Shown here in pieces: positions 1 to 64,000 of a DNA stretch of 64,000 nucleotides. The notes beneath the pieces were generated by a model. It did no database searches. It was not told where the DNA came from and saw only the letters and a program-made list of their open reading frames with translations. Position 1 is the stretch's first letter. Each line of letters begins with the position of its first letter. This DNA is from an uncultured virus (IMG/VR IMGVR_UViG_3300007511_000006). Taxonomy: Duplodnaviria; Heunggongvirae; Uroviricota; Caudoviricetes. The stretch lies in the IMG/VR virus record IMGVR_UViG_3300007511_000006; one strand, written 5' to 3'. Position numbers and translations under genes: made by a program.

Positions 1-108
1 CTGAATCGCAGCATAGTGTTGAGTAGCATCGACCCATGTCTGTCTCATGCTACCCGCAATGTTACGATAGATGATATGGTATCGCTTGTTAGTGGCTTTC
101 AATTTCAT
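1..108 (-). CDS. Hypothetical early protein, truncated by the window edge (MKLKATNKRYHIIYRNIAGS...)
   Basis: ATG at 108 overlaps the TAA of the 108..416 ORF (TAATG coupling); frame stays open to position 1; not in the ORF track. Confidence 0.55.
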   Translation of the reverse strand, partial: MKLKATNKRYHIIYRNIAGSMRQTWVDATQHYAAIQ

Positions 109-416
109 TATACGGCTCCCTGGACAACACGGTCCCAGTAGGTGTCATGTAAAACATTCTCACGGAGTCCACGCTCGAGCATCTCGTCCTCGTCCATGTC
201 CAACTCATATCGGACTACCTCATAACGGGGCTCTTCCCCACCGTTTAAGTCACGGTCGAAGCGGGCCATCCGTTCAGCGTGGGTAGCGCCGGCATCGCAG
301 TCAATAATACGAAAGTATGACTGGCTACTGTGGATGTCTTTAAAATCCACAAGGTAGAAGTAGTAACCTTTGGGGTGGTCCTCTGTGGACTGGTTGAACG
401 TGTTGAGAGTTTTCAT
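108..416 (-). CDS. Hypothetical early phage protein
   Basis: 102-aa ORF with a purine-rich RBS-like leader, downstream of a sigma70-like promoter. Confidence 0.65.
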   Translation of the reverse strand: MKTLNTFNQSTEDHPKGYYFYLVDFKDIHSSQSYFRIIDCDAGATHAERMARFDRDLNGGEEPRYEVVRYELDMDEDEMLERGLRENVLHDTYWDRVVQGAV

Positions 417-447
417 CTGTTTCCCTGTTTCTTTAACCTATATATAC

Positions 448-476
448 ATTATATAGGATTATGGGAAAAATGTCAC
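448..476 (-). promoter_or_regulatory. Sigma70-like early promoter GTGACA-N17-TATAAT
   Basis: Minus strand reads GTGACA tttttcccataatccta TATAAT. Confidence 0.7.
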
Positions 477-490
477 GAAGAAAGTGTATC

Positions 491-586
491 TAAGTGCTTG
501 AAAAATAAGGGGAATTAAAAAAGTTGAAATTTTGAGAAAATCCTTTAAAATCAAGCATTTAAAAAGTCAATGATTTCAATGACTTA
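491..586. promoter_or_regulatory. Cluster of IHF-consensus-like sites
   Basis: AATCAAGCATTTA at 549-561 matches WATCAANNNNTTR exactly; near-matches at 491-503 (minus) and 574-586. Confidence 0.45.
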
Positions 587-603
587 GGGAAAATGGGGGA
601 TTT

Positions 604-1062
604 TTACCCAGAAACGGCTTTTTCAACTGCATCATCTATGTCTTTAGGACGATCTTTTAGTTTTTGAAAGATATTCTTTTTCTTTGCGGCTAGTGGCGTT
701 TCTTCGTCATCTTTGCCTGTTAGTTTTTTATAACCAGCATATCCAGCACCTGCAAGCGCCGCAAGACTCCGAGCGGCGCCCGCGGCGTCCACGCGGGCAA
801 GCGCCGCAAGACCCGCCACTAGTGGCCAGCCTTCGTATAATGAGCCTTCTTGAATTTGACGCCTAATAGTAGCAGGGTCTTTGCCTGCCAATAACATGCC
901 TTCTTTGCCTTTCATATCTAAAGCATTGTCAGTAGGCTTCCACTTTTTAGTTGGTTTTTTGTTATTGTGTGCTACGTGCGGATTAGCAACGGTAGCGATA
1001 TTACCACTACTAGTGGCTTCTGGTGTTGCGGCTTCAAAGATTTCAAATTCTTTAAGTCTCAT
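604..1062 (-). CDS. Hypothetical late protein, probably head-internal
   Basis: Starts MRLKEFEIFE; TATAAATA 5 nt upstream of ATG. Confidence 0.65.
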   Translation of the reverse strand: MRLKEFEIFEAATPEATSSGNIATVANPHVAHNNKKPTKKWKPTDNALDMKGKEGMLLAGKDPATIRRQIQEGSLYEGWPLVAGLAALARVDAAGAARSLAALAGAGYAGYKKLTGKDDEETPLAAKKKNIFQKLKDRPKDIDDAVEKAVSG

Positions 1063-1077
1063 ACTATTATTTATACT

Positions 1078-1416
1078 TTATAGGCGTTTATATAACCACT
1101 GTGAAATAGGAATATACGGATAGTCGTCCCAATCTGAGTACGGTGCGTCCTTTAGTTTCTCGTCTTTAGTTTCTTTTTTATCGTGTGTTTCTTTGTCTTT
1201 TTGTTGAGGAATATGTTGAGAATTACTAATCATTTCCCATTCCTCTTCTGTGTAAGGCATATGTGCTACTTCTTTTTTCTCTTGTGCCTCTGTACTTAAA
1301 TCACGAGTAAACCCACACTTTTTACAAACATAAATGCGATGGTCTATGATGTAACTACTATTTCCCTCACATTGCGAACATTGTATAAGTGTAGATTTTT
1401 TTTCGTTTTTAGCCAT
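1078..1416 (-). CDS. Zinc-ribbon hypothetical protein
   Basis: CSQC...CKKC motifs. Confidence 0.55.
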   Translation of the reverse strand: MAKNEKKSTLIQCSQCEGNSSYIIDHRIYVCKKCGFTRDLSTEAQEKKEVAHMPYTEEEWEMISNSQHIPQQKDKETHDKKETKDEKLKDAPYSDWDDYPYIPISQWLYKRL

Positions 1417-1846
1417 TGTTTAAGACATGATGGTCAGGTAACTCATCTTGTGAGTCGCTCCACTTTCCAACATGTTCCGTTTTAAACTCATGCTCTCTGT
1501 CTAAATATTTCCATTCAAGTTTTACTAAACCGAATTCTTGCAATTTCTCAAAAACTTGAATAGGTTTAAATGGCCCGCAAGTATAAACATCTAATTGAAG
1601 CAATGCTGGGTTTGGTTCGTCCCAAATATGCATTGCAATATGGCTTGTTTCAATGATTGAAACAACTGTGATGCCTGCGTTTCCTTCTACTTTCACATAC
1701 TCACAATGTGGACCTGAAAGTAATTTCATATCGATAGTTTTAATTAAATCTATCATCCATTGTTTTGTTTTTTCTACATCGTTCTCATCAGGAGGATTTG
1801 ATACTTCCGCTCTAATGATTAAATGTTTATGAATTGGCAATGCCAT
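1409..1846 (-). CDS. speD: S-adenosylmethionine decarboxylase proenzyme (SpeH/SpeD class)
   Basis: HKHLI start, IETSHIAMHIW self-cleavage region, QLDVYTCG. Confidence 0.85.
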   Translation of the reverse strand: MALPIHKHLIIRAEVSNPPDENDVEKTKQWMIDLIKTIDMKLLSGPHCEYVKVEGNAGITVVSIIETSHIAMHIWDEPNPALLQLDVYTCGPFKPIQVFEKLQEFGLVKLEWKYLDREHEFKTEHVGKWSDSQDELPDHHVLNNG

Positions 1847-1857
1847 TATAATAATTC

Positions 1858-2049
1858 CTATATTTTTGCTAATATTGCAATTAATAAGATAATAATTAAA
1901 AACAACTCAGCCGCTAGAATAGTATGATACCAAACCCAACGTGCTTTGTATACTTTCTTTTTGTTAAACGTTTCTTTAATTTCAGTAACAAAGCTAGTGT
2001 CTTTGGCTGGTTCTTTTTTGTTATTATCTTTTGCAAAAAATTGCTTCAT
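1858..2049 (-). CDS. Small membrane protein
   Basis: C-terminal hydrophobic helix; late promoter 6 nt upstream. Confidence 0.6.
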   Translation of the reverse strand: MKQFFAKDNNKKEPAKDTSFVTEIKETFNKKKVYKARWVWYHTILAAELFLIIILLIAILAKI

Positions 2050-2079
2050 ATATGGTATTTATATAAAACAGTTTTTAGG

Positions 2080-3117
2080 TTAAGAATAGTCTTCTAATTC
2101 ACCGTTACGTTCTATTTCATTTGTAGCACAATGAACACCTGTATCCCAAAAGGTTGTTGCTTTCATGTCTACTGGAACACACGTTATGCCTTTTTTCTCT
2201 AATTTGTCGAATAAAGTAGGATATGTTCCTGTAAACAAAATTGTTTTTTCGTTAATACTTAAACTATTTAAATTAAAATAAGTTTCTTCTGTACATGTCT
2301 CTAAAAACTTATAAAACCATTGAGCAATTATTGGGTGGAATTTTTTATGGCGATGTTCATTCACTTTATGCCATGCTTCTTTTACATCGCCGAAGCCTTC
2401 TACATGAATCCTTTCCCATTTTGCAAAAAACGTAGGTAAACATTCAGAAGGTAAACTTGTTATTAATAGTCCTGGTCGAACAAGGAATAGTTGAGAATCT
2501 ATATGGCCATCTGTATCTAATAAATGAAACTTTGCTTTAGGATTAATAGATTTAATCCACTCCATATATAATTGCTTACCTAACTCATTACCCTCATTAG
2601 CAGAATCTTTAGATAATATGATATCATTGCCACATTTTAGTGAAAGTGTGGGTTCATATAAGGGTCTGCCTAAATCTATTTCTGGATCAAACTTATCATA
2701 GTCACCATCAAAAAATATATCATTAGTAGGTAATTCATATATATTATCAAAACTATATTGATTTAGAACATGATCACATGAATTTATACTAAAGCGGTCC
2801 CAGTCCATTGCATAATTTCCTTTATAAAGACTGTTTCCATATATAGTATACATATCTCTAACAGCTAACGGCGGTGTAGTAATTGATGTGCCGTTGTGAA
2901 ATGGATAATCTTGCACACTTCGATGTGTTTGAATATCATAACTAATGAGTACTTTTTCTAACTCATCTAACTCTTGTCTTGACTTGTTGATTATTTCAGT
3001 AAAATACTTTTCATATCTGTTTTTTAATTTTGTATAAGGAATAATACTTTCAGGATTTGGCAATGTGCCAATGATACAAGATTTTAATGGATTAAATTCC
3101 GCCCAAACACTCATCAA
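2080..3117 (-). CDS. Amidinotransferase family (glycine/inosamine-phosphate amidinotransferase-like)
   Basis: WAEFNPLK start, VRD, GHID, terminal GVHCAT with catalytic Cys. Confidence 0.8.
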   Translation of the reverse strand: MMSVWAEFNPLKSCIIGTLPNPESIIPYTKLKNRYEKYFTEIINKSRQELDELEKVLISYDIQTHRSVQDYPFHNGTSITTPPLAVRDMYTIYGNSLYKGNYAMDWDRFSINSCDHVLNQYSFDNIYELPTNDIFFDGDYDKFDPEIDLGRPLYEPTLSLKCGNDIILSKDSANEGNELGKQLYMEWIKSINPKAKFHLLDTDGHIDSQLFLVRPGLLITSLPSECLPTFFAKWERIHVEGFGDVKEAWHKVNEHRHKKFHPIIAQWFYKFLETCTEETYFNLNSLSINEKTILFTGTYPTLFDKLEKKGITCVPVDMKATTFWDTGVHCATNEIERNGELEDYS

Positions 3118-3130
3118 ATTTCCTAAATCT

Positions 3131-3559
3131 TTAATATATAAAAATAGATATTATAGTATAAAATACTATAAACAACATTACATAATTCAATAAACGACTT
3201 GATGAGTGTCGCTTTTGAGGATGTAGAAGACCTTGTCTTTCTTCCCACGTTGTGTTTGCTTCTAATACTTGTGTAAAGTGTTCTACTTTAAGTCTACCTT
3301 CTAATATAAATTTACCAATTGCTTCTTGCAACTCTATACGCACAGGAAAAGGAAGTTGCAACTTATTAGTTGGCATTAGTGAAAAATTACGTGACCACTT
3401 ATCCCAAGGATCACCTTGTACACCTACTTGACTGTGTGCATACATATAGGTTTGTTCGTCAGTATAATTTTGGACACTACTAACAACATTAATAAGTTGG
3501 CAATCTGTTAAACCTTGTACTATGACTTCTTGAGCATTGTCTGAGTATGTTGTTTTCAA
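3131..3559 (-). CDS. Hypothetical protein with C-terminal TM helix
   Basis: ORF coupled to its neighbour; hydrophobic C-terminus. Confidence 0.55.
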   Translation of the reverse strand: MKTTYSDNAQEVIVQGLTDCQLINVVSSVQNYTDEQTYMYAHSQVGVQGDPWDKWSRNFSLMPTNKLQLPFPVRIELQEAIGKFILEGRLKVEHFTQVLEANTTWEERQGLLHPQKRHSSSRLLNYVMLFIVFYTIISIFIY

Positions 3560-3957
3560 TGGAATGCACCTTTAATTTTAAGTTCTTCAAGTTTTTCAGC
3601 GAACATTTCTTTATCTTCTATACTCATATCTTCCATGAGTTGCTTTTCTGTCATAAACTTTTTTATTACTTTGGTTCTTTCAGTGTTTTCATCAAAAGTT
3701 ATTTCTGCTTCACCAAAGTCTAACTCTTCCTTAGGAATACGTGGCATTATTTTTAAGAACAAAATATATAACTGCAAATAAGTTTTGGCATAGACATAAG
3801 ATTGCTTCATAGCCTGCTCTTCAATTGAGTCATCAGGATTTATTTTCATATCTTCTTTGTTGCCGGGGTTTTCATGTAACCAATCTTCAAACACCTCTGC
3901 TACATCTGCATAGAGGTCAAGTTCTTCAGCAGTTATTTTAATTTTATCACCCATCAT
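3556..3957 (-). CDS. Hypothetical protein
   Basis: 133-aa ORF; TAAATA just upstream. Confidence 0.55.
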   Translation of the reverse strand: MMGDKIKITAEELDLYADVAEVFEDWLHENPGNKEDMKINPDDSIEEQAMKQSYVYAKTYLQLYILFLKIMPRIPKEELDFGEAEITFDENTERTKVIKKFMTEKQLMEDMSIEDKEMFAEKLEELKIKGAFH

Positions 3958-3970
3958 AGTATTTACCCTT

Positions 3971-4588
3971 TTATTCCCATGGCGTGATTATATCAAAGTC
4001 CAGTGACTTACCATCCGTGCTCATGTCTTGATTATCGATATATTCGCCATCGTAGTATATACCAGTGACGAGAATATCATCGTTAATTTCACATATATCA
4101 AAGTTAACTTTTGATGGATCAAACTTGCCTTCAATATCAATAGTGCCTTCGTAGAATGTACCTTTCTCAGTATGGATACCAGCAAGTGTATATTCTTTAG
4201 GCTTTGGCATGATTTCTTCTTCTTGTAGCATGTTTCCTTCTTCATCATAGTCTTCTACAAATTCGACAAGGCCCCCGTAATAGATATTGTCTAGTTCTTT
4301 GGCTTCCCAACCAATGCCATCCATTTCAACAATCTCAAGTTGGGCATGATCTCGAGACACGCCATATTCATGGCCGCGGTCATCATGCTCATACCAATTG
4401 CTTAATGTTGCGTATTTTGGAATTTTGATGTCAGGGTTTTCTTCAGCAAACCAGTCCGGACTACCTACATACTCGTAAAAGTAATCACTCATTTCGTCTG
4501 ATTGCCAAAACTCGGCGCACTTTTTGGTAATTTTACCAAGTACCACTTCGCCGCCGTAACCGGTTAATATAAATTTAATGTGTGCCAT
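3971..4588 (-). CDS. Acidic hypothetical protein
   Basis: 205-aa ORF, AAGGA RBS, TTGACG-N17-TATACT promoter near 4624-4652. Confidence 0.65.
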   Translation of the reverse strand: MAHIKFILTGYGGEVVLGKITKKCAEFWQSDEMSDYFYEYVGSPDWFAEENPDIKIPKYATLSNWYEHDDRGHEYGVSRDHAQLEIVEMDGIGWEAKELDNIYYGGLVEFVEDYDEEGNMLQEEEIMPKPKEYTLAGIHTEKGTFYEGTIDIEGKFDPSKVNFDICEINDDILVTGIYYDGEYIDNQDMSTDGKSLDFDIITPWE

Positions 4589-4677
4589 AACTAATTTCCT
4601 TTAAGGTGATTAAAAGTACTATTAGTATAACATTATTTTGAGATCACGTCAAGATTAACGAGATTTTTTAAGAAGGG

Positions 4678-5016
4678 TTATTTTTCGCTTGGTTTGTGGG
4701 TCTTATAAGAATTTTCGTCTTTCACCAACGCCAAAATTAATTGATATTTTTCCCAGGCTTCTTGTAATGCTGGGTGTTTATCACGCAATCGTTGTTCATC
4801 AAAGTGTTGTTTACCTATATTCAATAAATCATCGTGAGATAGCCAACGTCCATGCTCTTTTGTTATTGGTGGTTCGTCGTCTGTTGGGACAAGTACTTCA
4901 GTAGTAGATCCCATGGGCACTCTTCTGGTGATAGTTCTCCCATTATCGGGAGTTTCATAGATATATTTTTCTTGTGTTTCTGATCGACGAAAGAGTGCCA
5001 CATGGAGCCCTACCAA
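4678..5016 (-). CDS. Hypothetical phage protein (start uncertain)
   Basis: ORF fills the intergenic gap; YIYETPDNGRT and HPALQEAW segments. Confidence 0.5.
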   Translation of the reverse strand: MVGLHVALFRRSETQEKYIYETPDNGRTITRRVPMGSTTEVLVPTDDEPPITKEHGRWLSHDDLLNIGKQHFDEQRLRDKHPALQEAWEKYQLILALVKDENSYKTHKPSEK

Positions 5017-5022
5017 TTCTAA

Positions 5023-5619
5023 TTAGAATGAGACGTTTACATTAACGCCTGCTACAGACTCACTAGTTTCCCAATCACTGTCTAATGGCATTTCCCAGTA
5101 AGGTCTAATAGCAAAAGTTGGGGTCATAGCAATACTCCAGCCTACGCCTATAGTGGATCCTAGGAATGCGTCGGCCTCTTCCCAATCCCACCATAATCTT
5201 CCATATGCATCAATATCATATAAAGCAATGCGGGCCAAAACATCTGTATCCAATGCACTTTCATCAATGTTCCAATTTACTCTTGGAACAATGTTTAAAA
5301 TACTTAATTGCATACCTAAACCAGCACCAACTACATAATCTTTATCATCCGCATATTCGGCCCATGAACTCGCACTTAACGTGCCATTACCAATTCCGGC
5401 CGTAACTGAAAAACCAATATCAGTGTCACTATCAGAATAAGCAGAAAGCCTGTCATTACCGATTCTAAATTCATCCTTATCTGAATAGTTAGCACCTGAT
5501 TGGTCATAACTAACAAACCAGTCTGTTGCGCTAATACGAACGCTACTTTTTGATTCGGCTGCATTTGCTGTACTAAATGCAAAAAACGTTGCCATAATGG
5601 CGTACATCATATTTCTCAT
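5023..5619 (-). CDS. Outer-membrane beta-barrel (porin-like) protein
   Basis: Sec signal ending ANA-A, alternating amphipathic strands, C-terminal VNVSF, AGGAG RBS. Confidence 0.65.
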   Translation of the reverse strand: MRNMMYAIMATFFAFSTANAAESKSSVRISATDWFVSYDQSGANYSDKDEFRIGNDRLSAYSDSDTDIGFSVTAGIGNGTLSASSWAEYADDKDYVVGAGLGMQLSILNIVPRVNWNIDESALDTDVLARIALYDIDAYGRLWWDWEEADAFLGSTIGVGWSIAMTPTFAIRPYWEMPLDSDWETSESVAGVNVNVSF

Positions 5620-5710
5620 TAATATCTCCTTGTGTGAAATTTACATCTGGGCCTACTAATATATAGTCAAACATTAATATGTTAACCTAGAAACTGATTT
5701 AAGAAAAATA

Positions 5711-7780
5711 TTAACCAGTGCGTTTTGTGATCATTTCAGTGATATTAGCAGGGCACGGTGCGTAGTGACTAAACTCCATACTAAACTGACCACGGCCGCT
5801 CGTCATACCACGCAAGTCGCCAATATAGCCAAACATTTCACCAATTGGTGCTTCTGCCCAAATGCGTACCTTTTGTCCACTAACTTCTTGATTGCTAATC
5901 ATGCCGCGGCGTCTGTTAATGTCGCCAATAACGTCACCAACTTTATCCTCTGGAGCAATTACGTCAAGTTTCATGACAGGCTCTAGTAATTGTGGTCCTG
6001 CTTTAGGCATGGTTTGTCTAAAGCCACCTCGAGCCGCTAATTCAAACGCAATAGCACTTGAGTCAACTGCGTGTGAAGAACCGTCTGTTAATGTCACTTT
6101 AAAGTCTAACAACGGATAACCTGCTACAATGCCGTTATTAGCAGACTCTCTAAAACCTTTTTCAACAGCAGGCCAAAACTCTCTTGGCACATTACCACCG
6201 ACAACTTTTGATTCAAACTCAAAGCCGCCGCCTGATGGCAATGGCTCTATAGTATATTCAATATCACCAAATTGGCCAGAACCACCTGATTGCTTTTTAT
6301 GAACAAATTTGTCTTCCACTGTTTGTGTAATAGTTTCTCTGTATGCTACTTGTGGTTTACCAATACTTACTTCAATGCCATGGGTTCTTTTAAGAATGTC
6401 GCACTTAATGTCTAAGTGTAGTTCGCCCATACCCTTAAGAATAGTTTGCCCACTTTCTTGATCTGTTTCAACATGGAAGGACGGATCTTCAGCGACCATT
6501 TTACCAATAGCAGTTCCTAACTTATCCATGTCACCTTGTGTCTTTGGTTCAACAGCAATACTAATAACCGGGGCAGGGAATACCATTGGCTCTAGTACGG
6601 CGGGTTTATTTTTATCACACAGTGTATGACCTGTTTGTACAGTTTTCATACCAAGCAATGCAATAATATCGCCTGCTTGTGCAGAGTCCTTTTCTTCTCT
6701 ATTGTCGGCATGCATTTCTACAATACGGCCAACACGTTCGGACTTGCCTGTGCTACTGTTATAAATTGTATCACCTTTGTTAAGTTTGCCAGAGTAAATG
6801 CGTGTAAATGTCAATGCACCATACTTGTCGTCCATAATCTTAAACGCAAGTGCTCTTAGTGGTCTGTCATCATCAACAATAGCATGTTCACCTGTTTCAT
6901 TGCCTTCTAAGTCTACTTCTGGCTGTGGATCAACCTCAGTAGGATTAGGCAAATAATCAACCACGGCACTCAATACATTTTGTACGCCTTTATTTTTAAA
7001 TGAACTACCACAGAATGTTGGGAAGAAATCACAATTAATTGTACCCTTGCGAATACACTTTTTAAGATCTTCTTCGCTAATGCTGTCAGGATCCTCCATC
7101 CACTGCATCATTACATCGTCGTCTTGCTCTACAACTTGCTCTACCATTAGATCATAATATTCTTTGGCCTTGTCTGCCAAGTCTGCAGGAATGTCGCTAA
7201 TAGTGTAAGAAGTAGGATCTGCTGAATTTGACCAGGCCCATGCTTTTTGCGTAAGAATGTCTACAATGCCTACAAAATCATCTTCAGCACCAATTGGAAT
7301 AGCCATAATAACTGGTACTGCGTTTAAGCGATCTTTAATTTGCTCTACTACACGATAGAAATCTGCACCAACTCTATCCATTTTGTTAACGTAAATAACA
7401 CGGGCAACTTCACTGTCATTAGCATAACGCCAGTTTGTTTCGGATTGTGGTTCTACGCCTCCTACCGCGCAAAAAACACCAACGCCACCGTCTAATACTT
7501 TCAATGAGCGGTATACTTCAATTGTAAAGTCAACGTGTCCTGGTGTGTCAATAATGTTAAACTGGTGGTCATCCCAAAAGCATGTTGTAGCGGCTGACTG
7601 AATAGTAATACCGCGTTCCTGCTCTTGCTCCATAAAATCTGTAGTAGCGGCGCCGTCATGTACTTCGCCTATCTTATGGATTTTACCTGTTAGTTTTAAA
7701 ATGCGCTCTGTTGTTGTAGTTTTACCTGCATCAACGTGAGCGAAAATTCCTATGTTTCTATACTTTTGTAGATCTGACAT
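5711..7780 (-). CDS. fusA: Elongation factor G
   Basis: [41 protein letters not shown]; full length 689 aa. Confidence 0.97.
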
Positions 7781-7825
7781 TCTTATTGCTCCAGCAAAAA
7801 TTTCTTATATTTATAAGCAATAAGT

Positions 7826-7854
7826 ATTGTACACTATTATTATGGTAATGTCAA
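7826..7854 (-). promoter_or_regulatory. Sigma70-like promoter for EF-G (a late TATAAATA also lies at 7808-7815)
   Basis: TTGACA ttaccataataatagtg TACAAT on the minus strand. Confidence 0.6.
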
Positions 7855-7858
7855 ATAA

Positions 7859-9493
7859 TTAGAAACCCCACCAATCACGTACTCCGGGATTAAATGACCC
7901 GCTGGTTGTTCCTGTTATTTTCTCAACTTGCCCATCGCTGTTAGGCACGGGAGTAGAACTGAAATATTTATACTTTATCCATTCTTTACATTTATGACCT
8001 CCAACAAAAATTTCTTGTTCATTATAAGCATCTAATTCTACTTTATATCCCCAGATATAAGCAATATAGTTTAGCACGTCTACAGTAGATTCGTTTGCTA
8101 ATTCTCTACCGCTTTTACCTCTGTATAAATGTAACAATAATGTTCTTTTATCATCATGATCAAAGTCTCTTACTTGTATATCTGGAATGCGATAGTTATA
8201 GTCATATTGTCTTGCTAATTCTTTGCGTATGCTCTTGTAACCAGCGTTGTTATGGATTGCTTTTACTTGATAATGTGGATCTTGCTTGCGGTCGCCAAGT
8301 TGGAACAATCTAAAATCACGTATAACTTTTGGAGATAAAAACTGTAGTATAAAACTCTCGTCCCTATAATTAGCAACGATGTCTAATGTAATCTCTTTCC
8401 AATTACCGCCAGCAACATCAGGAAACCATTCTTTATCTTCTTTTGTTGGCTCATCGCACATACGTTTAATGTCTTGAAAAATAGCAAAACCTAATGCATA
8501 TGGATTTATGCCACCATAATATGGTTTATCAAATGTAAGTTGGTTTAAAACGTTTGTGTGTAGTTTTAAAAACTCTAGCATACTTGCGTCACAAATCAAA
8601 CCTTTTTCATGTAAACGATTCATTGTATAATAATGCACAAAGCAAGCATATCCTTCGTTCATCACTTTTGTTTGTCCTTGCGGATAAAAATATTGTGCTA
8701 TCTTACGCACAATACGACATAATTCGCGTTGCCAATCTGTTAAATTAGGCGCGTTTTTTTCAAGGAAATATATAATGTTTTCTTCTGGTTTATCCAAATA
8801 AACATATTTTCTGTCTGTTTTCTTCTTTTCTTCCTTTTTACGTTTAATTACTGTTGTGTCCCATAACTCATTAACATGTTTGCGTAAGTATTCTGCCCTT
8901 TCACCCGCTTTCTCTGCCTCTGCATACGAATTAAGTTTTACTGGACGCTTATATTTGTTAATACCGTAATTACGAATAGAGTGTAATGCATCTAAAAATA
9001 GTTCTACTTCGTCTAATCCATATTTTTCTTCACACTTCTTAACAAAGTTTTTAGCAAATACAAGATAATCAATAATTGCTTCTGCGTTTGTCCATGTTTT
9101 AAACAAGTAGTTATTTTTAAAGAAATGGTTGTGGCCAAACGCGGCGTGAGCAATAACTAATGCTTGCGTGGTCATTGTATTCTCTTCCATGAGATAGTTT
9201 ATGCATGGATTACTATTAATAACGAGTTCGTATGCTAAACTAGTTCTACCTTTTCTGTATTGATTTTCATAATGTGACCATGCCTTACCATTGCTCCAAT
9301 GGTTATATGATAAGGGCATACCAATACTTGCATATGCATCTAACATTTGCTCAAACGTTACAACTTCAAGTTGGTTCGTGTAAGTATCGCAACCAAGTTC
9401 ATTAACTGCAATATCTTCGCAAGCATCGTAGATGTTACTTACAAGTTCAAAACTCCAATCATCTTGTTGTGTGAATAATAGTTTAGTCATCAC
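7859..9493 (-). CDS. ycgB: SpoVR/YcgB family protein
   Basis: YNHWSNGK, LAYELVINSNPC, HAAFGHNHFFKNN, QTKVMNEG, INPYALG. Confidence 0.92.
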   Translation of the reverse strand: MMTKLLFTQQDDWSFELVSNIYDACEDIAVNELGCDTYTNQLEVVTFEQMLDAYASIGMPLSYNHWSNGKAWSHYENQYRKGRTSLAYELVINSNPCINYLMEENTMTTQALVIAHAAFGHNHFFKNNYLFKTWTNAEAIIDYLVFAKNFVKKCEEKYGLDEVELFLDALHSIRNYGINKYKRPVKLNSYAEAEKAGERAEYLRKHVNELWDTTVIKRKKEEKKKTDRKYVYLDKPEENIIYFLEKNAPNLTDWQRELCRIVRKIAQYFYPQGQTKVMNEGYACFVHYYTMNRLHEKGLICDASMLEFLKLHTNVLNQLTFDKPYYGGINPYALGFAIFQDIKRMCDEPTKEDKEWFPDVAGGNWKEITLDIVANYRDESFILQFLSPKVIRDFRLFQLGDRKQDPHYQVKAIHNNAGYKSIRKELARQYDYNYRIPDIQVRDFDHDDKRTLLLHLYRGKSGRELANESTVDVLNYIAYIWGYKVELDAYNEQEIFVGGHKCKEWIKYKYFSSTPVPNSDGQVEKITGTTSGSFNPGVRDWWGF

Positions 9494-10829
9494 TTTTATC
9501 CTTTGGTGTAAAAAACCTTCTAAAAACTGGATATATATCTTTGCTTTGATGAACTCTACCTAATTGTATATTCGACCATTCTTGTGATAACATATAATAT
9601 CTCTTTTCCATACCAGCGCCTGCTACATATTTCAAATCAGCATGTGTCTGACCTGCATTAGGAACAATGCATAAGAATGTAAAATATTGGCAAATAGGTA
9701 AAAGATCGTTGCGTAAAACTTCTGCTACTTTATCATTGTCTGTTGTAAAATTATCACCATCACTTGCCTGGCTAATATAAATGTTCCAGTGTTCTAAATC
9801 ATATCGCTTCTTAATAATTTCATGTGTTAATTCTAATGCTGAACTTACTACTGTGCCGCCACTTTCTTTGCTATTAAAGAATTCATCTTCTGTACATTCC
9901 TTAGCAACAGTATGGTGGCGTATAAACACAATGTCTACCAAGTCATACTTCATATTTAAAAACATATGTAGTAAAATAAAAAAGCGTTTTGCTAAATTCT
10001 TTTCACGTTCTTGCATTGATATTGATACATCTAAAATACAAAACATTACAGCCGCATTTTTAGGCTTTGGTACTTTAGAGAAGTTGTTAAACTTTAGATC
10101 AATTGGATCAATAAACGAGATAGCATTGTATCTTGCTCGTATGCGTTTTATCTCTTCCTCAATCTCTTGCAAACGTAGCCATTCTTGTGTTCTATGATCT
10201 TTGCCTGGTGGCAATGTAGCAAAAAACTCAAGTATTTTATCACGCTCTTCTAGTAGTTCGCGTAATTTTCTTCCCTTAGGCTTTTTAAGAGCCAAACGTC
10301 TGCCAATACTGCGTATCATGCTCTGTTCTAAATTTAGATTGTTTGGTGAGCCTTCATTTACATAACCTGCTCTTTCAACACTAAACTCTTCAATACTTTT
10401 CTTTTGTTTCTCTATTAAATCAGGAAGTTCTAAGTCTTCAAATAATATATCTAAAAATTCATCTTTGTTTATAGAGAATACAAAATCGTCTTCGCCATAT
10501 GCATCATCTGAACCTTCAGATCCGCCGCCGCCTCCTTGGCCACCCTGGGGTGGTTTGCGTATTTTATCGCCAGGAACATATTCTTTATTGCCGGGTAAGA
10601 CATAATCTTTTTCACCTGATTTAGGATCGTATTGGAATTGTGGTTCTTTAATACTTTTAGCAGGAACTTTGACGCGGCTGCCAGACTTTAGATCCTTGAT
10701 AGATCTGTTTTTAATAGTTTCGTCTAAGCTTTCCTTAATATACTTCTTTGACCGCTCAATGAAGCGTTGTCTATTGGAAAGATTCTTTCCCTTAGGATTT
10801 GAACGCCTGTCAATAATATGCTTGGCCAT
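9483..10829 (-). CDS. yeaH: YeaH/YhbH family vWA-domain protein
   Basis: IIDRR start, Gly-rich linker, DVSISM MIDAS-like motif, ESGGTVVSSAL, ASDGDN. Confidence 0.92.
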   Translation of the reverse strand: MAKHIIDRRSNPKGKNLSNRQRFIERSKKYIKESLDETIKNRSIKDLKSGSRVKVPAKSIKEPQFQYDPKSGEKDYVLPGNKEYVPGDKIRKPPQGGQGGGGGSEGSDDAYGEDDFVFSINKDEFLDILFEDLELPDLIEKQKKSIEEFSVERAGYVNEGSPNNLNLEQSMIRSIGRRLALKKPKGRKLRELLEERDKILEFFATLPPGKDHRTQEWLRLQEIEEEIKRIRARYNAISFIDPIDLKFNNFSKVPKPKNAAVMFCILDVSISMQEREKNLAKRFFILLHMFLNMKYDLVDIVFIRHHTVAKECTEDEFFNSKESGGTVVSSALELTHEIIKKRYDLEHWNIYISQASDGDNFTTDNDKVAEVLRNDLLPICQYFTFLCIVPNAGQTHADLKYVAGAGMEKRYYMLSQEWSNIQLGRVHQSKDIYPVFRRFFTPKDKSDD

Positions 10830-10838
10830 GGTAAACCC

Positions 10839-12779
10839 TTAACTTGACTTCTGGGTTCTCATGTACCATTCAACAAGTCTACGAACTTGCCTATCAGTAT
10901 AACCTTTCTCTTCCATACGAGCAACAAAGTCATTGTGCTTTTGTTGGTCATCTTTGTTTTGCTTATTACCAAAGGAAATAATAGGTAGTAGTTCTTCTGT
11001 GGACGCAAACATTTTCTTTTCAATAATCTCGCGTAGTTTTTCATAACTCGACCACTTTGGATTCTTACCTTTGTTTTTTGCTTTTGCTCTCAATACAAAG
11101 TTGACTACTTCGCTACGGAAGTCTTTTGGATTAGCGATACCGGCTGGTTTCTCAATCTTCTCTAACTCCTCGTTTAGTACTTCGCGGCTAAACAAGTTGC
11201 CTGTGTCAGGATCTTTAAAGTCAATCTCTTGAATCCAGTGATCAGCGTATTCAATATAACGATCAAACAAGTTTTGTCCATAATCACTATAACTTTCTAA
11301 ATATGCTTTTTGTATTTCATTACCAATAAAGTCAGCATACTTTGGAGCCAACCATTCTTTAATAAAGTTTGTGAGCGTTTTTTCATTTTCCTCACCAAAC
11401 TGATCGCGTTTAATTGCTTGCTCTAGTACAAACATCAAATGTACTGGATCAGCCGCAATCTCGTTTGTGTCAAAGTTAAACACTTGTGACAGTATCTTAA
11501 ACGCAAAACGTGTTGATGAGCCAGACATGCCTTCGTCTACTCCCGCAACGTCTTTATATTCTTGTAGTGACTTTGCTTGTGGATCAGTGTCTTTTAAATT
11601 CTTGCCGTTATACACTTGCATTTTGGAAAACAAATTACTGTTTTCATGCTCACGCAGTCTACTTAAAATACTATACTGCGATAACATTTCAAGTGTTTGC
11701 GGGGCACATGGATGCTGTGCTAGTCCACTTGAGTCTAGCATCTTTTCGTAAATACTAATCTCTTCATCAATACGTAAGCAGTAAGGAACCTTAACAACAT
11801 ACACACGATCTAGGAACGCTTCGTTGTTTTTGTTGTTCTTAAATGACTGCCATTCTGATTCGTTACTATGTGCTAAAATTGTTCCACTAAACGGAATAGC
11901 ACTAATACCTTCTGTACCCATATAGTTGCCTTCCTGCGTAGCAGTTAGCAATGGGTGTAATACTTTGATTGGTGCTTTAAACATTTCAACAAATTCCATA
12001 AGGCCTTGGTTGCCTTTACATAATGCACCACTAAATGCGTATGAGTCTGGATCGTGTTGTGAGAAGTACTCAAGTTGACGAATATCTGTCTTACCAACCA
12101 ATGAACTAATGTCTTGGTTGTTTTCGTCACCTGGCTCTGTTTTTACTACAGCAATCTGTTTTAGTTTACTTGGCTGTAATTTTACTACTGTAAATTTAGT
12201 AATGTCACCATCAAATTCATCCAAGCGTTTAATTGCCCATGGGCTTAGTAAGCCAGTTAGGTAACGCTTTGATATTTTATATTCTTTCTCAATTTGCTCA
12301 CCATATTTCTCAGGAGAGAACAGAGACAACGGACTTTCAAAAACAGGGCTAATTACATCGCCTGCTTTTAGTACATAAATTGGATGTATTTCCATTAATT
12401 CTTTTAAACGTTCAGCAAGACTCGACTTGCCGCCGCCCACTGGGCCCAACAAATATAATATTTGTTTACGTTCTTCTAAGCCTTGTGCGGCATGTTTAAA
12501 AAATCCAACAATTCTTTCTACGGTATCTTCTAGTCCGTAAAAGTCTTTAAATGCTGGATATACTCGTAATGTTCTGTTCAGGAAGATGCGTGACAACCGT
12601 GGATCTTCCGAAGTATCTATATGCTCTGGGTCCCCAATGGCAGCTAACATTCGTTCTGCTGATGTAGCATATGCGAGTGGGTCCTTCTTACATAGATTTA
12701 GATACTCTTCAAGTGTGAACTCTTGCTCTTTATATGATTGGTAATCTGCAGAGAACTCCTTTAATAGTTTGCTTGCCAT
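10839..12779 (-). CDS. yeaG: PrkA/YeaG family AAA+ ATPase / serine kinase
   Basis: GPVGGGKS Walker A, EPGDENNQDIS, EFVEMFK, NNEAFLDR. Confidence 0.95.
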   Translation of the reverse strand: MASKLLKEFSADYQSYKEQEFTLEEYLNLCKKDPLAYATSAERMLAAIGDPEHIDTSEDPRLSRIFLNRTLRVYPAFKDFYGLEDTVERIVGFFKHAAQGLEERKQILYLLGPVGGGKSSLAERLKELMEIHPIYVLKAGDVISPVFESPLSLFSPEKYGEQIEKEYKISKRYLTGLLSPWAIKRLDEFDGDITKFTVVKLQPSKLKQIAVVKTEPGDENNQDISSLVGKTDIRQLEYFSQHDPDSYAFSGALCKGNQGLMEFVEMFKAPIKVLHPLLTATQEGNYMGTEGISAIPFSGTILAHSNESEWQSFKNNKNNEAFLDRVYVVKVPYCLRIDEEISIYEKMLDSSGLAQHPCAPQTLEMLSQYSILSRLREHENSNLFSKMQVYNGKNLKDTDPQAKSLQEYKDVAGVDEGMSGSSTRFAFKILSQVFNFDTNEIAADPVHLMFVLEQAIKRDQFGEENEKTLTNFIKEWLAPKYADFIGNEIQKAYLESYSDYGQNLFDRYIEYADHWIQEIDFKDPDTGNLFSREVLNEELEKIEKPAGIANPKDFRSEVVNFVLRAKAKNKGKNPKWSSYEKLREIIEKKMFASTEELLPIISFGNKQNKDDQQKHNDFVARMEEKGYTDRQVRRLVEWYMRTQKSS

Positions 12780-12884
12780 AATCTTTGCTCCTGTGCTTTA
12801 TGGTTCTTTACTATATTTAGCGTTTTTTATTACGGTAATAAACGCATAATAAATACAAGTACACGTTCGTGATATATCATTGCA

Positions 12885-14333
12885 ATGATTACATTTATAT
12901 TTGAGCCAGATATTCCTTCAAACCAGAAAGAAGAAAAAGAGGTTAAAGCAGGTGGCGCTCCGATTATTTCAAACGGAGCGGGGATAGATAAACATTCATC
13001 GTTACCGTACAGTATTATTTCTAATGCTGTTAGACCCGCCACCTTTAAAGATGCTATCAATAACACTGAAGGTATGCAAGCAAAGTCTCTTAAAGAAGTT
13101 GATTTATCAGCTGACGATATCTATATATACCCCATTTTTACAACAGAATTCTTAAGCGTATTTGGTTATACACATGAATATGAATCAAAATATAAATTTT
13201 TAGATCCTGTAAGAGTAATAATACCATCTATTTTCGAGTTTTTGCCAGATTCTATTATTGACAAAGCAAGAAAAAAGGAATTGTATATTGCTGTTATGTC
13301 AATTTGTGAAGGGAAGTCTTATTATTCTGGCTGGGATTATGTTAAGTTTTCTTGTAACATGCACGGAATTTCTGAATCGCAAATTATACCTGTGTTGTGT
13401 GGTGAGCATAGTGAATATAAAGATGATGTCTTAAATTTTCGCAAAGACTATATACATTTAAATTATTATGCATTGGAGCTCAGTTATAAAATAAAAAAAG
13501 GCTATGAAACTATATTAAACACATTATCAAATGAAAAAAAGAAGCATTTTATTTGTCTTAATTCACAAATAAAACCACATAGATATCACTTAGTGTCAAA
13601 TATTTTTAATAACGATTTAATAAATTATGGATATATATCTTGCCAAAATTATGAAAGTCATGTAAACAATTTTTCACAAATTGAAGGAATCTATCAAATG
13701 AGAGAAGTATTAAGACAAGATGGCGCTAATATTTCTGAATTTTTACAATTTTATTCCACCTTACCTTACACTGTAGATAGTATCAATCAAAACAATTACA
13801 CTAATGCATTGCATTCTTCATGGAATCATGATTCAAAATTATATGACCTTAATATTAACAAGGCCTGTGATATTACTAGTAATCAAATTGATGCTTATTA
13901 TAAAGCTGCTGTAATTGATGTTATAACAGAAACAGCATTAATAGATCACGATATTAAATTTTTAACTGAAAAAACATTTAAAGCAATTATGTATAAAATG
14001 CCTTTTATTATATCCGGAGATAAAGGAAACAATAAAGAACTATTACGACATGGTTTTAAGTTATATGACATGCTCTTTGATTATACATTTGACGATTATG
14101 ATTCATACGTTGATAGAAACAATGCTATCACGAAACAACTTAAAAAGTATTGTGATATGCCACTTAAAGACTTCGTCAATAGAGTACAACAAGATGATGT
14201 TCAGAAAGTAATAGAACATAATTTTACAATGCTAAAAAATAATAATGTGTGGCAGAACTTTGCTAACGACTTGGTGCGACAGCTACTGGGGCATAATAAT
14301 GTATGGCTAAACTTTGATAATGATTTATACTGA
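12885..14333 (+). CDS. Putative glycosyltransferase-like phage protein
   Basis: ITET...FLTEKTFKAI...PFII...LFDYTFD C-terminal block, reminiscent of GT10-like phage proteins. Confidence 0.5.
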   Translation: MITFIFEPDIPSNQKEEKEVKAGGAPIISNGAGIDKHSSLPYSIISNAVRPATFKDAINNTEGMQAKSLKEVDLSADDIYIYPIFTTEFLSVFGYTHEYESKYKFLDPVRVIIPSIFEFLPDSIIDKARKKELYIAVMSICEGKSYYSGWDYVKFSCNMHGISESQIIPVLCGEHSEYKDDVLNFRKDYIHLNYYALELSYKIKKGYETILNTLSNEKKKHFICLNSQIKPHRYHLVSNIFNNDLINYGYISCQNYESHVNNFSQIEGIYQMREVLRQDGANISEFLQFYSTLPYTVDSINQNNYTNALHSSWNHDSKLYDLNINKACDITSNQIDAYYKAAVIDVITETALIDHDIKFLTEKTFKAIMYKMPFIISGDKGNNKELLRHGFKLYDMLFDYTFDDYDSYVDRNNAITKQLKKYCDMPLKDFVNRVQQDDVQKVIEHNFTMLKNNNVWQNFANDLVRQLLGHNNVWLNFDNDLY

Positions 14334-14344
14334 ACTCTAACCAG

Positions 14345-15664
14345 TTAGTAATAGATTTTATATATTTCTCTTACGTCATATTCAGGGTGATGTTTTTGTA
14401 GTATTTCTAGAGCGTTTCGAATTCTACTATAATCATTTTCTTTATTGAATGTAAAGTTTTTCAAAGATTCAATTAGATTTTTTATTTGTTCAATATCATC
14501 GCTGTAAAAACAACTACTTTTCTTCAGTGTGTGTTCAATTTTCTCTCTGCAATTTTGGACGACATCATAGGGAACTAATCGCAAGTTAAAATCACTGCTA
14601 TCTACCATTTGAACAAGCCCTGCTATACGCACTCTCTTATGCATAGGTATTTTTTTATTTTTTAGATCCATAAAAGAAAGTAGTTCATCTAAATATGGCA
14701 ACGTTAACGCTGTTATAACTATATTAAACGAAACTGGAGTATGATCGCATTCTAGGCCAATCTGTAAATATTGATCAATATTTTTTTCTAGTTTTGTCCA
14801 TTTTACAGGATATCTCTGTAATTCAATCGCCGGGCCTACACTATCAATACTTAATACTAACATAACAAGTTTAAAATGCTTGATGATTTCAATGAATCTA
14901 GGATGAATCATTGTCGTATTTGTAGTTATTACTAATTCTATATTTTTACTGTGATCGCATTCTATCAAATATTCTAAAAATTTTAAATTTTCTAATATTA
15001 TAGTGGGTTCGCCGCCACTTAAATACAATCGAGTAATATTGCTTATTCTTTTTTCTCCAATAATATTTTTTAATCCTATTTTTGAAGGCCAATTATATTT
15101 TTTAAGTTTTTTAGAAGTTCTACTCGCACCCGCGTATTCATTGTCAGGCCTGCCTGTTTCAGAAAGATCATATTTAAATTGGCTTAAATCATCAACGCCT
15201 AGTCTATTAAAAAATCTTCCATAGGTAATACTATAATCACTATTACAAATTTTACATGCCAAGTTACATGTATTTCCAGACTGTATTTGATAAAAATAAG
15301 GATAGCTATCGTCTAATATAAAATTATTTTTAACACTTTTATCAACAACGTCTTGTATGTGAGGATAGCTATCCTCCGCACCAAGCGCCGCCTGGCGAAC
15401 ACTCCACATGCCACGTTCTTCAGAGTCCCAGCAATTCTGACATTCAGGTGCCTTAACTCCATTATATAGATTTTCTCGAAGTTTAAGCATCCTTTTGGAA
15501 TTCCACGCATCATTTAAAGTATGTGTGTTTATGTTATAGTGATTTCCGTTCTCATCCAAGTGGGCATACTCTTTATCGTTACTCGAGGCACAACAAAATT
15601 TTATATCACCATTGGTTTCTATTTCTTGATGGGCCCAGGGATAAGTGCAAAGTGGTTTATTCAT
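14345..15664 (-). CDS. Radical SAM protein with N-terminal SPASM/twitch-like Cys cluster
   Basis: CNLACKIC, SGGEP, TTNTT, SIDS; N-terminal C..CC..CxxC; start moved to the coupled ATG at 15664. Confidence 0.85.
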   Translation of the reverse strand: MNKPLCTYPWAHQEIETNGDIKFCCASSNDKEYAHLDENGNHYNINTHTLNDAWNSKRMLKLRENLYNGVKAPECQNCWDSEERGMWSVRQAALGAEDSYPHIQDVVDKSVKNNFILDDSYPYFYQIQSGNTCNLACKICNSDYSITYGRFFNRLGVDDLSQFKYDLSETGRPDNEYAGASRTSKKLKKYNWPSKIGLKNIIGEKRISNITRLYLSGGEPTIILENLKFLEYLIECDHSKNIELVITTNTTMIHPRFIEIIKHFKLVMLVLSIDSVGPAIELQRYPVKWTKLEKNIDQYLQIGLECDHTPVSFNIVITALTLPYLDELLSFMDLKNKKIPMHKRVRIAGLVQMVDSSDFNLRLVPYDVVQNCREKIEHTLKKSSCFYSDDIEQIKNLIESLKNFTFNKENDYSRIRNALEILQKHHPEYDVREIYKIYY

Positions 15665-16301
15665 TATCTTGTATTTTAGATTGGACAAATCTATCTAACC
15701 CTTCGTATGTGTCGTACAGCACATAACGCCACGAATCAAACTCTGCCGGATGTGGATATTCTTCTGGCTTTATAAAAATAAAAGTAATATTATAAAAATG
15801 TTTAAACAATAACTCAAACTGTTTTATCCATTTTTCTGGATTACGTGGTCCTTGCTTTTCGTTTCTATAATGTTCTGTATTTAGATATATGTTATTAGCA
15901 TACTTTTGGTTTTTTCCCTTGCCATAAAAGTCGTAACCCAACAACATAATAACATCTGCTTCTTCTTTTATAGCAGTATAAACAGCATACAATCCACTGC
16001 TCCAATTAATAGGTTGTTGGTATGTTTCTAAACCAAAATAAGGAAGATCGGGCAACACTCTTACTTTATCTTTTGCTAAGTAGTGCGCCCAATCCTTACG
16101 GGTGTAAAAGTTAGAGCGTAAGTGAACGCCATTACTGACTGCTTCTCTTGCCCTAAACTTATTACAGCATATCAAATTGTCAACGTGATTGTCTCGCCAA
16201 ATCGCGCCGCATCCGTATAACGGTCCTATGTCGCGCAACTTTTGTAAATCATAACTTTTGCGTGTCTCACCATTGCCAATACAATATGCTATTTTTTTCA
16301 T
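15657..16301 (-). CDS. DUF115/MptE-like (sialyltransferase-fold-like) protein
   Basis: IGNGETR, YGC, WSSG, LLGYDF; paralog of 27724..28311. Confidence 0.55.
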   Translation of the reverse strand: MKKIAYCIGNGETRKSYDLQKLRDIGPLYGCGAIWRDNHVDNLICCNKFRAREAVSNGVHLRSNFYTRKDWAHYLAKDKVRVLPDLPYFGLETYQQPINWSSGLYAVYTAIKEEADVIMLLGYDFYGKGKNQKYANNIYLNTEHYRNEKQGPRNPEKWIKQFELLFKHFYNITFIFIKPEEYPHPAEFDSWRYVLYDTYEGLDRFVQSKIQDNE

Positions 16302-16326
16302 CTGGTAATTACCTTTAAATATTTAT

Positions 16327-16707
16327 ATGAGCGAAGTAACATCCCCAGAAGAAGCAGTAGAAAAAGCAGAAAAAACAGCAACAAGTATCGAAGAACTACT
16401 TCTGAATACTAGTTTAGATGCTACTGAATTTTTATTACCTTGGATTGCAATCCTAGTCAGCGTAATTGCGGCATTAATGGTCAAGGACTGGACTGTTGCT
16501 ATTGTTCGTGGTATACGTTTTAAAATGAGTCCTACTTTTAATCCGGGCGACTTGGTATTACTAGAAGGTGAAGAAGCAGTTATTATATCTATAGGACTTA
16601 TTAGAACTATATTTGAACGAACTGAAAATGGCGCCACTGTTTGGCGTTATGTTCCGAACGAAAGACTTGCGTTTTTAAAACTAGAGAAAGTAGTTAGACC
16701 TGCCTAA
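16327..16707 (+). CDS. Small mechanosensitive channel (MscS)-like protein
   Basis: TM helix followed by FNPGDLV...IGL..T...VPN beta domain. Confidence 0.6.
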   Translation: MSEVTSPEEAVEKAEKTATSIEELLLNTSLDATEFLLPWIAILVSVIAALMVKDWTVAIVRGIRFKMSPTFNPGDLVLLEGEEAVIISIGLIRTIFERTENGATVWRYVPNERLAFLKLEKVVRPA

Positions 16708-16931
16708 GGCTTTATATAATCAAAATAAGAAGAACGTTCTTCTTCTAATTGTCTATTTTTATTATAATGACTATAAACATTATCTAACACACTTTTATGG
16801 CCCAGGCAAGTGACACCATCAATTGGTAAATCACCGCAACTCATCTTAAAGAATTTAATTGCATCTGCATGAGTTTTTGCTGATGTCACATATAGCGTAG
16901 TACCAGATTTTACTTCAAATTGATATTCCAT
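16704..16931 (-). CDS. Hypothetical protein
   Basis: TAAATA 5 nt upstream of ATG. Confidence 0.5.
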   Translation of the reverse strand: MEYQFEVKSGTTLYVTSAKTHADAIKFFKMSCGDLPIDGVTCLGHKSVLDNVYSHYNKNRQLEEERSSYFDYIKP

Positions 16932-16949
16932 AGAAGTATTTAAGTATGG

Positions 16950-18032
16950 CTAGTCAAAAGTACCAACAAATCCGAAAAAGATTCTATTTTGATAAAAATC
17001 ATCAGTTGTGGTATAGGTATAGTCCATTACAAAGTCTAATGAATTATTATTAGTTTCACTTTCAAGTAAATTAAATGTTCTTCTTGTACCATACATTTGA
17101 TAATTGTCTGTCAAATCCATTCTCAATTCAAAATCATAATTGGTATGTAGATAGTAGGCACCAAATGCAATCAAAGCAACACCTACAACTGCCATGGCAG
17201 TTTCAGCATCTTTGTTTTTCTTCTCAGGCACTTCTTCTGCACCACAAAACGTAATACTTCTGCCGTTACCTGTGCCTATTGCGCCCGCCGCACATGCCGC
17301 ATCACCTAATGCTCTAGCGTTCGCTGATCTACTTTCAAATGAATACTCGGACGCAACAACTGGTTTACCAGTTACTGCAATTGCATGAGCCACCATGGCC
17401 TTTACTTGTTCTGCTGTCTTACCGAAACCTGTCTGTAGAAATACATAGTCTGCATTTGCAAAGTATGCCGGTTTAACGCCCGGCGTTAAATGCACACCAA
17501 CAGGTTTATTTGTTTTACTTTTTAGATGTGCGACTAGTGCCTGTACTTGCGCGGCACTCCAATACTCATCACATTCTAGGCAAGTAACATATCCTGTGAC
17601 TTTGTCATCAAATCTAGCAACCATATTACTAAAGTGTGCCTTCTGGGCCTCCATGGATTGATTTGTGATAGAAGGACTATCATCAGGTGTCAACCATAGA
17701 ACTGGTTTAAGTCCCATGTTATTAAGTTCATCTAGTCTTGTTTCCCAATCGGGTCGAGGACTGATGGCATTGAGATTATAACCACCGCCATTGTCTCCAC
17801 CGTTTCTGGTGTAGAGATAGATGTGAGTATCGCCGTTTGCTTTGGCGGCATTTCGCATACCAGCCTTATTGGCATTGGGGTGAAGATAATTAAGTGTCAT
17901 CCACTTACTATCTAACATCAAAAAACTGGCACTGTGGCCATGTAGTGAATATGCAGGGTCGTATGCATATGTATTGGAAACGCCTAATACCACTAGTATA
18001 AACGCAACCAATGTTGCAATATACTTTTTCAT
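16950..18032 (-). CDS. Exported/membrane protein, possible glycoside-hydrolase-like TIM barrel
   Basis: Signal peptide; beta/alpha pattern with LECDE and VASEY glutamates; hydrophobic helix and beta-rich tail. Confidence 0.45.
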   Translation of the reverse strand: MKKYIATLVAFILVVLGVSNTYAYDPAYSLHGHSASFLMLDSKWMTLNYLHPNANKAGMRNAAKANGDTHIYLYTRNGGDNGGGYNLNAISPRPDWETRLDELNNMGLKPVLWLTPDDSPSITNQSMEAQKAHFSNMVARFDDKVTGYVTCLECDEYWSAAQVQALVAHLKSKTNKPVGVHLTPGVKPAYFANADYVFLQTGFGKTAEQVKAMVAHAIAVTGKPVVASEYSFESRSANARALGDAACAAGAIGTGNGRSITFCGAEEVPEKKNKDAETAMAVVGVALIAFGAYYLHTNYDFELRMDLTDNYQMYGTRRTFNLLESETNNNSLDFVMDYTYTTTDDFYQNRIFFGFVGTFD

Positions 18033-18155
18033 ATAAGAATCCTTGTCGATATTATTATGACTTAATTGAGATTCTTAATAATTGATAAAGTCTGTATAAT
18101 TTATAATAGTATGTTATTATTTAAGTAAAATTTCACAAAGAATAATATACGCATA

Positions 18156-19088
18156 TTATCCTTTAAATTTTGGACATGGATGTATCGTGCCAAACTCACC
18201 CCAAATACCTGGCTCGCCTGTGCCAATGCAAACCCAACCTATAGGTTTGCCCTGTCTTGGCTCAAGGTTCCAAACAATTTCGCCACGTACATGATAACCA
18301 GAGTCTGGTTGAATTTTAGAGGATGACATCGTAGTTTGTGCAAATTTAATATCACCGCGCACTTCTAATTTAGTGCTAGGATCAATAGTGCCAATGCCTA
18401 CATTGCCGTCAGGTGTGATAGTTAGATGGGATTGTTTTTCGGTAGTCATAGCATCTGTGCCCAGATGCATTTTTTCTTTTCTTGCAGTACCTATGTAGCC
18501 TTCACCTTTTTTGCCGTCAATAAAAAGTTCTGCGCCACCTTGTGTAATAACATGTAAAGTAGCGGCGGGCTCTGATGTATTAATACCAATTCTTTGGTCT
18601 GTTGCATTTACCATGAACGTACCATAACCAGCAGAAAGATTGCCCATTACACCAAGTTTTTCCAAATTACCTACACTTCTTAAATTACTATATACAATAC
18701 TTGGTCCCAATTCATTGCGAGATAAGACCTTATCTGCACCCATGTGAATAAAGTTGCCTTTGCCTAAGTGTAAGTCAGTTTCAAATTCGTTTGATGAAAA
18801 AACATAATGTAAATTTTGTACAGTAAGTTTATTACTGACCGTCATCGTTCGTACATTAATATCTGATGCATCAATGTCTGTTACATAAATGCTGTCTACA
18901 CTTAAACCGTCGTTATCTAAATGTAAAACTTGCTGTGTTGCTTCATCTCTAATACCAGTACTAGAAAAATCGGTAATTGTTCCGCCTTTAATATAATCAC
19001 CTGATAAATCATCTTCAGAAAATTTTAAATAATTTACTGTAATTAAATCCGGATGTATTAATGTTTCTAAAGATGCAATGCTTCCCAT
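18156..19088 (-). CDS. Virion/tail-fibre-associated protein
   Basis: RIGINTSEP and GNVGIGTIDP repeats; GWVCIGTGEPGIW C-terminal motif. Confidence 0.6.
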   Translation of the reverse strand: MGSIASLETLIHPDLITVNYLKFSEDDLSGDYIKGGTITDFSSTGIRDEATQQVLHLDNDGLSVDSIYVTDIDASDINVRTMTVSNKLTVQNLHYVFSSNEFETDLHLGKGNFIHMGADKVLSRNELGPSIVYSNLRSVGNLEKLGVMGNLSAGYGTFMVNATDQRIGINTSEPAATLHVITQGGAELFIDGKKGEGYIGTARKEKMHLGTDAMTTEKQSHLTITPDGNVGIGTIDPSTKLEVRGDIKFAQTTMSSSKIQPDSGYHVRGEIVWNLEPRQGKPIGWVCIGTGEPGIWGEFGTIHPCPKFKG

Positions 19089-19098
19089 AATTTATTCC

Positions 19099-19869
19099 TC
19101 ATCGAGTTATAGATATAATATATTGATTCTCACTACTATACATTGGCTTGTAAATAAGTTTTTTATGTACAACAAAATTGTTCCAGCCCAGTGATGCTGT
19201 ATGATAAGCAAGTTGCTTAAAGAACATTGCTTGGCGATCTACTGGTTCAAATGAATTTAATTCATTCGTAGTTTGATTAATAACGTATGCATAATGACGC
19301 CATTTCTTTCTATCTTCTTGATTCCATTTTCTATTGTTAATAAAGATAAATTCGGAATCATCATTTCTTAGATAAAATGGATCTGCGAATAATTTACTGT
19401 TAAATTTGATATTTTTATAATCCATTAGCGTAGTTAACAATATTCCATCATCATTAAGTAACGTTAGTGAGTCTTGTAGTTGTGAATGTTGGTCGTCTTC
19501 ACTAGTAGAAAATGTATAATACTGATCTAGTGCTAATACACAATCATATTTTTCAATATCTTCATCCATATGGAACTTCATACTAAATGTGTCTAATGGT
19601 GCATTATGGTTGGTAATAGTAACATCATATGCTTCACACAATGCGTTAGCATAATCTATGGCATCAGGATCATCTGAAATATAGCTGACATCGTAACCAC
19701 TGGTGGCGAAATCGACCAAGGAACAATGCCAATTCAAACTAATAATTTTTTTAGGACTAACATTACTTTCTTCAAATGCTTTAAGAATAGTTTCTGTTTT
19801 ACGATTAATTATTTTTTGAATCTTGTCTTTATTAATTAACGTTTTCGCTAAATTATAGAAATCTTTCAA
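19099..19869 (-). CDS. Class I SAM-methyltransferase-like protein (degenerate)
   Basis: YDCVLAL and LNDDGILL patterns; canonical GxG motif absent. Confidence 0.4.
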   Translation of the reverse strand: MKDFYNLAKTLINKDKIQKIINRKTETILKAFEESNVSPKKIISLNWHCSLVDFATSGYDVSYISDDPDAIDYANALCEAYDVTITNHNAPLDTFSMKFHMDEDIEKYDCVLALDQYYTFSTSEDDQHSQLQDSLTLLNDDGILLTTLMDYKNIKFNSKLFADPFYLRNDDSEFIFINNRKWNQEDRKKWRHYAYVINQTTNELNSFEPVDRQAMFFKQLAYHTASLGWNNFVVHKKLIYKPMYSSENQYIISITR

Positions 19870-20029
19870 AAGTGTCTCCGGTAAATCTTAATAATAGTTA
19901 AAGTAATTTCTTTATGGTATTTATACAAAATTCCGCAGAAATACGCTATAAGTTTAGCCGTTAAAATACTTTTAGGTTATGAAGTCGTGCAGAAACCCAT
20001 ATAACAAATTGTTATATAGTGTAATTAAT

Positions 20030-20230
20030 TTAGGATTGTTCGCCAGTAGAGATGAATTCTAAACCGGCATATCTACCAACGTATGTTTTATCAACAGGAG
20101 TTTTTCTATATAGCTTAATAGGAACGTCTGTTCCATGAATAGCCACCTCAAGTATTTTATCGCTTTTACGTAAAATATCTGCTGGAACCTTTTGATTGTT
20201 GTCAGTACAAGTTAATTCAGTTGTTTTCAT
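20030..20230 (-). CDS. Hypothetical protein
   Basis: 66 aa, coupled to the upstream ORF. Confidence 0.55.
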   Translation of the reverse strand: MKTTELTCTDNNQKVPADILRKSDKILEVAIHGTDVPIKLYRKTPVDKTYVGRYAGLEFISTGEQS

Positions 20231-20988
20231 TTAAGTAATTTATTTATAAACTCCTGTTCTATATAGTTTGCATAATCTTTATGTGCTTCGGGACCAAAAT
20301 GTTGCCATTTGTCCGATTTATGACCTAAGGCCACTGACTTACGAGTGAAAGCAATGGATGGATCATAGGGATCATTAAACAACCATGCGTCATTATTCCA
20401 GTTATTTTTAAAGAATTCGTTTACATTAAAAACCTCGTGTAAATGTAAAAACATGTGCTTAAAGTTTCTTTTAGTTAACCAATCACTAAATTCTTTAAAG
20501 TAGTATTGAAACTCTAGAGTTCTAGATTGAAATATTATGTTGCCTGTTTCCTTATGGTCATTTAATAGTCTATTTGTATAGTTAGACCACATCATGCTAA
20601 GTGTAATCCATTCAGCACTTTTGTCATGCCAGCGTATTTTATCAAAATTGGGAGGAAGCACACTTTCGCGAAAATTATACTGGTATAACGGTTCGCCACA
20701 TATTTGATGCCATACTCCATCTGCATACCATTCGGTACGTTCAACTGTTGACCACCCTATTAGAACTATAGTATTTTCAGGGTCTTTATCTCTTAGAAAT
20801 TCTTTACTAGTGCGAATAATTCTGTTGTTACTACATCCAGCAACGGATTCATTTATATAGTCTAGATTATGTTTTTTTGCTAGTAATCCAGCAAATGATA
20901 CTTCAGGCTGAAACATTATAGATTCTTCACTGTTTGGATGTTGGTAAGTTGCCGCAAGATGGCTGTCGCCGTTAGTGTATAAAAGCAT
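20227..20988 (-). CDS. SGNH/GDSL hydrolase-like protein
   Basis: NGDSH, GCSNNRI, IGWS..R, D..H near the C-terminus. Confidence 0.65.
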   Translation of the reverse strand: MLLYTNGDSHLAATYQHPNSEESIMFQPEVSFAGLLAKKHNLDYINESVAGCSNNRIIRTSKEFLRDKDPENTIVLIGWSTVERTEWYADGVWHQICGEPLYQYNFRESVLPPNFDKIRWHDKSAEWITLSMMWSNYTNRLLNDHKETGNIIFQSRTLEFQYYFKEFSDWLTKRNFKHMFLHLHEVFNVNEFFKNNWNNDAWLFNDPYDPSIAFTRKSVALGHKSDKWQHFGPEAHKDYANYIEQEFINKLLK

Positions 20989-21006
20989 TATTTACAAGTC
21001 AATATG

Positions 21007-21465
21007 TTAATTAACATAATCATCAAATAAACCATGTATTACATCAACAGCATTTTGAAAATCGTTAAACACCCAATTTGCCTTCGCTTTAATAAGTGGA
21101 TGGTTAGCGAGATATTCATCATCTGTGACGACAATAAGAGGTTTTCTTAAGCCAATTGCCCAACCAATTTCAATAATTGTGCCATATGACGGTCTACGGT
21201 TATTTAGTTCTTTTGGCAAAAATGCTAATACTAAGTCACATGTTTCTGTGTCATACCAATTTTTAGCGGCAATTGCTCCGGGAGCATTAAATCTTGGGTC
21301 ATTTCCAGGACCATATGTTTCTCCTTGCATTGGCTCACAACGCAACGGAGAAATTCCAATAATATTAGGATTTAGTTTTTCACTAACTTCATTTCGCCAG
21401 TCGTTCGCTTCGCCGTAAGTGCATTCCGCAATCGGGCCTGCGAGATAGATGTATTTTTTAGTCAT
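21007..21465 (-). CDS. Nucleoside 2-deoxyribosyltransferase-like protein
   Basis: IYLAGPI, D..A, SYGTIIEIGWA. Confidence 0.8.
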   Translation of the reverse strand: MTKKYIYLAGPIAECTYGEANDWRNEVSEKLNPNIIGISPLRCEPMQGETYGPGNDPRFNAPGAIAAKNWYDTETCDLVLAFLPKELNNRRPSYGTIIEIGWAIGLRKPLIVVTDDEYLANHPLIKAKANWVFNDFQNAVDVIHGLFDDYVN

Positions 21466-21510
21466 AACACAATTTTATACTATGTTACTAAGAAAGTCAA
21501 GTATATTGTT

Positions 21511-22143
21511 CTAGTCTGCTAAACCTGCGGCCTTAAGGAATAACTCGTCGTTAAAACGTGGGTTGTCTTGTCTAAACAAGGTTACCAAACGATCAGCAAA
21601 GTCCATTCTTGCATTAAGGTCTGTAATTTCTTGCAACATACTTGCAAATAGTTCATAATGCTTGCGTGAAAATGCTTCGTCTAGTTGTTGATCAGAAGTT
21701 TCATCAACTTCTTCAACACTTTCTGATGTTGCTAACATAGCACGTTGAACGGCTGGGTGCTCTGATAAGCCTGGAGCAATACCTTCAATTGCTTCTATTG
21801 CGTCTGTTAAGTTGCCACCTTTATAACGTGGATCATTTAAAATACCAAAAGCCATTCTAATTTGTTTTTCTGTGAACTCGCCATCTTCTCTTTCATACTT
21901 GGATTTATGGAGTGTTCCATGGTCTGTGTCTTCTTCTTCACTGCTTACAAGTTTATATTCACTCGCTGGGCGATCATCAAAGTCATCAACACTTACCCAT
22001 GCTTCTTCTAACTCGTCATCTTCTTCTAATGCTTCAAGTTCTTCTAGAGTAAGTTCTTCTTCAACCTCGTCCTCTGCAATAACATCTGCAGGCTTTGGTT
22101 GGTTAATTAAGTCTAGTGTTGTTAAAATGCTTCTCATATCCAT
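21511..22143 (-). CDS. Acidic protein, possibly prohead core or head-internal
   Basis: Very Glu-rich with repeated LxE sites; late promoter upstream. Confidence 0.5.
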   Translation of the reverse strand: MDMRSILTTLDLINQPKPADVIAEDEVEEELTLEELEALEEDDELEEAWVSVDDFDDRPASEYKLVSSEEEDTDHGTLHKSKYEREDGEFTEKQIRMAFGILNDPRYKGGNLTDAIEAIEGIAPGLSEHPAVQRAMLATSESVEEVDETSDQQLDEAFSRKHYELFASMLQEITDLNARMDFADRLVTLFRQDNPRFNDELFLKAAGLAD

Positions 22144-22200
22144 AGTAATGTTTCCATCGTAAAGTTAATAAAGTACTATTGTATTTATGTAAATATTAAT

Positions 22201-23088
22201 ATGAACGATGATTTAAAAAAAGTCCGTAAAATGGATTTAGATGTACTAGACAAATTTCTACTAGAAAAAACAGATTATTCTAATGTAAAACCATTAAATT
22301 TAAAGTTTGATGTTATTTTTATGAGTTATTATGAAAAAGATGCTGATAAAAACTTTGAAACTTTAAAAAAACTAGTACCAAATGCAAAAAGAGTAAATGG
22401 CGTTACGGGCATACTCAATGCTTATAACGCATGTAGGGAATTGTCCGAAACAAAATTTTATTATATTGTCGAAGGAGACAATATTATATGTAATGATTTT
22501 GACTTTAAACTTCCTATTCAATGGTATAAAAACGTTTTGTACCATAATATTCGTGATCAAAAAGAAAATTCTATTCCGGTTGACATAGAAACAATTTATC
22601 CAAATTTATCAGTTATGTGGGATACAGTAAATCCTATTAACGGAGAAATTTTACCACACAGTCCAATAGGCTTTACATATAAATCTAATAAACCATATAT
22701 ATATTATCCAAAAGCTACCGCAGCTGATACATTTAAAGCGTCCGGAGTTCCTGTACGACGAATCGGAAGTATTGATGCATTTAATTCTTCTCCTTACGAT
22801 GCATGGAAGGCAGGCTTTAGAATAGGAAATAGACTTACTTATCAAATACTAAATATGAAGACACCCAAGCACGATACACTTTACCAAGAAGAAAGATTGC
22901 ACCATTGGGAAAGCGTAGGTTATGATCGTTATAACGGTAAATATTGCATAGAAGGTGTTAAGTTAGGAATGTCGTTAGCCTTGAAGGACGATAATTGGTG
23001 GCTAAAATATAGAGAGACGTCACAAAATTTTAATAATTTAAAAAATATTTTTAAAAAAGAGTATGGAACAGAGTATCACAATAACTGA
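22201..23088 (+). CDS. GT-A glycosyltransferase-like phage protein
   Basis: VIFMSYYE, RVNGVTG..NA, YIVEGDN, AWKAGFR. Confidence 0.55.
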   Translation: MNDDLKKVRKMDLDVLDKFLLEKTDYSNVKPLNLKFDVIFMSYYEKDADKNFETLKKLVPNAKRVNGVTGILNAYNACRELSETKFYYIVEGDNIICNDFDFKLPIQWYKNVLYHNIRDQKENSIPVDIETIYPNLSVMWDTVNPINGEILPHSPIGFTYKSNKPYIYYPKATAADTFKASGVPVRRIGSIDAFNSSPYDAWKAGFRIGNRLTYQILNMKTPKHDTLYQEERLHHWESVGYDRYNGKYCIEGVKLGMSLALKDDNWWLKYRETSQNFNNLKNIFKKEYGTEYHNN

Positions 23089-23395
23089 ATCAGCACTAGC
23101 ACAACTACTAGTGATTGCAAACAAAAACGAAGTATCCGACGTTAGATACTTTTTAGATGGCGGCGGATGTTCCGGGTTGCTTGGTAAATGGGCAATTGGA
23201 ACAGGTAAAGAGGAAAGCGATATTACTTTTGATCTAGGCGAAAGTAAAGAACTTCTAATAGATAGTTTAACAGCATCATATATGAAAGATGCTACTATAG
23301 ATTATACTGGTGATTTTATGCCTGCTTTTAAAGTAACAATACCAGACACTAATTCATGCGGTTGTGGCGAATCTTTTCAGATGCCTAATAATTAG
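23063..23395 (+). CDS. HesB/IscA-type Fe-S cluster assembly protein
   Basis: ITITESA, GGGCSG, CGCGESF. Confidence 0.88.
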   Translation: MEQSITITESALAQLLVIANKNEVSDVRYFLDGGGCSGLLGKWAIGTGKEESDITFDLGESKELLIDSLTASYMKDATIDYTGDFMPAFKVTIPDTNSCGCGESFQMPNN

Positions 23396-24051
23396 ACTGT
23401 AAATCTTTCCGCACTTTTATTAATAATTAAATTATAAATTTCTTCCCAATTTTTTGCTAAGGGAATGTCACCTTCATAGTCCATATTATGCCCGTGTTCG
23501 AATATAACGCTGTTAAGTCCTAAACGTTTTCCTACTTCTGCATTTTTTACTTTATCTTCGATCCACCAGCATTGTGTATTTCTGTACGGCGATAGTGCTT
23601 CATCTTTGTCGGCACCAGTATCTAGACAAATAACTTTCTCAAATGCTGTTTCACCAAACAGTTTTGCCAAGTTTCTCTCACGTAGTTTACCTGCGTATGG
23701 ATCTGTGCTTAGTGATGTAATAGCATGGAAAACATAACCGTGCTGTTCATGTAATTTCTTAACATAGTGAACAGAGTCACGCGAGGGCGGCAAAAATCCA
23801 ATTGACGCACTTTCATTAAAACTTGATGTGAGTCGTTTGCCTTGTTCTGGTGTAATGCTAAAACGTTTAGCAATACCATATATTTGTTTGTGTTCTTTTA
23901 TAGGAGTGTGTCCGTGTTTTTCCATCCATACGTGAAAAGCAAACTCCCAATCTAGTAAAACGCCATCTACGTCTGTTAGTATTATTTTGTCTTTTATCAT
24001 GTCTTTGTATTGTTCATAAGTTTTTATATTATATGTGGATATTGTAGTCAC
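23392..24051 (-). CDS. HAD-family 5'-nucleotidase-like protein (T4 30.2-like)
   Basis: LTDVDGVLLDW, ITS, WIEDK. Confidence 0.8.
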   Translation of the reverse strand: MTTISTYNIKTYEQYKDMIKDKIILTDVDGVLLDWEFAFHVWMEKHGHTPIKEHKQIYGIAKRFSITPEQGKRLTSSFNESASIGFLPPSRDSVHYVKKLHEQHGYVFHAITSLSTDPYAGKLRERNLAKLFGETAFEKVICLDTGADKDEALSPYRNTQCWWIEDKVKNAEVGKRLGLNSVIFEHGHNMDYEGDIPLAKNWEEIYNLIINKSAERFTV

Positions 24052-24248
24052 TATTCACTAGAAGGCTTTGCTGTGGTTTTAAACCAGCCAGTCCCTTTAA
24101 GAACAAAGTTAGATTGTGATATTATTTTTTTAAGTGTTTCTTGAGAGCAATGTGGGCAAAACTTTAATGGCTCATCATTTATTTTTTGCATGACTTCTAC
24201 CATCATTTCACATACTTCATTTGTGCATTTATATTCGTATATTGGCAT
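24051..24248 (-). CDS. FmdB-family zinc-ribbon protein
   Basis: MPIYEYKC...CPHC...FVLKGTGW. Confidence 0.85.
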   Translation of the reverse strand: MPIYEYKCTNEVCEMMVEVMQKINDEPLKFCPHCSQETLKKIISQSNFVLKGTGWFKTTAKPSSE

Positions 24249-24250
24249 AT

Positions 24251-24547
24251 TTAAATATCCAAATCTTGATCATCCAATATTGATTCAATATGTGGTGATA
24301 CTGTTTTATAATCAGCGATTTCCATTAAAAGCGCATCATCTTTAACCATATATATATAGGCTATACTATTTGGATTTCTCTTTCGCATAACTTTTTCAAG
24401 CCACACTATTTTATTTGATTCTGCAACCTTTCTTTCTTCGCCTTTTGAAATGATATGCCAAAGTCTTACTGGCTTCCAAGCAAACCAAATATGCCATTCT
24501 TGTAATCTTATACGCTTTTCATCCCTGGTTTCTTTTGTCCAATGCAT
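24251..24547 (-). CDS. Hypothetical protein
   Basis: WHIWFAWKPVRL...VWLE motif. Confidence 0.55.
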   Translation of the reverse strand: MHWTKETRDEKRIRLQEWHIWFAWKPVRLWHIISKGEERKVAESNKIVWLEKVMRKRNPNSIAYIYMVKDDALLMEIADYKTVSPHIESILDDQDLDI

Positions 24548-24559
24548 TGTTGAGATTTC

Positions 24560-25351
24560 CTATGCAAACTGTTCTCCATATTCATCAATTGATTCAAAAT
24601 CATGCTCATTTGCTAACATCGCATTTCCATATTCAATAACCATTAACTTACATGCTTTGCGTTTGTTTTCATTACGCAATGCATGGAATTGACCCAATGG
24701 AATATAAAAATGTTGATGAGCGTCTAAATCACGTGATTTAATATTTCCTAATGTTTCTTCCCATGCATAGTCTACTATACATTGACCACCCATAACAAAC
24801 CAAAATTCACTTTTTCTCATATGGCGCCCAAAAGTCATTTGATGTTTGGGTTCCAAACTTACTTCTTTTACTCTACAATTACTATCTTGATATACAACAT
24901 TATAATAACCATAATCCGTATAACACATACCAAATTTATAATTACGAATCAATTGACTAGATGAAGTCTTCTTTTCAAAACCACCAACGCCAAAAATAAA
25001 CTCAACGTCTGCTATTGCTTGTTCAGGAACATTGGTGGTGTCTCTGTCACCCCCGTTGGCAAAAACAATTGTATCATTTGGATAATGTTCCTTTATTTTT
25101 TCTAATGCATGGATGGCAGTATTGTCTTTGTCATTAAATCCAACTACATCGTCTACTACTGAAAGACTATTAAGAATAAGTGCCCTCTCTTCAAAAAGCA
25201 TAAATGATCTACCTTTTTTACGAGAAAGCCACTTGTCACTGTTTAAAGCCACGATAAGTTTGTCGCCAAGTTTTTTGGCCTCATTAAATAATGCAATGTG
25301 CCCTTTATGAATCGGATCAAATCCGCCTGAGACTACTACTATCGTCGCCAT
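24560..25351 (-). CDS. Cytidylyltransferase-like domain fused to a cupin (mannose-6-phosphate isomerase-like)
   Basis: SGGFDPIHKGH, FANGGDR; C-terminal cupin H..KSEFW...H. Confidence 0.85.
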   Translation of the reverse strand: MATIVVVSGGFDPIHKGHIALFNEAKKLGDKLIVALNSDKWLSRKKGRSFMLFEERALILNSLSVVDDVVGFNDKDNTAIHALEKIKEHYPNDTIVFANGGDRDTTNVPEQAIADVEFIFGVGGFEKKTSSSQLIRNYKFGMCYTDYGYYNVVYQDSNCRVKEVSLEPKHQMTFGRHMRKSEFWFVMGGQCIVDYAWEETLGNIKSRDLDAHQHFYIPLGQFHALRNENKRKACKLMVIEYGNAMLANEHDFESIDEYGEQFA

Positions 25352-25413
25352 ATTAATATTTATTCGTAATCTATTTTACTGTACTATAATTATATATTAC
25401 ATTACGGTCATTG

Positions 25414-26436
25414 TCAAGAAATAGCGTATTTGTTTAGATTGCGCTCGAATTCGCTCAAACGTTTATATATTGAACGCAATTCTGTAATTGTTGTCCAGTT
25501 ATGCAAGAATAATGCAAACCCACCATGTACTTTCTGGAACGCATTTGACACTTGCACTACTACACCTAATAATACAGCACCAGTAAACAAACTTGGACCT
25601 ACGATTAAGTAAGGCACAATAACCATTGCTTGATCATACATAATCATCCATGTGTCAAAATATCCATAGTGTAAGTACAAACGTTGATAGTTGAAACGTA
25701 TGCCTGTGAATAAACTTGCTAATGTTTCTGGTTGTGCATAGTTTACTTTGTCATCTTCACCAAACACTAAATCCTTTCTAAATGCGGCTTCGACACGTTG
25801 ATTGTTATATTCAAGTCCGGGCAGTTTAATACCTACAAACCATGAAATAACCAACCCGCCTATAGATACAAATAATGCTACCCATACAAGTGAGCCAGGA
25901 ATGTCGCTAAAGAATGGAATAGTAACTGAAGAACTTAACCCCCACAGCACTGGAATAAACGCAACGAGTGTCATTAACGCCCGCACAACTTGCAATCCCA
26001 AACTTTCTACAATTCTAGCAAACCGATTGCAGTCCTCTTGAATACGCTGTGATGCACCTTCAATTTCTTCTTCAACATTGCGCCAACGCGGAATGTAGTC
26101 AAAGGTCATTGCCTCTCGCCAACGGAGTCCGTATATGCGTGTAAACCACCCAGTGAGCACCGCTAACAGCACATATGGAAATGCTAATACAGCAAATGAG
26201 GGATCACCATCACTAAAATATTGTAAGCCTAGTAATTTTTCATAAAATAAAGAAATGCCTTCACTGGCATTATTTTTATATTCACCAGACTTTTGTAGTA
26301 AGTCATAAAATCCACCATACCATGTGTTTATCGCTACTGTTAATTGAACTTGTAACCATAACGATATAACTAATAGAGAGCCACCGCCATAAGCCCATAG
26401 TGCCCATTTCTTAGTTTTATAAAATGCTTTTATCAT
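25414..26436 (-). CDS. sbmA: SbmA/BacA family peptide transporter
   Basis: INTWYGGFYD, WREAM, IEGASQRIQED, LPGLEYNNQRVEAAFRKDLV, ELRSIYKRL. Confidence 0.9.
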   Translation of the reverse strand: MIKAFYKTKKWALWAYGGGSLLVISLWLQVQLTVAINTWYGGFYDLLQKSGEYKNNASEGISLFYEKLLGLQYFSDGDPSFAVLAFPYVLLAVLTGWFTRIYGLRWREAMTFDYIPRWRNVEEEIEGASQRIQEDCNRFARIVESLGLQVVRALMTLVAFIPVLWGLSSSVTIPFFSDIPGSLVWVALFVSIGGLVISWFVGIKLPGLEYNNQRVEAAFRKDLVFGEDDKVNYAQPETLASLFTGIRFNYQRLYLHYGYFDTWMIMYDQAMVIVPYLIVGPSLFTGAVLLGVVVQVSNAFQKVHGGFALFLHNWTTITELRSIYKRLSEFERNLNKYAIS

Positions 26437-26714
26437 TTATTTTTGTGCCGATAAATTAAAGTGTCCATTAATTGAACTATGATTGATAGATCATGATTAA
26501 AATCTTCATTATCAGTATCAATACCGCTTTCTGCTAAAACATCGAGTGTCTTAATTAACCAACGATCAGATACTGTTTTAGTAAATTCATCATCGAAAAT
26601 TTTATGTAGGAAATTTCCGTCAATATTGGTTTCGTCTATTTTCTTTCCTTTAATATCAACGACATTGTCATCACTCATCTGGCCAGTCCCTGTATAATGC
26701 GTGTTGGATATCAT
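26433..26714 (-). CDS. Hypothetical protein (start probably at MSDDNVV)
   Basis: Coupled to neighbours. Confidence 0.5.
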   Translation of the reverse strand: MISNTHYTGTGQMSDDNVVDIKGKKIDETNIDGNFLHKIFDDEFTKTVSDRWLIKTLDVLAESGIDTDNEDFNHDLSIIVQLMDTLIYRHKNK

Positions 26715-27024
26715 CTGCTACAAATTGATTGAACGACTTATGTTTTTCATCAACCTTGCCTTCCACTTCATCTAAAACATAGCGATCAGGCCTGGCAACG
26801 CGATGGAAAGCTGACTCCAATTGCGACATGTCTGTTGTTTCAATCATAATATGCCATTCTGGCAAATCTTGTATACTGCGAAATCCTAACTTACAACGTG
26901 TAATACGATATGATTCGATTTTATTTTCTTCTTTGAGTTGATTAAGGAAACTTTTAATATTGTCGACAAATTCTTCGTCGGTAATATCACCTTCAATATT
27001 TGCCCAGACGTGATAGATATCCAT
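26671..27024 (-). CDS. Conserved hypothetical protein (DUF6614-like)
   Basis: YRITRCKLGF, EWHIMIE, ALYRDWPD. Confidence 0.6.
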   Translation of the reverse strand: MDIYHVWANIEGDITDEEFVDNIKSFLNQLKEENKIESYRITRCKLGFRSIQDLPEWHIMIETTDMSQLESAFHRVARPDRYVLDEVEGKVDEKHKSFNQFVADDIQHALYRDWPDE

Positions 27025-27053
27025 AATAATACTTATGCATAAAGAATTTATGT

Positions 27054-27473
27054 TTAATTTAAATTGAAATTGTTACATACATTATGTTCTTCACAATCTT
27101 TAATAGAATTTTTAGCAACGTCTATTGCTTTTTCTAGCATTGCGAACCAATGTTCAGCGTCGATATAACCAACCCATCTTACAATTTCTCGCTTTTTTTC
27201 TTCGTCCCATATAAAGAACGTAGGAGTGGCATAAAGTTTTTTTATTTTGCCGTCACGATAGTATTGAATATAATCTAAGTTTTCAATAATACCATGTGTA
27301 ATGTTAATTTCTATCAAAGGAAGATACGAATCTAATTCTGGAGTATAGAGTGGCTGTACTTGTGCCTGCCATGCGCGACACGACGGACACCAATCTGCTT
27401 CTACAACAAATAGTTGTAAACTATACGCTGTTGTTGGTATTAATAATAACAAGAATAATAATAATTTTCTCAT
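27054..27473 (-). CDS. Exported thioredoxin-like protein
   Basis: Signal peptide, WCPSC, TPTF cis-Pro loop. Confidence 0.75.
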   Translation of the reverse strand: MRKLLLFLLLLIPTTAYSLQLFVVEADWCPSCRAWQAQVQPLYTPELDSYLPLIEINITHGIIENLDYIQYYRDGKIKKLYATPTFFIWDEEKKREIVRWVGYIDAEHWFAMLEKAIDVAKNSIKDCEEHNVCNNFNLN

Positions 27474-27497
27474 ACTGTATTTATTATTTAATAAATA

Positions 27498-27737
27498 TTG
27501 ATTATGGACGATGGCATAATAGACTTTGACAAAATATTGAAGTTAAAGAAGAAAAAACAACAAGAAATTGAAGAACTTCGTACAAGAATTAAAGAATTAA
27601 ACAACAACAAATTTTGGATTGAAAAGGAAATTCAAATAGCCGAGTTTCTCATTTTTTCTATAGAAAAAGAAATTGCGCCCGGGGCAGTTGTAGCTGCATT
27701 AATCGAAAATGAGTTGAGAGATCTTGATGAAGAATAA
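27498..27737 (+). CDS. Coiled-coil hypothetical protein (start probably ATG 27504)
   Basis: TAAATA 6 nt before the ATG at 27504. Confidence 0.55.
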   Translation: MIMDDGIIDFDKILKLKKKKQQEIEELRTRIKELNNNKFWIEKEIQIAEFLIFSIEKEIAPGAVVAALIENELRDLDEE

Positions 27738-28311
27738 TATAGCATTTGTACTAGGGAATGGCACAAGTAGACAAGCGATATCTTTAGACAGTTTAAAAGA
27801 AAATGGAATAGTCTATGGATGTAATGCATTGTATAGAGAGTTCACTCCACATCATCTTGTCGCCGTTAATCCTGAAATGATATTTGAAATTAATAAGGCA
27901 AAATATAAAGGAGCAACCTACTTTGAAAATCCACACGGCTGGAGTTCTGGACCTACAGCATTGTGGTTAGCAAGTAACATTGGACATACCACCATCTACA
28001 TATTAGGATTTGACTTTACTGGTTTAAACGGAAAAATTAATAATATATATGCCGGCACACCAAACTATCTAGACACTGATTCTGAAGAAGTGTATTATGG
28101 TAACTGGTTAAAACATACTGCTGAAGTTATAGAAGAGTTCCCACAAATAGATTATATTAGAATTAAAAACAACAATTATAATCCTGAAAAATTATCTATA
28201 CTTAGTAATTACAATGAAGAGGAAATAAGTATGTTTGCAAAAAGAATAAACTTAGCAAATGATATCGGCCAAATTCATCAGGTATTACGAACTAAAAAAG
28301 TTTTTAATTAG
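27724..28311 (+). CDS. DUF115/MptE-like protein, paralog of 15657..16301
   Basis: LGNGTSR, YGCNALYR, WSSGPTA, ILGFDF. Confidence 0.6.
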   Translation: MMKNNIAFVLGNGTSRQAISLDSLKENGIVYGCNALYREFTPHHLVAVNPEMIFEINKAKYKGATYFENPHGWSSGPTALWLASNIGHTTIYILGFDFTGLNGKINNIYAGTPNYLDTDSEEVYYGNWLKHTAEVIEEFPQIDYIRIKNNNYNPEKLSILSNYNEEEISMFAKRINLANDIGQIHQVLRTKKVFN

Positions 28312-28795
28312 CGGGGTTTGAAAGGAAACGATCTTTTTCTAGGCCATACTTGTCTAATATATAGTAATATAAATCTACATATTTTTCATAATGCAGTATT
28401 TCGTAATCTCTGCCGCGCCCATCTTGCGATCGTTCTAGCCATGTTTCTGGATTTGCTGATCCTTTTGACCTGTTAATAGAAGAACATGCCGGAACATGAT
28501 TTTCCGAATCATTAGCAAACTCTACCCAAAGTTCTTTTGGTAATCCTAACTCACATGCTTCTTTTAAACTTACAACATGGTCAATGTCAATACCGTCGCA
28601 TAGTGGATGAACACCTCGTTCATAGCCTGTATACCAACCATGTGTTGCATCACTTGAGTAGGATCGAAAGTTAAATTGTTCTCTAACGTTAGTACAACCT
28701 TCAACACACGCAACCGCATTAATGCTTGCGTATGTTAGTAAGCCTAATAACCCTAATACTAATATAACATTTTTAATAATATTTCTTGTTATCAT
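28304..28795 (-). CDS. Exported HNH/His-Me nuclease-like protein
   Basis: IDHVV, FAND..N, NRSKG; N-terminal hydrophobic segment. Confidence 0.7.
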   Translation of the reverse strand: MITRNIIKNVILVLGLLGLLTYASINAVACVEGCTNVREQFNFRSYSSDATHGWYTGYERGVHPLCDGIDIDHVVSLKEACELGLPKELWVEFANDSENHVPACSSINRSKGSANPETWLERSQDGRGRDYEILHYEKYVDLYYYILDKYGLEKDRFLSNPAN

Positions 28796-29577
28796 GAATA
28801 CATACTTCCATATAAATCTAAATAAGGTACTAACACATTTTTACACCAGTCACAATGACCTTCATAACTCGGATGCATCCCGTCTTCATAGAGGGTAATA
28901 TTTTTATCTATAGACCATTGCAGTATGCTTTTTTCTAGAGGTATTACTTTAATATTAGAATATCTATGTAAAAAATCCAATGTTTGTGGGTACATCTCGT
29001 CTTTGTATTCTCCATACCAATCCCAACCAAAATATAATATTATTTCTTTGACCGTATTAGACCATAAGCCTATATTAACAAGCGTTTCTTGCAAATGATA
29101 AATTGTTCGGGTAAGGCAGCCAAATTTCATTTCATAATGAAATCTTTGATTGTTTGCTCTAATACTTATTGCTTTCCTGTTAAAAATACTCCATTCTTCT
29201 TCAGTATAACTTTTTAGTTTATTGTGATAGAACCACATCCAATCCCAGTCAGGTTTCTTCTCAACGTCGTCTTCCCCATATTTAAGACCATGAAACTCTA
29301 CATCTTGATCGTCATTCAATAGATAAAAAAGTCTATCTGGCGCTGTTAACTGCCAAAGTAGTGTGGTATCTTTATTAATTAAATTTTTTGCATAAAGATT
29401 AGATAATCTATGGTGTTGTAAATAATTGTCTCCACCGCCTTGTGAAATATGTTTAATATCTAAACTATAGGTACCATTTAAATAGTGCACATAGCCGTGC
29501 TGTTGAGTTAAACTACATCCTGTTAAACTACATCCTAAAGCAACATATTTGTAAGGCGTTTCTTCTTTCGTTTCCAT
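28792..29577 (-). CDS. SGNH hydrolase-like protein
   Basis: ALGCSLT (duplicated), WQLT..DR, DGMHP; start set to the ATG 5 nt after TAAATA. Confidence 0.6.
   Translation of the reverse strand: METKEETPYKYVALGCSLTGCSLTQQHGYVHYLNGTYSLDIKHISQGGGDNYLQHHRLSNLYAKNLINKDTTLLWQLTAPDRLFYLLNDDQDVEFHGLKYGEDDVEKKPDWDWMWFYHNKLKSYTEEEWSIFNRKAISIRANNQRFHYEMKFGCLTRTIYHLQETLVNIGLWSNTVKEIILYFGWDWYGEYKDEMYPQTLDFLHRYSNIKVIPLEKSILQWSIDKNITLYEDGMHPSYEGHCDWCKNVLVPYLDLYGSMYS
29507..29536. repeat. 15-bp direct duplication GTTAAACTACATCCT x2
   Basis: Encodes GCSLT-GCSLT. Confidence 0.9.
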
Positions 29578-29589
29578 ACACATATTTAG

Positions 29590-29848
29590 TGGGGGCGACT
29601 TTGTTAAGAAGGTGTCGCCCCCGAAACCCCCTACGCGACCGCTAATTAGGCGGCTAATGCGTAATCGTAATAATCGTCATTTGCAATTATATAGTTTGCT
29701 GTTTTTTAATATGGAACTGCTCCCATATGTCGTCCATTTATCCTCTTCACCCTGTCGAAACTGTGTCACCCCCGTAAAAAATTTGGTGGAGGTGCCGGGC
29801 ACTGCCCCCGGGTCCAGAATGCGTACTTTCAACTTCATACGACAATCA
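29590..29848 (-). ncRNA. ssrA: tmRNA, circularly permuted two-piece type; tag (A)ANDDYYDYALAA
   Basis: Minus strand order: acceptor piece ending CCGGG-GGCAGTG-CCCGG-CACCTCCACCA (CCA end at 29784), 10-nt spacer, coding piece starting GGGGGTG (29773) giving G3.U70, tag frame 29684-29646, terminal hairpin 29591-29622. Confidence 0.93.
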
Positions 29849-29852
29849 AAAT

Positions 29853-29860
29853 TATTTATA
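29853..29860 (-). promoter_or_regulatory. T4-type late promoter TATAAATA upstream of the tmRNA
   Basis: Exact TATAAATA on the minus strand. Confidence 0.7.
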
Positions 29861-29874
29861 TAGGTGTAGAAGAA

Positions 29875-29900
29875 TAAAGGAATACCTGAGCATTCCTTTA
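29875..29900 (-). terminator. Hairpin at the end of the bL33 gene
   Basis: TAAAGGAAT...ATTCCTTTA inverted repeat. Confidence 0.5.
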
Positions 29901-30071
29901 TTTAATTTTCTTTTCTTCAAACCAGACGTGTTTTCTTAAAACTGGATCGTATTTCTTTTTACGTAGTTTTTCAGGATTGCGTCCGTTTTTAGTAGTAGTA
30001 TAATAGTAGCCAGTGCCTTCTGTTGACACTAGTTTAACTATTCTAATTGATTTACTAGTAGGATAAGACAT
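29898..30071 (-). CDS. rpmG: 50S ribosomal protein bL33 (Cys-free type); not in the ORF track
   Basis: Manual translation [57 protein letters not shown] (57 aa); ATG overlaps the upstream TAA. Confidence 0.93.
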
Positions 30072-30403
30072 TAGTATTGATTTTTTGTTGTGTTGTCGGC
30101 AAACGCATGATTGTCAATAACATGTTCTTTTGCTTTTTCATTTGTCATTTCATCAGATGTTTCCGGAATAAAAGGAACATCAAGATTTGTGTAAGTGTTA
30201 TACCAACGTGATGATGGGCCCCATGTTGCGGGCCCGCAATCGAAATATGGTGTTTCAGTGTACCTATGTGTTTCTTTGAGTATTTGTTTTGAATTTGATT
30301 CTTGCAGATCTTTACAAAATGCGTAAAAAGTTTCTGCTTTTTCAACATCGCCTTCTGCAAGTTTGAGACACTCTAATTTTAAAGTTGAGTCATCCATAAT
30401 CAA
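30071..30403 (-). CDS. Hypothetical protein
   Basis: LKLECLKLA...AETFYAF N-terminal motif. Confidence 0.55.
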
Positions 30404-30411
30404 ATCCTATA

Positions 30412-30579
30412 TTAGTCTTGCCAAATTCTCCATGCACCGTAAATAATAGCGGCCCATGCAATCCAAGTAACTAGTGGTGAAAATAATAGTGCAAGAACAC
30501 CAACACCTACTAGTACTGTGCCATCCCAAGTTGATCTTTCTGACCATTTTGCTTTGGCCCAATCAATTAAATTAAACAT
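30412..30579 (-). CDS. Small membrane protein (55 aa); not in the ORF track
   Basis: MFNLIDWAKAKWSERSTWDGTVLVGVGVLALLFSPLVTWIAWAAIIYGAWRIWQD with AAGGAG RBS. Confidence 0.75.
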   Translation of the reverse strand: MFNLIDWAKAKWSERSTWDGTVLVGVGVLALLFSPLVTWIAWAAIIYGAWRIWQD

Positions 30580-30602
30580 AATAAGCTCCTTTAAAATATA
30601 AG

Positions 30603-30902
30603 TTATTTATCCGCTTCTACTTTAACTTGTAGCGGATAATTATTATTTCGTGCCAAAAGTGTCACTTCAATACCGTGTTGTTCAGCAATTTCATATGGCA
30701 AAATAGCAACAATAGCAGAACCTTCTGCATCTACTTTATATGTTAGTTCTTGTGCTTCTTCTAATGTGTGGCTAAACACAGTCATAAGAACATTAACAAC
30801 AAAGTCCATTGGTGTTACATCATCATTGATGAATATAACTTTATACAATGATGGCTCTTTTAAATCTAATTGCTTTTTAATCTTGGTTGCAGTATCAGAC
30901 AT
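30603..30902 (-). CDS. clpS: ATP-dependent Clp protease adaptor ClpS
   Basis: PSLYKVIFINDDVTPMDFVV, EIAEQ, YPL. Confidence 0.9.
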   Translation of the reverse strand: MSDTATKIKKQLDLKEPSLYKVIFINDDVTPMDFVVNVLMTVFSHTLEEAQELTYKVDAEGSAIVAILPYEIAEQHGIEVTLLARNNNYPLQVKVEADK

Positions 30903-31465
30903 TAATTATCCTTTTCGTAATCTTTCTTAATATTTTTATCTACAAAGTCTTTTAGTCTATATATTTTATATCTTGCGCCTTCTCGAGTTTGTCCACTTTG
31001 CCCTCGCTCCAGCATACCCTCTAAAAATTCAATAACTAGTGGGTTTCCTTTTTTCTTTGCTTCTCTTCCACGTTTAAGTTCTTCTTGCATTTCTCGTGAG
31101 AAAGGTATTTTATATAAACGAGTATTTCTCTCTCCTAAATGTTGCACCCATATTTCTATTACATGCCCTTGTCGTTGTCCATCAAGTAGCACAACTTTTC
31201 CTGAAGGGTATGTAGGAAGTGCATATCCTAGAAAATTATTTAACTTCACTATTGTACTATAGAATAAGAAAAAAATCAATGGAATTGTTAAAAACTTTAT
31301 ATAAAACTTAGCTGGTGTTTTTAGTAATGCGTATAATACTAATATTGCTAATACTAGCATGGCACCCAATTGTAAACCAAACTCGTATATAATATTATAC
31401 CAGTCTGATAAAACGATTTCATCCGTAGTATAATCAGTAAAATCTATTATTTCTTTCTCTGACAT
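30902..31465 (-). CDS. Membrane protein, third gene of the MotA/ExbB-like module
   Basis: Two TM helices then a soluble domain (IEIWV...TRLYKIPF). Confidence 0.6.
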   Translation of the reverse strand: MSEKEIIDFTDYTTDEIVLSDWYNIIYEFGLQLGAMLVLAILVLYALLKTPAKFYIKFLTIPLIFFLFYSTIVKLNNFLGYALPTYPSGKVVLLDGQRQGHVIEIWVQHLGERNTRLYKIPFSREMQEELKRGREAKKKGNPLVIEFLEGMLERGQSGQTREGARYKIYRLKDFVDKNIKKDYEKDN

Positions 31466-31467
31466 AA

Positions 31468-32298
31468 CTAATTAGTTCCCTCTTGTTGCCATTTTCTCAA
31501 TTGAGTTGTCATTCCATCCCATAGACTAGGATCATATGTATCACCAATTGCCATAGGATGATTGCCATTATCGTCTTCAAAGTGTGTTAACCCATCTGTA
31601 TATACAAATGGTGTCGGATGATTATTAACGTATTCTATAGAATATGTATAACTTTGGGTACCGTCTGGGGTTGCGATTCCATTCTCTCTTTGTACAACTG
31701 TAAAGTTAAATGCAGTAACTTCTTCGCCAGTTTCTGTCATTTCAAATTTGGCAGTAGTAATTTCTTTAAACGGATTTACTCTTACTAATTCAACTGTTAC
31801 AGGTATTGGATATTTGGGAGGATTTGGAGATATGTCCTCAGGATTATCTGCTCCCGTGTATCCGGAAAGTCTTGACCGATGTGCATAATAGTGTACATTA
31901 ACTGTCCATTCACCTGGAATCCAGCCACGTATAGTAGCAACTTCAACATTTTCATCTACTGCTACTATAGTGCCGTCTGCTAACATAAGTGTATCGTTTG
32001 CCGCGCCCAAATCATCTCTATCTAAATGCATTAAGCCTGATGTGCGCGATTTAAAACTAACAACATTACCTTCAGGATCTTTTACCCACAAGTCAATATC
32101 ACTGTAATTGCCAACTTCCCAAGTCAATGTAATAATTAGTTCAGACTTAGGGTCTATTTTTTTATTCGTAGGTATAGGAGGTTGTATTAGCAAAAAAGAG
32201 ATAACAAACAGAAATACGAAACCTACTAATGTATTAAAAAGTAGATCAGTAAATCCTAGTCCTGAAAATTTTGATCGCTCACGCTTTCCTGTGGTCAT
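31468..32298 (-). CDS. ExbD/MotB-like single-TM protein with a periplasmic domain
   Basis: GFTDLLFN TM helix with Asp; DIDLWVKDPEG and LDRDDLG motifs. Confidence 0.6.
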   Translation of the reverse strand: MTTGKRERSKFSGLGFTDLLFNTLVGFVFLFVISFLLIQPPIPTNKKIDPKSELIITLTWEVGNYSDIDLWVKDPEGNVVSFKSRTSGLMHLDRDDLGAANDTLMLADGTIVAVDENVEVATIRGWIPGEWTVNVHYYAHRSRLSGYTGADNPEDISPNPPKYPIPVTVELVRVNPFKEITTAKFEMTETGEEVTAFNFTVVQRENGIATPDGTQSYTYSIEYVNNHPTPFVYTDGLTHFEDDNGNHPMAIGDTYDPSLWDGMTTQLRKWQQEGTN

Positions 32299-32749
32299 AT
32301 TCTAAGTTTATCAATTGAAGTTTTGAAAGTAACGAACACGTTAAACCCACCAATGTAGTAGTTAATGCTGTACTCATACCAGCAGCCATGTCGCGAATGA
32401 CTTCTTTTGCCTGTCCGATGTTTGATAAATCTAGATCGTTAAACGAGCCACCAAGCATTATAATAAATCCAGTTACTGTTCCAATTAGTCCTAGTGATAC
32501 CATCGACTCGGCGAAGAACCAAGATACTTCTATAGATCTAAAGTTTAATGGTTTGCGTTTAGAAACTTTGTATGTTTGTAACCCTATATTGGCTGTTACG
32601 CCTGTAAACAATGCTATAATAAAGAAACTAATTTTTGTTTGGTCTAAATACCAAAGAGTACGCCACATATCAAAATAATATAATACTGCGGCACTACATG
32701 CTATTACGCAGGTCAATAACCACCACTTTAAGAAACTATTAGACTTCAT
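32279..32749 (-). CDS. MotA/TolQ/ExbB proton channel family protein
   Basis: LGLIGTVTG and GMSTALTTTLVGL; start at the ATG 5 nt after TAAATA. Confidence 0.8.
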   Translation of the reverse strand: MKSNSFLKWWLLTCVIACSAAVLYYFDMWRTLWYLDQTKISFFIIALFTGVTANIGLQTYKVSKRKPLNFRSIEVSWFFAESMVSLGLIGTVTGFIIMLGGSFNDLDLSNIGQAKEVIRDMAAGMSTALTTTLVGLTCSLLSKLQLINLEYDHRKA

Positions 32750-32792
32750 TAATATATTTATGTAAAAGAATATTATTATAAATATTTGTACC

Positions 32793-33860
32793 ATGCACGA
32801 CAAAAAGTTCTTTTGTATAGAGCCTTTCGTAAGTCTTTCTATAGTTAAAGAAGATCATATTTTTCCTTGTTGTCTTAATGAAGGGCAAAAAAGCACTCAA
32901 AAAGATGACCTATGGAACGATCCTTATCTTGAAAATATACGAAAACAAATTCTAAACAACGAAGTTCCTGAAGAATGTCGCGCCTGTGTTGAACAAGAAA
33001 AGTTTGGTCGATATAGCAGACGATTACATTCTAATGATGTTTGGTTAGAACAACACGGCAATTTTGAAGATGCTCTTGAAAATGATGCTCCGTATAAGTT
33101 AGATTTTTGGACTGGAAACTTGTGTAATTTGGCTTGTAGTACTTGTACATATACAAATAGTTCATCATGGTTTACACTTCTTAAAAAAGCAGATAAAGCA
33201 GGAAAAACTGATTTACGTTATAAAGGAAACTATGTAAGTAATTTAGATTACTCTTATGAATTTAAAAAAGAAGATATTCCGAATATTGACTTTAAAAATA
33301 TGGAAAATATACACTTCAACGGCGGTGAACCCTTGCTAACAGATTCACACTTTAAAATTTTAAATTTAATTCCGCCAGAACAAAGAAAGGATGTTTATGT
33401 CATTTATAACACAAACGGTACCGTCAGAATAGATTTAGAAGATGAAAAATGGAGTATTTTCAAAGAATACAAAAGTGTCGATATGTGTTTTAGTATAGAT
33501 GGCATTGAAGAAACATTTAATTATGTTAGATGGCCTGCTAAATGGGAAGAAGTACAAAGCAACATTGATCTATGGGCTGAATATTGTTATGGAAAATATG
33601 ATGACTGCCACTTTGAAATGAGTGTAAACATGGTAAAAACTCCGCACAATTATACAACGTTTGATAATGCCGTTAAATATGTCACTGATCGTTGGTTTAC
33701 CAAACTTATTGCGATTCGAAACGCAAGCATTGATGAATATGTGTTTACTACTAATGATCATTCTTTTATGGATTGGTCAGACGCACAATTTGAAGAATAC
33801 ACAAAGACAGAAGAATTTTTCTTGCAAACAAAAAATTTAGAAACACTACGAAATCTTTGA
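32793..33860 (+). CDS. Radical SAM protein with N-terminal SPASM/twitch-like Cys cluster
   Basis: CNLACSTC, NGGEP, NTNGT, SIDG. Confidence 0.85.
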   Translation: MHDKKFFCIEPFVSLSIVKEDHIFPCCLNEGQKSTQKDDLWNDPYLENIRKQILNNEVPEECRACVEQEKFGRYSRRLHSNDVWLEQHGNFEDALENDAPYKLDFWTGNLCNLACSTCTYTNSSSWFTLLKKADKAGKTDLRYKGNYVSNLDYSYEFKKEDIPNIDFKNMENIHFNGGEPLLTDSHFKILNLIPPEQRKDVYVIYNTNGTVRIDLEDEKWSIFKEYKSVDMCFSIDGIEETFNYVRWPAKWEEVQSNIDLWAEYCYGKYDDCHFEMSVNMVKTPHNYTTFDNAVKYVTDRWFTKLIAIRNASIDEYVFTTNDHSFMDWSDAQFEEYTKTEEFFLQTKNLETLRNL

Positions 33861-33869
33861 TAAATATTA

Positions 33870-33898
33870 TTGACATATTAAAGCAAAGATGCTATAAT
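33870..33898 (+). promoter_or_regulatory. Consensus sigma70 promoter for hsp20
   Basis: TTGACA-N17-TATAAT exact. Confidence 0.8.
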
Positions 33899-33964
33899 AT
33901 GTAATATAAGTGCTCAATTGGGAGGCTTATAACTTTACTCGCTTAATATAAGGAGGAACTTAAA

Positions 33965-34399
33965 ATGACAGAGTATAGAATCACATCTGGGAATCTAATC
34001 CCAACACTTAACCGACACATGGTAGGCTTCGATCGTCTCTTTGGCGATATGGACAGATTGTTTACAAGGGGCCAAGCACCATCTTACCCACCTTACAACA
34101 TCGAAAAACTTAGCGATACAGAATATGTTATCACTATCGCTGTCGCTGGTTTTGATCAAGGTGATCTTTCAGTAACCGTTGACAACGGCGTTCTTAATGT
34201 CTCAGGACACAAAGAAGATTCAGATAAGCAAACATGGTTACACAAGGGCATCGCTACACGCGACTTCCAACGCTCTTGGAACCTTGCTGAATTTGTTAAG
34301 GTTGTCTCAGCAGAGTGTAAAAACGGTATGCTTGAAGTTCGTTTGGTTCAAGAAGTTCCTGAAACCGCTAAACCCAAGGAAATTGAGATTAAATTTTAA
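33965..34399 (+). CDS. hsp20: Small heat shock protein Hsp20 (IbpA-like)
   Basis: VGFDRLF, YPPYNI, AVAGF, HKGIATRDF, NGML, EIEI. Confidence 0.95.
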   Translation: MTEYRITSGNLIPTLNRHMVGFDRLFGDMDRLFTRGQAPSYPPYNIEKLSDTEYVITIAVAGFDQGDLSVTVDNGVLNVSGHKEDSDKQTWLHKGIATRDFQRSWNLAEFVKVVSAECKNGMLEVRLVQEVPETAKPKEIEIKF

Positions 34400-34422
34400 T
34401 CTTTTTAGGGAGGAGATGGAAG

Positions 34423-34446
34423 TGGGGGCAGTTTGCCCCCATTTTC
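34423..34446. terminator. Terminator between convergent hsp20 and bS21 genes
   Basis: TGGGGGCA-gtt-TGCCCCA hairpin followed by a T-tract. Confidence 0.65.
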
Positions 34447-34470
34447 ATAGCAAATTTTGTATCTTAGTCG

Positions 34471-34782
34471 TTAGTATAATCTATTTTTACTAGGTATTCT
34501 TTCTGCTTGCTCTTTAAGATGCCGCTTGCGGGCAACGTCTCTTGCTCTTTTTCTTTTAATACTTGGCTTTTCATAATGTTCGCGGGCTTTTAGTTCTTGC
34601 AATTTGCCGTCGTTGTCTATTTTCTTCTTAAGTTTACGTATTGCCTTTTCAACATTTCCGTCATTAACCCAAACTCTGAGTCCTGTAATTTTTACTGGAG
34701 CCCGTTTATCTTTTTGTTTGAATGGCGCTCTTCTATTATTATTCCATTTTGTATTTCTATTATTCCAAGTTTGTGCCATCAT
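34471..34782 (-). CDS. rpsU: 30S ribosomal protein bS21 with an N-terminal extension
   Basis: VEKAIRKLKKK...REHYEKPSIKRKR. Confidence 0.9.
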   Translation of the reverse strand: MMAQTWNNRNTKWNNNRRAPFKQKDKRAPVKITGLRVWVNDGNVEKAIRKLKKKIDNDGKLQELKAREHYEKPSIKRKRARDVARKRHLKEQAERIPSKNRLY

Positions 34783-35168
34783 TCCTCCAAGTATTGTAGT
34801 GGCTCTATAATATTTTTTATTCTGTTTTTATTTAATAAACTATATGATTCTGCGATACTATCATCGCAAAAGTAATAGCAGTTATTTTTATTTAACATCC
34901 ATCCAAACACGTGAGCAATAATATGATTGTATCGTAAATCAATTATTATGATATCTGATTGTTGCGTAGTATTAAGCAACCAATCTATATTGTCATTCAT
35001 AACCGGATCATAGATACATAAACTAACATCTAAATCTACATGTTTTAGTGTATTTAAAATTTCTCTTTGATCTTCTAAACCACATGCCGCAATTAATATG
35101 TTTAATGCTGATCCGTAATATTTGTCAGGTGGAGTTATAAGTGTAATTGTGTTATTCGCCGAGGACAT
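34779..35168 (-). CDS. Hypothetical protein
   Basis: LITPPD start; coupled to neighbours. Confidence 0.55.
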   Translation of the reverse strand: MSSANNTITLITPPDKYYGSALNILIAACGLEDQREILNTLKHVDLDVSLCIYDPVMNDNIDWLLNTTQQSDIIIIDLRYNHIIAHVFGWMLNKNNCYYFCDDSIAESYSLLNKNRIKNIIEPLQYLEE

Positions 35169-37092
35169 CTTTACGTTTTAAGGTTGTTTGTAAGTATTCT
35201 TGTTCTTCTTCTGTAAACTCTGTAACACTTACACCATTATTTACACGTGACATTAAGTCGTCGATCTGTTTTTGACTTAATTTCTTTTGTTTGTCAGACT
35301 TGTTTAATTCTTTCTTAAGTTTTTCTATTTCTTTTTCTAACTTTTTAACTTTTTTAGTATCTTCTTTATGTACCACAAATGGTTTGCCTTCTAACTGTTC
35401 CTTTTCTACTACTTTCTTTTCTACAATTTTCTCTACAATAACTTCAACAGGAACTTCTTTAATCACTTCCTTTTCAACTATTACCTCTACTGGCACTTCC
35501 TTCTCAACCAGTTTCTCAACCTCTACTATCTTTTCAACTTCAACAGGAACTTCCTTTTCTACTATCTTCTCAACCTCTACTATCTTTTCTACAACCTTCT
35601 CTACTTCAACAGGAACTTCCTTCTCAACTAGTTTCTCAACTTCTACAATTTTCTCTACAACTTTCTCTACTTCGACAGGAACTTCCTTTTCTACTATCTT
35701 CTCAACCTCTACTATTTTCTCTACGACTTTTGGCTGATCAGTCTTTTTTTTACTAGCAGGTGGTTCTGTAGGTGGTGTTGGTTTTCGTGGTTTATCTGTG
35801 CGGAATCTTATTAGTGTCATATTACCAGCAATAACTAACAATACTGCTAATGGATCAAATACAAATATAATAACAATAATAACCCATCTTACAGCATCTT
35901 CCAGTAAGTCAGTCGTAATATCATTGCCATATATTAAACCAGCAATGTACTTAATTGGGCCCACTTCTGCTTCTAATTCTCTTACTTGGCTTGCTAACAC
36001 AAAACGTTCTTCATTTAATGTGTCTATTTGTGTATAATAGTTTTCAATTTCTATCTCTAACTCTTTTACTTTGCCTTCTACTTCGTCTGCTTTAACGCCC
36101 ATTTGCTCTTGTAATGATTTAATTTCATTATTAGCGGCGGTAATTTCTGCTTGTGTTTGCTGTCTTAACTCATCAATCTTTTGCTGATGTGGTTTAACTT
36201 TATTAGTGTAGTCTGCTCTTAATGCTGTTATTTGTTTTTGAACATCATCTGATACATCAATCTCTTTTTGTCGCAGTTCATTAATTTCGTTTTCAATTTC
36301 TCTAATTTGTGCGGCAAGTTCATCTCTGCGTGGTTGCTGTTCTTTTCTTAATTCTCTACCTTTTTCAACCCAATCTGTAATATTACCCCACGCACTTTTT
36401 TCTACACCTTTGTCTGTATATGCTTTAACATCAGTGTCTAATTGTGCTATTGTTTGATTAACACGCTCGATGGCTTGTTGTTTTACTACAACATCTTCTT
36501 GAACACGAGATTGTGCTACTTTAATGCGTTCTTCTTCTACGTCAATATTGTTTTCTAACTGCTCACGTAATGACTGTATCTGTGCTTCTTCTTGTGCTAT
36601 TAAACTGCTGACTCTATTCCAAGCACCATCACGTATTTGCTCTTGCTGTTCTATTGCTCTTGCTATATTTGTATTGTGTTGTCCTGTATCATTACTTTCT
36701 AATCTAGTAATTTTTTCTTTAGTAACATTTACTCTGCCATTATAGCGAGCAATTTTTTCATCAATACGTTCTACTTGTGCTTGTGCTTGTCCTGCGCCAG
36801 TAGTTTGTTCTACGTGGGCCTTGGATAAAAAGCCAAAGATACCCATAGAGGTAATAAACATTAGCACAACAACCGCAAGAGTAAGATAATACTTTAAAAA
36901 TTTAGGTATGTTGAACCAAAACTGGTAGAGCCACGAGGCAGTTACTAACTTACCTACTTCAAGAACCGCCCCCATAATAGCAATGGGTACAGCCGCGGCG
37001 GCAAATATAGCCATTAATCCTATAATGCTATAATATGCGGCAACGGCACTGATAGACAGCGCCGTCAATAGTACAAATAATGCAAAACCCAT
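35152..37092 (-). CDS. Membrane protein with a long coiled coil and VEKIVE repeats
   Basis: Three N-terminal TMs, heptad region, EVGPIKYIA...VFDPLA TM, EKIVEVEK repeats. Confidence 0.7.
   Translation of the reverse strand: MGFALFVLLTALSISAVAAYYSIIGLMAIFAAAAVPIAIMGAVLEVGKLVTASWLYQFWFNIPKFLKYYLTLAVVVLMFITSMGIFGFLSKAHVEQTTGAGQAQAQVERIDEKIARYNGRVNVTKEKITRLESNDTGQHNTNIARAIEQQEQIRDGAWNRVSSLIAQEEAQIQSLREQLENNIDVEEERIKVAQSRVQEDVVVKQQAIERVNQTIAQLDTDVKAYTDKGVEKSAWGNITDWVEKGRELRKEQQPRRDELAAQIREIENEINELRQKEIDVSDDVQKQITALRADYTNKVKPHQQKIDELRQQTQAEITAANNEIKSLQEQMGVKADEVEGKVKELEIEIENYYTQIDTLNEERFVLASQVRELEAEVGPIKYIAGLIYGNDITTDLLEDAVRWVIIVIIFVFDPLAVLLVIAGNMTLIRFRTDKPRKPTPPTEPPASKKKTDQPKVVEKIVEVEKIVEKEVPVEVEKVVEKIVEVEKLVEKEVPVEVEKVVEKIVEVEKIVEKEVPVEVEKIVEVEKLVEKEVPVEVIVEKEVIKEVPVEVIVEKIVEKKVVEKEQLEGKPFVVHKEDTKKVKKLEKEIEKLKKELNKSDKQKKLSQKQIDDLMSRVNNGVSVTEFTEEEQEYLQTTLKRKDVLGE
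35405..35730. repeat. Degenerate coding tandem repeats (VEKIVEVEK / EKEVPVEV)
   Basis: Recurrent ttctctac, ttcaac and aggaacttcc units. Confidence 0.85.
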
Positions 37093-37192
37093 TGTACTAG
37101 TATTTATTGTTATATATAAACTTTATAACCACTAATTTTGCTGTAAATATGGGTAACCACACCGAGTGTGGTTATATTATGGAGGTATTATA

Positions 37193-37408
37193 ATGATAAA
37201 GGCTCTTTTAAGCGCAGCTTTATTACTAGGTCTTTCTGGAATCGCATCTGCAGAAGGTCGTGATGTAGCTTGGGAGAATTTCCAAGGAACAGTCGGCACT
37301 CCTGGCCCTTGCGAAGTTCTAGTAAATGATAAAGGTAAACCATATGTTTGTTGGACTATCTTTCCAGGACCTGGTGCAGAAGGCTCCGGAGAAGATTACC
37401 GCAAGTAA
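37193..37408 (+). CDS. Small secreted protein with two Cys
   Basis: GGAGG RBS before ATG 37193; signal peptide ending ASA; upstream TAAATA and hairpin 37154-37174. Confidence 0.6.
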   Translation: MIKALLSAALLLGLSGIASAEGRDVAWENFQGTVGTPGPCEVLVNDKGKPYVCWTIFPGPGAEGSGEDYRK

Positions 37409-37432
37409 ACATTAATTTATTTCTATTATAGG

Positions 37433-37485
37433 AGAAGGGCGTACGGAATGGTTTTGCTATTAGCAGGATTACCGGCGCCCTTTTT
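37433..37485. terminator. Hairpin between convergent genes
   Basis: AAGGGCG...CGCCCTT followed by a T-tract. Confidence 0.45.
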
Positions 37486-37492
37486 CACTCCA

Positions 37493-38338
37493 TTAATTAT
37501 TATACATTTCCATAGCACGAATAAAACGTGTCATACCAATGCCACCGCCTACTCTTGGAAAGAAGTCCATTGCTAAAAAGTCTTCCAACTCTTTTTCAAC
37601 TCTTTCTCTACCAAACGTATCAAATAGTATATTAGCATAACCGCCGTCACTAATAGTATGGAACATATGTTTCATTTGTTCTTTATCTGTAGCACGTTCT
37701 GCTGATCCAATTGTTTCTTGTCCAGCAATAATAACATCAATCTTTGCCGCAGTTTCGCCATCGTCGTTTTGTTTCATGTTCCAAAATGGACTTGTGTAGT
37801 TTGGAAAGTTTTTAATCATTGCTACACGGCCATTAAAGTTTTGGCACATTTTTTCTTCATGCTCGTGTTCTAATTCTTTAACGCCGTAAATATCACACCA
37901 TTCTAAATAATCTTTAGCAACAATGTTTTCGCCATCGGACCATGTTAAGTAGTCCATAAGTTCGCGTTCCATCTTCTCTAAATCTAAAATAGTTCCTGGA
38001 AACTCAAACTCAAACATTGGAAATATTAGTTCATGTCTACCAGCTACCGGATTTGGCTCTTGCCTATAGGAGGTGGAAATACAAAAAAACCCCGGAACGT
38101 CGGGGCGTGTTAGTAATTCATGTTCGAGCCACATTTGGCCCGTTTGTGGCAGGGGCCATAGTTGCCCTGCGTAATTATAGGTCGCTATTGTTGTTGGATC
38201 TTCGCATGCCGCTAGTATGCTTAATCTATTTTGTGTGTGTACTTCTAAGAATCCTTTAGCCATAAAAAAAGACCTTAATAGGTCTGCGGCTTGTGTAAAG
38301 TGTTGTGGATTGATAAGTTGTGTCATTGTTTTCTCCAT
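37493..38338 (-). CDS. Class IIb aminoacyl-tRNA synthetase catalytic-domain-only paralog (Asx/Lys type)
   Basis: Motif 1 GFLEVHT, motif 2 SYRQE..RH..FPMFEFE, ETIGSAER, motif 3 GGGIGMTR; no N-terminal OB-fold. Confidence 0.8.
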   Translation of the reverse strand: MEKTMTQLINPQHFTQAADLLRSFFMAKGFLEVHTQNRLSILAACEDPTTIATYNYAGQLWPLPQTGQMWLEHELLTRPDVPGFFCISTSYRQEPNPVAGRHELIFPMFEFEFPGTILDLEKMERELMDYLTWSDGENIVAKDYLEWCDIYGVKELEHEHEEKMCQNFNGRVAMIKNFPNYTSPFWNMKQNDDGETAAKIDVIIAGQETIGSAERATDKEQMKHMFHTISDGGYANILFDTFGRERVEKELEDFLAMDFFPRVGGGIGMTRFIRAMEMYNN

Positions 38339-38421
38339 TCAAAATTTTTTTAGGCCTGTTGCCTAAACTGTTTCTATTTATATAAATAGTATAAAATAGA
38401 TACTATATATGGAGTAATAAT

Positions 38422-38682
38422 ATGGCAGCAAACGGAATTTCAACACTAGGAACAAGACAAGCAAGGCAAGATGCAAAACTTAATATTGCTGAAGCCAAGC
38501 GACAAGGTAAGGTTGTGGCAACTGATGGCACAATCACTGGCGCGGCTGATCCATCTAAACCATATTATAGAACTTTAAATACATTAGACAAGAATTTACT
38601 TCCTAATCCATATAACGGAAACAATGTCGCTCCGGATGATGGAGCAAGTGCGCCTTTAACTTCTGGTAGGCCCTGGACTTAA
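38422..38682 (+). CDS. Phage late protein
   Basis: GGAG RBS and late promoter; MAANGISTL...GRPW. Confidence 0.65.
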   Translation: MAANGISTLGTRQARQDAKLNIAEAKRQGKVVATDGTITGAADPSKPYYRTLNTLDKNLLPNPYNGNNVAPDDGASAPLTSGRPWT

Positions 38683-39275
38683 TACTTGTCTCGGAAGTCT
38701 GAAGGATTATTTTTATCATAGTCATATGCGCGACTATGCTTTTCTAATTTACCAACAGTTTTACTAGCATAATCCTTGGCAATGCCAAGTTCTTTAACTC
38801 TATCTGCCACTGCTCTAGCAACGGCTACTTGGTCCGCTGTTGGTGGATTTGCTTTGGAGGATGATAAGAAGCCTGACAGTAGATTAGCAACATCATCATC
38901 AAATTGCCCTACTACGTCTCTTAAAATATGAAGTAATAACGCAGTAGCGCCGGCTTCTTTTGAAATTAATGCAGGACTTTTGCCTGGTTTTAGGTTTGTT
39001 GTTTTAATTCGACTAATCATATCACTAACATCACGGCCTGCTTTGGTCTGTTGTGTTTCATAATCAGGAATAGACATACCAGTTTGTTTAATAAATTTAT
39101 CATTTACTTCAGTGGCTTGGTTGTTTAACTCTTCGGCGTCTGCTACCTTGCCTTTTTCTTCAAGTTCGCCAGCTTTATCAATTAATTTATTAAATAATTT
39201 AACTTGTCGCTTAAGAATTGCCTGTTTTGCTTTTTCGGCTGCTTTGCTTTCTTGTAGTATGTCTGTAATTTTCAT
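38679..39275 (-). CDS. Putative head-internal protein
   Basis: Starts MKITDILQE. Confidence 0.6.
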   Translation of the reverse strand: MKITDILQESKAAEKAKQAILKRQVKLFNKLIDKAGELEEKGKVADAEELNNQATEVNDKFIKQTGMSIPDYETQQTKAGRDVSDMISRIKTTNLKPGKSPALISKEAGATALLLHILRDVVGQFDDDVANLLSGFLSSSKANPPTADQVAVARAVADRVKELGIAKDYASKTVGKLEKHSRAYDYDKNNPSDFRDKY

Positions 39276-39276
39276 T

Positions 39277-39906
39277 TTACTTTCTAGCGTTTAACATCTC
39301 ATCACTCATATCACCTATTGTACCACTAGGCTTTTTCGTTTTCTTTGCAACAGATTTTGGTTGTCTTTGGTTAAACTTATCTTGGGCAGCTTTGCTTGTT
39401 GCAGTACCTGCTACGCTTGAAGTTGAAGCACGTGGTAGTACGCTTCTTGCTCTTTTTGGTGTGCTTGTTGCAGTACCTGCTACGCTTGAAGTTGAAGCAC
39501 GTGGTAGTACGCTTCTTGCTCTTTTTGGTGTGCTTGTTTTTGCTTTTGCACTACCAAATTCGCCGGCGGCGTCAGCAGTTTGTCCTGCTTTAACATTTTT
39601 GTTAACTATAGCTGATTTCTTTGCTTTTGCTACTGGTGTACCAGCAAACTCACCTGCATCCATTGGTGTTGGTGTTTTATCAGCGCCCGTTCCGCCAAAT
39701 GCGTCTAAGCCAACATTTCTTTCTCTTTGGGCGGCAACATTTGTATCTCTTGCTAGTGAGCCTGCGGCAATTTTACCAATTGTGCCTCCTACTTTTTCAT
39801 CTTGTCCTTTATTTAATTCTGCTTTATTTTTCTGAACATATTGCTTCACTTTAGCAGTTGCGTCTGATGTGTTTTTTTTGCCAAATACGAATTCATCAAT
39901 TCTCAT
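39277..39906 (-). CDS. Low-complexity basic putative head-internal protein
   Basis: Starts MRIDEF; internal 23-aa duplication. Confidence 0.6.
   Translation of the reverse strand: MRIDEFVFGKKNTSDATAKVKQYVQKNKAELNKGQDEKVGGTIGKIAAGSLARDTNVAAQRERNVGLDAFGGTGADKTPTPMDAGEFAGTPVAKAKKSAIVNKNVKAGQTADAAGEFGSAKAKTSTPKRARSVLPRASTSSVAGTATSTPKRARSVLPRASTSSVAGTATSKAAQDKFNQRQPKSVAKKTKKPSGTIGDMSDEMLNARK
39393..39538. repeat. 69-bp perfect tandem repeat (about 2.1 copies)
   Basis: Unit starts at 39393, 39462 and 39531; encodes TSTPKRARSVLPRASTSSVAGTA. Confidence 0.9.
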
Positions 39907-39918
39907 AATAATTATTCC

Positions 39919-40725
39919 TTATTTTCTATCGTCGTCACTTCGAAAAGCGTTTTGAGATGTTGAAGTATTTGGATTTTTCCAGGATTTCTTACGTTTACCA
40001 TCTCTTACAACAACATCTGAACCTGCTTTACGTGTATCAGGTGATGGTTCAAACAAGTTTCTAAGATCACCGTGTGGGTATTTTAGACGTCTACCATCAG
40101 GTGCCTTATAAGGATATTGTTTATCTAAAGCCATATCTCGCGCCGTTCTCTTAGAACCTTGGGACGTTTTATATTCGCTGTCTTTCATACCGGCATTAGC
40201 CTTGATACGAGCAATAGTATCGTCCAATACACTTGGATCTGAATAGGCTTCTCGATCGCCGGATCCTGCGTCTTGTACCGCACTTGGATCTCCCGCATAG
40301 GCTTCTTGATCTGTTTTTGCTACTGCTGTTCCAGGTGGCGGAGTATTTGGTAATTTGACCGCTACTGCTGTTCCAGGTGGTGGAGTATTTGGTCCTTTGG
40401 CCGCTACTGCTGTTCCAGGTGGTGGAGTATTTGGTAGTGGTGCTTTCTTTGTTTTTACTACTGGTGTACCAGCAAACTCACCTGCATCCATTGGTGTTGA
40501 TGCTTTCTCTGTTTTTGCTACAGCACTTGTAGTTGGGTCGCCTTCGCGAGCTCTTCTTGCTCTGTGCCCGTGCCTGATTTTGTCTGCTATTGGGTCTGTA
40601 GTAAACTTCTTTTTAAGCCAGCCCAATAGACCTCCAGACTGCGTTTCGTCCGAGGAACCACTTTTTTGCGGCCATCTTTCCATAATGAGTTCATCATTCT
40701 CTTTAATAATATCTAAAATTTTCAT
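39919..40725 (-). CDS. Low-complexity putative head-internal protein
   Basis: Starts MKILDIIKE; PNTPPPGTAVA repeats. Confidence 0.6.
   Translation of the reverse strand: MKILDIIKENDELIMERWPQKSGSSDETQSGGLLGWLKKKFTTDPIADKIRHGHRARRAREGDPTTSAVAKTEKASTPMDAGEFAGTPVVKTKKAPLPNTPPPGTAVAAKGPNTPPPGTAVAVKLPNTPPPGTAVAKTDQEAYAGDPSAVQDAGSGDREAYSDPSVLDDTIARIKANAGMKDSEYKTSQGSKRTARDMALDKQYPYKAPDGRRLKYPHGDLRNLFEPSPDTRKAGSDVVVRDGKRKKSWKNPNTSTSQNAFRSDDDRK
40319..40435. repeat. 42-bp-period tandem repeat x3
   Basis: GCTACTGCTGTTCCAGGTGG units at 40319, 40361 and 40403. Confidence 0.9.
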
Positions 40726-40822
40726 AATTATGAAATCCTGTAAATAATGTTTTATATATTTATACGTTAGAGTATTATTTTACATATTCTTTTTTATTAT
40801 TCAGGTGGTGAAGGGAAAGTAA

Positions 40823-42535
40823 TTAGGATGTATGCGGTGATATTTTATTAGTCGACGGCACACCTACAGCATTTTGTAATGCTTCTTCAAACTGGCCTGA
40901 ATCTGCCAAAGCCTTAGCAGAGCCTTGCAATACTCCATTCAACGCAGCTTTTATTTTAGGATCTTGGAATTTTTGCGGAAGCGACTCGACAAAACTAGTC
41001 ATTGATTGAATATTTTCTACTACTTTTGGTCCTTCAGACAACGGCAGACTCAATTTTTCCCAGTTTGCAGTTTCTTTTTCCATTATGCCCTGTAATTTTG
41101 CCGCGGCGCTTGCTACACCACTTGATGATACAGATTCAATAGCATCTGGAAGTAACATGTTCAGTGTAGCATTTAATGACATCTGATTTGCCGCTGTGTT
41201 AGCAATCGTTACACCGGCCGCACCAGGCCCTTCTAAATCCTCTGCGCTGTCGTCTGCAGATGACGTTACTTCAGACCAATCTCCAGTCAGTGCTTGCCCA
41301 ACGTAATCAATTGGTGATCCTGCTCCCAAACCAGTTAACGCATTTTGATATTCTTGCAATGCTTGTTCAAAAGGACTCAACGTAGTAGTGCCGTCTGCGT
41401 TAACAGTTGATCCCATAACTGTTCCCATTACGTCATCAAATTTCATTTCACCATTTGTACCTGAACCACCGCCAAATTGGCTTGCTAATTCAGTCGCCGA
41501 ATCACTTGAAACTTTACTAGTTCCACTCGGAAATCCTGTATTTGCTGGTATATTATCAAATCCTGAAACCACATCTCCTAGATCGGCTATGACTCCGTTA
41601 GATAATGCACCAAAATCTCCAGCAAAATCGCTAACATAATTGCTGAATTCCGAGGTACCAATAGCACCACCTGATGCTTTTTTAAAATCCAAAAACTGCG
41701 AGCCATCAGTAATGCCTGACGCTTTAGTTGTTCCTAAAACTGCTTTCATTTCTGATATGCCTGTCGGTGTGTTAACTTTTTGTAATATACTTGTTGCTTG
41801 GCTGTCTGTTAAAGTATCTAAATCAATACCGCTATCACGAACAGCATTTGAAACTACAGGAGATACCAATGCTGATTCTAACAAAGATGCAGAACTTTGA
41901 TCTAGTGGTAATCCAGCCAATGTGCCAAGTTGTGATGCGGCATTTGCAAATCCAGCGCCTGCTGTTCCAGAACCAGAAGCCATTTGAGCAAATTGCCCTG
42001 CTACTTTACCAAGTTCTGAAGAAACTGTTTCTTTTGCACCTTGCACAGCGTTATGCATTACATCTGCAGATTGTGCTACAGCAGATTCTATCTGTGCAAA
42101 ATTTTCTGTAAATTTTGATAAATCATCTGGTATAAGTTTTTTTACATGATTTTCAACAGATTCTATTAATGTAGAACTACCTAACGATGCCTGCATATTA
42201 TCGGGAACCATTCCACAATCTGCTCCTAATTGATGAATTGCGTTAGCGTGTGTTTGAGCACAACCAAACATTCCTGCTTCTTGCCCAGTTGCTTCAACGT
42301 TAGCCAAATTCCCTATCATTGTAGTAGTAACGGCTATTTTTGATTTAATACCATCAATAAGTGCCTGTGTAGACGCTGGCATTTGTATTGCTCTGTTAGG
42401 ATCGCCGATCGGCTTCAACATTTCCTTTAAGGCTTCTGTTCCTAAACAATTGTCGCCAGTCTGACATCCGCCGGCATCTGCCGCCGCCTTTTCTTTTTCT
42501 CTTTGTTGATTAAAGTCCGGTAGTAAAAAAGACAT
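40823..42535 (-). CDS. Putative baseplate/tail-associated structural protein
   Basis: Gly/Ala/Ser-rich 570 aa directly after the PAAR gene. Confidence 0.45.
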   Translation of the reverse strand: MSFLLPDFNQQREKEKAAADAGGCQTGDNCLGTEALKEMLKPIGDPNRAIQMPASTQALIDGIKSKIAVTTTMIGNLANVEATGQEAGMFGCAQTHANAIHQLGADCGMVPDNMQASLGSSTLIESVENHVKKLIPDDLSKFTENFAQIESAVAQSADVMHNAVQGAKETVSSELGKVAGQFAQMASGSGTAGAGFANAASQLGTLAGLPLDQSSASLLESALVSPVVSNAVRDSGIDLDTLTDSQATSILQKVNTPTGISEMKAVLGTTKASGITDGSQFLDFKKASGGAIGTSEFSNYVSDFAGDFGALSNGVIADLGDVVSGFDNIPANTGFPSGTSKVSSDSATELASQFGGGSGTNGEMKFDDVMGTVMGSTVNADGTTTLSPFEQALQEYQNALTGLGAGSPIDYVGQALTGDWSEVTSSADDSAEDLEGPGAAGVTIANTAANQMSLNATLNMLLPDAIESVSSSGVASAAAKLQGIMEKETANWEKLSLPLSEGPKVVENIQSMTSFVESLPQKFQDPKIKAALNGVLQGSAKALADSGQFEEALQNAVGVPSTNKISPHTS

Positions 42536-42536
42536 A

Positions 42537-42827
42537 TTATGAACCTACTATAACATCAGGACTACCTACTGCCCTAGGGTGTCCGCATGTATCTATATCA
42601 ACATCAGTTCTTAATGCTGGTTTACCTTCAATAATAACTGATTCACATGTAGAAACGGTTAACGCACTACAATGCGATCCGGGATTCGGGCACGGAGCGT
42701 GGGGCGTCACTGACATGTCAGGAACACCTGCTTTCCTTCCGTTTATAAGAACAGACTTTGCACCACCAGTCGCAATGCCACCGGCCGTGTTAGGATCTTT
42801 TTCTCTTTGTGCTTTCCAACCTGACAT
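42537..42827 (-). CDS. PAAR-repeat spike tip protein (gp5.4-like)
   Basis: SVLINGRKA, PHAPC..H, VIIEGKPALR, CGH, GSPDV. Confidence 0.85.
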   Translation of the reverse strand: MSGWKAQREKDPNTAGGIATGGAKSVLINGRKAGVPDMSVTPHAPCPNPGSHCSALTVSTCESVIIEGKPALRTDVDIDTCGHPRAVGSPDVIVGS

Positions 42828-42861
42828 ATAGTTATTTATAACGTATTATAATAACTATTTA

Positions 42862-43152
42862 TTATCCCACACTAATGCCAGTTGTTCCTTGGATATATTG
42901 ATCTGCCATTGGCTTTACTGTTTTGCCGATAACCATACAATGGGATTTGTCTAGTGTGACAGTAGAATCTAACTCCATAGTAAACATAAACTGAGAAATT
43001 CCGACCCCTTGCGGGCCCATTTGTAGAGACATAGGTTTTTCTATTGTGATATGAGTTTCAGTTTCGTCACTAAATCTACCAATAACTTCTTCACCAGATG
43101 TTAATTTAATTGAGATAACATCATTCTTTTTATAATTGACTTCTAATAACAT
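42862..43152 (-). CDS. Sm-like fold phage protein
   Basis: ISIKLTSGEEVIG...Y..GTTGI. Confidence 0.55.
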   Translation of the reverse strand: MLLEVNYKKNDVISIKLTSGEEVIGRFSDETETHITIEKPMSLQMGPQGVGISQFMFTMELDSTVTLDKSHCMVIGKTVKPMADQYIQGTTGISVG

Positions 43153-43750
43153 TTGTACTTTCCTTGAATATTTTTATTGCACTAGTGCATATTAATAAAG
43201 CAATACCTCCGCCTATAACGATATCTGGAATATTGCTTTGTGTAAACATTACCAATAATCCTGCTATAATAATACCAACACTTGATAATGCATCATTTCT
43301 ACAACATATATAAGCACTCTTAAGATTAATATCTTTGTTTCTATAATATAACAATATTACTGCTGATATAATATTTCCTATTAATACAAAAATACCTACA
43401 TAAGTTATAGGGTGTGGATCAGGAACATATCCCGTCATAATGTTATTAAGGACATATACTAATGCCATAATACCAAACGCAAACATTATTATTGATTTGA
43501 CTAACGCTAGTTTGGCTTTTGTTTTTACTGCTGATCCTATAACAACTATACTACTTCCTAATATAAGTGCATCGCCTATATTATGAGCACTATCACTTAA
43601 TAAACTTACTGAATGAGACAATATACCATAATATAACTCTAATCCAAACATAAGTGCATTGATTAAAAAGCATATGATTAGTGCGTTGCGTTCACAGGCT
43701 TGGCATTGATCGACTGGCCGGCACGTATCATCGAGACATAAACGAAACAT
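43130..43750 (-). CDS. Cation diffusion facilitator (CDF) transporter, TM domain only
   Basis: SLLSDSAHNIGDA, NLKSAY..RND, PDIVIG. Confidence 0.8.
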   Translation of the reverse strand: MFRLCLDDTCRPVDQCQACERNALIICFLINALMFGLELYYGILSHSVSLLSDSAHNIGDALILGSSIVVIGSAVKTKAKLALVKSIIMFAFGIMALVYVLNNIMTGYVPDPHPITYVGIFVLIGNIISAVILLYYRNKDINLKSAYICCRNDALSSVGIIIAGLLVMFTQSNIPDIVIGGGIALLICTSAIKIFKESTNVIRSQL

Positions 43751-43983
43751 TATGCAACAAGATCATCAATGGGGTGTGCAATTAATCCGTGAAATCCGCC
43801 TTTAATTAATGTATCGTCTTTATAAATCTGAGGAACAGTTCTAAAACCCTGGCCCAGGATCCATTGCTTTGCTTCTTCGTTTGTATCTAAACTAACTTCT
43901 TTATATTCAATATTGTTTTCTTCTAAATACTTCTTTGCACTAACACAAAAACCACACGTATCTTTACTATATACAGTAATCAT
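43750..43983 (-). CDS. Glutaredoxin
   Basis: CGFC, RTVPQI, GGF. Confidence 0.9.
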   Translation of the reverse strand: MITVYSKDTCGFCVSAKKYLEENNIEYKEVSLDTNEEAKQWILGQGFRTVPQIYKDDTLIKGGFHGLIAHPIDDLVA

Positions 43984-45068
43984 TTATTTAAATACTCCTT
44001 TAAAATTATTGGTTCTTCTCTATTTGGAAAGTAATCTTGTTTCTCTCCTTCTCTATATAAATCTAACGTTAAGCAATGCAAGCCGCCATCCCAGAAATAA
44101 CAATGTCTCCATGGTACATGTACGGGTTCCATTTTATGCTTTTTTAAAAAATCTAATAGATTTTTATTTGTCATACTACTAACACACACATGGCGCTCAT
44201 CTAATACTAAAACGTTAACGTCAAATACACTTTCCTCAACATACCCTACCCATTCATCTAACCAGGTATTAACATAATTTGCAAATTCTGGATTTGAAAC
44301 CGCTTCAGGATGCCACCATTTACCGTTTGTTTTCTGTTTCCAATTAAAAAAATCTCGAATTTTTTCCCAAGATTCATTTTCTATATAACATACATCCCAA
44401 TTTGGAAAGGTTTCATTATAGTCTTGAAAATCAAATACGCTTATAATAGCACCAGGCTTTATTGGATGAAAACATCCATCACTGTGAGAATATGGATTAT
44501 CTAATACATTTATTCGAGTATCTGCAAACATTCTTTTTAAGCCTGCCCAGGGCATACAGCATGTATAATTTATATAAGCATCTTTTCCTAGTAAAAAGAC
44601 ATTTGCACTTGTAGGAGGGTGTTTTTCTATGGAAAAATTTTCTATTTTTAAATAATCATCCGACTCATTTTGAAAATCAAACATATTATGCAATTTATAT
44701 CCGTTTGACTTGAGTCCATTTGTTATATTTAGATTATCAGCATAATTAGTCCATAGTTTATTTCCTATTACTATTTGATTATCTCTTGGTTGTAATGCAT
44801 TTCTAGGGATTTTTACTTCACCTACTTCATTAATATAATTTTCAATTCTATCGGATTTATCAGATGTAGGACGAATAACTTCGCATCCAAAATCTTTTAA
44901 AATTTTTTCATAATTTGATAAGTCTTCGAGTGTTTCTTCTGCAATTCTTTGCAAAGGGTTTCTAACTTTTGCATCTTTGATATTTTCAAAGAAGTCCGGC
45001 CCCCACACGGTGCCAAGCATTACTTTTTTAAGCGGATCCCATTTATTCCAGATGTTACACTCTTTCAT
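43980..45068 (-). CDS. Amidinotransferase family protein
   Basis: WDPLKKVMLG, QPRD, HSDG, FWDGGLHCLT; start set to ATG 45068. Confidence 0.82.
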   Translation of the reverse strand: MKECNIWNKWDPLKKVMLGTVWGPDFFENIKDAKVRNPLQRIAEETLEDLSNYEKILKDFGCEVIRPTSDKSDRIENYINEVGEVKIPRNALQPRDNQIVIGNKLWTNYADNLNITNGLKSNGYKLHNMFDFQNESDDYLKIENFSIEKHPPTSANVFLLGKDAYINYTCCMPWAGLKRMFADTRINVLDNPYSHSDGCFHPIKPGAIISVFDFQDYNETFPNWDVCYIENESWEKIRDFFNWKQKTNGKWWHPEAVSNPEFANYVNTWLDEWVGYVEESVFDVNVLVLDERHVCVSSMTNKNLLDFLKKHKMEPVHVPWRHCYFWDGGLHCLTLDLYREGEKQDYFPNREEPIILKEYLNK

Positions 45069-45081
45069 TAATAAGGCGCCT

Positions 45082-46995
45082 TTAGATTCCACATCCACCC
45101 GCCACACATGCTAGTTCTTGTGAACTGGTGGTCATATCTTGTTCTTCATATTCACTTAGCAATCCCCAATCAACATCTTTGGGCATTTTAGCTAATAACT
45201 CTTTATACTCTTCTTCTGAGCAATCTTGATATGGTGCTTGTCTGTAAGTATGATCGTTAAATGGCAAGAATGAAACTCCTGACATCATATCAAAGTTGTT
45301 ATATACCCATGCACCTACTTCCATCCATTCTGTTTCTTTTACACTAATGGTTACTGATGGTTTGTGTTCGCACCAGTGTTCTTGATATACTTTCCATAAC
45401 TCTAGTTGCTCAATAGCGGTCATGTCTTTACGGTATACACCGTTTTTAGGACCTTTAACTGGGAATGAGAAAACATAAGTATGGTTTGGTTTTGTCACAT
45501 CATCTTCACAAGGAAACCCTGCTTCCTTCATCATCTTAGCAAGTGGATCCTTCTTATCAGCACGAATAGTTCTAATATAATAAGGATTGTGTCTTGCGTG
45601 AATGCCACTTGCACTATCAACTAGTTGACTAACCGTGCCACTTGGTTTTACACAAGTAATAGCGGCTGATTGAGCAATACCTAACTTTGAAGCAATTTCT
45701 TTGTTTGTTGCAACTGCTACTTGTTTAAGTTCTGATAATAATTCCTCAATACCTTTCTTCTTGCCATTCGTAAAAGCATTATCCATAATGCCCGTCAATG
45801 AAACGCCTAATAGTCTTTCTTCTTGGCAGTTATTTTCCCAACGCTTGTTAAGGTATTTAAAGTTAGTAAGTGTTGATTGGAATGTGCCTAAAATTGTAGC
45901 ATTGATAACTTTGTTCTTTAAAGATTCGAGTGTGTCTTCTGGACGAACAACAACTTCAGATAAATTACAAAATTCTTCAGATCTTAAAATAATTTCACTG
46001 CAAGGATTGGTGCCAAAGTTATGCTCTGGATCTCTACGTCCACTTGAAGCGGCAACCTTTTGTGCGGCTTCTCTATTAAAGATACCACGCTCGCCTGATT
46101 TGGAATCATATAATGCTTTCCACTCTTCCATAAAAATACCTACATCTGGTCTTTCTGTATAACAAGCGGAATTGTTTGCTAACGCACGTTGAGTATTGTT
46201 TTCCCACCATTGACCTGCTTTAGCATGTCTCATTCTGTCATCACTTAGGTTGGATAATGAGATAAGTGCTGAGCGGCGAACGCCACCAACTACAACAATT
46301 TCAGCAATCTTACATGTAATGTCGTGACACTCAAGTGATGTTAGTTTACGGCCCGCGGCGTTTTTAAATATATCTATACAAAATCTAAACAAATCTTCCA
46401 ATGGCTCTGGGCCAGAAGCACGACCGCCAAATGTTTTTAATGGTGCGCCTGCTGGGCGAACTCTTGACAAATCCCACTGAGGAATTTGTCCACCATATAG
46501 CAAATGGATAAGTTCTTTAAGTGCCTTTGCCCATCCAAGTTTAGAGTCACTTACCACGATTGTAGTTTCAGTATCATGAAAATCATCTGCAACTCTAGGC
46601 ATCTCGTTAACCATTTGTCTTTCAACACTAAACCCAACGCCTGTTCCATTCATTAAAATATATAAAATCTCATCAAATGCTCTTGGTGTTTCGATAGCAA
46701 CAAATGAACAATTATATCCTGCGATGTTTTCACGTGATAGTGCTTCACCTGCTGTCATAAGACAACGCATTGAAGGCATTATGTCTAAATTTAGAACAGC
46801 ATCTTTTAATTGTATTTTAAGTCCAGTGGGTAATTTGTATTCACATTGCTGTTTTAAATGTTCTTCGAAAAAGTCGAAGTATCTGCTAACTGTTTCTTCC
46901 CATGTTTCTCTGCGTTTAACATCATATCTGTAACGAGAGTATCTTGATAAGTGAATATACTGCTGATATAGAGTGGGTAATTGATGGGCCGCCAT
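45082..46995 (-). CDS. nrdJ: Class II (adenosylcobalamin-dependent) ribonucleotide reductase
   Basis: YNCSF, GTGVGFS, GGVRRSA, TNPCSEI, CVKPSGT, C-terminal CVAGGC; no beta subunit in the window. Confidence 0.88.
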   Translation of the reverse strand: MAAHQLPTLYQQYIHLSRYSRYRYDVKRRETWEETVSRYFDFFEEHLKQQCEYKLPTGLKIQLKDAVLNLDIMPSMRCLMTAGEALSRENIAGYNCSFVAIETPRAFDEILYILMNGTGVGFSVERQMVNEMPRVADDFHDTETTIVVSDSKLGWAKALKELIHLLYGGQIPQWDLSRVRPAGAPLKTFGGRASGPEPLEDLFRFCIDIFKNAAGRKLTSLECHDITCKIAEIVVVGGVRRSALISLSNLSDDRMRHAKAGQWWENNTQRALANNSACYTERPDVGIFMEEWKALYDSKSGERGIFNREAAQKVAASSGRRDPEHNFGTNPCSEIILRSEEFCNLSEVVVRPEDTLESLKNKVINATILGTFQSTLTNFKYLNKRWENNCQEERLLGVSLTGIMDNAFTNGKKKGIEELLSELKQVAVATNKEIASKLGIAQSAAITCVKPSGTVSQLVDSASGIHARHNPYYIRTIRADKKDPLAKMMKEAGFPCEDDVTKPNHTYVFSFPVKGPKNGVYRKDMTAIEQLELWKVYQEHWCEHKPSVTISVKETEWMEVGAWVYNNFDMMSGVSFLPFNDHTYRQAPYQDCSEEEYKELLAKMPKDVDWGLLSEYEEQDMTTSSQELACVAGGCGI

Positions 46996-47022
46996 TTATT
47001 GATTCCTTTATTCTGTTATAAC

Positions 47023-47051
47023 ATTATACAACAAAAGTGCTAAGATGTCAC
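47023..47051 (-). promoter_or_regulatory. Sigma70-like promoter for nrdJ
   Basis: GTGACA-N17-TATAAT on the minus strand. Confidence 0.65.
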
Positions 47052-47161
47052 GAATTTTTGTATTAATAATGTATATATCGTAATCACGATATTAAATGTA
47101 TTTAAATGGTCTGTTAGAAAATTATGTAGGTAGTTAAACGTGTTTCTAGGTACACTATAGG

Positions 47162-48994
47162 CTATGAATGTAAATATTCTATATAATATACAAGTGTTGC
47201 GGCCGAACCAGTACTGGTAGTAGTATATCGCATTGTTGCTGTACCAGCACTGTGCGTTACTGTAAATGTAACACCAGTTGCTCCAGTTTGAGTAATAGAA
47301 TCTGTTACAGTAGAAGCACCTGATTTAATTGCTATGCTAAGTTCGCCAACTTGTGATTCAGTACCTCTTGTTATACTATAATACATTTTTACATATTTAA
47401 CTTCCGACTCAAGGAAAGTAATACCAGTAGACGTGGCTGTTTGATTGTCTAGTAATGACAGTTGATTACTAATAGTATGCTCTCTTCTACCAAATAATTC
47501 CTTAGTGTCAGGTATTAATACATATCCGTCAGCGTGATTTAGTTGCACTCTGTCATATGTGCCAACATCACCATCTGTTCTACCAAATTTATCTGATATA
47601 CTTGTGCAATCTGAAACGTTTACGGAGTTAAAATTAATAACATCAGCAACAGCACTAGCAGTAGCATCTGCGTTGCCGTTATTGGCCACGTCAACAAATG
47701 TATTGCCTATAGAATAAATTCCTTGTGCGCGATCAACATCAATTGCTTCATAATCAATATCACGGAATAAAGAACTTGTAATTTTAATACTGTGTGGGCC
47801 TGTGCCTGATGCGGTTGTCTCACCTAACCAAAAACCTTTATACATTGTATCAAAGTTACAGTTATGGAATGATAATCCTTCGATAGCATCATTGGAATAA
47901 ACACCAAGTGGAACACCCTGGAACGAACAAGCATTAAAAACTAAGTTTCTTGTTCTTAGTGCGAGTGTTTCAGATATATTAAAACCGGCCGGTCTGTCAC
48001 TACTATTCAATCCATCAGTACTGTTATATGTGCCAACAAATGCTACATCTTCAAAATAAGAATTTAATGTAGAATCAATTTGAATACAGTCTTGAATTAA
48101 ATGTGTTGAATCAGTAGTTTTAATAGTCATACCTCTAATCACAATATTTTGCGGTTGGGTTGCACTATTATTACCAATATTTGGAGCGGCTTGGCCTTTG
48201 GAGTCAACTGTACGTATAACGCAACTATCATGCCCTGCCGTTTTACTTGACGTAATAGACACGCTGGCAGTTGAATAGCCGGCACCACCACTTACTTGTG
48301 TAAATGATGTAATTGCGCCGTCTGTTATATTTGCTGTAAATGATGCACCAGCACCATCACCTGTAATTGTTACAACAGGGGCAGTAGCATAACCAGCGCC
48401 TGGTGTGGCAACAGTTAATGAACTTACTGCGCCGGCAGTGATAGTCGCTGTGGCTGTTGCATTGGTTTGTGTCTCTTCATATTGTATAATTGTTTTTCCA
48501 GAGCCATCACCGTATAATGTCGCCCAAGTAGGAACTTCTATAGGTGCAGTGACTTTATATACACCTGCAGGGAAATATAAACTTCTGCGGGCCTTTTGTG
48601 TTGTGTCTCTAACAAACAGTTGGTATATTGCTCTTGCAATCGCCGCAGTATCATCTACTGTGCCGTTGCCACTGGCACCAAAGTCCATTATACTTACGTG
48701 GTCATCAAGTCTATCTTGCAATGTTCTAACAATAGGAGCTCCCGCCGTTGCGCCGGTATCTACTGTTGCGCTTGCATTGCCTTCATAAGTAAAATTGATG
48801 AGACCTGCTAAATCACTGTGTTCTGTTAGAATTGCTGTATTGCCAACTACAGGTGCACCAGCACTTAACGGCCCATTACCGATGTATAATTCTCTTGTGT
48901 TGGTTACCCAACCCAATTCAGCATGTGATAACTGTGGAAGATTTTCTGCTAACCCTCTACGATGTTGAATTCTAGAAATTTGTACAATTGCCAT
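47162..48994 (-). CDS. Tail spike/fibre protein with a pectate-lyase-like beta-helix
   Basis: MAIVQISRIQHRRG, DFGASGNGTVDDTAAI, LYFPAGVY. Confidence 0.8.
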   Translation of the reverse strand: MAIVQISRIQHRRGLAENLPQLSHAELGWVTNTRELYIGNGPLSAGAPVVGNTAILTEHSDLAGLINFTYEGNASATVDTGATAGAPIVRTLQDRLDDHVSIMDFGASGNGTVDDTAAIARAIYQLFVRDTTQKARRSLYFPAGVYKVTAPIEVPTWATLYGDGSGKTIIQYEETQTNATATATITAGAVSSLTVATPGAGYATAPVVTITGDGAGASFTANITDGAITSFTQVSGGAGYSTASVSITSSKTAGHDSCVIRTVDSKGQAAPNIGNNSATQPQNIVIRGMTIKTTDSTHLIQDCIQIDSTLNSYFEDVAFVGTYNSTDGLNSSDRPAGFNISETLALRTRNLVFNACSFQGVPLGVYSNDAIEGLSFHNCNFDTMYKGFWLGETTASGTGPHSIKITSSLFRDIDYEAIDVDRAQGIYSIGNTFVDVANNGNADATASAVADVINFNSVNVSDCTSISDKFGRTDGDVGTYDRVQLNHADGYVLIPDTKELFGRREHTISNQLSLLDNQTATSTGITFLESEVKYVKMYYSITRGTESQVGELSIAIKSGASTVTDSITQTGATGVTFTVTHSAGTATMRYTTTSTGSAATLVYYIEYLHS

Positions 48995-49009
48995 ATGTAT
49001 ATTTATACT

Positions 49010-50449
49010 TTAGGCATTATAATCACAGTTGCTACAAGCAGAGGCACACATAGTTAAATTACCACAATCACCGTAGTCGGCATTTAGAGTCTGTAGAAAC
49101 CTATTCTCTGTTGTATTTGGAGTCCATGTATTTGCTATTGTGTCAAAAAATCCTGTTTTGAATACTTCTTCTATACCACCATATTTTAGAGCATTGTTAG
49201 CATCGTTTTTAAAACCAAAAGTTAATAACAATTCTCTCAGATCGTAAGTGTACTCATTTGCAATTCTTGTGTGATTATGACCCATCATACAACACGGATA
49301 AACAAAGCCGTCTGCTGTAATAAAAACTTTAGATTCTGTTACAGCCATGCAATTTATTTTTCTATTACTGTGCTTTTTACTCGATGGTAAACCTCTCAGA
49401 ACTTTATTGACATCAACGTTGTCATATTCTTCAATATTGGTCACTTTCCATAGCGAATCTTTAACCCAAATAAATTTTTCTGCTTCTTCTTCCCATGATT
49501 TATTTTGACTAACATATTTTTCTTGTGCGATTTTTAAAAATGATGTATATTCTTTTATATTAATTTGATCAATTTGGTTATCATCTTCACTAACAAACAT
49601 ATGTGCCTTATATTTTTTTGCAATATTGTATACAGGACCCTTTCCGTGTTTTTGGATAGCCTTTTTAAAAAGATCAGACAATGTTTCATTTACTTCATAA
49701 AGCATTGCATCTAAATATGGATATGATATTTTTATATCTGTTTGTTCTTCATTATTTTTGATGTTTTCTGTTTGATCAGTTAAGTATCTGTCATAATCTT
49801 CTAAGCCTTCCGCACCTTGAAGTTGACCAACATATTCTCCTTTACTGGTATATACTGGAGTATCTTCTGGCCTATCCGTATTGATAATTTCTATTTTTGC
49901 AAAATTATATTCTTTGGCAAGTTCTTTAACATCTTCAAATTGATGTTGATTATGTTTAAAAAGTATAAACTGTAAAATAGCATTTCCGCCTGCGTCTATA
50001 AATGCTTTTGCGTTTTCTAAAACTTTTTTAAGATTTGTGTTTTGTCTATAATAAGAATGTACTTCTTGCGTTGTGCCATCTACTGCAAACCATATTTTCA
50101 TATTTTTATACTTTGCAAAATTTGCCCAATAATCAGTACTATGCATTCCGCCGTTGGTATTAATTTCAATTATAATATCATTATTACAGGAATAAAGATA
50201 ATCTACCATTTGAGGTAGATTAGGATTTACTTGGGCGTCTCCAACATTTCCACAAAATATAACACGTTCTAAGTTGGATACCAGTTTTGATGTTAATAAA
50301 AATTTAAACTCATCTAGCGACATGTGTTTTTGATAGGTGCCTGCTAGTTCTCCATATCCATAATATGCTCTACTACAGGCAGGGCATGCCGCGTTACACT
50401 TTTCGGTTATTTCAATTTGTACACTAGTAATATCTTTATATCTATACAT
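49010..50449 (-). CDS. Radical SAM/SPASM protein
   Basis: CNAACPAC, CGNVGD, NTNGG, C...GFVYPCC...C; start set to ATG 50449. Confidence 0.85.
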   Translation of the reverse strand: MYRYKDITSVQIEITEKCNAACPACSRAYYGYGELAGTYQKHMSLDEFKFLLTSKLVSNLERVIFCGNVGDAQVNPNLPQMVDYLYSCNNDIIIEINTNGGMHSTDYWANFAKYKNMKIWFAVDGTTQEVHSYYRQNTNLKKVLENAKAFIDAGGNAILQFILFKHNQHQFEDVKELAKEYNFAKIEIINTDRPEDTPVYTSKGEYVGQLQGAEGLEDYDRYLTDQTENIKNNEEQTDIKISYPYLDAMLYEVNETLSDLFKKAIQKHGKGPVYNIAKKYKAHMFVSEDDNQIDQINIKEYTSFLKIAQEKYVSQNKSWEEEAEKFIWVKDSLWKVTNIEEYDNVDVNKVLRGLPSSKKHSNRKINCMAVTESKVFITADGFVYPCCMMGHNHTRIANEYTYDLRELLLTFGFKNDANNALKYGGIEEVFKTGFFDTIANTWTPNTTENRFLQTLNADYGDCGNLTMCASACSNCDYNA

Positions 50450-51128
50450 CCAAATTATAATATTGAGCAACGCGTCTGTTCCATTCGTTAGCTGCGTTCT
50501 CAAACTCCTTGCCTTCGATAACAAACTCTTGATAATTTAAGTCTTTAGAGCACATTAACACAACCCCGGTTTTAATGTCTGTACCAAACATTTCATTGTG
50601 TGCTTGTGCGTATGCGGCTAACTGGCAAAAATAGTTGCTAATCCATTCTTTTTTCTTAGGTTTATTAGTTTGCTTAAAGTCAAGTATTGCTAAGTTACCT
50701 TTCCAAAGTCCTACACAATCTGTTGTGCCTGCGTATAATCCTTCATAGTATAGCGAGACTTCTGTACCATATATTTCGCTAACTTTCCTAAGTCCTTCGG
50801 CAATAATAACATTTGACATGTTGTATGCTTTTTGGTGTATGACATTACTGCCAACTTTGCGTTCATGGCTCTCAATATATAATTCTAAATTTTTATGCAT
50901 TAGTGTGCCGACATTTGCGGCTTCTGTACTAATTTGCTGTGCTTGCGTTTCGCCAACACGCTTTTTCCAGTTTGCTAATGCTTCTCTTTCTTGTTGGGAT
51001 TTAGTCGCGTCTAATATAGTTGTAACGCTAGGAACTGCTGATCCATCAGGTAATTGATACTTGCGTTTTCTATCTATAGTCGTAACACGTTTTAATTCGT
51101 TGTAATCGTATTTTTCCAGTAATATCAT
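50442..51128 (-). CDS. PD-(D/E)XK exonuclease
   Basis: PSVTTIL, GT.MH, YAGTTD, ILDFKQ, QLAAY; TTGACA-N17-TATAAT ends 6 nt before ATG. Confidence 0.85.
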   Translation of the reverse strand: MILLEKYDYNELKRVTTIDRKRKYQLPDGSAVPSVTTILDATKSQQEREALANWKKRVGETQAQQISTEAANVGTLMHKNLELYIESHERKVGSNVIHQKAYNMSNVIIAEGLRKVSEIYGTEVSLYYEGLYAGTTDCVGLWKGNLAILDFKQTNKPKKKEWISNYFCQLAAYAQAHNEMFGTDIKTGVVLMCSKDLNYQEFVIEGKEFENAANEWNRRVAQYYNLDV

Positions 51129-51176
51129 GTATATATTATAATTGATTTAAATTTAGATGTCAAGATTTATTCCGCA

Positions 51177-53057
51177 TTAACCTATACGTCTGGCTGGATT
51201 ATTCACCGTAAAAGAAGTATTACCAACTGTGACACTTACTGCTGGCTCATACCCATCACCTGGTTTTGGAAAACGGTAGTGTCCACGATTGCCATTGTTA
51301 AATCCTGTAAATACACCAGTATCTCCGCCCACAATAACAGTTGTTTTGGCATATTTGGAAGGCAACACTACAACAAGCTTATTATCTTTTTCAGATTTTG
51401 GTTTCCAAACTGCTCCAGCTCCCAAAGCACTGAATGAATGAATCCCTATAAAAGTTGTAATAGATCCGCCGTTGCCGCCGTCCTTGTCGCCGACTGAAGC
51501 CCAAGCACTTGCTTTATCATGATTCAAAGTAATATTACCGGCAGTAACTGTCACTGACGATAACTTACTAGTGACTGGCCAACTAGATACATTGTGATGT
51601 AACCAAGATGCACCGACCATACCACTTGATTGTGATGATGTTGTCGATCCGCCCGGTGCAGGCCAAGTAACTTTAATTAAGTTAGATCTTTCGTTAACAT
51701 TTCTTTCGCTTCCCCGCGCTAAACCAGATACCATAAAATAGAGTGTTTCTCCTGTGCTTGGAGACCAAGACGCCAATGGCGGCTGTTTTATATGGTCACC
51801 ATTTACGGCTTTTCGTGATTTAGTTACTTGTCCCGGGCGCATCCATTCCCACGTGGCTGCATACCAATGGCCACTTAAATTAACAAATACCCATGGATTT
51901 GCGGCGACCGGTACACCATTAATAGTGACAGTGCCTCCGACGGGGATCTCGTCTATCAACGAGCCACCAGTTAACAGTTTTCCTGTTGGACTAAATGTTG
52001 TTACGTTAGATACATCTTGGACTGTGCCATCTCCACTGTTTATAATGCCAGGCACTCTTGCGAAATCATTATCTACTTCCGTACGGAATAAACCAATTCC
52101 TGATAATTGTCCCATTGAATTATCAATGTTTCCTGCCATAGTATTGATTAAACCCATTACTGCGTTAAGGGCACCATTCGTATCGCCTGGATCTGCAAAG
52201 TCGTATGATCCGCCGCTTATATCTGTATTTAAATCTTCATACAGGTAATTCTCTATTCCCATTGCTTGGCCGGCAGGTCTCATTACTACTTGTCCATTTC
52301 CTTTATCACCTAAGCCAAAAAAGTTTATCTTTGTTTGTGGGTGTATTGGCTCAGTTAATCCTTCGACTGGCGCAAGGACTCCACTAGTACTTTGTGTTAA
52401 AGCTTCGCCTGACCTTTCTTTAGGCCCCACTGGCCCCATTTGGTCAGGTTTGCCTATAACTAGTGTATCATCTATTATTGAGATATGATCTAATATCGTA
52501 TTATTCCAATTAATTACCCATTTAATAGGTTCAGTTACTCTTGCATCAAACCAATTTCCAGGATGTATTTGGTATCCTAGTTTTCGAAAATGAGTAAGAA
52601 CAGCATTAATTTGTTTGTGTCTTTGGAAAATCTGTGGTTCTTTTTCTTTTATAGCGGCCATAAGTTCTGGCATTGTCATATCTTGGGCATCAGGAATCTC
52701 CATAATGGAAGTGAAAGGATCACCTGTCCATGCCGCGCCATATTGAAATATTTCTTCAAGTAAAAACCAATGGCCATATGTATACTTGCCAGCCATCACT
52801 GGGCCAGTATCTACTACTGCCCTAACATTTCCTGCTTCTGACGATGTTTTAAGAACTTGATTAATGAACTGTACTTCTTGCTTTACAGATGCATCGCCTA
52901 ATATTGTTCTACTGCGTAACGTAGTCGCAGGCGGTGTTTCAGTATTATCTCCAGTAGTACCTACAGCCGGATCATATGTATACCGTATAGTTGTAGGAGT
53001 TCCATACGCTCCGGTTGAGACTTCATCAGTATCATCAGTATTATTATCGTCAGTCAT
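51177..53057 (-). CDS. Multidomain late protein, probably virion-associated
   Basis: Late promoter 5 nt upstream; Trp-rich beta domains in the C-terminal half. Confidence 0.55.
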   Translation of the reverse strand: MTDDNNTDDTDEVSTGAYGTPTTIRYTYDPAVGTTGDNTETPPATTLRSRTILGDASVKQEVQFINQVLKTSSEAGNVRAVVDTGPVMAGKYTYGHWFLLEEIFQYGAAWTGDPFTSIMEIPDAQDMTMPELMAAIKEKEPQIFQRHKQINAVLTHFRKLGYQIHPGNWFDARVTEPIKWVINWNNTILDHISIIDDTLVIGKPDQMGPVGPKERSGEALTQSTSGVLAPVEGLTEPIHPQTKINFFGLGDKGNGQVVMRPAGQAMGIENYLYEDLNTDISGGSYDFADPGDTNGALNAVMGLINTMAGNIDNSMGQLSGIGLFRTEVDNDFARVPGIINSGDGTVQDVSNVTTFSPTGKLLTGGSLIDEIPVGGTVTINGVPVAANPWVFVNLSGHWYAATWEWMRPGQVTKSRKAVNGDHIKQPPLASWSPSTGETLYFMVSGLARGSERNVNERSNLIKVTWPAPGGSTTSSQSSGMVGASWLHHNVSSWPVTSKLSSVTVTAGNITLNHDKASAWASVGDKDGGNGGSITTFIGIHSFSALGAGAVWKPKSEKDNKLVVVLPSKYAKTTVIVGGDTGVFTGFNNGNRGHYRFPKPGDGYEPAVSVTVGNTSFTVNNPARRIG

Positions 53058-53065
53058 AATAATAT

Positions 53066-53617
53066 TTATAATAGTTTTAGTTTTGTAAGATACAACTGTA
53101 AATCTTTATCATTAACACCTTTAACAGTGCTAGCTGCCTTATGTAAAGCTACTCCAGAATTATCTCCTCGTTTTTTATATTGTATATAATACTTTGCCGC
53201 CAACTTATATGCCTTATTTTTTATTGCTGTCATTAGTTTACCTTCATCAAGTTCCAATTCAGCATATTTGTTATTCATTACCGCAGGCTTTAATTTAAAC
53301 CCTGGGTCTGGTATAATTATTTCATATTTGTCTGTAGTTTTTGTTGATGTTTCTTTAGGCATACCATCTTTTTTTAATTGTTGAAAACTGTTTTTACTTA
53401 ATTGTTTTACCCAATTTTTTTGTTTCTTACCTTTGGGATTAGTCCAAATCAATTGAAATATTTTCTTTTTAGTAGCTCCAGCTCCCAGGCGATACTCTCT
53501 TTCTTCTCCTTCATCAAGTCCATGCCATTCTTTAAATGTTTTAACACCCATTGCGTTTTGCACAGTTCTAAACAGTGTTAAAGCATCTTTACTATTAGCA
53601 AATTCGAAAAGTCTCAT
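53066..53617 (-). CDS. Putative head-internal protein
   Basis: Starts MRLFEF at ATG 53617, coupled to the upstream stop. Confidence 0.55.
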   Translation of the reverse strand: MRLFEFANSKDALTLFRTVQNAMGVKTFKEWHGLDEGEEREYRLGAGATKKKIFQLIWTNPKGKKQKNWVKQLSKNSFQQLKKDGMPKETSTKTTDKYEIIIPDPGFKLKPAVMNNKYAELELDEGKLMTAIKNKAYKLAAKYYIQYKKRGDNSGVALHKAASTVKGVNDKDLQLYLTKLKLL

Positions 53618-53982
53618 TACCAAGAAATTTCCCAATAAAATGTATCATTTGTTGTGGTGTTTTTCTTTCTAACAATTGTGTACTTTTTATTGGTAAAATG
53701 ACTCATTACTTCTGACATTTGTTCAGATCGTAGTGTGCTTTCTGTATTACCTTTCCATACACTATAAAACGCTTCACCTGTTGCGTCATCATTTGTCATT
53801 GGGCTACCTGTAACTACTGTGCCATTAATAGTAACTGTGGTTGTATCAGTTGCCGTTGTTGACAAAGCGTTACTAGCAACAGCGGCTAATACACGTAATT
53901 CTAGTATTAATATTTCTTGAGCAATTAACTGATTATCTTGTCCGCGATCTCTTGCGTGGGATGCCGTTGGAAAATATGCCAT
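53617..53982 (-). CDS. Virion structural protein (hypothetical)
   Basis: Thr-rich; ends FYWEISW. Confidence 0.55.
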   Translation of the reverse strand: MAYFPTASHARDRGQDNQLIAQEILILELRVLAAVASNALSTTATDTTTVTINGTVVTGSPMTNDDATGEAFYSVWKGNTESTLRSEQMSEVMSHFTNKKYTIVRKKNTTTNDTFYWEISW

Positions 53983-53985
53983 AAT

Positions 53986-54366
53986 TTATGTTCTCTTCTT
54001 CAATGCTCTTTTAGCCATACTGTCAACTTTGTTTTGACTTGGCTCATCAATATTTGCTTCATCCGAAACATCTACTTCTAATTCTTCTTCTGTGTTTAAT
54101 GTAATGAAATCTTTATCGAAGTTTTTAATTAAATTTTGGACTCCGGGGTCCATATCATAAATTTGTTTAAAACCATCAAAATCTATAACATGCCCTAAGT
54201 TTCTCATAGTATGAACTAATTCTACAAAACTTATTTCATTATCACCTATTTCTGCTGAATTATCTGCACTTTTAAGTTCGTGATTTAATACGGTAATCAA
54301 CGCTTCGACCATGTCGTCGTCTACAGGTCCTTGCTCCGTCAAATTTAAAATTTCAGCAAATCGCAT
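53986..54366 (-). CDS. Putative head-internal protein
   Basis: Starts MRFAEILNLTE; ends VDSMAKRA. Confidence 0.6.
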   Translation of the reverse strand: MRFAEILNLTEQGPVDDDMVEALITVLNHELKSADNSAEIGDNEISFVELVHTMRNLGHVIDFDGFKQIYDMDPGVQNLIKNFDKDFITLNTEEELEVDVSDEANIDEPSQNKVDSMAKRALKKRT

Positions 54367-54367
54367 A

Positions 54368-55516
54368 TTACTCGCGCTCTTCTCTTCCTTCTGGCTCTTC
54401 TGCGCCGGCCGCTACATCAGCAGTTGAAAACTCTTCTTCACCTGGAATTTCTTCACCTGGAATTTCTTCAACATCAGCACCCATTTGCTCTACAGGTTGT
54501 TCTTCACCTGTAATGATTCTGCTTGCTTGTGCTAATGTTTCACGTCCTTGTCCATTTGTATCAACCAAATTGTCTAATGTAGGAAGGGCAATGTTAGCAT
54601 ATGCTTCGCTCATCTCGGAGCCTAATTCATCACGCATTGCATCTAACAATGGTGGTAAATCTTCGTTGCGTAGTTTGCTTAAATCATCAACTGCTTTTTG
54701 TACTCTATCTACAACATCTTTAGATGCTAGTAGTAGTTCTGCTTGGTCTTCTTGACTTTCGTACAATGCGCGTAATCTTTCTGAAATCTCTACCTCTGTT
54801 GATTCTAAGCCAAGTAGTTTCTTTGCTCTTTTATCAATATTTTTTAGTAGTTGCACATTAGCCATGCCTGATCGCATAATGTCATCTAAAATATTAATTA
54901 GAGGAAGGAATGTTTTAACATATATAGCAGGAACAGACTTGCCATTCATAGCCATTTCAATAGCAGTTTTCGCTCGCACCATGTTTTGACCGCCAACTAG
55001 AATACGAAGTGCTTGCATACCTTTAGGATCAAATGTATATCTGTCGTCTTTCTCTTTCTTTTCTGAAATTTCTTCTTCATTTACATCTTCCGGACAAGGT
55101 TTCTTTTTCTTCATCTTACCTGCCGCTTCTTTTACTTTTGCTTTCTTTTTGCCTGGTCTTGCTTTCTTTTTGCCTGGTCCTGCACCAAATCCAGCATCGG
55201 CAGTACTGCCTTGGTTTGGAATTTTTTCTGCATCTGCGGCCTTTTCATTTTCAGGACTAAATTCTAACAACTCTTCAATATGCTTTTCTAAATTTTCTTT
55301 AATAAAGATCTTTGCTAGATATGATTTTGAGTTATGCAAATTGTGCCTATCTTCTGATAAGCGTTGCTTTTTAATCTCTTCATTTACTGTTAGGAGTAAT
55401 TTTTGTGTATGATCTAGGTCCAATTTAGTAATGTCTACCTTTACACCAAAGGCATTTTGGACACTATTGCTTAATTCTCCTGCTGTTTGTGTTGTATTTA
55501 AATCTGTTAAATTCAT
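54368..55516 (-). CDS. Putative prohead core/scaffold-like protein
   Basis: Helical and acidic with LxE sites; EEIPG repeat. Confidence 0.5.
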   Translation of the reverse strand: MNLTDLNTTQTAGELSNSVQNAFGVKVDITKLDLDHTQKLLLTVNEEIKKQRLSEDRHNLHNSKSYLAKIFIKENLEKHIEELLEFSPENEKAADAEKIPNQGSTADAGFGAGPGKKKARPGKKKAKVKEAAGKMKKKKPCPEDVNEEEISEKKEKDDRYTFDPKGMQALRILVGGQNMVRAKTAIEMAMNGKSVPAIYVKTFLPLINILDDIMRSGMANVQLLKNIDKRAKKLLGLESTEVEISERLRALYESQEDQAELLLASKDVVDRVQKAVDDLSKLRNEDLPPLLDAMRDELGSEMSEAYANIALPTLDNLVDTNGQGRETLAQASRIITGEEQPVEQMGADVEEIPGEEIPGEEEFSTADVAAGAEEPEGREERE

Positions 55517-55561
55517 AATATGTTTCCAAATCTGTAATATAAAATAAGTTATTCGTATTTA

Positions 55562-56041
55562 TTAAAAAACGCAATTATAATATAGTTGCGTTAAGTTGTC
55601 TTTTGCCTCTTGGGCATTCCAAACGTAGGTTTTAACTCTAGATTCTATAAAATCTACTTTAAACCAATCGCTTTCTTCAGCATAATACTTAATTTTTTCT
55701 TTGGATATTAATAATTTTTCAACTGCATTGCCATATTTTATATCGCTCTCGAGTACTTGCTTATATTTTACTTGATCACCATTATTATGAAAAACAGCCA
55801 GCATAATAGCAGCCTTTTTTGTGTATATATTTTTCTCGATAATTGAATAACCTTTGTTATATCCTTTCTTAAGAACATATCCATTTTGTGTTTTTCTAAT
55901 TCGAATATCGCCTACTTTTATGCCTTTATTAAGTTTTTTAATTTTTAAATAATGTAATCTTCCATGCTTTTCTAACTTCTCCATCATGTCGTCATACATG
56001 TCCGAAAAAGTCGCATCGATTTTTTTCTTAGATTGGTTCAT
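55562..56041 (-). CDS. Hypothetical protein
   Basis: TAAATA 5 nt upstream. Confidence 0.6.
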   Translation of the reverse strand: MNQSKKKIDATFSDMYDDMMEKLEKHGRLHYLKIKKLNKGIKVGDIRIRKTQNGYVLKKGYNKGYSIIEKNIYTKKAAIMLAVFHNNGDQVKYKQVLESDIKYGNAVEKLLISKEKIKYYAEESDWFKVDFIESRVKTYVWNAQEAKDNLTQLYYNCVF

Positions 56042-56077
56042 ACTAATATTTAACCGTATACGGTTGTTTAAAAAATA

Positions 56078-56914
56078 TTATTGGTCAGCAATCATGTTAA
56101 CAATTGTTTTACCACGATTACCAACTTGATTGTACCACTTACTATTTTGTAGTTCTTTTGCGGCAGTTTTCCAATCACCTTTTTCGGCCGCCGCGGAAAA
56201 TTTTGGCCATGTCTTGTGCCAATTTGGACCCATATTATAAGCCAAATCAACCATCGCTTGTTTGCGTCTTTGGTCCGCTAAATTATAACCAGGTGTTGTT
56301 CTTGCACCCTTTACATGATGCTCAAAGTCTTTGTCAAACATTTCGTCTGCTTGTTGGTCTGTAATGCCTTTGGAAAAGTCTTCGCCAGGCTTAACTAAGT
56401 GTCCATAACCAATTGTGTCCTTGCCAACTGTGTCTTTATAAACTTTTAAGCGTTTGCCTTCGTGATGCTTAATCATACTCTTAAGAGCATTTACATCACC
56501 AAATTCTTTGTCATATGGATCTTGTTCGATTGTTTGTGTTATTTGTGTTTTTGTTTGTAGATCAGGCTGTGGTGTATTTTGATCAATTGAATGTATGCCA
56601 CTTGCCGCCAATGCTCCAGCGGCCGCAACACTGGCCGCAGTTTTTTTGAGATCTTCGTTCAATATATCTTTATATAATGACACTTTTATTTGAGACTCAT
56701 CTAGTTTAAAGTTGCGTATATACGCTATCTTACCTTCAACTTTTACACGTTTAAGAATATCCTTCTTAACTAAGCCATCAGCAATCCACTGCTCATGCTC
56801 ATTTAGATCTCTTTTAAATACTCTCTTATCAGTGTATTTTAACAGATAATCACTCTCTTGTAAATTAACGTAAACTAAACTTACATTTGGATTCTGTATT
56901 TGTGCAAATCTCAT
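56078..56914 (-). CDS. GH24 (T4-type) lysozyme with an extra N-terminal domain
   Basis: HEGKRLKVYKDTVGKDTIGYGH (E-D-T triad), AYNMG, SKWYNQVGNR. Confidence 0.85.
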   Translation of the reverse strand: MRFAQIQNPNVSLVYVNLQESDYLLKYTDKRVFKRDLNEHEQWIADGLVKKDILKRVKVEGKIAYIRNFKLDESQIKVSLYKDILNEDLKKTAASVAAAGALAASGIHSIDQNTPQPDLQTKTQITQTIEQDPYDKEFGDVNALKSMIKHHEGKRLKVYKDTVGKDTIGYGHLVKPGEDFSKGITDQQADEMFDKDFEHHVKGARTTPGYNLADQRRKQAMVDLAYNMGPNWHKTWPKFSAAAEKGDWKTAAKELQNSKWYNQVGNRGKTIVNMIADQ

Positions 56915-56923
56915 TTCTTTTTC

Positions 56924-57376
56924 CTAATTTATTTTGTTCAACTCATACTGCACCATGTCGCCTTGGTCTTCAACGTATGCGTTATAGCCTAACTGTCTAG
57001 CAAACTTTTGTACCATTCTAGAATAAAGGTTTGTTCTGCTTGGGTTGTCGCCTATATCTCCTTTTTCACCGGAAAAAAATATCATTTCGGGACTACGTTC
57101 TTTAATAAACTTTTTTATAGCGTGTAAAACTGTAGCAAATATTTTATAAGCATCGCCTTCACCTGATACATCTTGACTATGATTTCTATGAAACTCTACT
57201 TGATATTCCCCGTTCCCTTCATGATTGAACATAATAAGCAGTGGTGTGTCGTCAGGTAAGTTGGCAAATGCTCGCATGCCGCCATGGGGGCCCGGGCCCT
57301 GGAAGCCATCCGTTTCACCTGTCCATGATAGAGGATAAGGTTGGTCAAATGTTTCAAACAGTTCTGCTATTTTCAT
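56924..57376 (-). CDS. Putative head-internal protein
   Basis: MKIAELFE; GEGDAYKIFATV...SRTNLY. Confidence 0.6.
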   Translation of the reverse strand: MKIAELFETFDQPYPLSWTGETDGFQGPGPHGGMRAFANLPDDTPLLIMFNHEGNGEYQVEFHRNHSQDVSGEGDAYKIFATVLHAIKKFIKERSPEMIFFSGEKGDIGDNPSRTNLYSRMVQKFARQLGYNAYVEDQGDMVQYELNKIN

Positions 57377-57906
57377 TTCTTACCGCCTTTCATGTTAAAG
57401 TTCTCGCTTAGGTATTCGTCTAGAGCATCTTCACCAGTTGGACTAATTGCCCAAGCACCATCGCCACCATAAATTAAACCTGAGCCATCTAGTTCATCAT
57501 ATAATCTGCTCATAGCAGGTGTAAGACTGTGTGAATCTTCTTCAAAGTCCATACCTAATTCGTCTGCTGTGGCTATTGCTTTTAACAATAGCATGCCGCC
57601 GTGTCCTTTATTACGAAACTCTGGGAATATTTCTGCAAAGTTACGCACATTATCTTCGTTGCGTGTATGTGTATATTGTCCTGCGTGTTTACCGTCTACG
57701 TATAAATCTACAGTAAAACCATTTTTTTGTTTGGTTACGCGAAACTGCTTACCGTCAACAAAGCTTTCGTTTGTAAGTAATTTTGGCTTTCCGCTACCAA
57801 GTCCTAACTTTTTAACATTAGCATATTCGCTTCCAATTGGAGCGTCTTTTGTGGCATTTTGTTTTGTAATAATGCCTACTGCTTCAGTTAATTCTGCAAT
57901 TTTCAT
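57373..57906 (-). CDS. Putative packaged GNAT-like protein
   Basis: MKIAELTE; PEFRNKGHG acetyl-CoA-binding-like motif. Confidence 0.55.
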   Translation of the reverse strand: MKIAELTEAVGIITKQNATKDAPIGSEYANVKKLGLGSGKPKLLTNESFVDGKQFRVTKQKNGFTVDLYVDGKHAGQYTHTRNEDNVRNFAEIFPEFRNKGHGGMLLLKAIATADELGMDFEEDSHSLTPAMSRLYDELDGSGLIYGGDGAWAISPTGEDALDEYLSENFNMKGGKK

Positions 57907-57913
57907 ACTGTAT

Positions 57914-58504
57914 TTATAGGTTATTGTTAGCTAACCAAGCAGTATATATACTCCGATAATAACTTTCTATCTCAATAACATCTAACAACTTTCCATTAAC
58001 TATATCTTCTAGTTTAATAATATTATCAGTGTGCTGTTTAATTAGGTGAGAGAAATGTATATACATTTCTGCATATTGTTTTATAGTTGTAGCGTCACAT
58101 ACTTGGGTCATTTCTTCCCACGTGTGGGGGCGATGTAACTGTTTAAATCGCTCTGCGGCCCACATTGCTATGTCAAAGTCATCGACAGTAATACCTATGA
58201 AGTCGTGTTTTCGTTCAATATGGTAGGCCAAATCATGACTTGGAATACTACCATAATATTTTGCAATTTCTATTAGGTAATGATCTTTCTCACTATTATT
58301 TTTAAATAAATGGGGTTTTTTAAGTCTACTACGATCTTTTGATAACCTGATTCTATTAGAATCAGACCTGATTCTATTAGAATCAGACCTGATATCAGAC
58401 CTGATTCTATTCTTATTAATTTTGCCATTGCATGAATCATATAGCATAGTAATAAGATCACCGCATGATCCGCCCATGTAAACTATAAGGAATAAGTCTT
58501 TCAT
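57914..58504 (-). CDS. Hypothetical protein (sulfotransferase/P-loop-like start YMGGSCGD)
   Basis: Start set to ATG 58504; internal IRSDSNR repeat. Confidence 0.5.
   Translation of the reverse strand: MKDLFLIVYMGGSCGDLITMLYDSCNGKINKNRIRSDIRSDSNRIRSDSNRIRLSKDRSRLKKPHLFKNNSEKDHYLIEIAKYYGSIPSHDLAYHIERKHDFIGITVDDFDIAMWAAERFKQLHRPHTWEEMTQVCDATTIKQYAEMYIHFSHLIKQHTDNIIKLEDIVNGKLLDVIEIESYYRSIYTAWLANNNL
58345..58411. repeat. Tandem 21-bp palindromic units ACCTGATTCTATTAGAATCAG x2 plus partial copies
   Basis: Units at 58345 and 58366, 12-bp variant at 58387, partial copy at 58399. Confidence 0.9.
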
Positions 58505-58640
58505 TAATTGATTTATGATTGGGTGTGGCGTTTTGTTTTGTAACGAGTTCTGCTTTACCTTTACTATACTGCTCGTCATACCATTTACGTAAATTTTCTA
58601 GAATACGTAAATCTTCTGTAAGTAATTCGTTTATTAACAT
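58458..58640 (-). CDS. Short putative head-internal protein
   Basis: MLINELLTE start; shares TKQNAT with 57373..57906. Confidence 0.45.
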   Translation of the reverse strand: MLINELLTEDLRILENLRKWYDEQYSKGKAELVTKQNATPNHKSINERLIPYSLHGRIMR

Positions 58641-58649
58641 TATTTTTTC

Positions 58650-59156
58650 TTATTTATTGGTCAGACTAACACTTTCTACATTTAATGGAATATCACGTCT
58701 ATCTAATTTATTAATTTCTCTAGACTTTTCTCCGATTCCTCTTTCTTGTGCAAAACTAATCTTGGGCGTGCCATCTTGGTTGACGTCATCAATATAATAA
58801 TTTGCTATGAGAAACTCCTTGGTACTGGGATTGTCCGCACTAGGATCTTGTGTCGCGACTACGCGAGAAGGACTTTTAGATACTACAAACCAAAGCTCTG
58901 CCACGTCTGTTAATTTTGGTATTACCGTAAACTGTTGGCCCGGCACCATACCGCGCACTATTTGTTTTTGTTCCGCTTCCGACTTTTTCTTCATTAAAGT
59001 GGGGCCATTGGGATTATCTAGATCAATACGTTTATCTCTAAGATCTATACTAGTCTCTGTACTATCACCCGCATTAGAAGCCAGCGGCAAGGTTGTGCCT
59101 CGAACAGGTCCAGAAATTTGATATACTGCTTCTGTAAATAATTCTTCTAGCTTCAT
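58650..59156 (-). CDS. Putative head-internal protein
   Basis: MKLEELFTE start. Confidence 0.6.
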   Translation of the reverse strand: MKLEELFTEAVYQISGPVRGTTLPLASNAGDSTETSIDLRDKRIDLDNPNGPTLMKKKSEAEQKQIVRGMVPGQQFTVIPKLTDVAELWFVVSKSPSRVVATQDPSADNPSTKEFLIANYYIDDVNQDGTPKISFAQERGIGEKSREINKLDRRDIPLNVESVSLTNK

Positions 59157-59434
59157 TTGGAGGCCTTATTTAACCGTTGTTTCATAATGCTTGCCGGATT
59201 AGTTCTTTTTGTTCTAGCAGATTTTCTCGCAATTCTTGCTCCTAACTTTGCTTTAGTCATACGTAATTTAAAACGCTTTTTGATATCTGGAGCCGCAAAA
59301 CATTGGGCAGGTTTGGACACAATGCGTCCTTTTCTTCTGCCGCCGGTGCAACGATACTTTCGAACTAATTTATTTCCTTGGCGTTGCCATGCCATTTTTG
59401 TTTCGTTTATGCCAAAGAGTTCTTCTAAATACAT
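59153..59434 (-). CDS. Small basic protein, possibly DNA-binding and head-internal
   Basis: MYLEELFGINE start; very Lys/Arg-rich. Confidence 0.65.
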   Translation of the reverse strand: MYLEELFGINETKMAWQRQGNKLVRKYRCTGGRRKGRIVSKPAQCFAAPDIKKRFKLRMTKAKLGARIARKSARTKRTNPASIMKQRLNKASK

Positions 59435-60663
59435 TATAATGTATTTAGTAATTTTGCTACGTCTTTTTCAATTACACTGTAAGATACGTTAGCAAGAACA
59501 AAACTAAAAAAATCACCATTATGGGCGCTGTCTCTTGCAAGAAGTTTAAGATGCATATTTGGAAGTTTGCAGTTAGAGTCAACGCCTTCAAAATAATCGT
59601 CGTATAATCCGCTAGTTATACCTTTATATATTTTCACCATTGCTTTTTTTAAATTTCTAGAATCATACCCAATAACATTTTTTTGTGTTTTAATTACTAA
59701 GTAATCCATCATAGCCTCTTCTTGGGCAATGACATTTATAAACGATCTGTTGTCTTTGTCTAAAACATATTCTCGTGTATTAATAAATTTAAGGTAATAC
59801 ATTAAATTCCGTATACCAGACGAACAGGTATACGCCTTGCATAATTCAGTAAATAACCCATTAAACTGTTGAAAATTAGCAAAGGAATAAAATATTATAT
59901 TGTTATATTCACACAAATCACGAACTATCGAAAAATTCTTACAAAAGTTTTGATATCGTGTTTGTATATCAAGACTACCGGTGTTTGCGTAATCTATAAC
60001 AGCCCTGTTGTAAATTGCTAAAAATTCTTCACCCGGCACCAATGTGTATGTGCCGTGTTCAATTACATTTTCAAATAAATCAATAAATTCAGAATTTATT
60101 GATAGTAACGAATTGATTCCTATATCATACCTTCTCCAGGCCGGAGGTACCCACAGCACAATATTTGGTTTTATAATATCAATTAATTGATATAATTGTA
60201 CTGTATTTAAATCTGAACTAGCACCAGGTGTACCAAGGTTAAAAACTTCAACGTCATTGGTATTAAATTGAGCAGATATTAATTTTTTGAGTTGTTCTGC
60301 CCAAGTGCTACTATCGTCTATTCCTAAACCAAATGCGTGACTGCATCCAATGGTTACTATTTTTAATTTTGCATCTGAATTAAAGCTAGGACCGCGATAT
60401 CCGTGTGCATTTAAGGTATACTTGACTGTTTTGCCTTTCCAATACGGATTTATTATTTTTTTATCGTACTCAAAAAAATCAAACTCATAAGTTCGTGAAG
60501 GATTTAATATATAATTATTATAAATCTCATAACCGTATATATTATTTGGACCTGAAAAGTCTTCACCTTCTGGAAATAACGGCGGTTTAGATAAAGCTGA
60601 TAATTCAGGATCCCAAAATCCCTTCGTCCACTTTGAAGTGCTACGATATTCTTCGTAATTCAT
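59434..60663 (-). CDS. SGNH hydrolase-like protein
   Basis: NAHGYRG, IGCSHAFG, NLGTPGAS, ARDSAH. Confidence 0.65.
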   Translation of the reverse strand: MNYEEYRSTSKWTKGFWDPELSALSKPPLFPEGEDFSGPNNIYGYEIYNNYILNPSRTYEFDFFEYDKKIINPYWKGKTVKYTLNAHGYRGPSFNSDAKLKIVTIGCSHAFGLGIDDSSTWAEQLKKLISAQFNTNDVEVFNLGTPGASSDLNTVQLYQLIDIIKPNIVLWVPPAWRRYDIGINSLLSINSEFIDLFENVIEHGTYTLVPGEEFLAIYNRAVIDYANTGSLDIQTRYQNFCKNFSIVRDLCEYNNIIFYSFANFQQFNGLFTELCKAYTCSSGIRNLMYYLKFINTREYVLDKDNRSFINVIAQEEAMMDYLVIKTQKNVIGYDSRNLKKAMVKIYKGITSGLYDDYFEGVDSNCKLPNMHLKLLARDSAHNGDFFSFVLANVSYSVIEKDVAKLLNTL

Positions 60664-60675
60664 ATACGATACTTA

Positions 60676-60924
60676 TTATTGAATGGTTAATAGATAGATC
60701 AATGCTGAAAATAGTGCGGTGATAATGGAGCCACTAAGGACCCACATAGATTTGTATTTGTTTTTTTCTTGGACTAGCAAGTTATGCCTAATCTCATCGA
60801 GTTGCTGTTCAATGACAGTCAAACGACTTTCGATTCGTTCCATATTCTCCTCCAGGTACCCGTATCTCTCTGAGCAAATCTCAACGTGTGCCTCAAGGCT
60901 CTGCCTTTCAATTTCTGATGGCAT
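60676..60924 (-). CDS. Coiled-coil plus C-terminal TM protein (XhlA/holin-like)
   Basis: LEAHVEICSERY, heptads, one TM helix; AGGAG RBS. Confidence 0.55.
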   Translation of the reverse strand: MPSEIERQSLEAHVEICSERYGYLEENMERIESRLTVIEQQLDEIRHNLLVQEKNKYKSMWVLSGSIITALFSALIYLLTIQ

Positions 60925-60949
60925 AACAACTCCTAAAATGTGTAATAAT

Positions 60950-61027
60950 GCCTACCGCCCGCCCTGTATTATATGTGCCTTTTATATGCCTCTTCATTTC
61001 GCCTAAAATGAGCCTAAGTCTTTGCCT
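60950..61027 (-). repeat. Periodic AGGC motifs in a 5' leader
   Basis: gcct on the plus strand at 60950, 60977, 60988, 61001, 61012 and 61024; gccct at 60961. Confidence 0.7.
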
Positions 61028-61051
61028 AGTACTGTATTTACTCAAAAATTT

Positions 61052-61603
61052 CTAGAAATTAACTAATAGTTTATCGGAGGAAGTAATATAAATGTTTTTA
61101 ATTTTAGGGTTTAAAGCATTCCAAACGGGGGTTTTTATTTTAGCAGTTTCTGTTAAATTTAAAATAACTGGAACGTTTGTTAGATCTTTCATTAATCCAG
61201 ATGCAGGTATGGCTTCTTCGCCTCGCTCTAGATATAATCCAGGTTGTTCAACAGTAAAGGAAGTAGTCCAAAAAACATGTTTTCCTTTAAATGAAGATCC
61301 AAAATTTAAAGCTTTGATGTCGTCTACTGAATATTTTTGGGGTTTTTCGATATACATAGGATTGCCGCGTAAACTAATAGTTTGAATTAAAGTTTCTAAA
61401 TTACTTTGTTGTCCTCTACTTTTATTCCAAGACTTTTCATTATTAACCAATTGATTAATGTCATCTACAAAAGCAGGGGCGTCAGGTCTGTATTGTGCTA
61501 CAAGGCCAGTTTGTGATATATCAATTAAAGTATGTATTGTCAAAAACTCACCAACACCTGAACCAAATCTGCCGCCGGCGGCTAATCCTTTTTCTCTTGC
61601 CAT
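61052..61603 (-). CDS. Virion structural protein (hypothetical)
   Basis: TLIDISQTG, QQSNLETLIQ.ISLR; late promoter upstream. Confidence 0.6.
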   Translation of the reverse strand: MAREKGLAAGGRFGSGVGEFLTIHTLIDISQTGLVAQYRPDAPAFVDDINQLVNNEKSWNKSRGQQSNLETLIQTISLRGNPMYIEKPQKYSVDDIKALNFGSSFKGKHVFWTTSFTVEQPGLYLERGEEAIPASGLMKDLTNVPVILNLTETAKIKTPVWNALNPKIKNIYITSSDKLLVNF

Positions 61604-61660
61604 TTGTATACCTATAATATGCTACTATTATATTTAGTATAGATTATTTAGCCAAATAAA

Positions 61661-61684
61661 AAGCGGAATGTTACCATTCCGCTG
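61661..61684 (-). terminator. Rho-independent terminator
   Basis: AGCGGAATG-ttac-CATTCCGCT with an adjacent A-tract. Confidence 0.75.
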
Positions 61685-61706
61685 TTTTATTATATAATAT
61701 ATTAAA

Positions 61707-62078
61707 TTATAGAACGTATGTTTTTGCTGTTACTGTTGCTGATGCAAAGTTTACAGAATCAACTGTACCCAAAGCAATTAAAACATCTTCTAAGTGAGCG
61801 GCCAATGTTTCACTGGCTGAGCCATCATATGTGTCTGTACCGTATTCACCCTCGACACAAACTGAAATATTGTTGTCTGCACTATGTAGTGCGCCAATAA
61901 TTACAATGTTAAAGCCTGCGCCTTGAATTGCATCCATGGCGGCTGCTACTGCTGATGTTGGGCCTAGCTTTCCTGAAACATCTGCGCCAAAATCAATATC
62001 TAAGTGTGCTAATGTTTTACCTAGAAAATTGGTGCTAAGACCAAATGATGCAGGTACTGTTCTTGTTACTGAAGCCAT
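61707..62078 (-). CDS. Small virion structural protein
   Basis: AGGAGA RBS, own late promoter and terminator; Ala/Gly/Thr-rich. Confidence 0.65.
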   Translation of the reverse strand: MASVTRTVPASFGLSTNFLGKTLAHLDIDFGADVSGKLGPTSAVAAAMDAIQGAGFNIVIIGALHSADNNISVCVEGEYGTDTYDGSASETLAAHLEDVLIALGTVDSVNFASATVTAKTYVL

Positions 62079-62133
62079 TTTAAATCTCCTAATCTAGCGT
62101 TGTTATCTTTATTTATATACAAAAATACAAAAT

Positions 62134-62164
62134 AAAAAAGCGGGATATTTCTATCCCGCTTTTC
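62134..62164 (-). terminator. Rho-independent terminator
   Basis: AAAAGCGGGATA-tttc-TATCCCGCTTTT. Confidence 0.8.
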
Positions 62165-62216
62165 TTGGAATCATTTGTTTCTAGCAATGCTAAAAACTGT
62201 GATTTTACGCTAATAA

Positions 62217-62546
62217 TTAAGCTAAGCTAACACCTGTGATTGTTTTGACACTTAGTGTTTGTGCGGCAATTGCGTCTAGACGTGCTTCTAGTGCTGTCCA
62301 TACTGCGCCTGAACCGGCTGCAATGTGAGCGTGTGCGCCTGAAAGACCTACTACGAAGCCAGCGGCTGTAACTGTGCCTACGAACTCAACTGTACCGTGC
62401 TGTGCAATTGCTTCTAGTGCTAGTTGTGCATCTGTATCTGTTGTAAAGTCGCCACCTGTTGAACATACCCATGTAATGTCACGAACACCTGCGTACTCTG
62501 AATTATCTTGTGCTGTTGAATAAGCTGGATTTGTATAACCTGCCAT
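62217..62546 (-). CDS. Small virion structural protein
   Basis: AGGAGA RBS, own late promoter and terminator; composition like 61707..62078. Confidence 0.65.
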   Translation of the reverse strand: MAGYTNPAYSTAQDNSEYAGVRDITWVCSTGGDFTTDTDAQLALEAIAQHGTVEFVGTVTAAGFVVGLSGAHAHIAAGSGAVWTALEARLDAIAAQTLSVKTITGVSLA

Positions 62547-62646
62547 TTTTCTAATCTCCTATATCTTGTAATGTATAGATTTCTCTATACCGTTAATATT
62601 ATTTATATCTAATTAGAAAAAATAAACTACGCTATTTCATTGCATA

Positions 62647-63345
62647 TTATTTATTGGCTAGCCACTTTCCTATTCCTTTGCCTACCACATAACCACCGGC
62701 TGTCGCTAGTGCAATTTTTGCTGGTGTACTAATGCCTGTTTTTTCTGGATCTTTAGCACTTTTATCTTCATATCCACCCTTACGCATAAATCCTTCATAT
62801 GGGCCGCGTAAATCACTTTTAGGTGTTTTGGCCCTCAATGCCTGTAACAATCTAGTAGTACCTTGCTTGCGCTCAGTACCATATAATCTATTCCAATCAC
62901 TTAACAATCTTCTTACAGCACTATACTGCCCATTTCTAATACCTAAATTACGCTCTAAACTCATTAAAAATTGTTTGTCGAAGTTCGGATTAGCCTTACC
63001 TTGTGCCACATCTCTGAGATACCTTTTAAATTGTAATAAAGGCATACTTGCCCTACCAACTGGGCCAATTTGATTTGCGTATCTTTCTGGATTACTAAAA
63101 ACAGCTACCCAGTTGTGTAAATCTGTTGCTGTTGATCTAATATTACTGAAATCTTGATATTGCAAAGTTTTTCTAGCATATTCTGATGCCTGCGCGGCTG
63201 TGCTGGGATCAAATCGCATTGCCTGCAATGATAATACCGTCAAGTAAATACTTTCTGCCACTTGTTCAGCACTAAGATTCAAACCACGCTGGGTGCGTAG
63301 TGCTCGTGCTTCTGTTAAATCTTTAATAAAACCCATCAACCCCAC
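62647..63345 (-). CDS. Phage hypothetical protein
   Basis: FIKDLTE near the start; coupled to the upstream gene. Confidence 0.6.
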   Translation of the reverse strand: MGLMGFIKDLTEARALRTQRGLNLSAEQVAESIYLTVLSLQAMRFDPSTAAQASEYARKTLQYQDFSNIRSTATDLHNWVAVFSNPERYANQIGPVGRASMPLLQFKRYLRDVAQGKANPNFDKQFLMSLERNLGIRNGQYSAVRRLLSDWNRLYGTERKQGTTRLLQALRAKTPKSDLRGPYEGFMRKGGYEDKSAKDPEKTGISTPAKIALATAGGYVVGKGIGKWLANK

Positions 63346-64000
63346 TCCTTTTGACTTAAAAAGTTTCTTCTTGAAAACTCCATTCTATCTACTAATTTTA
63401 CGGCATTACCTATTCTATCAATTGCTACAAAACCCTCGGGGTCTGCTACCTCGTAGCCGCCATCTGTTTTATAAAATGTTCCAATACCTTCTACTTTGTT
63501 TAATTTGTTTACTAAGATCATTTTAATCTGTACGATTTGTTTATATATGCCAAGTATTGCTAATAATGTATTACTGTTATCTTCGATAAACTGTTTGTTT
63601 GCTTCTATTTTTTGTACACGCGCCTGTCCTGCAGGCCCTTCAATACCAGTTTTTAGTTTATCAATTTCGGCTTGCATACGATCATCATAATAGTTAATAA
63701 AGTCTTGCAAGAAATTTGTAGCATTGGATACTTGTCCTTCTCCTTGGCGAATCTTTTCGTTAATAAAGATGGGAATATATTTCATAAACTCTTCATTTTT
63801 CAACATTGTGTTGAATTTTGAGGCATTTGTTTTAGATAAAATATCACTCATCTTCTCAACACCGCGCCTTACAGAATCTGTTTCTCTTGCAGTTAATGTA
63901 GCAACGCCTGTTAAATCTTTATACGTAGCATCATCCATCCAAACTTTTTTGTTACCTTCTGGTGCTATTACACCATATTGTGTTTGCATGTCACTAATCT
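63336..64000 (-). CDS. DUF6267-like T4-like phage protein (5' end outside the window)
   Basis: PEGFVAIDRIGNAVKLVDRMEFSRRNF; frame open to the window edge. Confidence 0.65.
   Translation of the reverse strand, partial: ISDMQTQYGVIAPEGNKKVWMDDATYKDLTGVATLTARETDSVRRGVEKMSDILSKTNASKFNTMLKNEEFMKYIPIFINEKIRQGEGQVSNATNFLQDFINYYDDRMQAEIDKLKTGIEGPAGQARVQKIEANKQFIEDNSNTLLAILGIYKQIVQIKMILVNKLNKVEGIGTFYKTDGGYEVADPEGFVAIDRIGNAVKLVDRMEFSRRNFLSQKEWG

Follow-up and report, generated by a model that had tools for sequence, protein, structure and literature searches.

The window, a stretch of 64,000 nt analysed here at its full length, is the end of a fragment of about 200 kb from an uncultivated marine T4-like jumbo myovirus, and it carries two short genes resembling those of ribosomal proteins. 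Do these genes belong to the phage, and what would their products do to the ribosomes of an infected host? The nearest record (G001; 201,690 bp) has T4-type genes for the portal, major capsid, prohead protease, gp25, gp15, sheath and large terminase. The capsid protein shares 62-66.5% identity with jumbo myovirus counterparts, the nearest being those of the PA5oct / Vibrio 2.275.O / GAP32 group. The features that raise the question are:

29898..30071, minus strand: bL33 gene (rpmG-like), 57 aa, Cys-free (C- form)
29555..29882, minus strand: two-piece (circularly permuted) tmRNA with tag peptide ANDDYYDYALAA, located using ARAGORN and Rfam
29876..29899, minus strand: 8-bp inverted repeat AAAGGAAT / ATTCCTTT, directly 3' of the bL33 stop codon and reaching into the 5' edge of the tmRNA models
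34471..34782, minus strand: bS21 gene (rpsU-like), 103 aa, or 102 aa from the second ATG (34779)
34675..34782, minus strand: N-terminal tail of bS21 (codons 1-36), rich in Asn, Lys, Arg and Trp and predicted to be disordered

The HMM search suggested by the first-pass annotation placed both proteins above the curated Pfam and NCBIfam cut-offs. bL33 matched Pfam PF00471 (E 2.3e-15, 57.1 bits; cut-off 25) and the NCBIfam models TIGR01023 (64.1 bits; cut-off 23.95) and NF001860 (67.3 bits; cut-off 50), while bS21 matched PF01165 (E 4.4e-16, domain at residues 37-88) and TIGR00030 (58 bits; cut-off 28.95). A 57-aa bL33 with 0 Cys adjoining the tmRNA, as had been proposed, was borne out by the ORF, by these scores and by a gap of 16 nt from its stop codon (29900-29898) to the Rfam start of the tmRNA (29882), or 22 nt to the ARAGORN start (29876). 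The gene had been called hidden, which is true for the ORF-length cut-off only; public sources already name relatives in its cluster L33 and S21.

In a bL33 tree of 74 rows, six viral rows (the window, G002, G003, L194, L200 and L202) formed one clade with support of 99/99. Outside it lay 66 cellular and 2 viral rows, the latter nested in the Pseudomonadales. The separate clade indicates long residence in phages. With a dN/dS of 0.10 against the relative G002, bL33 is under purifying selection by this measure. The GenBank phage collection held only 5 records matching the window's bL33, all at 63.8% identity; two are Salmonella genomes filed among phages and three are without annotation. The proteobacterial RpmG of the C- form (E. 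coli-type) is likewise Cys-free, 51-57 aa long and 62-74% identical to phage bL33 over residues 12-57, whereas the N-terminus of the phage protein (MSYPTSKS...) is its own, and the phage gene adjoins a tmRNA and is coupled to a phage ORF. The Cys-free state had been read as that of a zinc-sparing paralogue. It is the ordinary single-copy form of the donor lineage and without special meaning, because Cys is likewise missing from 68 of the 69 bL33 sequences that are its nearest cellular (proteobacterial) matches.

bS21 residues 44-103 align with residues 12-71 of solved 71-aa bS21 chains, so that about 32 residues stand ahead of the canonical N-terminus, in agreement with the first-pass figure of about 30. 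The accompanying description of the extension as Asn/Arg-rich was incomplete: residues 1-36 contain N6 R5 K5 W2 F1 D1 (net charge +9), Lys being equally abundant, and both Trp are present in 12/12 tail-bearing homologues. The same 12 homologues, at 57-100% identity, all carry the motif M-A-x-x-W-(N)N-x-N-T-x-W. The pattern W-NN-x-N-T-x-W ... K-P-Y/F is restricted to a single small family, which gave 12 clusters in one search and about 2 of 3366 representatives in another, and other bS21 clusters have tails of similar composition that are not alignable with it. The expected helices were formed in the AlphaFold model, with pLDDT below 50 across most of residues 1-27.

GGAGGA lies immediately 5' of bS21, and the bS21 start and the stop of the preceding ORF share an ATGA. 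The window has GGAGGA-ATG-ATG here and relatives have GGAGGA-ATA-ATG; the ATA at the position of the first ATG makes the second ATG (34779) the likelier start, giving 102 aa. Judged from the reading frame, the tail is obligatorily translated, with no alternative start codon able to skip it: in-frame ATG, GTG or TTG codons were sought between codons 2 and 61 of the window's bS21 and none was found, and bS21 of G002 and G005 has zero in-frame starts anywhere after codon 1. Pairwise dN/dS was 0.07-0.24 for the core and 0.19-0.64 for the tail, below 1 for the tail in 6/6 comparisons, which points to purifying selection on bS21 with looser constraint on the tail (up to 0.64) than on the core.

A close comparison in a marine T4-like myovirus is bS21 of Pelagibacter phage HTVC008M, also with an S21 domain under purifying selection; it is 55.8% identical over residues 32-74, and the N-terminal tail of about 32 aa in the window's protein is not covered by the match. 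The best GenBank phage match was Salicola phage SCTP-2 (42.3% over residues 26-103). N-terminal basic/aromatic extensions like that of the window are described for rpS21 of huge phages, which also carry tmRNA and elongation factors (Al-Shayeb 2020, PMC7162821). The window's tail differs in that its motif is confined to one small family, a comparison made with the published description. From this evidence it is practically certain that the two genes are correctly identified, and they are taken as genuine host-derived ribosomal-protein genes of the phage, maintained by selection.

The genes between and beside them were examined for family matches, and the neighbours named in the first-pass annotation (tmRNA, ClpS, Hsp20 and, farther off, EF-G) were confirmed:

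30071..30403, minus strand: ORF of an unknown family, 110 aa, translationally coupled to bL33 and differing between strains
30412..30579, minus strand: hydrophobic ORF, 55 aa, between ClpS and the 110-aa ORF
30603..30902, minus strand: ClpS-like Clp protease adaptor, 99 aa (PF02617, E 3.2e-27)
33870..33898, plus strand: sigma-70 consensus match upstream of Hsp20 (TTGACA, 17 nt, TATAAT, with TG; 12/12), a promoter predicted by consensus match only
33965..34399, plus strand: Hsp20 (IbpA-like small heat-shock protein), 144 aa (PF00011, E 1.7e-16), with an AGGAGG Shine-Dalgarno
34779..35168, minus strand: ORF of 129 aa, translationally coupled to bS21, with a predicted nucleoside 2-deoxyribosyltransferase-like (flavodoxin-like) fold

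Hsp20 scored 112 bits against NF008013 (IbpA), under the cut-off of 212. The 129-aa ORF had no family match in Pfam or NCBIfam; its AlphaFold model (pLDDT 86.9) gave 4mcj as the best Foldseek match (TM-score 0.70, E 1.5e-4), and it is syntenic across G002-G005. The bL33 start overlaps the stop of the 110-aa ORF (TAATG). That ORF likewise had no match in Pfam or NCBIfam, and its identity falls to 54% in G002 and 32% in G003. Contigs from 4 marine metatranscriptome runs (4 studies), 95-99% identical to the window, span bL33, part of the tmRNA and Hsp20, with 250 other letters in place of the centre of the 110-aa ORF (30142-30402). Their top depth was at Hsp20, and they may derive from DNA in the libraries.

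The block bS21-Hsp20-ClpS-bL33-tmRNA is syntenic in four related viral records. In G002, G003 and G004 the order is aaRS-like, 646-aa, 129-aa, bS21, Hsp20, radical SAM, MotA-like, orf276, orf187, ClpS, orf55, orf110 and bL33, followed by the tmRNA, with ClpS in the same position. The tmRNA was placed at 29555..29876 by ARAGORN and at 29588..29882 by Rfam (RF04321, 121.8 bits, gathering 47; RF01849, 83.7 bits, gathering 50), and it is kept in relatives with its tag reading frame intact. The inverted repeat at 29876..29899 was absent from the terminator scan because it has only 2 G-C pairs.

The ancestry of these genes is mixed. EF-G (66-75%), bL33 (62-74%) and PrkA (66-69%) are nearest to Gammaproteobacteria. 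The tmRNA belongs to the alphaproteobacterial two-piece type (RF04321, RF01849), with the acceptor piece and its CCA first and the coding piece second, full-length matches above gathering scores and an ...ALAA-type tag. Unlike that type, it is carried by a phage with gamma-looking EF-G, bL33 and PrkA, in which no phage SmpB was found. Of five Gammaproteobacteria whose EF-G is most similar, none has a permuted tmRNA scoring above the cut-off. The bS21 core is slightly closer to the two tested Alphaproteobacteria (41-48%, against 37-38%). By gene similarity the host is probably a proteobacterium and not a member of the Bacteroidia; the alpha-like and gamma-like genes point two ways.

In the mechanism that we consider somewhat better than evenly likely, phage-made bS21 and bL33 would enter host ribosomes with support from tmRNA, ClpS and Hsp20. 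The infecting phage would supply both proteins itself, each a peripheral component of the ribosome that binds loosely and can be exchanged. Phage bS21 would occupy the usual bS21 site on the 30S platform, next to the 16S rRNA 3' end, where the disordered, Trp/Asn/Lys-rich tail could add RNA contacts and bias initiation or ribosome occupancy towards phage messages. Phage bL33 would take its normal 50S site near the E site and keep or tune elongation capacity, and tmRNA (with host SmpB), ClpS and Hsp20 would deal with stalled ribosomes and protein quality. Incorporation into ribosomes, selectivity for phage mRNA and cooperation among the genes are what we infer. A pelagiphage bS21 was found by mass spectrometry in purified E. 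coli 70S ribosomes, but ribosomes with this protein showed about 5% activity when tested in vitro in an E. coli system (Mizuno 2019, PMC6375957). Entry of the phage protein may therefore be inhibitory and not helpful, at least where the ribosome is a foreign one. The looser constraint on the tail and its predicted disorder, and the genes that point to two host groups, also tell against this mechanism.

Plain replenishment is possible but unlikely. Here the proteins would have no phage-specific activity and would top up limiting or turning-over host proteins after transcription shut-off, sustaining ribosome numbers and activity late in infection, with the tail a tolerated decoration. The closeness of bL33 to the cellular form (an equivalog-level model passed, in addition to the identities given above) fits this, as do the tendency of viruses to encode dynamic, exchangeable ribosomal proteins (Mizuno 2019) and an ordinary-looking EF-G in the same genome, in line with the idea of maintaining translation efficiency (Al-Shayeb 2020). 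However, a tail motif with two invariant Trp across 57-100% identity and dN/dS below 1 in every comparison is unlike neutral decoration, and the phage bL33 clade has followed its own path of divergence.

The first-pass annotation had joined bS21, bL33, EF-G and tmRNA into a kit for remodelling and rescue on both subunits, taken here as coordinated and with interdependent parts. EF-G is located as follows:

5711..7780, minus strand: EF-G (fusA-like), 689 aa, full-length, with all five EF-G domains (TIGR00484, 952.7 bits; cut-off 659.4)

Parts of that proposal stand: there is one protein for each subunit, all four genes are in one genome, bS21, bL33 and tmRNA lie within 5.3 kb in the conserved block, bL33 directly adjoins tmRNA in 8/8 scanned loci of this clade, and EF-G is kept at 82-93% identity in G002, G003 and G005. 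Interdependence is nevertheless improbable. EF-G is outside the syntenic block, among the unrelated genes PrkA-DUF444-SpoVR: in the window it is 22 kb from bL33, and in G003 about 30 kb separate it from the block. SmpB was found in 0/5 related records, so that rescue depends on the host. bS21 is coupled to the deoxyribosyltransferase-like gene and bL33 to a variable ORF, neither to another translation gene, and a tmRNA within 3 kb is missing at 21 of the 29 viral bL33 loci that were scanned. More than 99% of phages with bS21 have no second ribosomal protein (Mizuno 2019), and the large accessory regions of jumbo phages are expected to show co-occurrence without functional dependence.

It is quite doubtful that bS21 with its tail is a shut-off factor instead of a helper, replacing host bS21 and lowering translation of host (or Shine-Dalgarno-dependent) messages, perhaps with autoregulation by way of its strong Shine-Dalgarno. 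The activity of about 5% noted above for ribosomes with pelagiphage bS21 (Mizuno 2019) speaks for this, although that ribosome was heterologous. bS21 carries GGAGGA while the 5-mer Shine-Dalgarno core occurs in only 6/79 window genes (4-mer core in 22/79, against 6% of random windows), but these counts are rough since starts are longest-ORF calls. In Flavobacteriales, ribosomes lacking bS21 translate rpsU that has an extended Shine-Dalgarno (McNutt 2023, PMC9976891), whereas the present host is probably proteobacterial; bL33, moreover, is left unexplained. Mis-assembly or mis-binning of host DNA with the viral contig is hardly credible, for although such contamination exists in collections (the Salmonella genomes noted above), the same gene order occurs in at least four independent viral records of 62-235 kb and differing divergence, phage genes lie on both flanks with start-stop overlaps, and the bL33 clade is distinct from cellular sequences.

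The preferred reading, entry of phage bS21 and bL33 into host ribosomes, has precedents. bS21 was said in the first-pass annotation to be the commonest phage ribosomal protein and bL33 a rarer one, which agrees with 88% of viral detections for bS21 and 12 viral contigs, all aquatic, for bL33 (Mizuno 2019). In the same source contigs with two ribosomal proteins number 8/1403, pN/pS of viral ribosomal-protein genes is near 0.10 (bL33 0.09, similar to the constraint found here), and at least two independent viral acquisitions of bL33 are reported, as suggested here by the phage clade and the two viral rows within the Pseudomonadales. Its Supplementary Figs 11 and 12 may already include the window's bL33 lineage; its text and legends, as far as consulted, mention neither bL33-tmRNA adjacency nor which protein pairs co-occur. 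The components are thus already in print: viral bL33, viral bS21 and two-protein contigs (Mizuno 2019), and tailed bS21, tmRNA and elongation factors (Al-Shayeb 2020). What is new is in the details, namely that bL33 and tmRNA are conserved as neighbours, that the tail has a W/N/K-rich motif and that the ancestry of the genes is mixed, alpha-like and gamma-like. As far as those descriptions go, the gene set is of the host-takeover kind already described in other aquatic and huge phages.

Two genes for ribosomal proteins, bL33 and bS21, were identified on the minus strand of the window at the positions proposed in the first-pass annotation, and profile searches with Ribosomal_L33 and Ribosomal_S21 passed the cut-offs of both models. 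The neighbours that it had named were also recovered, namely a permuted tmRNA, ClpS, an IbpA-like Hsp20 and a complete elongation factor EF-G. The features are:

5711..7780, minus strand, EF-G, complete (TIGR00484, five domains)
29555..29882, minus strand, permuted (two-piece) tmRNA (ARAGORN, Rfam)
29898..30071, minus strand, bL33 (RpmG), 57 aa (Pfam PF00471, TIGR01023, NF001860)
30603..30902, minus strand, ClpS (Pfam)
33965..34399, plus strand, IbpA-like Hsp20 (Pfam)
34471..34782, minus strand, bS21 (RpsU), 103 aa (Pfam PF01165, TIGR00030, phrog_21469)

The window is the reverse complement of the last 64 kb of its nearest related IMG/VR record, G001 (201,690 bp, linear, CheckV completeness estimate 57%), from which it differs only by several substitutions and one indel close to position 40241 of the window. 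G001 carries T4-type genes for portal, Gp23 capsid, prohead protease, gp25, gp15, tail sheath and large terminase, together with gp32-like, UvsX-like and primase-helicase genes. Its capsid is nearest to those of jumbo myoviruses (PA5oct-like Pseudomonas phages, 66.5% identity; Vibrio phage 2.275.O, 65.7%; Sinorhizobium phage Phosso, 64.3%; GAP32, CBB and Serratia BF, 62.3%). The DNA comes from an uncultivated jumbo myovirus of marine origin and not from a bacterium. Apart from the tmRNA, no tRNA genes were found in G001. No other ribosomal-protein families were found by Pfam scanning of 285 ORF translations (one ORF twice), a set of ORFs of at least 35 aa lying within the 20-kb cuts of G001, other than those at 29612-29860, 50818-51054 and 60719-61003 (all plus strand).

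Radical SAM, SPASM and twitch enzymes are unusually many in G001 (slices L009-L015; at least 14 ORFs with PF04055, PF13186 or NF033640), with ORFs of this type at window 14345-15688, 32793-33860 and 49010-50524 and six in a row at L010:874-8268. A stretch of about 11 kb at L011:500-11500 (G001 ~40.5-51.5 kb, outside the window) is nearly devoid of ORFs that reach 70 aa; its many ORFs of 35-100 aa, mostly on one strand, gave no Pfam match. A 59-aa Hc1-type histone H1-like protein is encoded outside the window at L012:4740-4916 (+) (PF07432, E 1.5e-11), and a full-length SbmA/BacA-family inner-membrane transporter at window 25414-26436 (-) (PF05992, E 3.7e-122).

Close and more distant relatives of the window were found in IMG/VR, and synteny was determined using tblastn with 18 window proteins against four related loci. 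The order aaRS-like gene, 646-aa membrane coiled-coil protein, 129-aa ORF, bS21, Hsp20, radical SAM, MotA-like, orf276, orf187, ClpS, orf55, orf110 and bL33 (ORFs named by length in aa) was common to the records G002 (62 kb), G003 (158 kb) and G004 (235 kb). The tmRNA directly follows bL33 in each; G002 has an additional 238-aa ORF in between. The record G005 (322 kb) keeps the block as far as the orf187 homologue, and its contig stops 27 nt further on. A proposal that bL33, tmRNA and ClpS form a cassette missing from G005 was withdrawn, since the contig ends before their expected place and their absence there is therefore uninformative. The aaRS-like gene, at window 37493-38338 (-), encodes a 281-aa class II aminoacyl-tRNA-synthetase catalytic core without an anticodon-binding domain; its similarity to AsnRS/AspRS/AsnA cores is only weak, but phrog_29758 was matched at E 1e-124, and the counterparts in G003-G005 share 77-78% identity with it.

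The bL33 ORF matched Ribosomal_L33 (PF00471) at E 2.3e-15 and 57.1 bits (cut-off 25) over model positions 2-47 of 47, and the NCBI models TIGR01023 and NF001860 at 64.1 bits (cut-off 23.95) and 67.3 bits (cut-off 50). Its 57 aa are inside the family size of 50-60 aa and include the core KLVS ... YTT.KN ... KYDPV.RKH. Residues K13, L14, V15, S16, T25, K35, K40, Y41, D42, P43, V44 and H48 were invariant in the alignment of bL33 homologues, and the conserved-core blocks were also present in 69 cellular bL33 sequences. The protein has no cysteine and fits the C- (zinc-free) subtype, with no zinc-ribbon cysteines. The idea that it is a zinc-sparing paralogue was rejected: 68 of the 69 nearest cellular bL33 proteins (sequences extractable from the best loci) are likewise Cys-free. 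The phage protein lacks cysteine because its donor group does, and it is the ordinary proteobacterial form.

The best 80 cellular bL33 loci (57-74% identity) were nearly all from Gammaproteobacteria, with a few from Alphaproteobacteria. In a tree of 74 rows, weakly resolved because it has 55 columns, the window, G002, G003 and three more viral sequences formed a clade with support 99/99, separate from all cellular rows, and two other viral rows were nested in Pseudomonadales. This pattern echoes the "at least two transfers" of viral bL33 in Mizuno 2019. The dN/dS ratio (Nei-Gojobori, codon alignments) between the window and G002 was 0.10; remoter pairs were saturated at silent sites. Among 50,697 GenBank phage records, five matched the window bL33, all at 63.8% identity. 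Two of these are genome records of Salmonella and the other three lack annotation; all five were judged to be of host type rather than genuine phage genes.

The start codon of bL33 shares bases with the TAA stop of the 110-aa ORF that precedes it (TAATG), and no Shine-Dalgarno sequence was found at this start. An 8-bp inverted repeat follows the stop codon, after which the tmRNA begins. The 110-aa ORF is a hypervariable gene between the conserved ClpS and bL33 genes: in contigs of all four RNA libraries, 259 nt within it (window 30142-30402, minus strand) are swapped for 250 unrelated letters, and identity in relatives is only 32-54%.

The bS21 protein matched Ribosomal_S21 (PF01165) at E 4.4e-16 and 58.8 bits (cut-off 27) over residues 37-88, corresponding to model positions 2-54 of 55, and also TIGR00030 (58 bits, cut-off 28.95) and phrog_21469 (E 5.5e-17). 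Thirty-three distinct PDB sequences matched at E <= 0.001. Residues 12-71 of the 71-aa bS21 chains from solved ribosomes pair with residues 44-103 of the query, including the C-terminal ...RLY; chain residue 12 thus aligns to query residue 44, leaving about 32 extra N-terminal residues in the window protein. An AlphaFold model places helices at 44-57, 60-68 and 75-95 and predicts the tail to be disordered. The start, ATGATG, overlaps the TGA of the upstream 129-aa ORF and is immediately preceded by GGAGGA. The context in relatives is GGAGGA-ATA-ATG, and the true start is therefore probably the second ATG, giving 102 aa.

The 129-aa ORF (window 34779-35168, minus strand), translationally coupled to bS21, has a predicted nucleoside 2-deoxyribosyltransferase/DNPH1-like fold; the model is confident (pLDDT 86.9) and 4mcj matched with a TM-score of 0.70. 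The pairing of the two genes is kept in G002-G005. A role for this partner as a translation factor was rejected on the strength of the fold. A second member of the nucleoside 2-deoxyribosyltransferase-type family lies at window 21007-21465.

No in-frame ATG, GTG or TTG occurs between codons 2 and 61 of the window bS21, and the G002 and G005 genes have no in-frame start whatever after codon 1; the tail must therefore be translated if the protein is made. It contains N6, R5, K5, W2 and F1, with a net charge of +9. All 12 tail-bearing homologues in the bS21 alignment (57-100% identical to the query) have the motif M-A-x-x-W-(N)N-x-N-T-x-W and a K-P-Y/F-like patch. They range from 100 to 153 aa, 11 being of 100-108 aa and one (P0009, 153 aa) having a C-terminal extension; four shorter relatives in the same alignment have no tail. 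The dN/dS ratio (Nei-Gojobori) was 0.19-0.64 for the tail in six of six pairs and 0.07-0.24 for the core. The N-terminal extension reported in the first-pass annotation thus holds as a translated part of the protein. In the all-against-all library, 3366 representative clusters matched bS21 at E <= 0.001; only P0002 covered the full tail, and P0039 covered it from residue 9. Other clusters have tails similar in composition (Asn, Lys/Arg, Tyr/Phe/Trp) but aligning poorly. On these alignments, the tail is one lineage's own form of a recurrent feature, conserved and under selection. Basic and aromatic N-terminal extensions of huge-phage rpS21 have been described (Al-Shayeb 2020, PMC7162821), and the window bS21 fits that description in the length, the Arg, Lys, Trp and Phe content and the charge of its tail and in its phage context.

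The tmRNA scored 121.8 bits against RF04321 (gathering score 47) and 83.7 bits against RF01849 (gathering score 50), and was called by ARAGORN as permuted with the tag ANDDYYDYALAA. The tag frame ends in a stop codon; relatives retain it, their differences there being conservative or silent, and the T-arm is close to the RF01849 consensus. Eight of the 29 viral bL33 loci scanned have the tmRNA directly beside bL33, all eight within the window's clade. SmpB (PF01668) was found in none of five related viral records, including G001, all of them incomplete (19-90%, CheckV); ten control genomes matched. Among the matches listed in a literature search on tmRNA of this type in jumbo phages, none carried the term "two-piece".

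Two relatives, at L197:3160-3620 (G003) and L192:470-1080, carry an extra ~190 nt inside the permuted tmRNA when compared with window 29560-29900 (-). The insert lies where, in the window and G002, only ~12 nt separate the acceptor piece (...CCACCA) from the coding piece; it opens with AAGGAGATTA..ATG and can be read as a small hydrophobic ORF. Such an ORF would be a gene inside the part of the two-piece precursor that is usually excised. Both copies were mis-parsed by ARAGORN, and their tag in the alignment is ANDDYYEYALAA. A gene at L012:5876-6580 (+) (G001 65.9-66.6 kb) weakly matched the arginyl/leucyl-tRNA-protein transferase C-terminal domain (PF04377, 25.6 bits, cut-off 25; NCBIfam arginyltransferase, E 3e-4). 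Together with ClpS, this arginyltransferase-like gene would represent parts of an N-degron pathway.

EF-G matched the TIGR00484 equivalog at 952.7 bits (cut-off 659.4) with GTP_EFTU, D2, EFG_III, EFG_IV and EFG_C all present, and it recurs in relatives (G002, 93%; G003, 85%; G005, 82%) tens of kb from the block. It is 66-75% identical to a second EF-G paralogue in 88 of 400 sampled Gammaproteobacteria (347 of the 400 had any EF-G match; the tally includes four flagged as unpublished, none among the 88). The remaining gammaproteobacterial matches were at most 57%, the common fusA type about 55%, and two Alphaproteobacteria gave 52-54%. No close copy was found in the cultured phages of the GenBank set, where the best matches (~53%) look host-type. 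Adjoining EF-G is a complete PrkA-DUF444-SpoVR trio (window 7859-12779, minus strand; Pfam E 1e-152 to 1e-174), which resembles the yeaG-yeaH-ycgB starvation/stress kinase operon.

PrkA (10839-12779) shares 66-69% identity with gammaproteobacterial sequences, and the same query gave no match in two Alphaproteobacteria. The two-piece architecture of the tmRNA is the alphaproteobacterial one, and no permuted tmRNA scored above cut-off in the five Gammaproteobacteria with the most similar EF-G. The bS21 core is slightly nearer to Alphaproteobacteria (41-48% to two genomes versus 37-38% to three Gammaproteobacteria). Capsid relatives infect both classes (Pseudomonas, Vibrio, Sinorhizobium). Judged by sequence similarity, ancestry in the phage appears mixed, with EF-G, bL33 and PrkA gamma-like and the tmRNA type and bS21 core alpha-like, the alpha side being represented by only two genomes.

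Four marine metatranscriptome runs, from four studies, yielded contigs that match the window at 95-99% identity. These extend over bL33, Hsp20, several other block genes and part of the tmRNA, and one reaches from within the tmRNA across bL33. DNA may be present in contigs of this kind, and they carry no information on transcript ends. Positions 34466-35200 (bS21) and 32938-33700 were without cover, which proves nothing. The greatest depth in the four libraries was at Hsp20 (window 33870-34399, plus strand), which has a 12/12 match to the sigma-70 consensus promoter with extended TG and an AGGAGG Shine-Dalgarno sequence, and looks strongly expressed and transcribed by host polymerase. The strongest Shine-Dalgarno sequences of the block are those of Hsp20 and bS21. 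No convincing promoters or terminators of their own were found for bL33 or bS21, promoter-like sites numbering 41 versus 32.8 +/- 6.5 in shuffles.

Phage-encoded ribosomal proteins are among the clearest hints of viruses editing the host ribosome itself. To our knowledge, only bS21 and bL12 among them have been shown to enter ribosomes, and we know of no function for phage bL33 or for bS21 tails. The bL33 and bS21 genes of the window belong to the phage and are conserved and under selection; their functions would be those of their families. bS21 is located on the 30S platform at the 3' end of 16S rRNA and affects initiation (Chen 2022), and bL33 is at the E site (Mizuno 2019, PMC6375957). Viruses preferentially encode ribosomal proteins that bind loosely and can be exchanged, and both proteins are of this kind; a pelagiphage bS21 was detected by mass spectrometry in E. 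coli 70S ribosomes, which were only ~5% active in vitro (Mizuno 2019, PMC6375957). Family roles, loose binding, this incorporation and the described extensions together make substitution the best explanation, and a reasonably probable one: phage bS21 and bL33 would replace their counterparts in host ribosomes, and the bS21 tail would add RNA contacts. RNA binding or altered initiation by the extension is a prediction in Al-Shayeb 2020 (PMC7162821) as well.

Plain replenishment of the two proteins is a less probable rival to substitution; the ordinary form of bL33 speaks for it, and the selected tail of bS21 against it. Improbably, bS21 might instead act as an inhibitory filter, a reading favoured by the low activity of the pelagiphage-bS21 ribosomes. 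The integrated ribosome kit of the first-pass annotation, likewise improbable, would add EF-G and tmRNA to the two proteins as a remodelling and rescue set acting on both subunits; bS21, bL33 and tmRNA are syntenic in four records, and EF-G lies 22-30 kb distant. Very improbable, in our estimate, is a joint reading of ClpS, orf55, orf110, bL33 and the two-piece tmRNA as a co-evolving rescue module that, with a bS21 switch, would yield a partly phage-specified ribosome. There, bL33 at the E site by the L1 stalk would adapt host ribosomes to the alpha-type tmRNA of the phage (the native host tmRNA being possibly one-piece), stalled ribosomes would be cleared using the phage-specific tag ANDDYYDYALAA, ClpS would direct ClpAP toward, or away from, the tagged products, and bS21, which has the tail and a Shine-Dalgarno sequence of unusual strength, would be an autoregulated switch of initiation preference.

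Substitution into host ribosomes remains the preferred explanation, and each element of the finding has been published. Viral bL33 in 12 contigs (pN/pS 0.09), viral bS21, and contigs with two ribosomal proteins (8 of 1403) were reported by Mizuno 2019 (PMC6375957); rpS21 with tails, tmRNA and elongation factors were described from huge phages by Al-Shayeb 2020 (PMC7162821). Cluster relatives are already labelled L33 and S21 in public sources. The direct adjacency of bL33 and tmRNA, the specific tail motif and the mixed alpha/gamma ancestry were not found stated in the published text, and Supplementary Figs 11 and 12 of Mizuno 2019 may already show the lineage. The finding is a genuine, well-conserved and expected example, which adds a well-documented case and anatomical detail to the published picture and leaves that picture unchanged. 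The clade offers a compact, conserved test case, with one protein per ribosomal subunit, a sharp tail motif and a tmRNA adjoining bL33.
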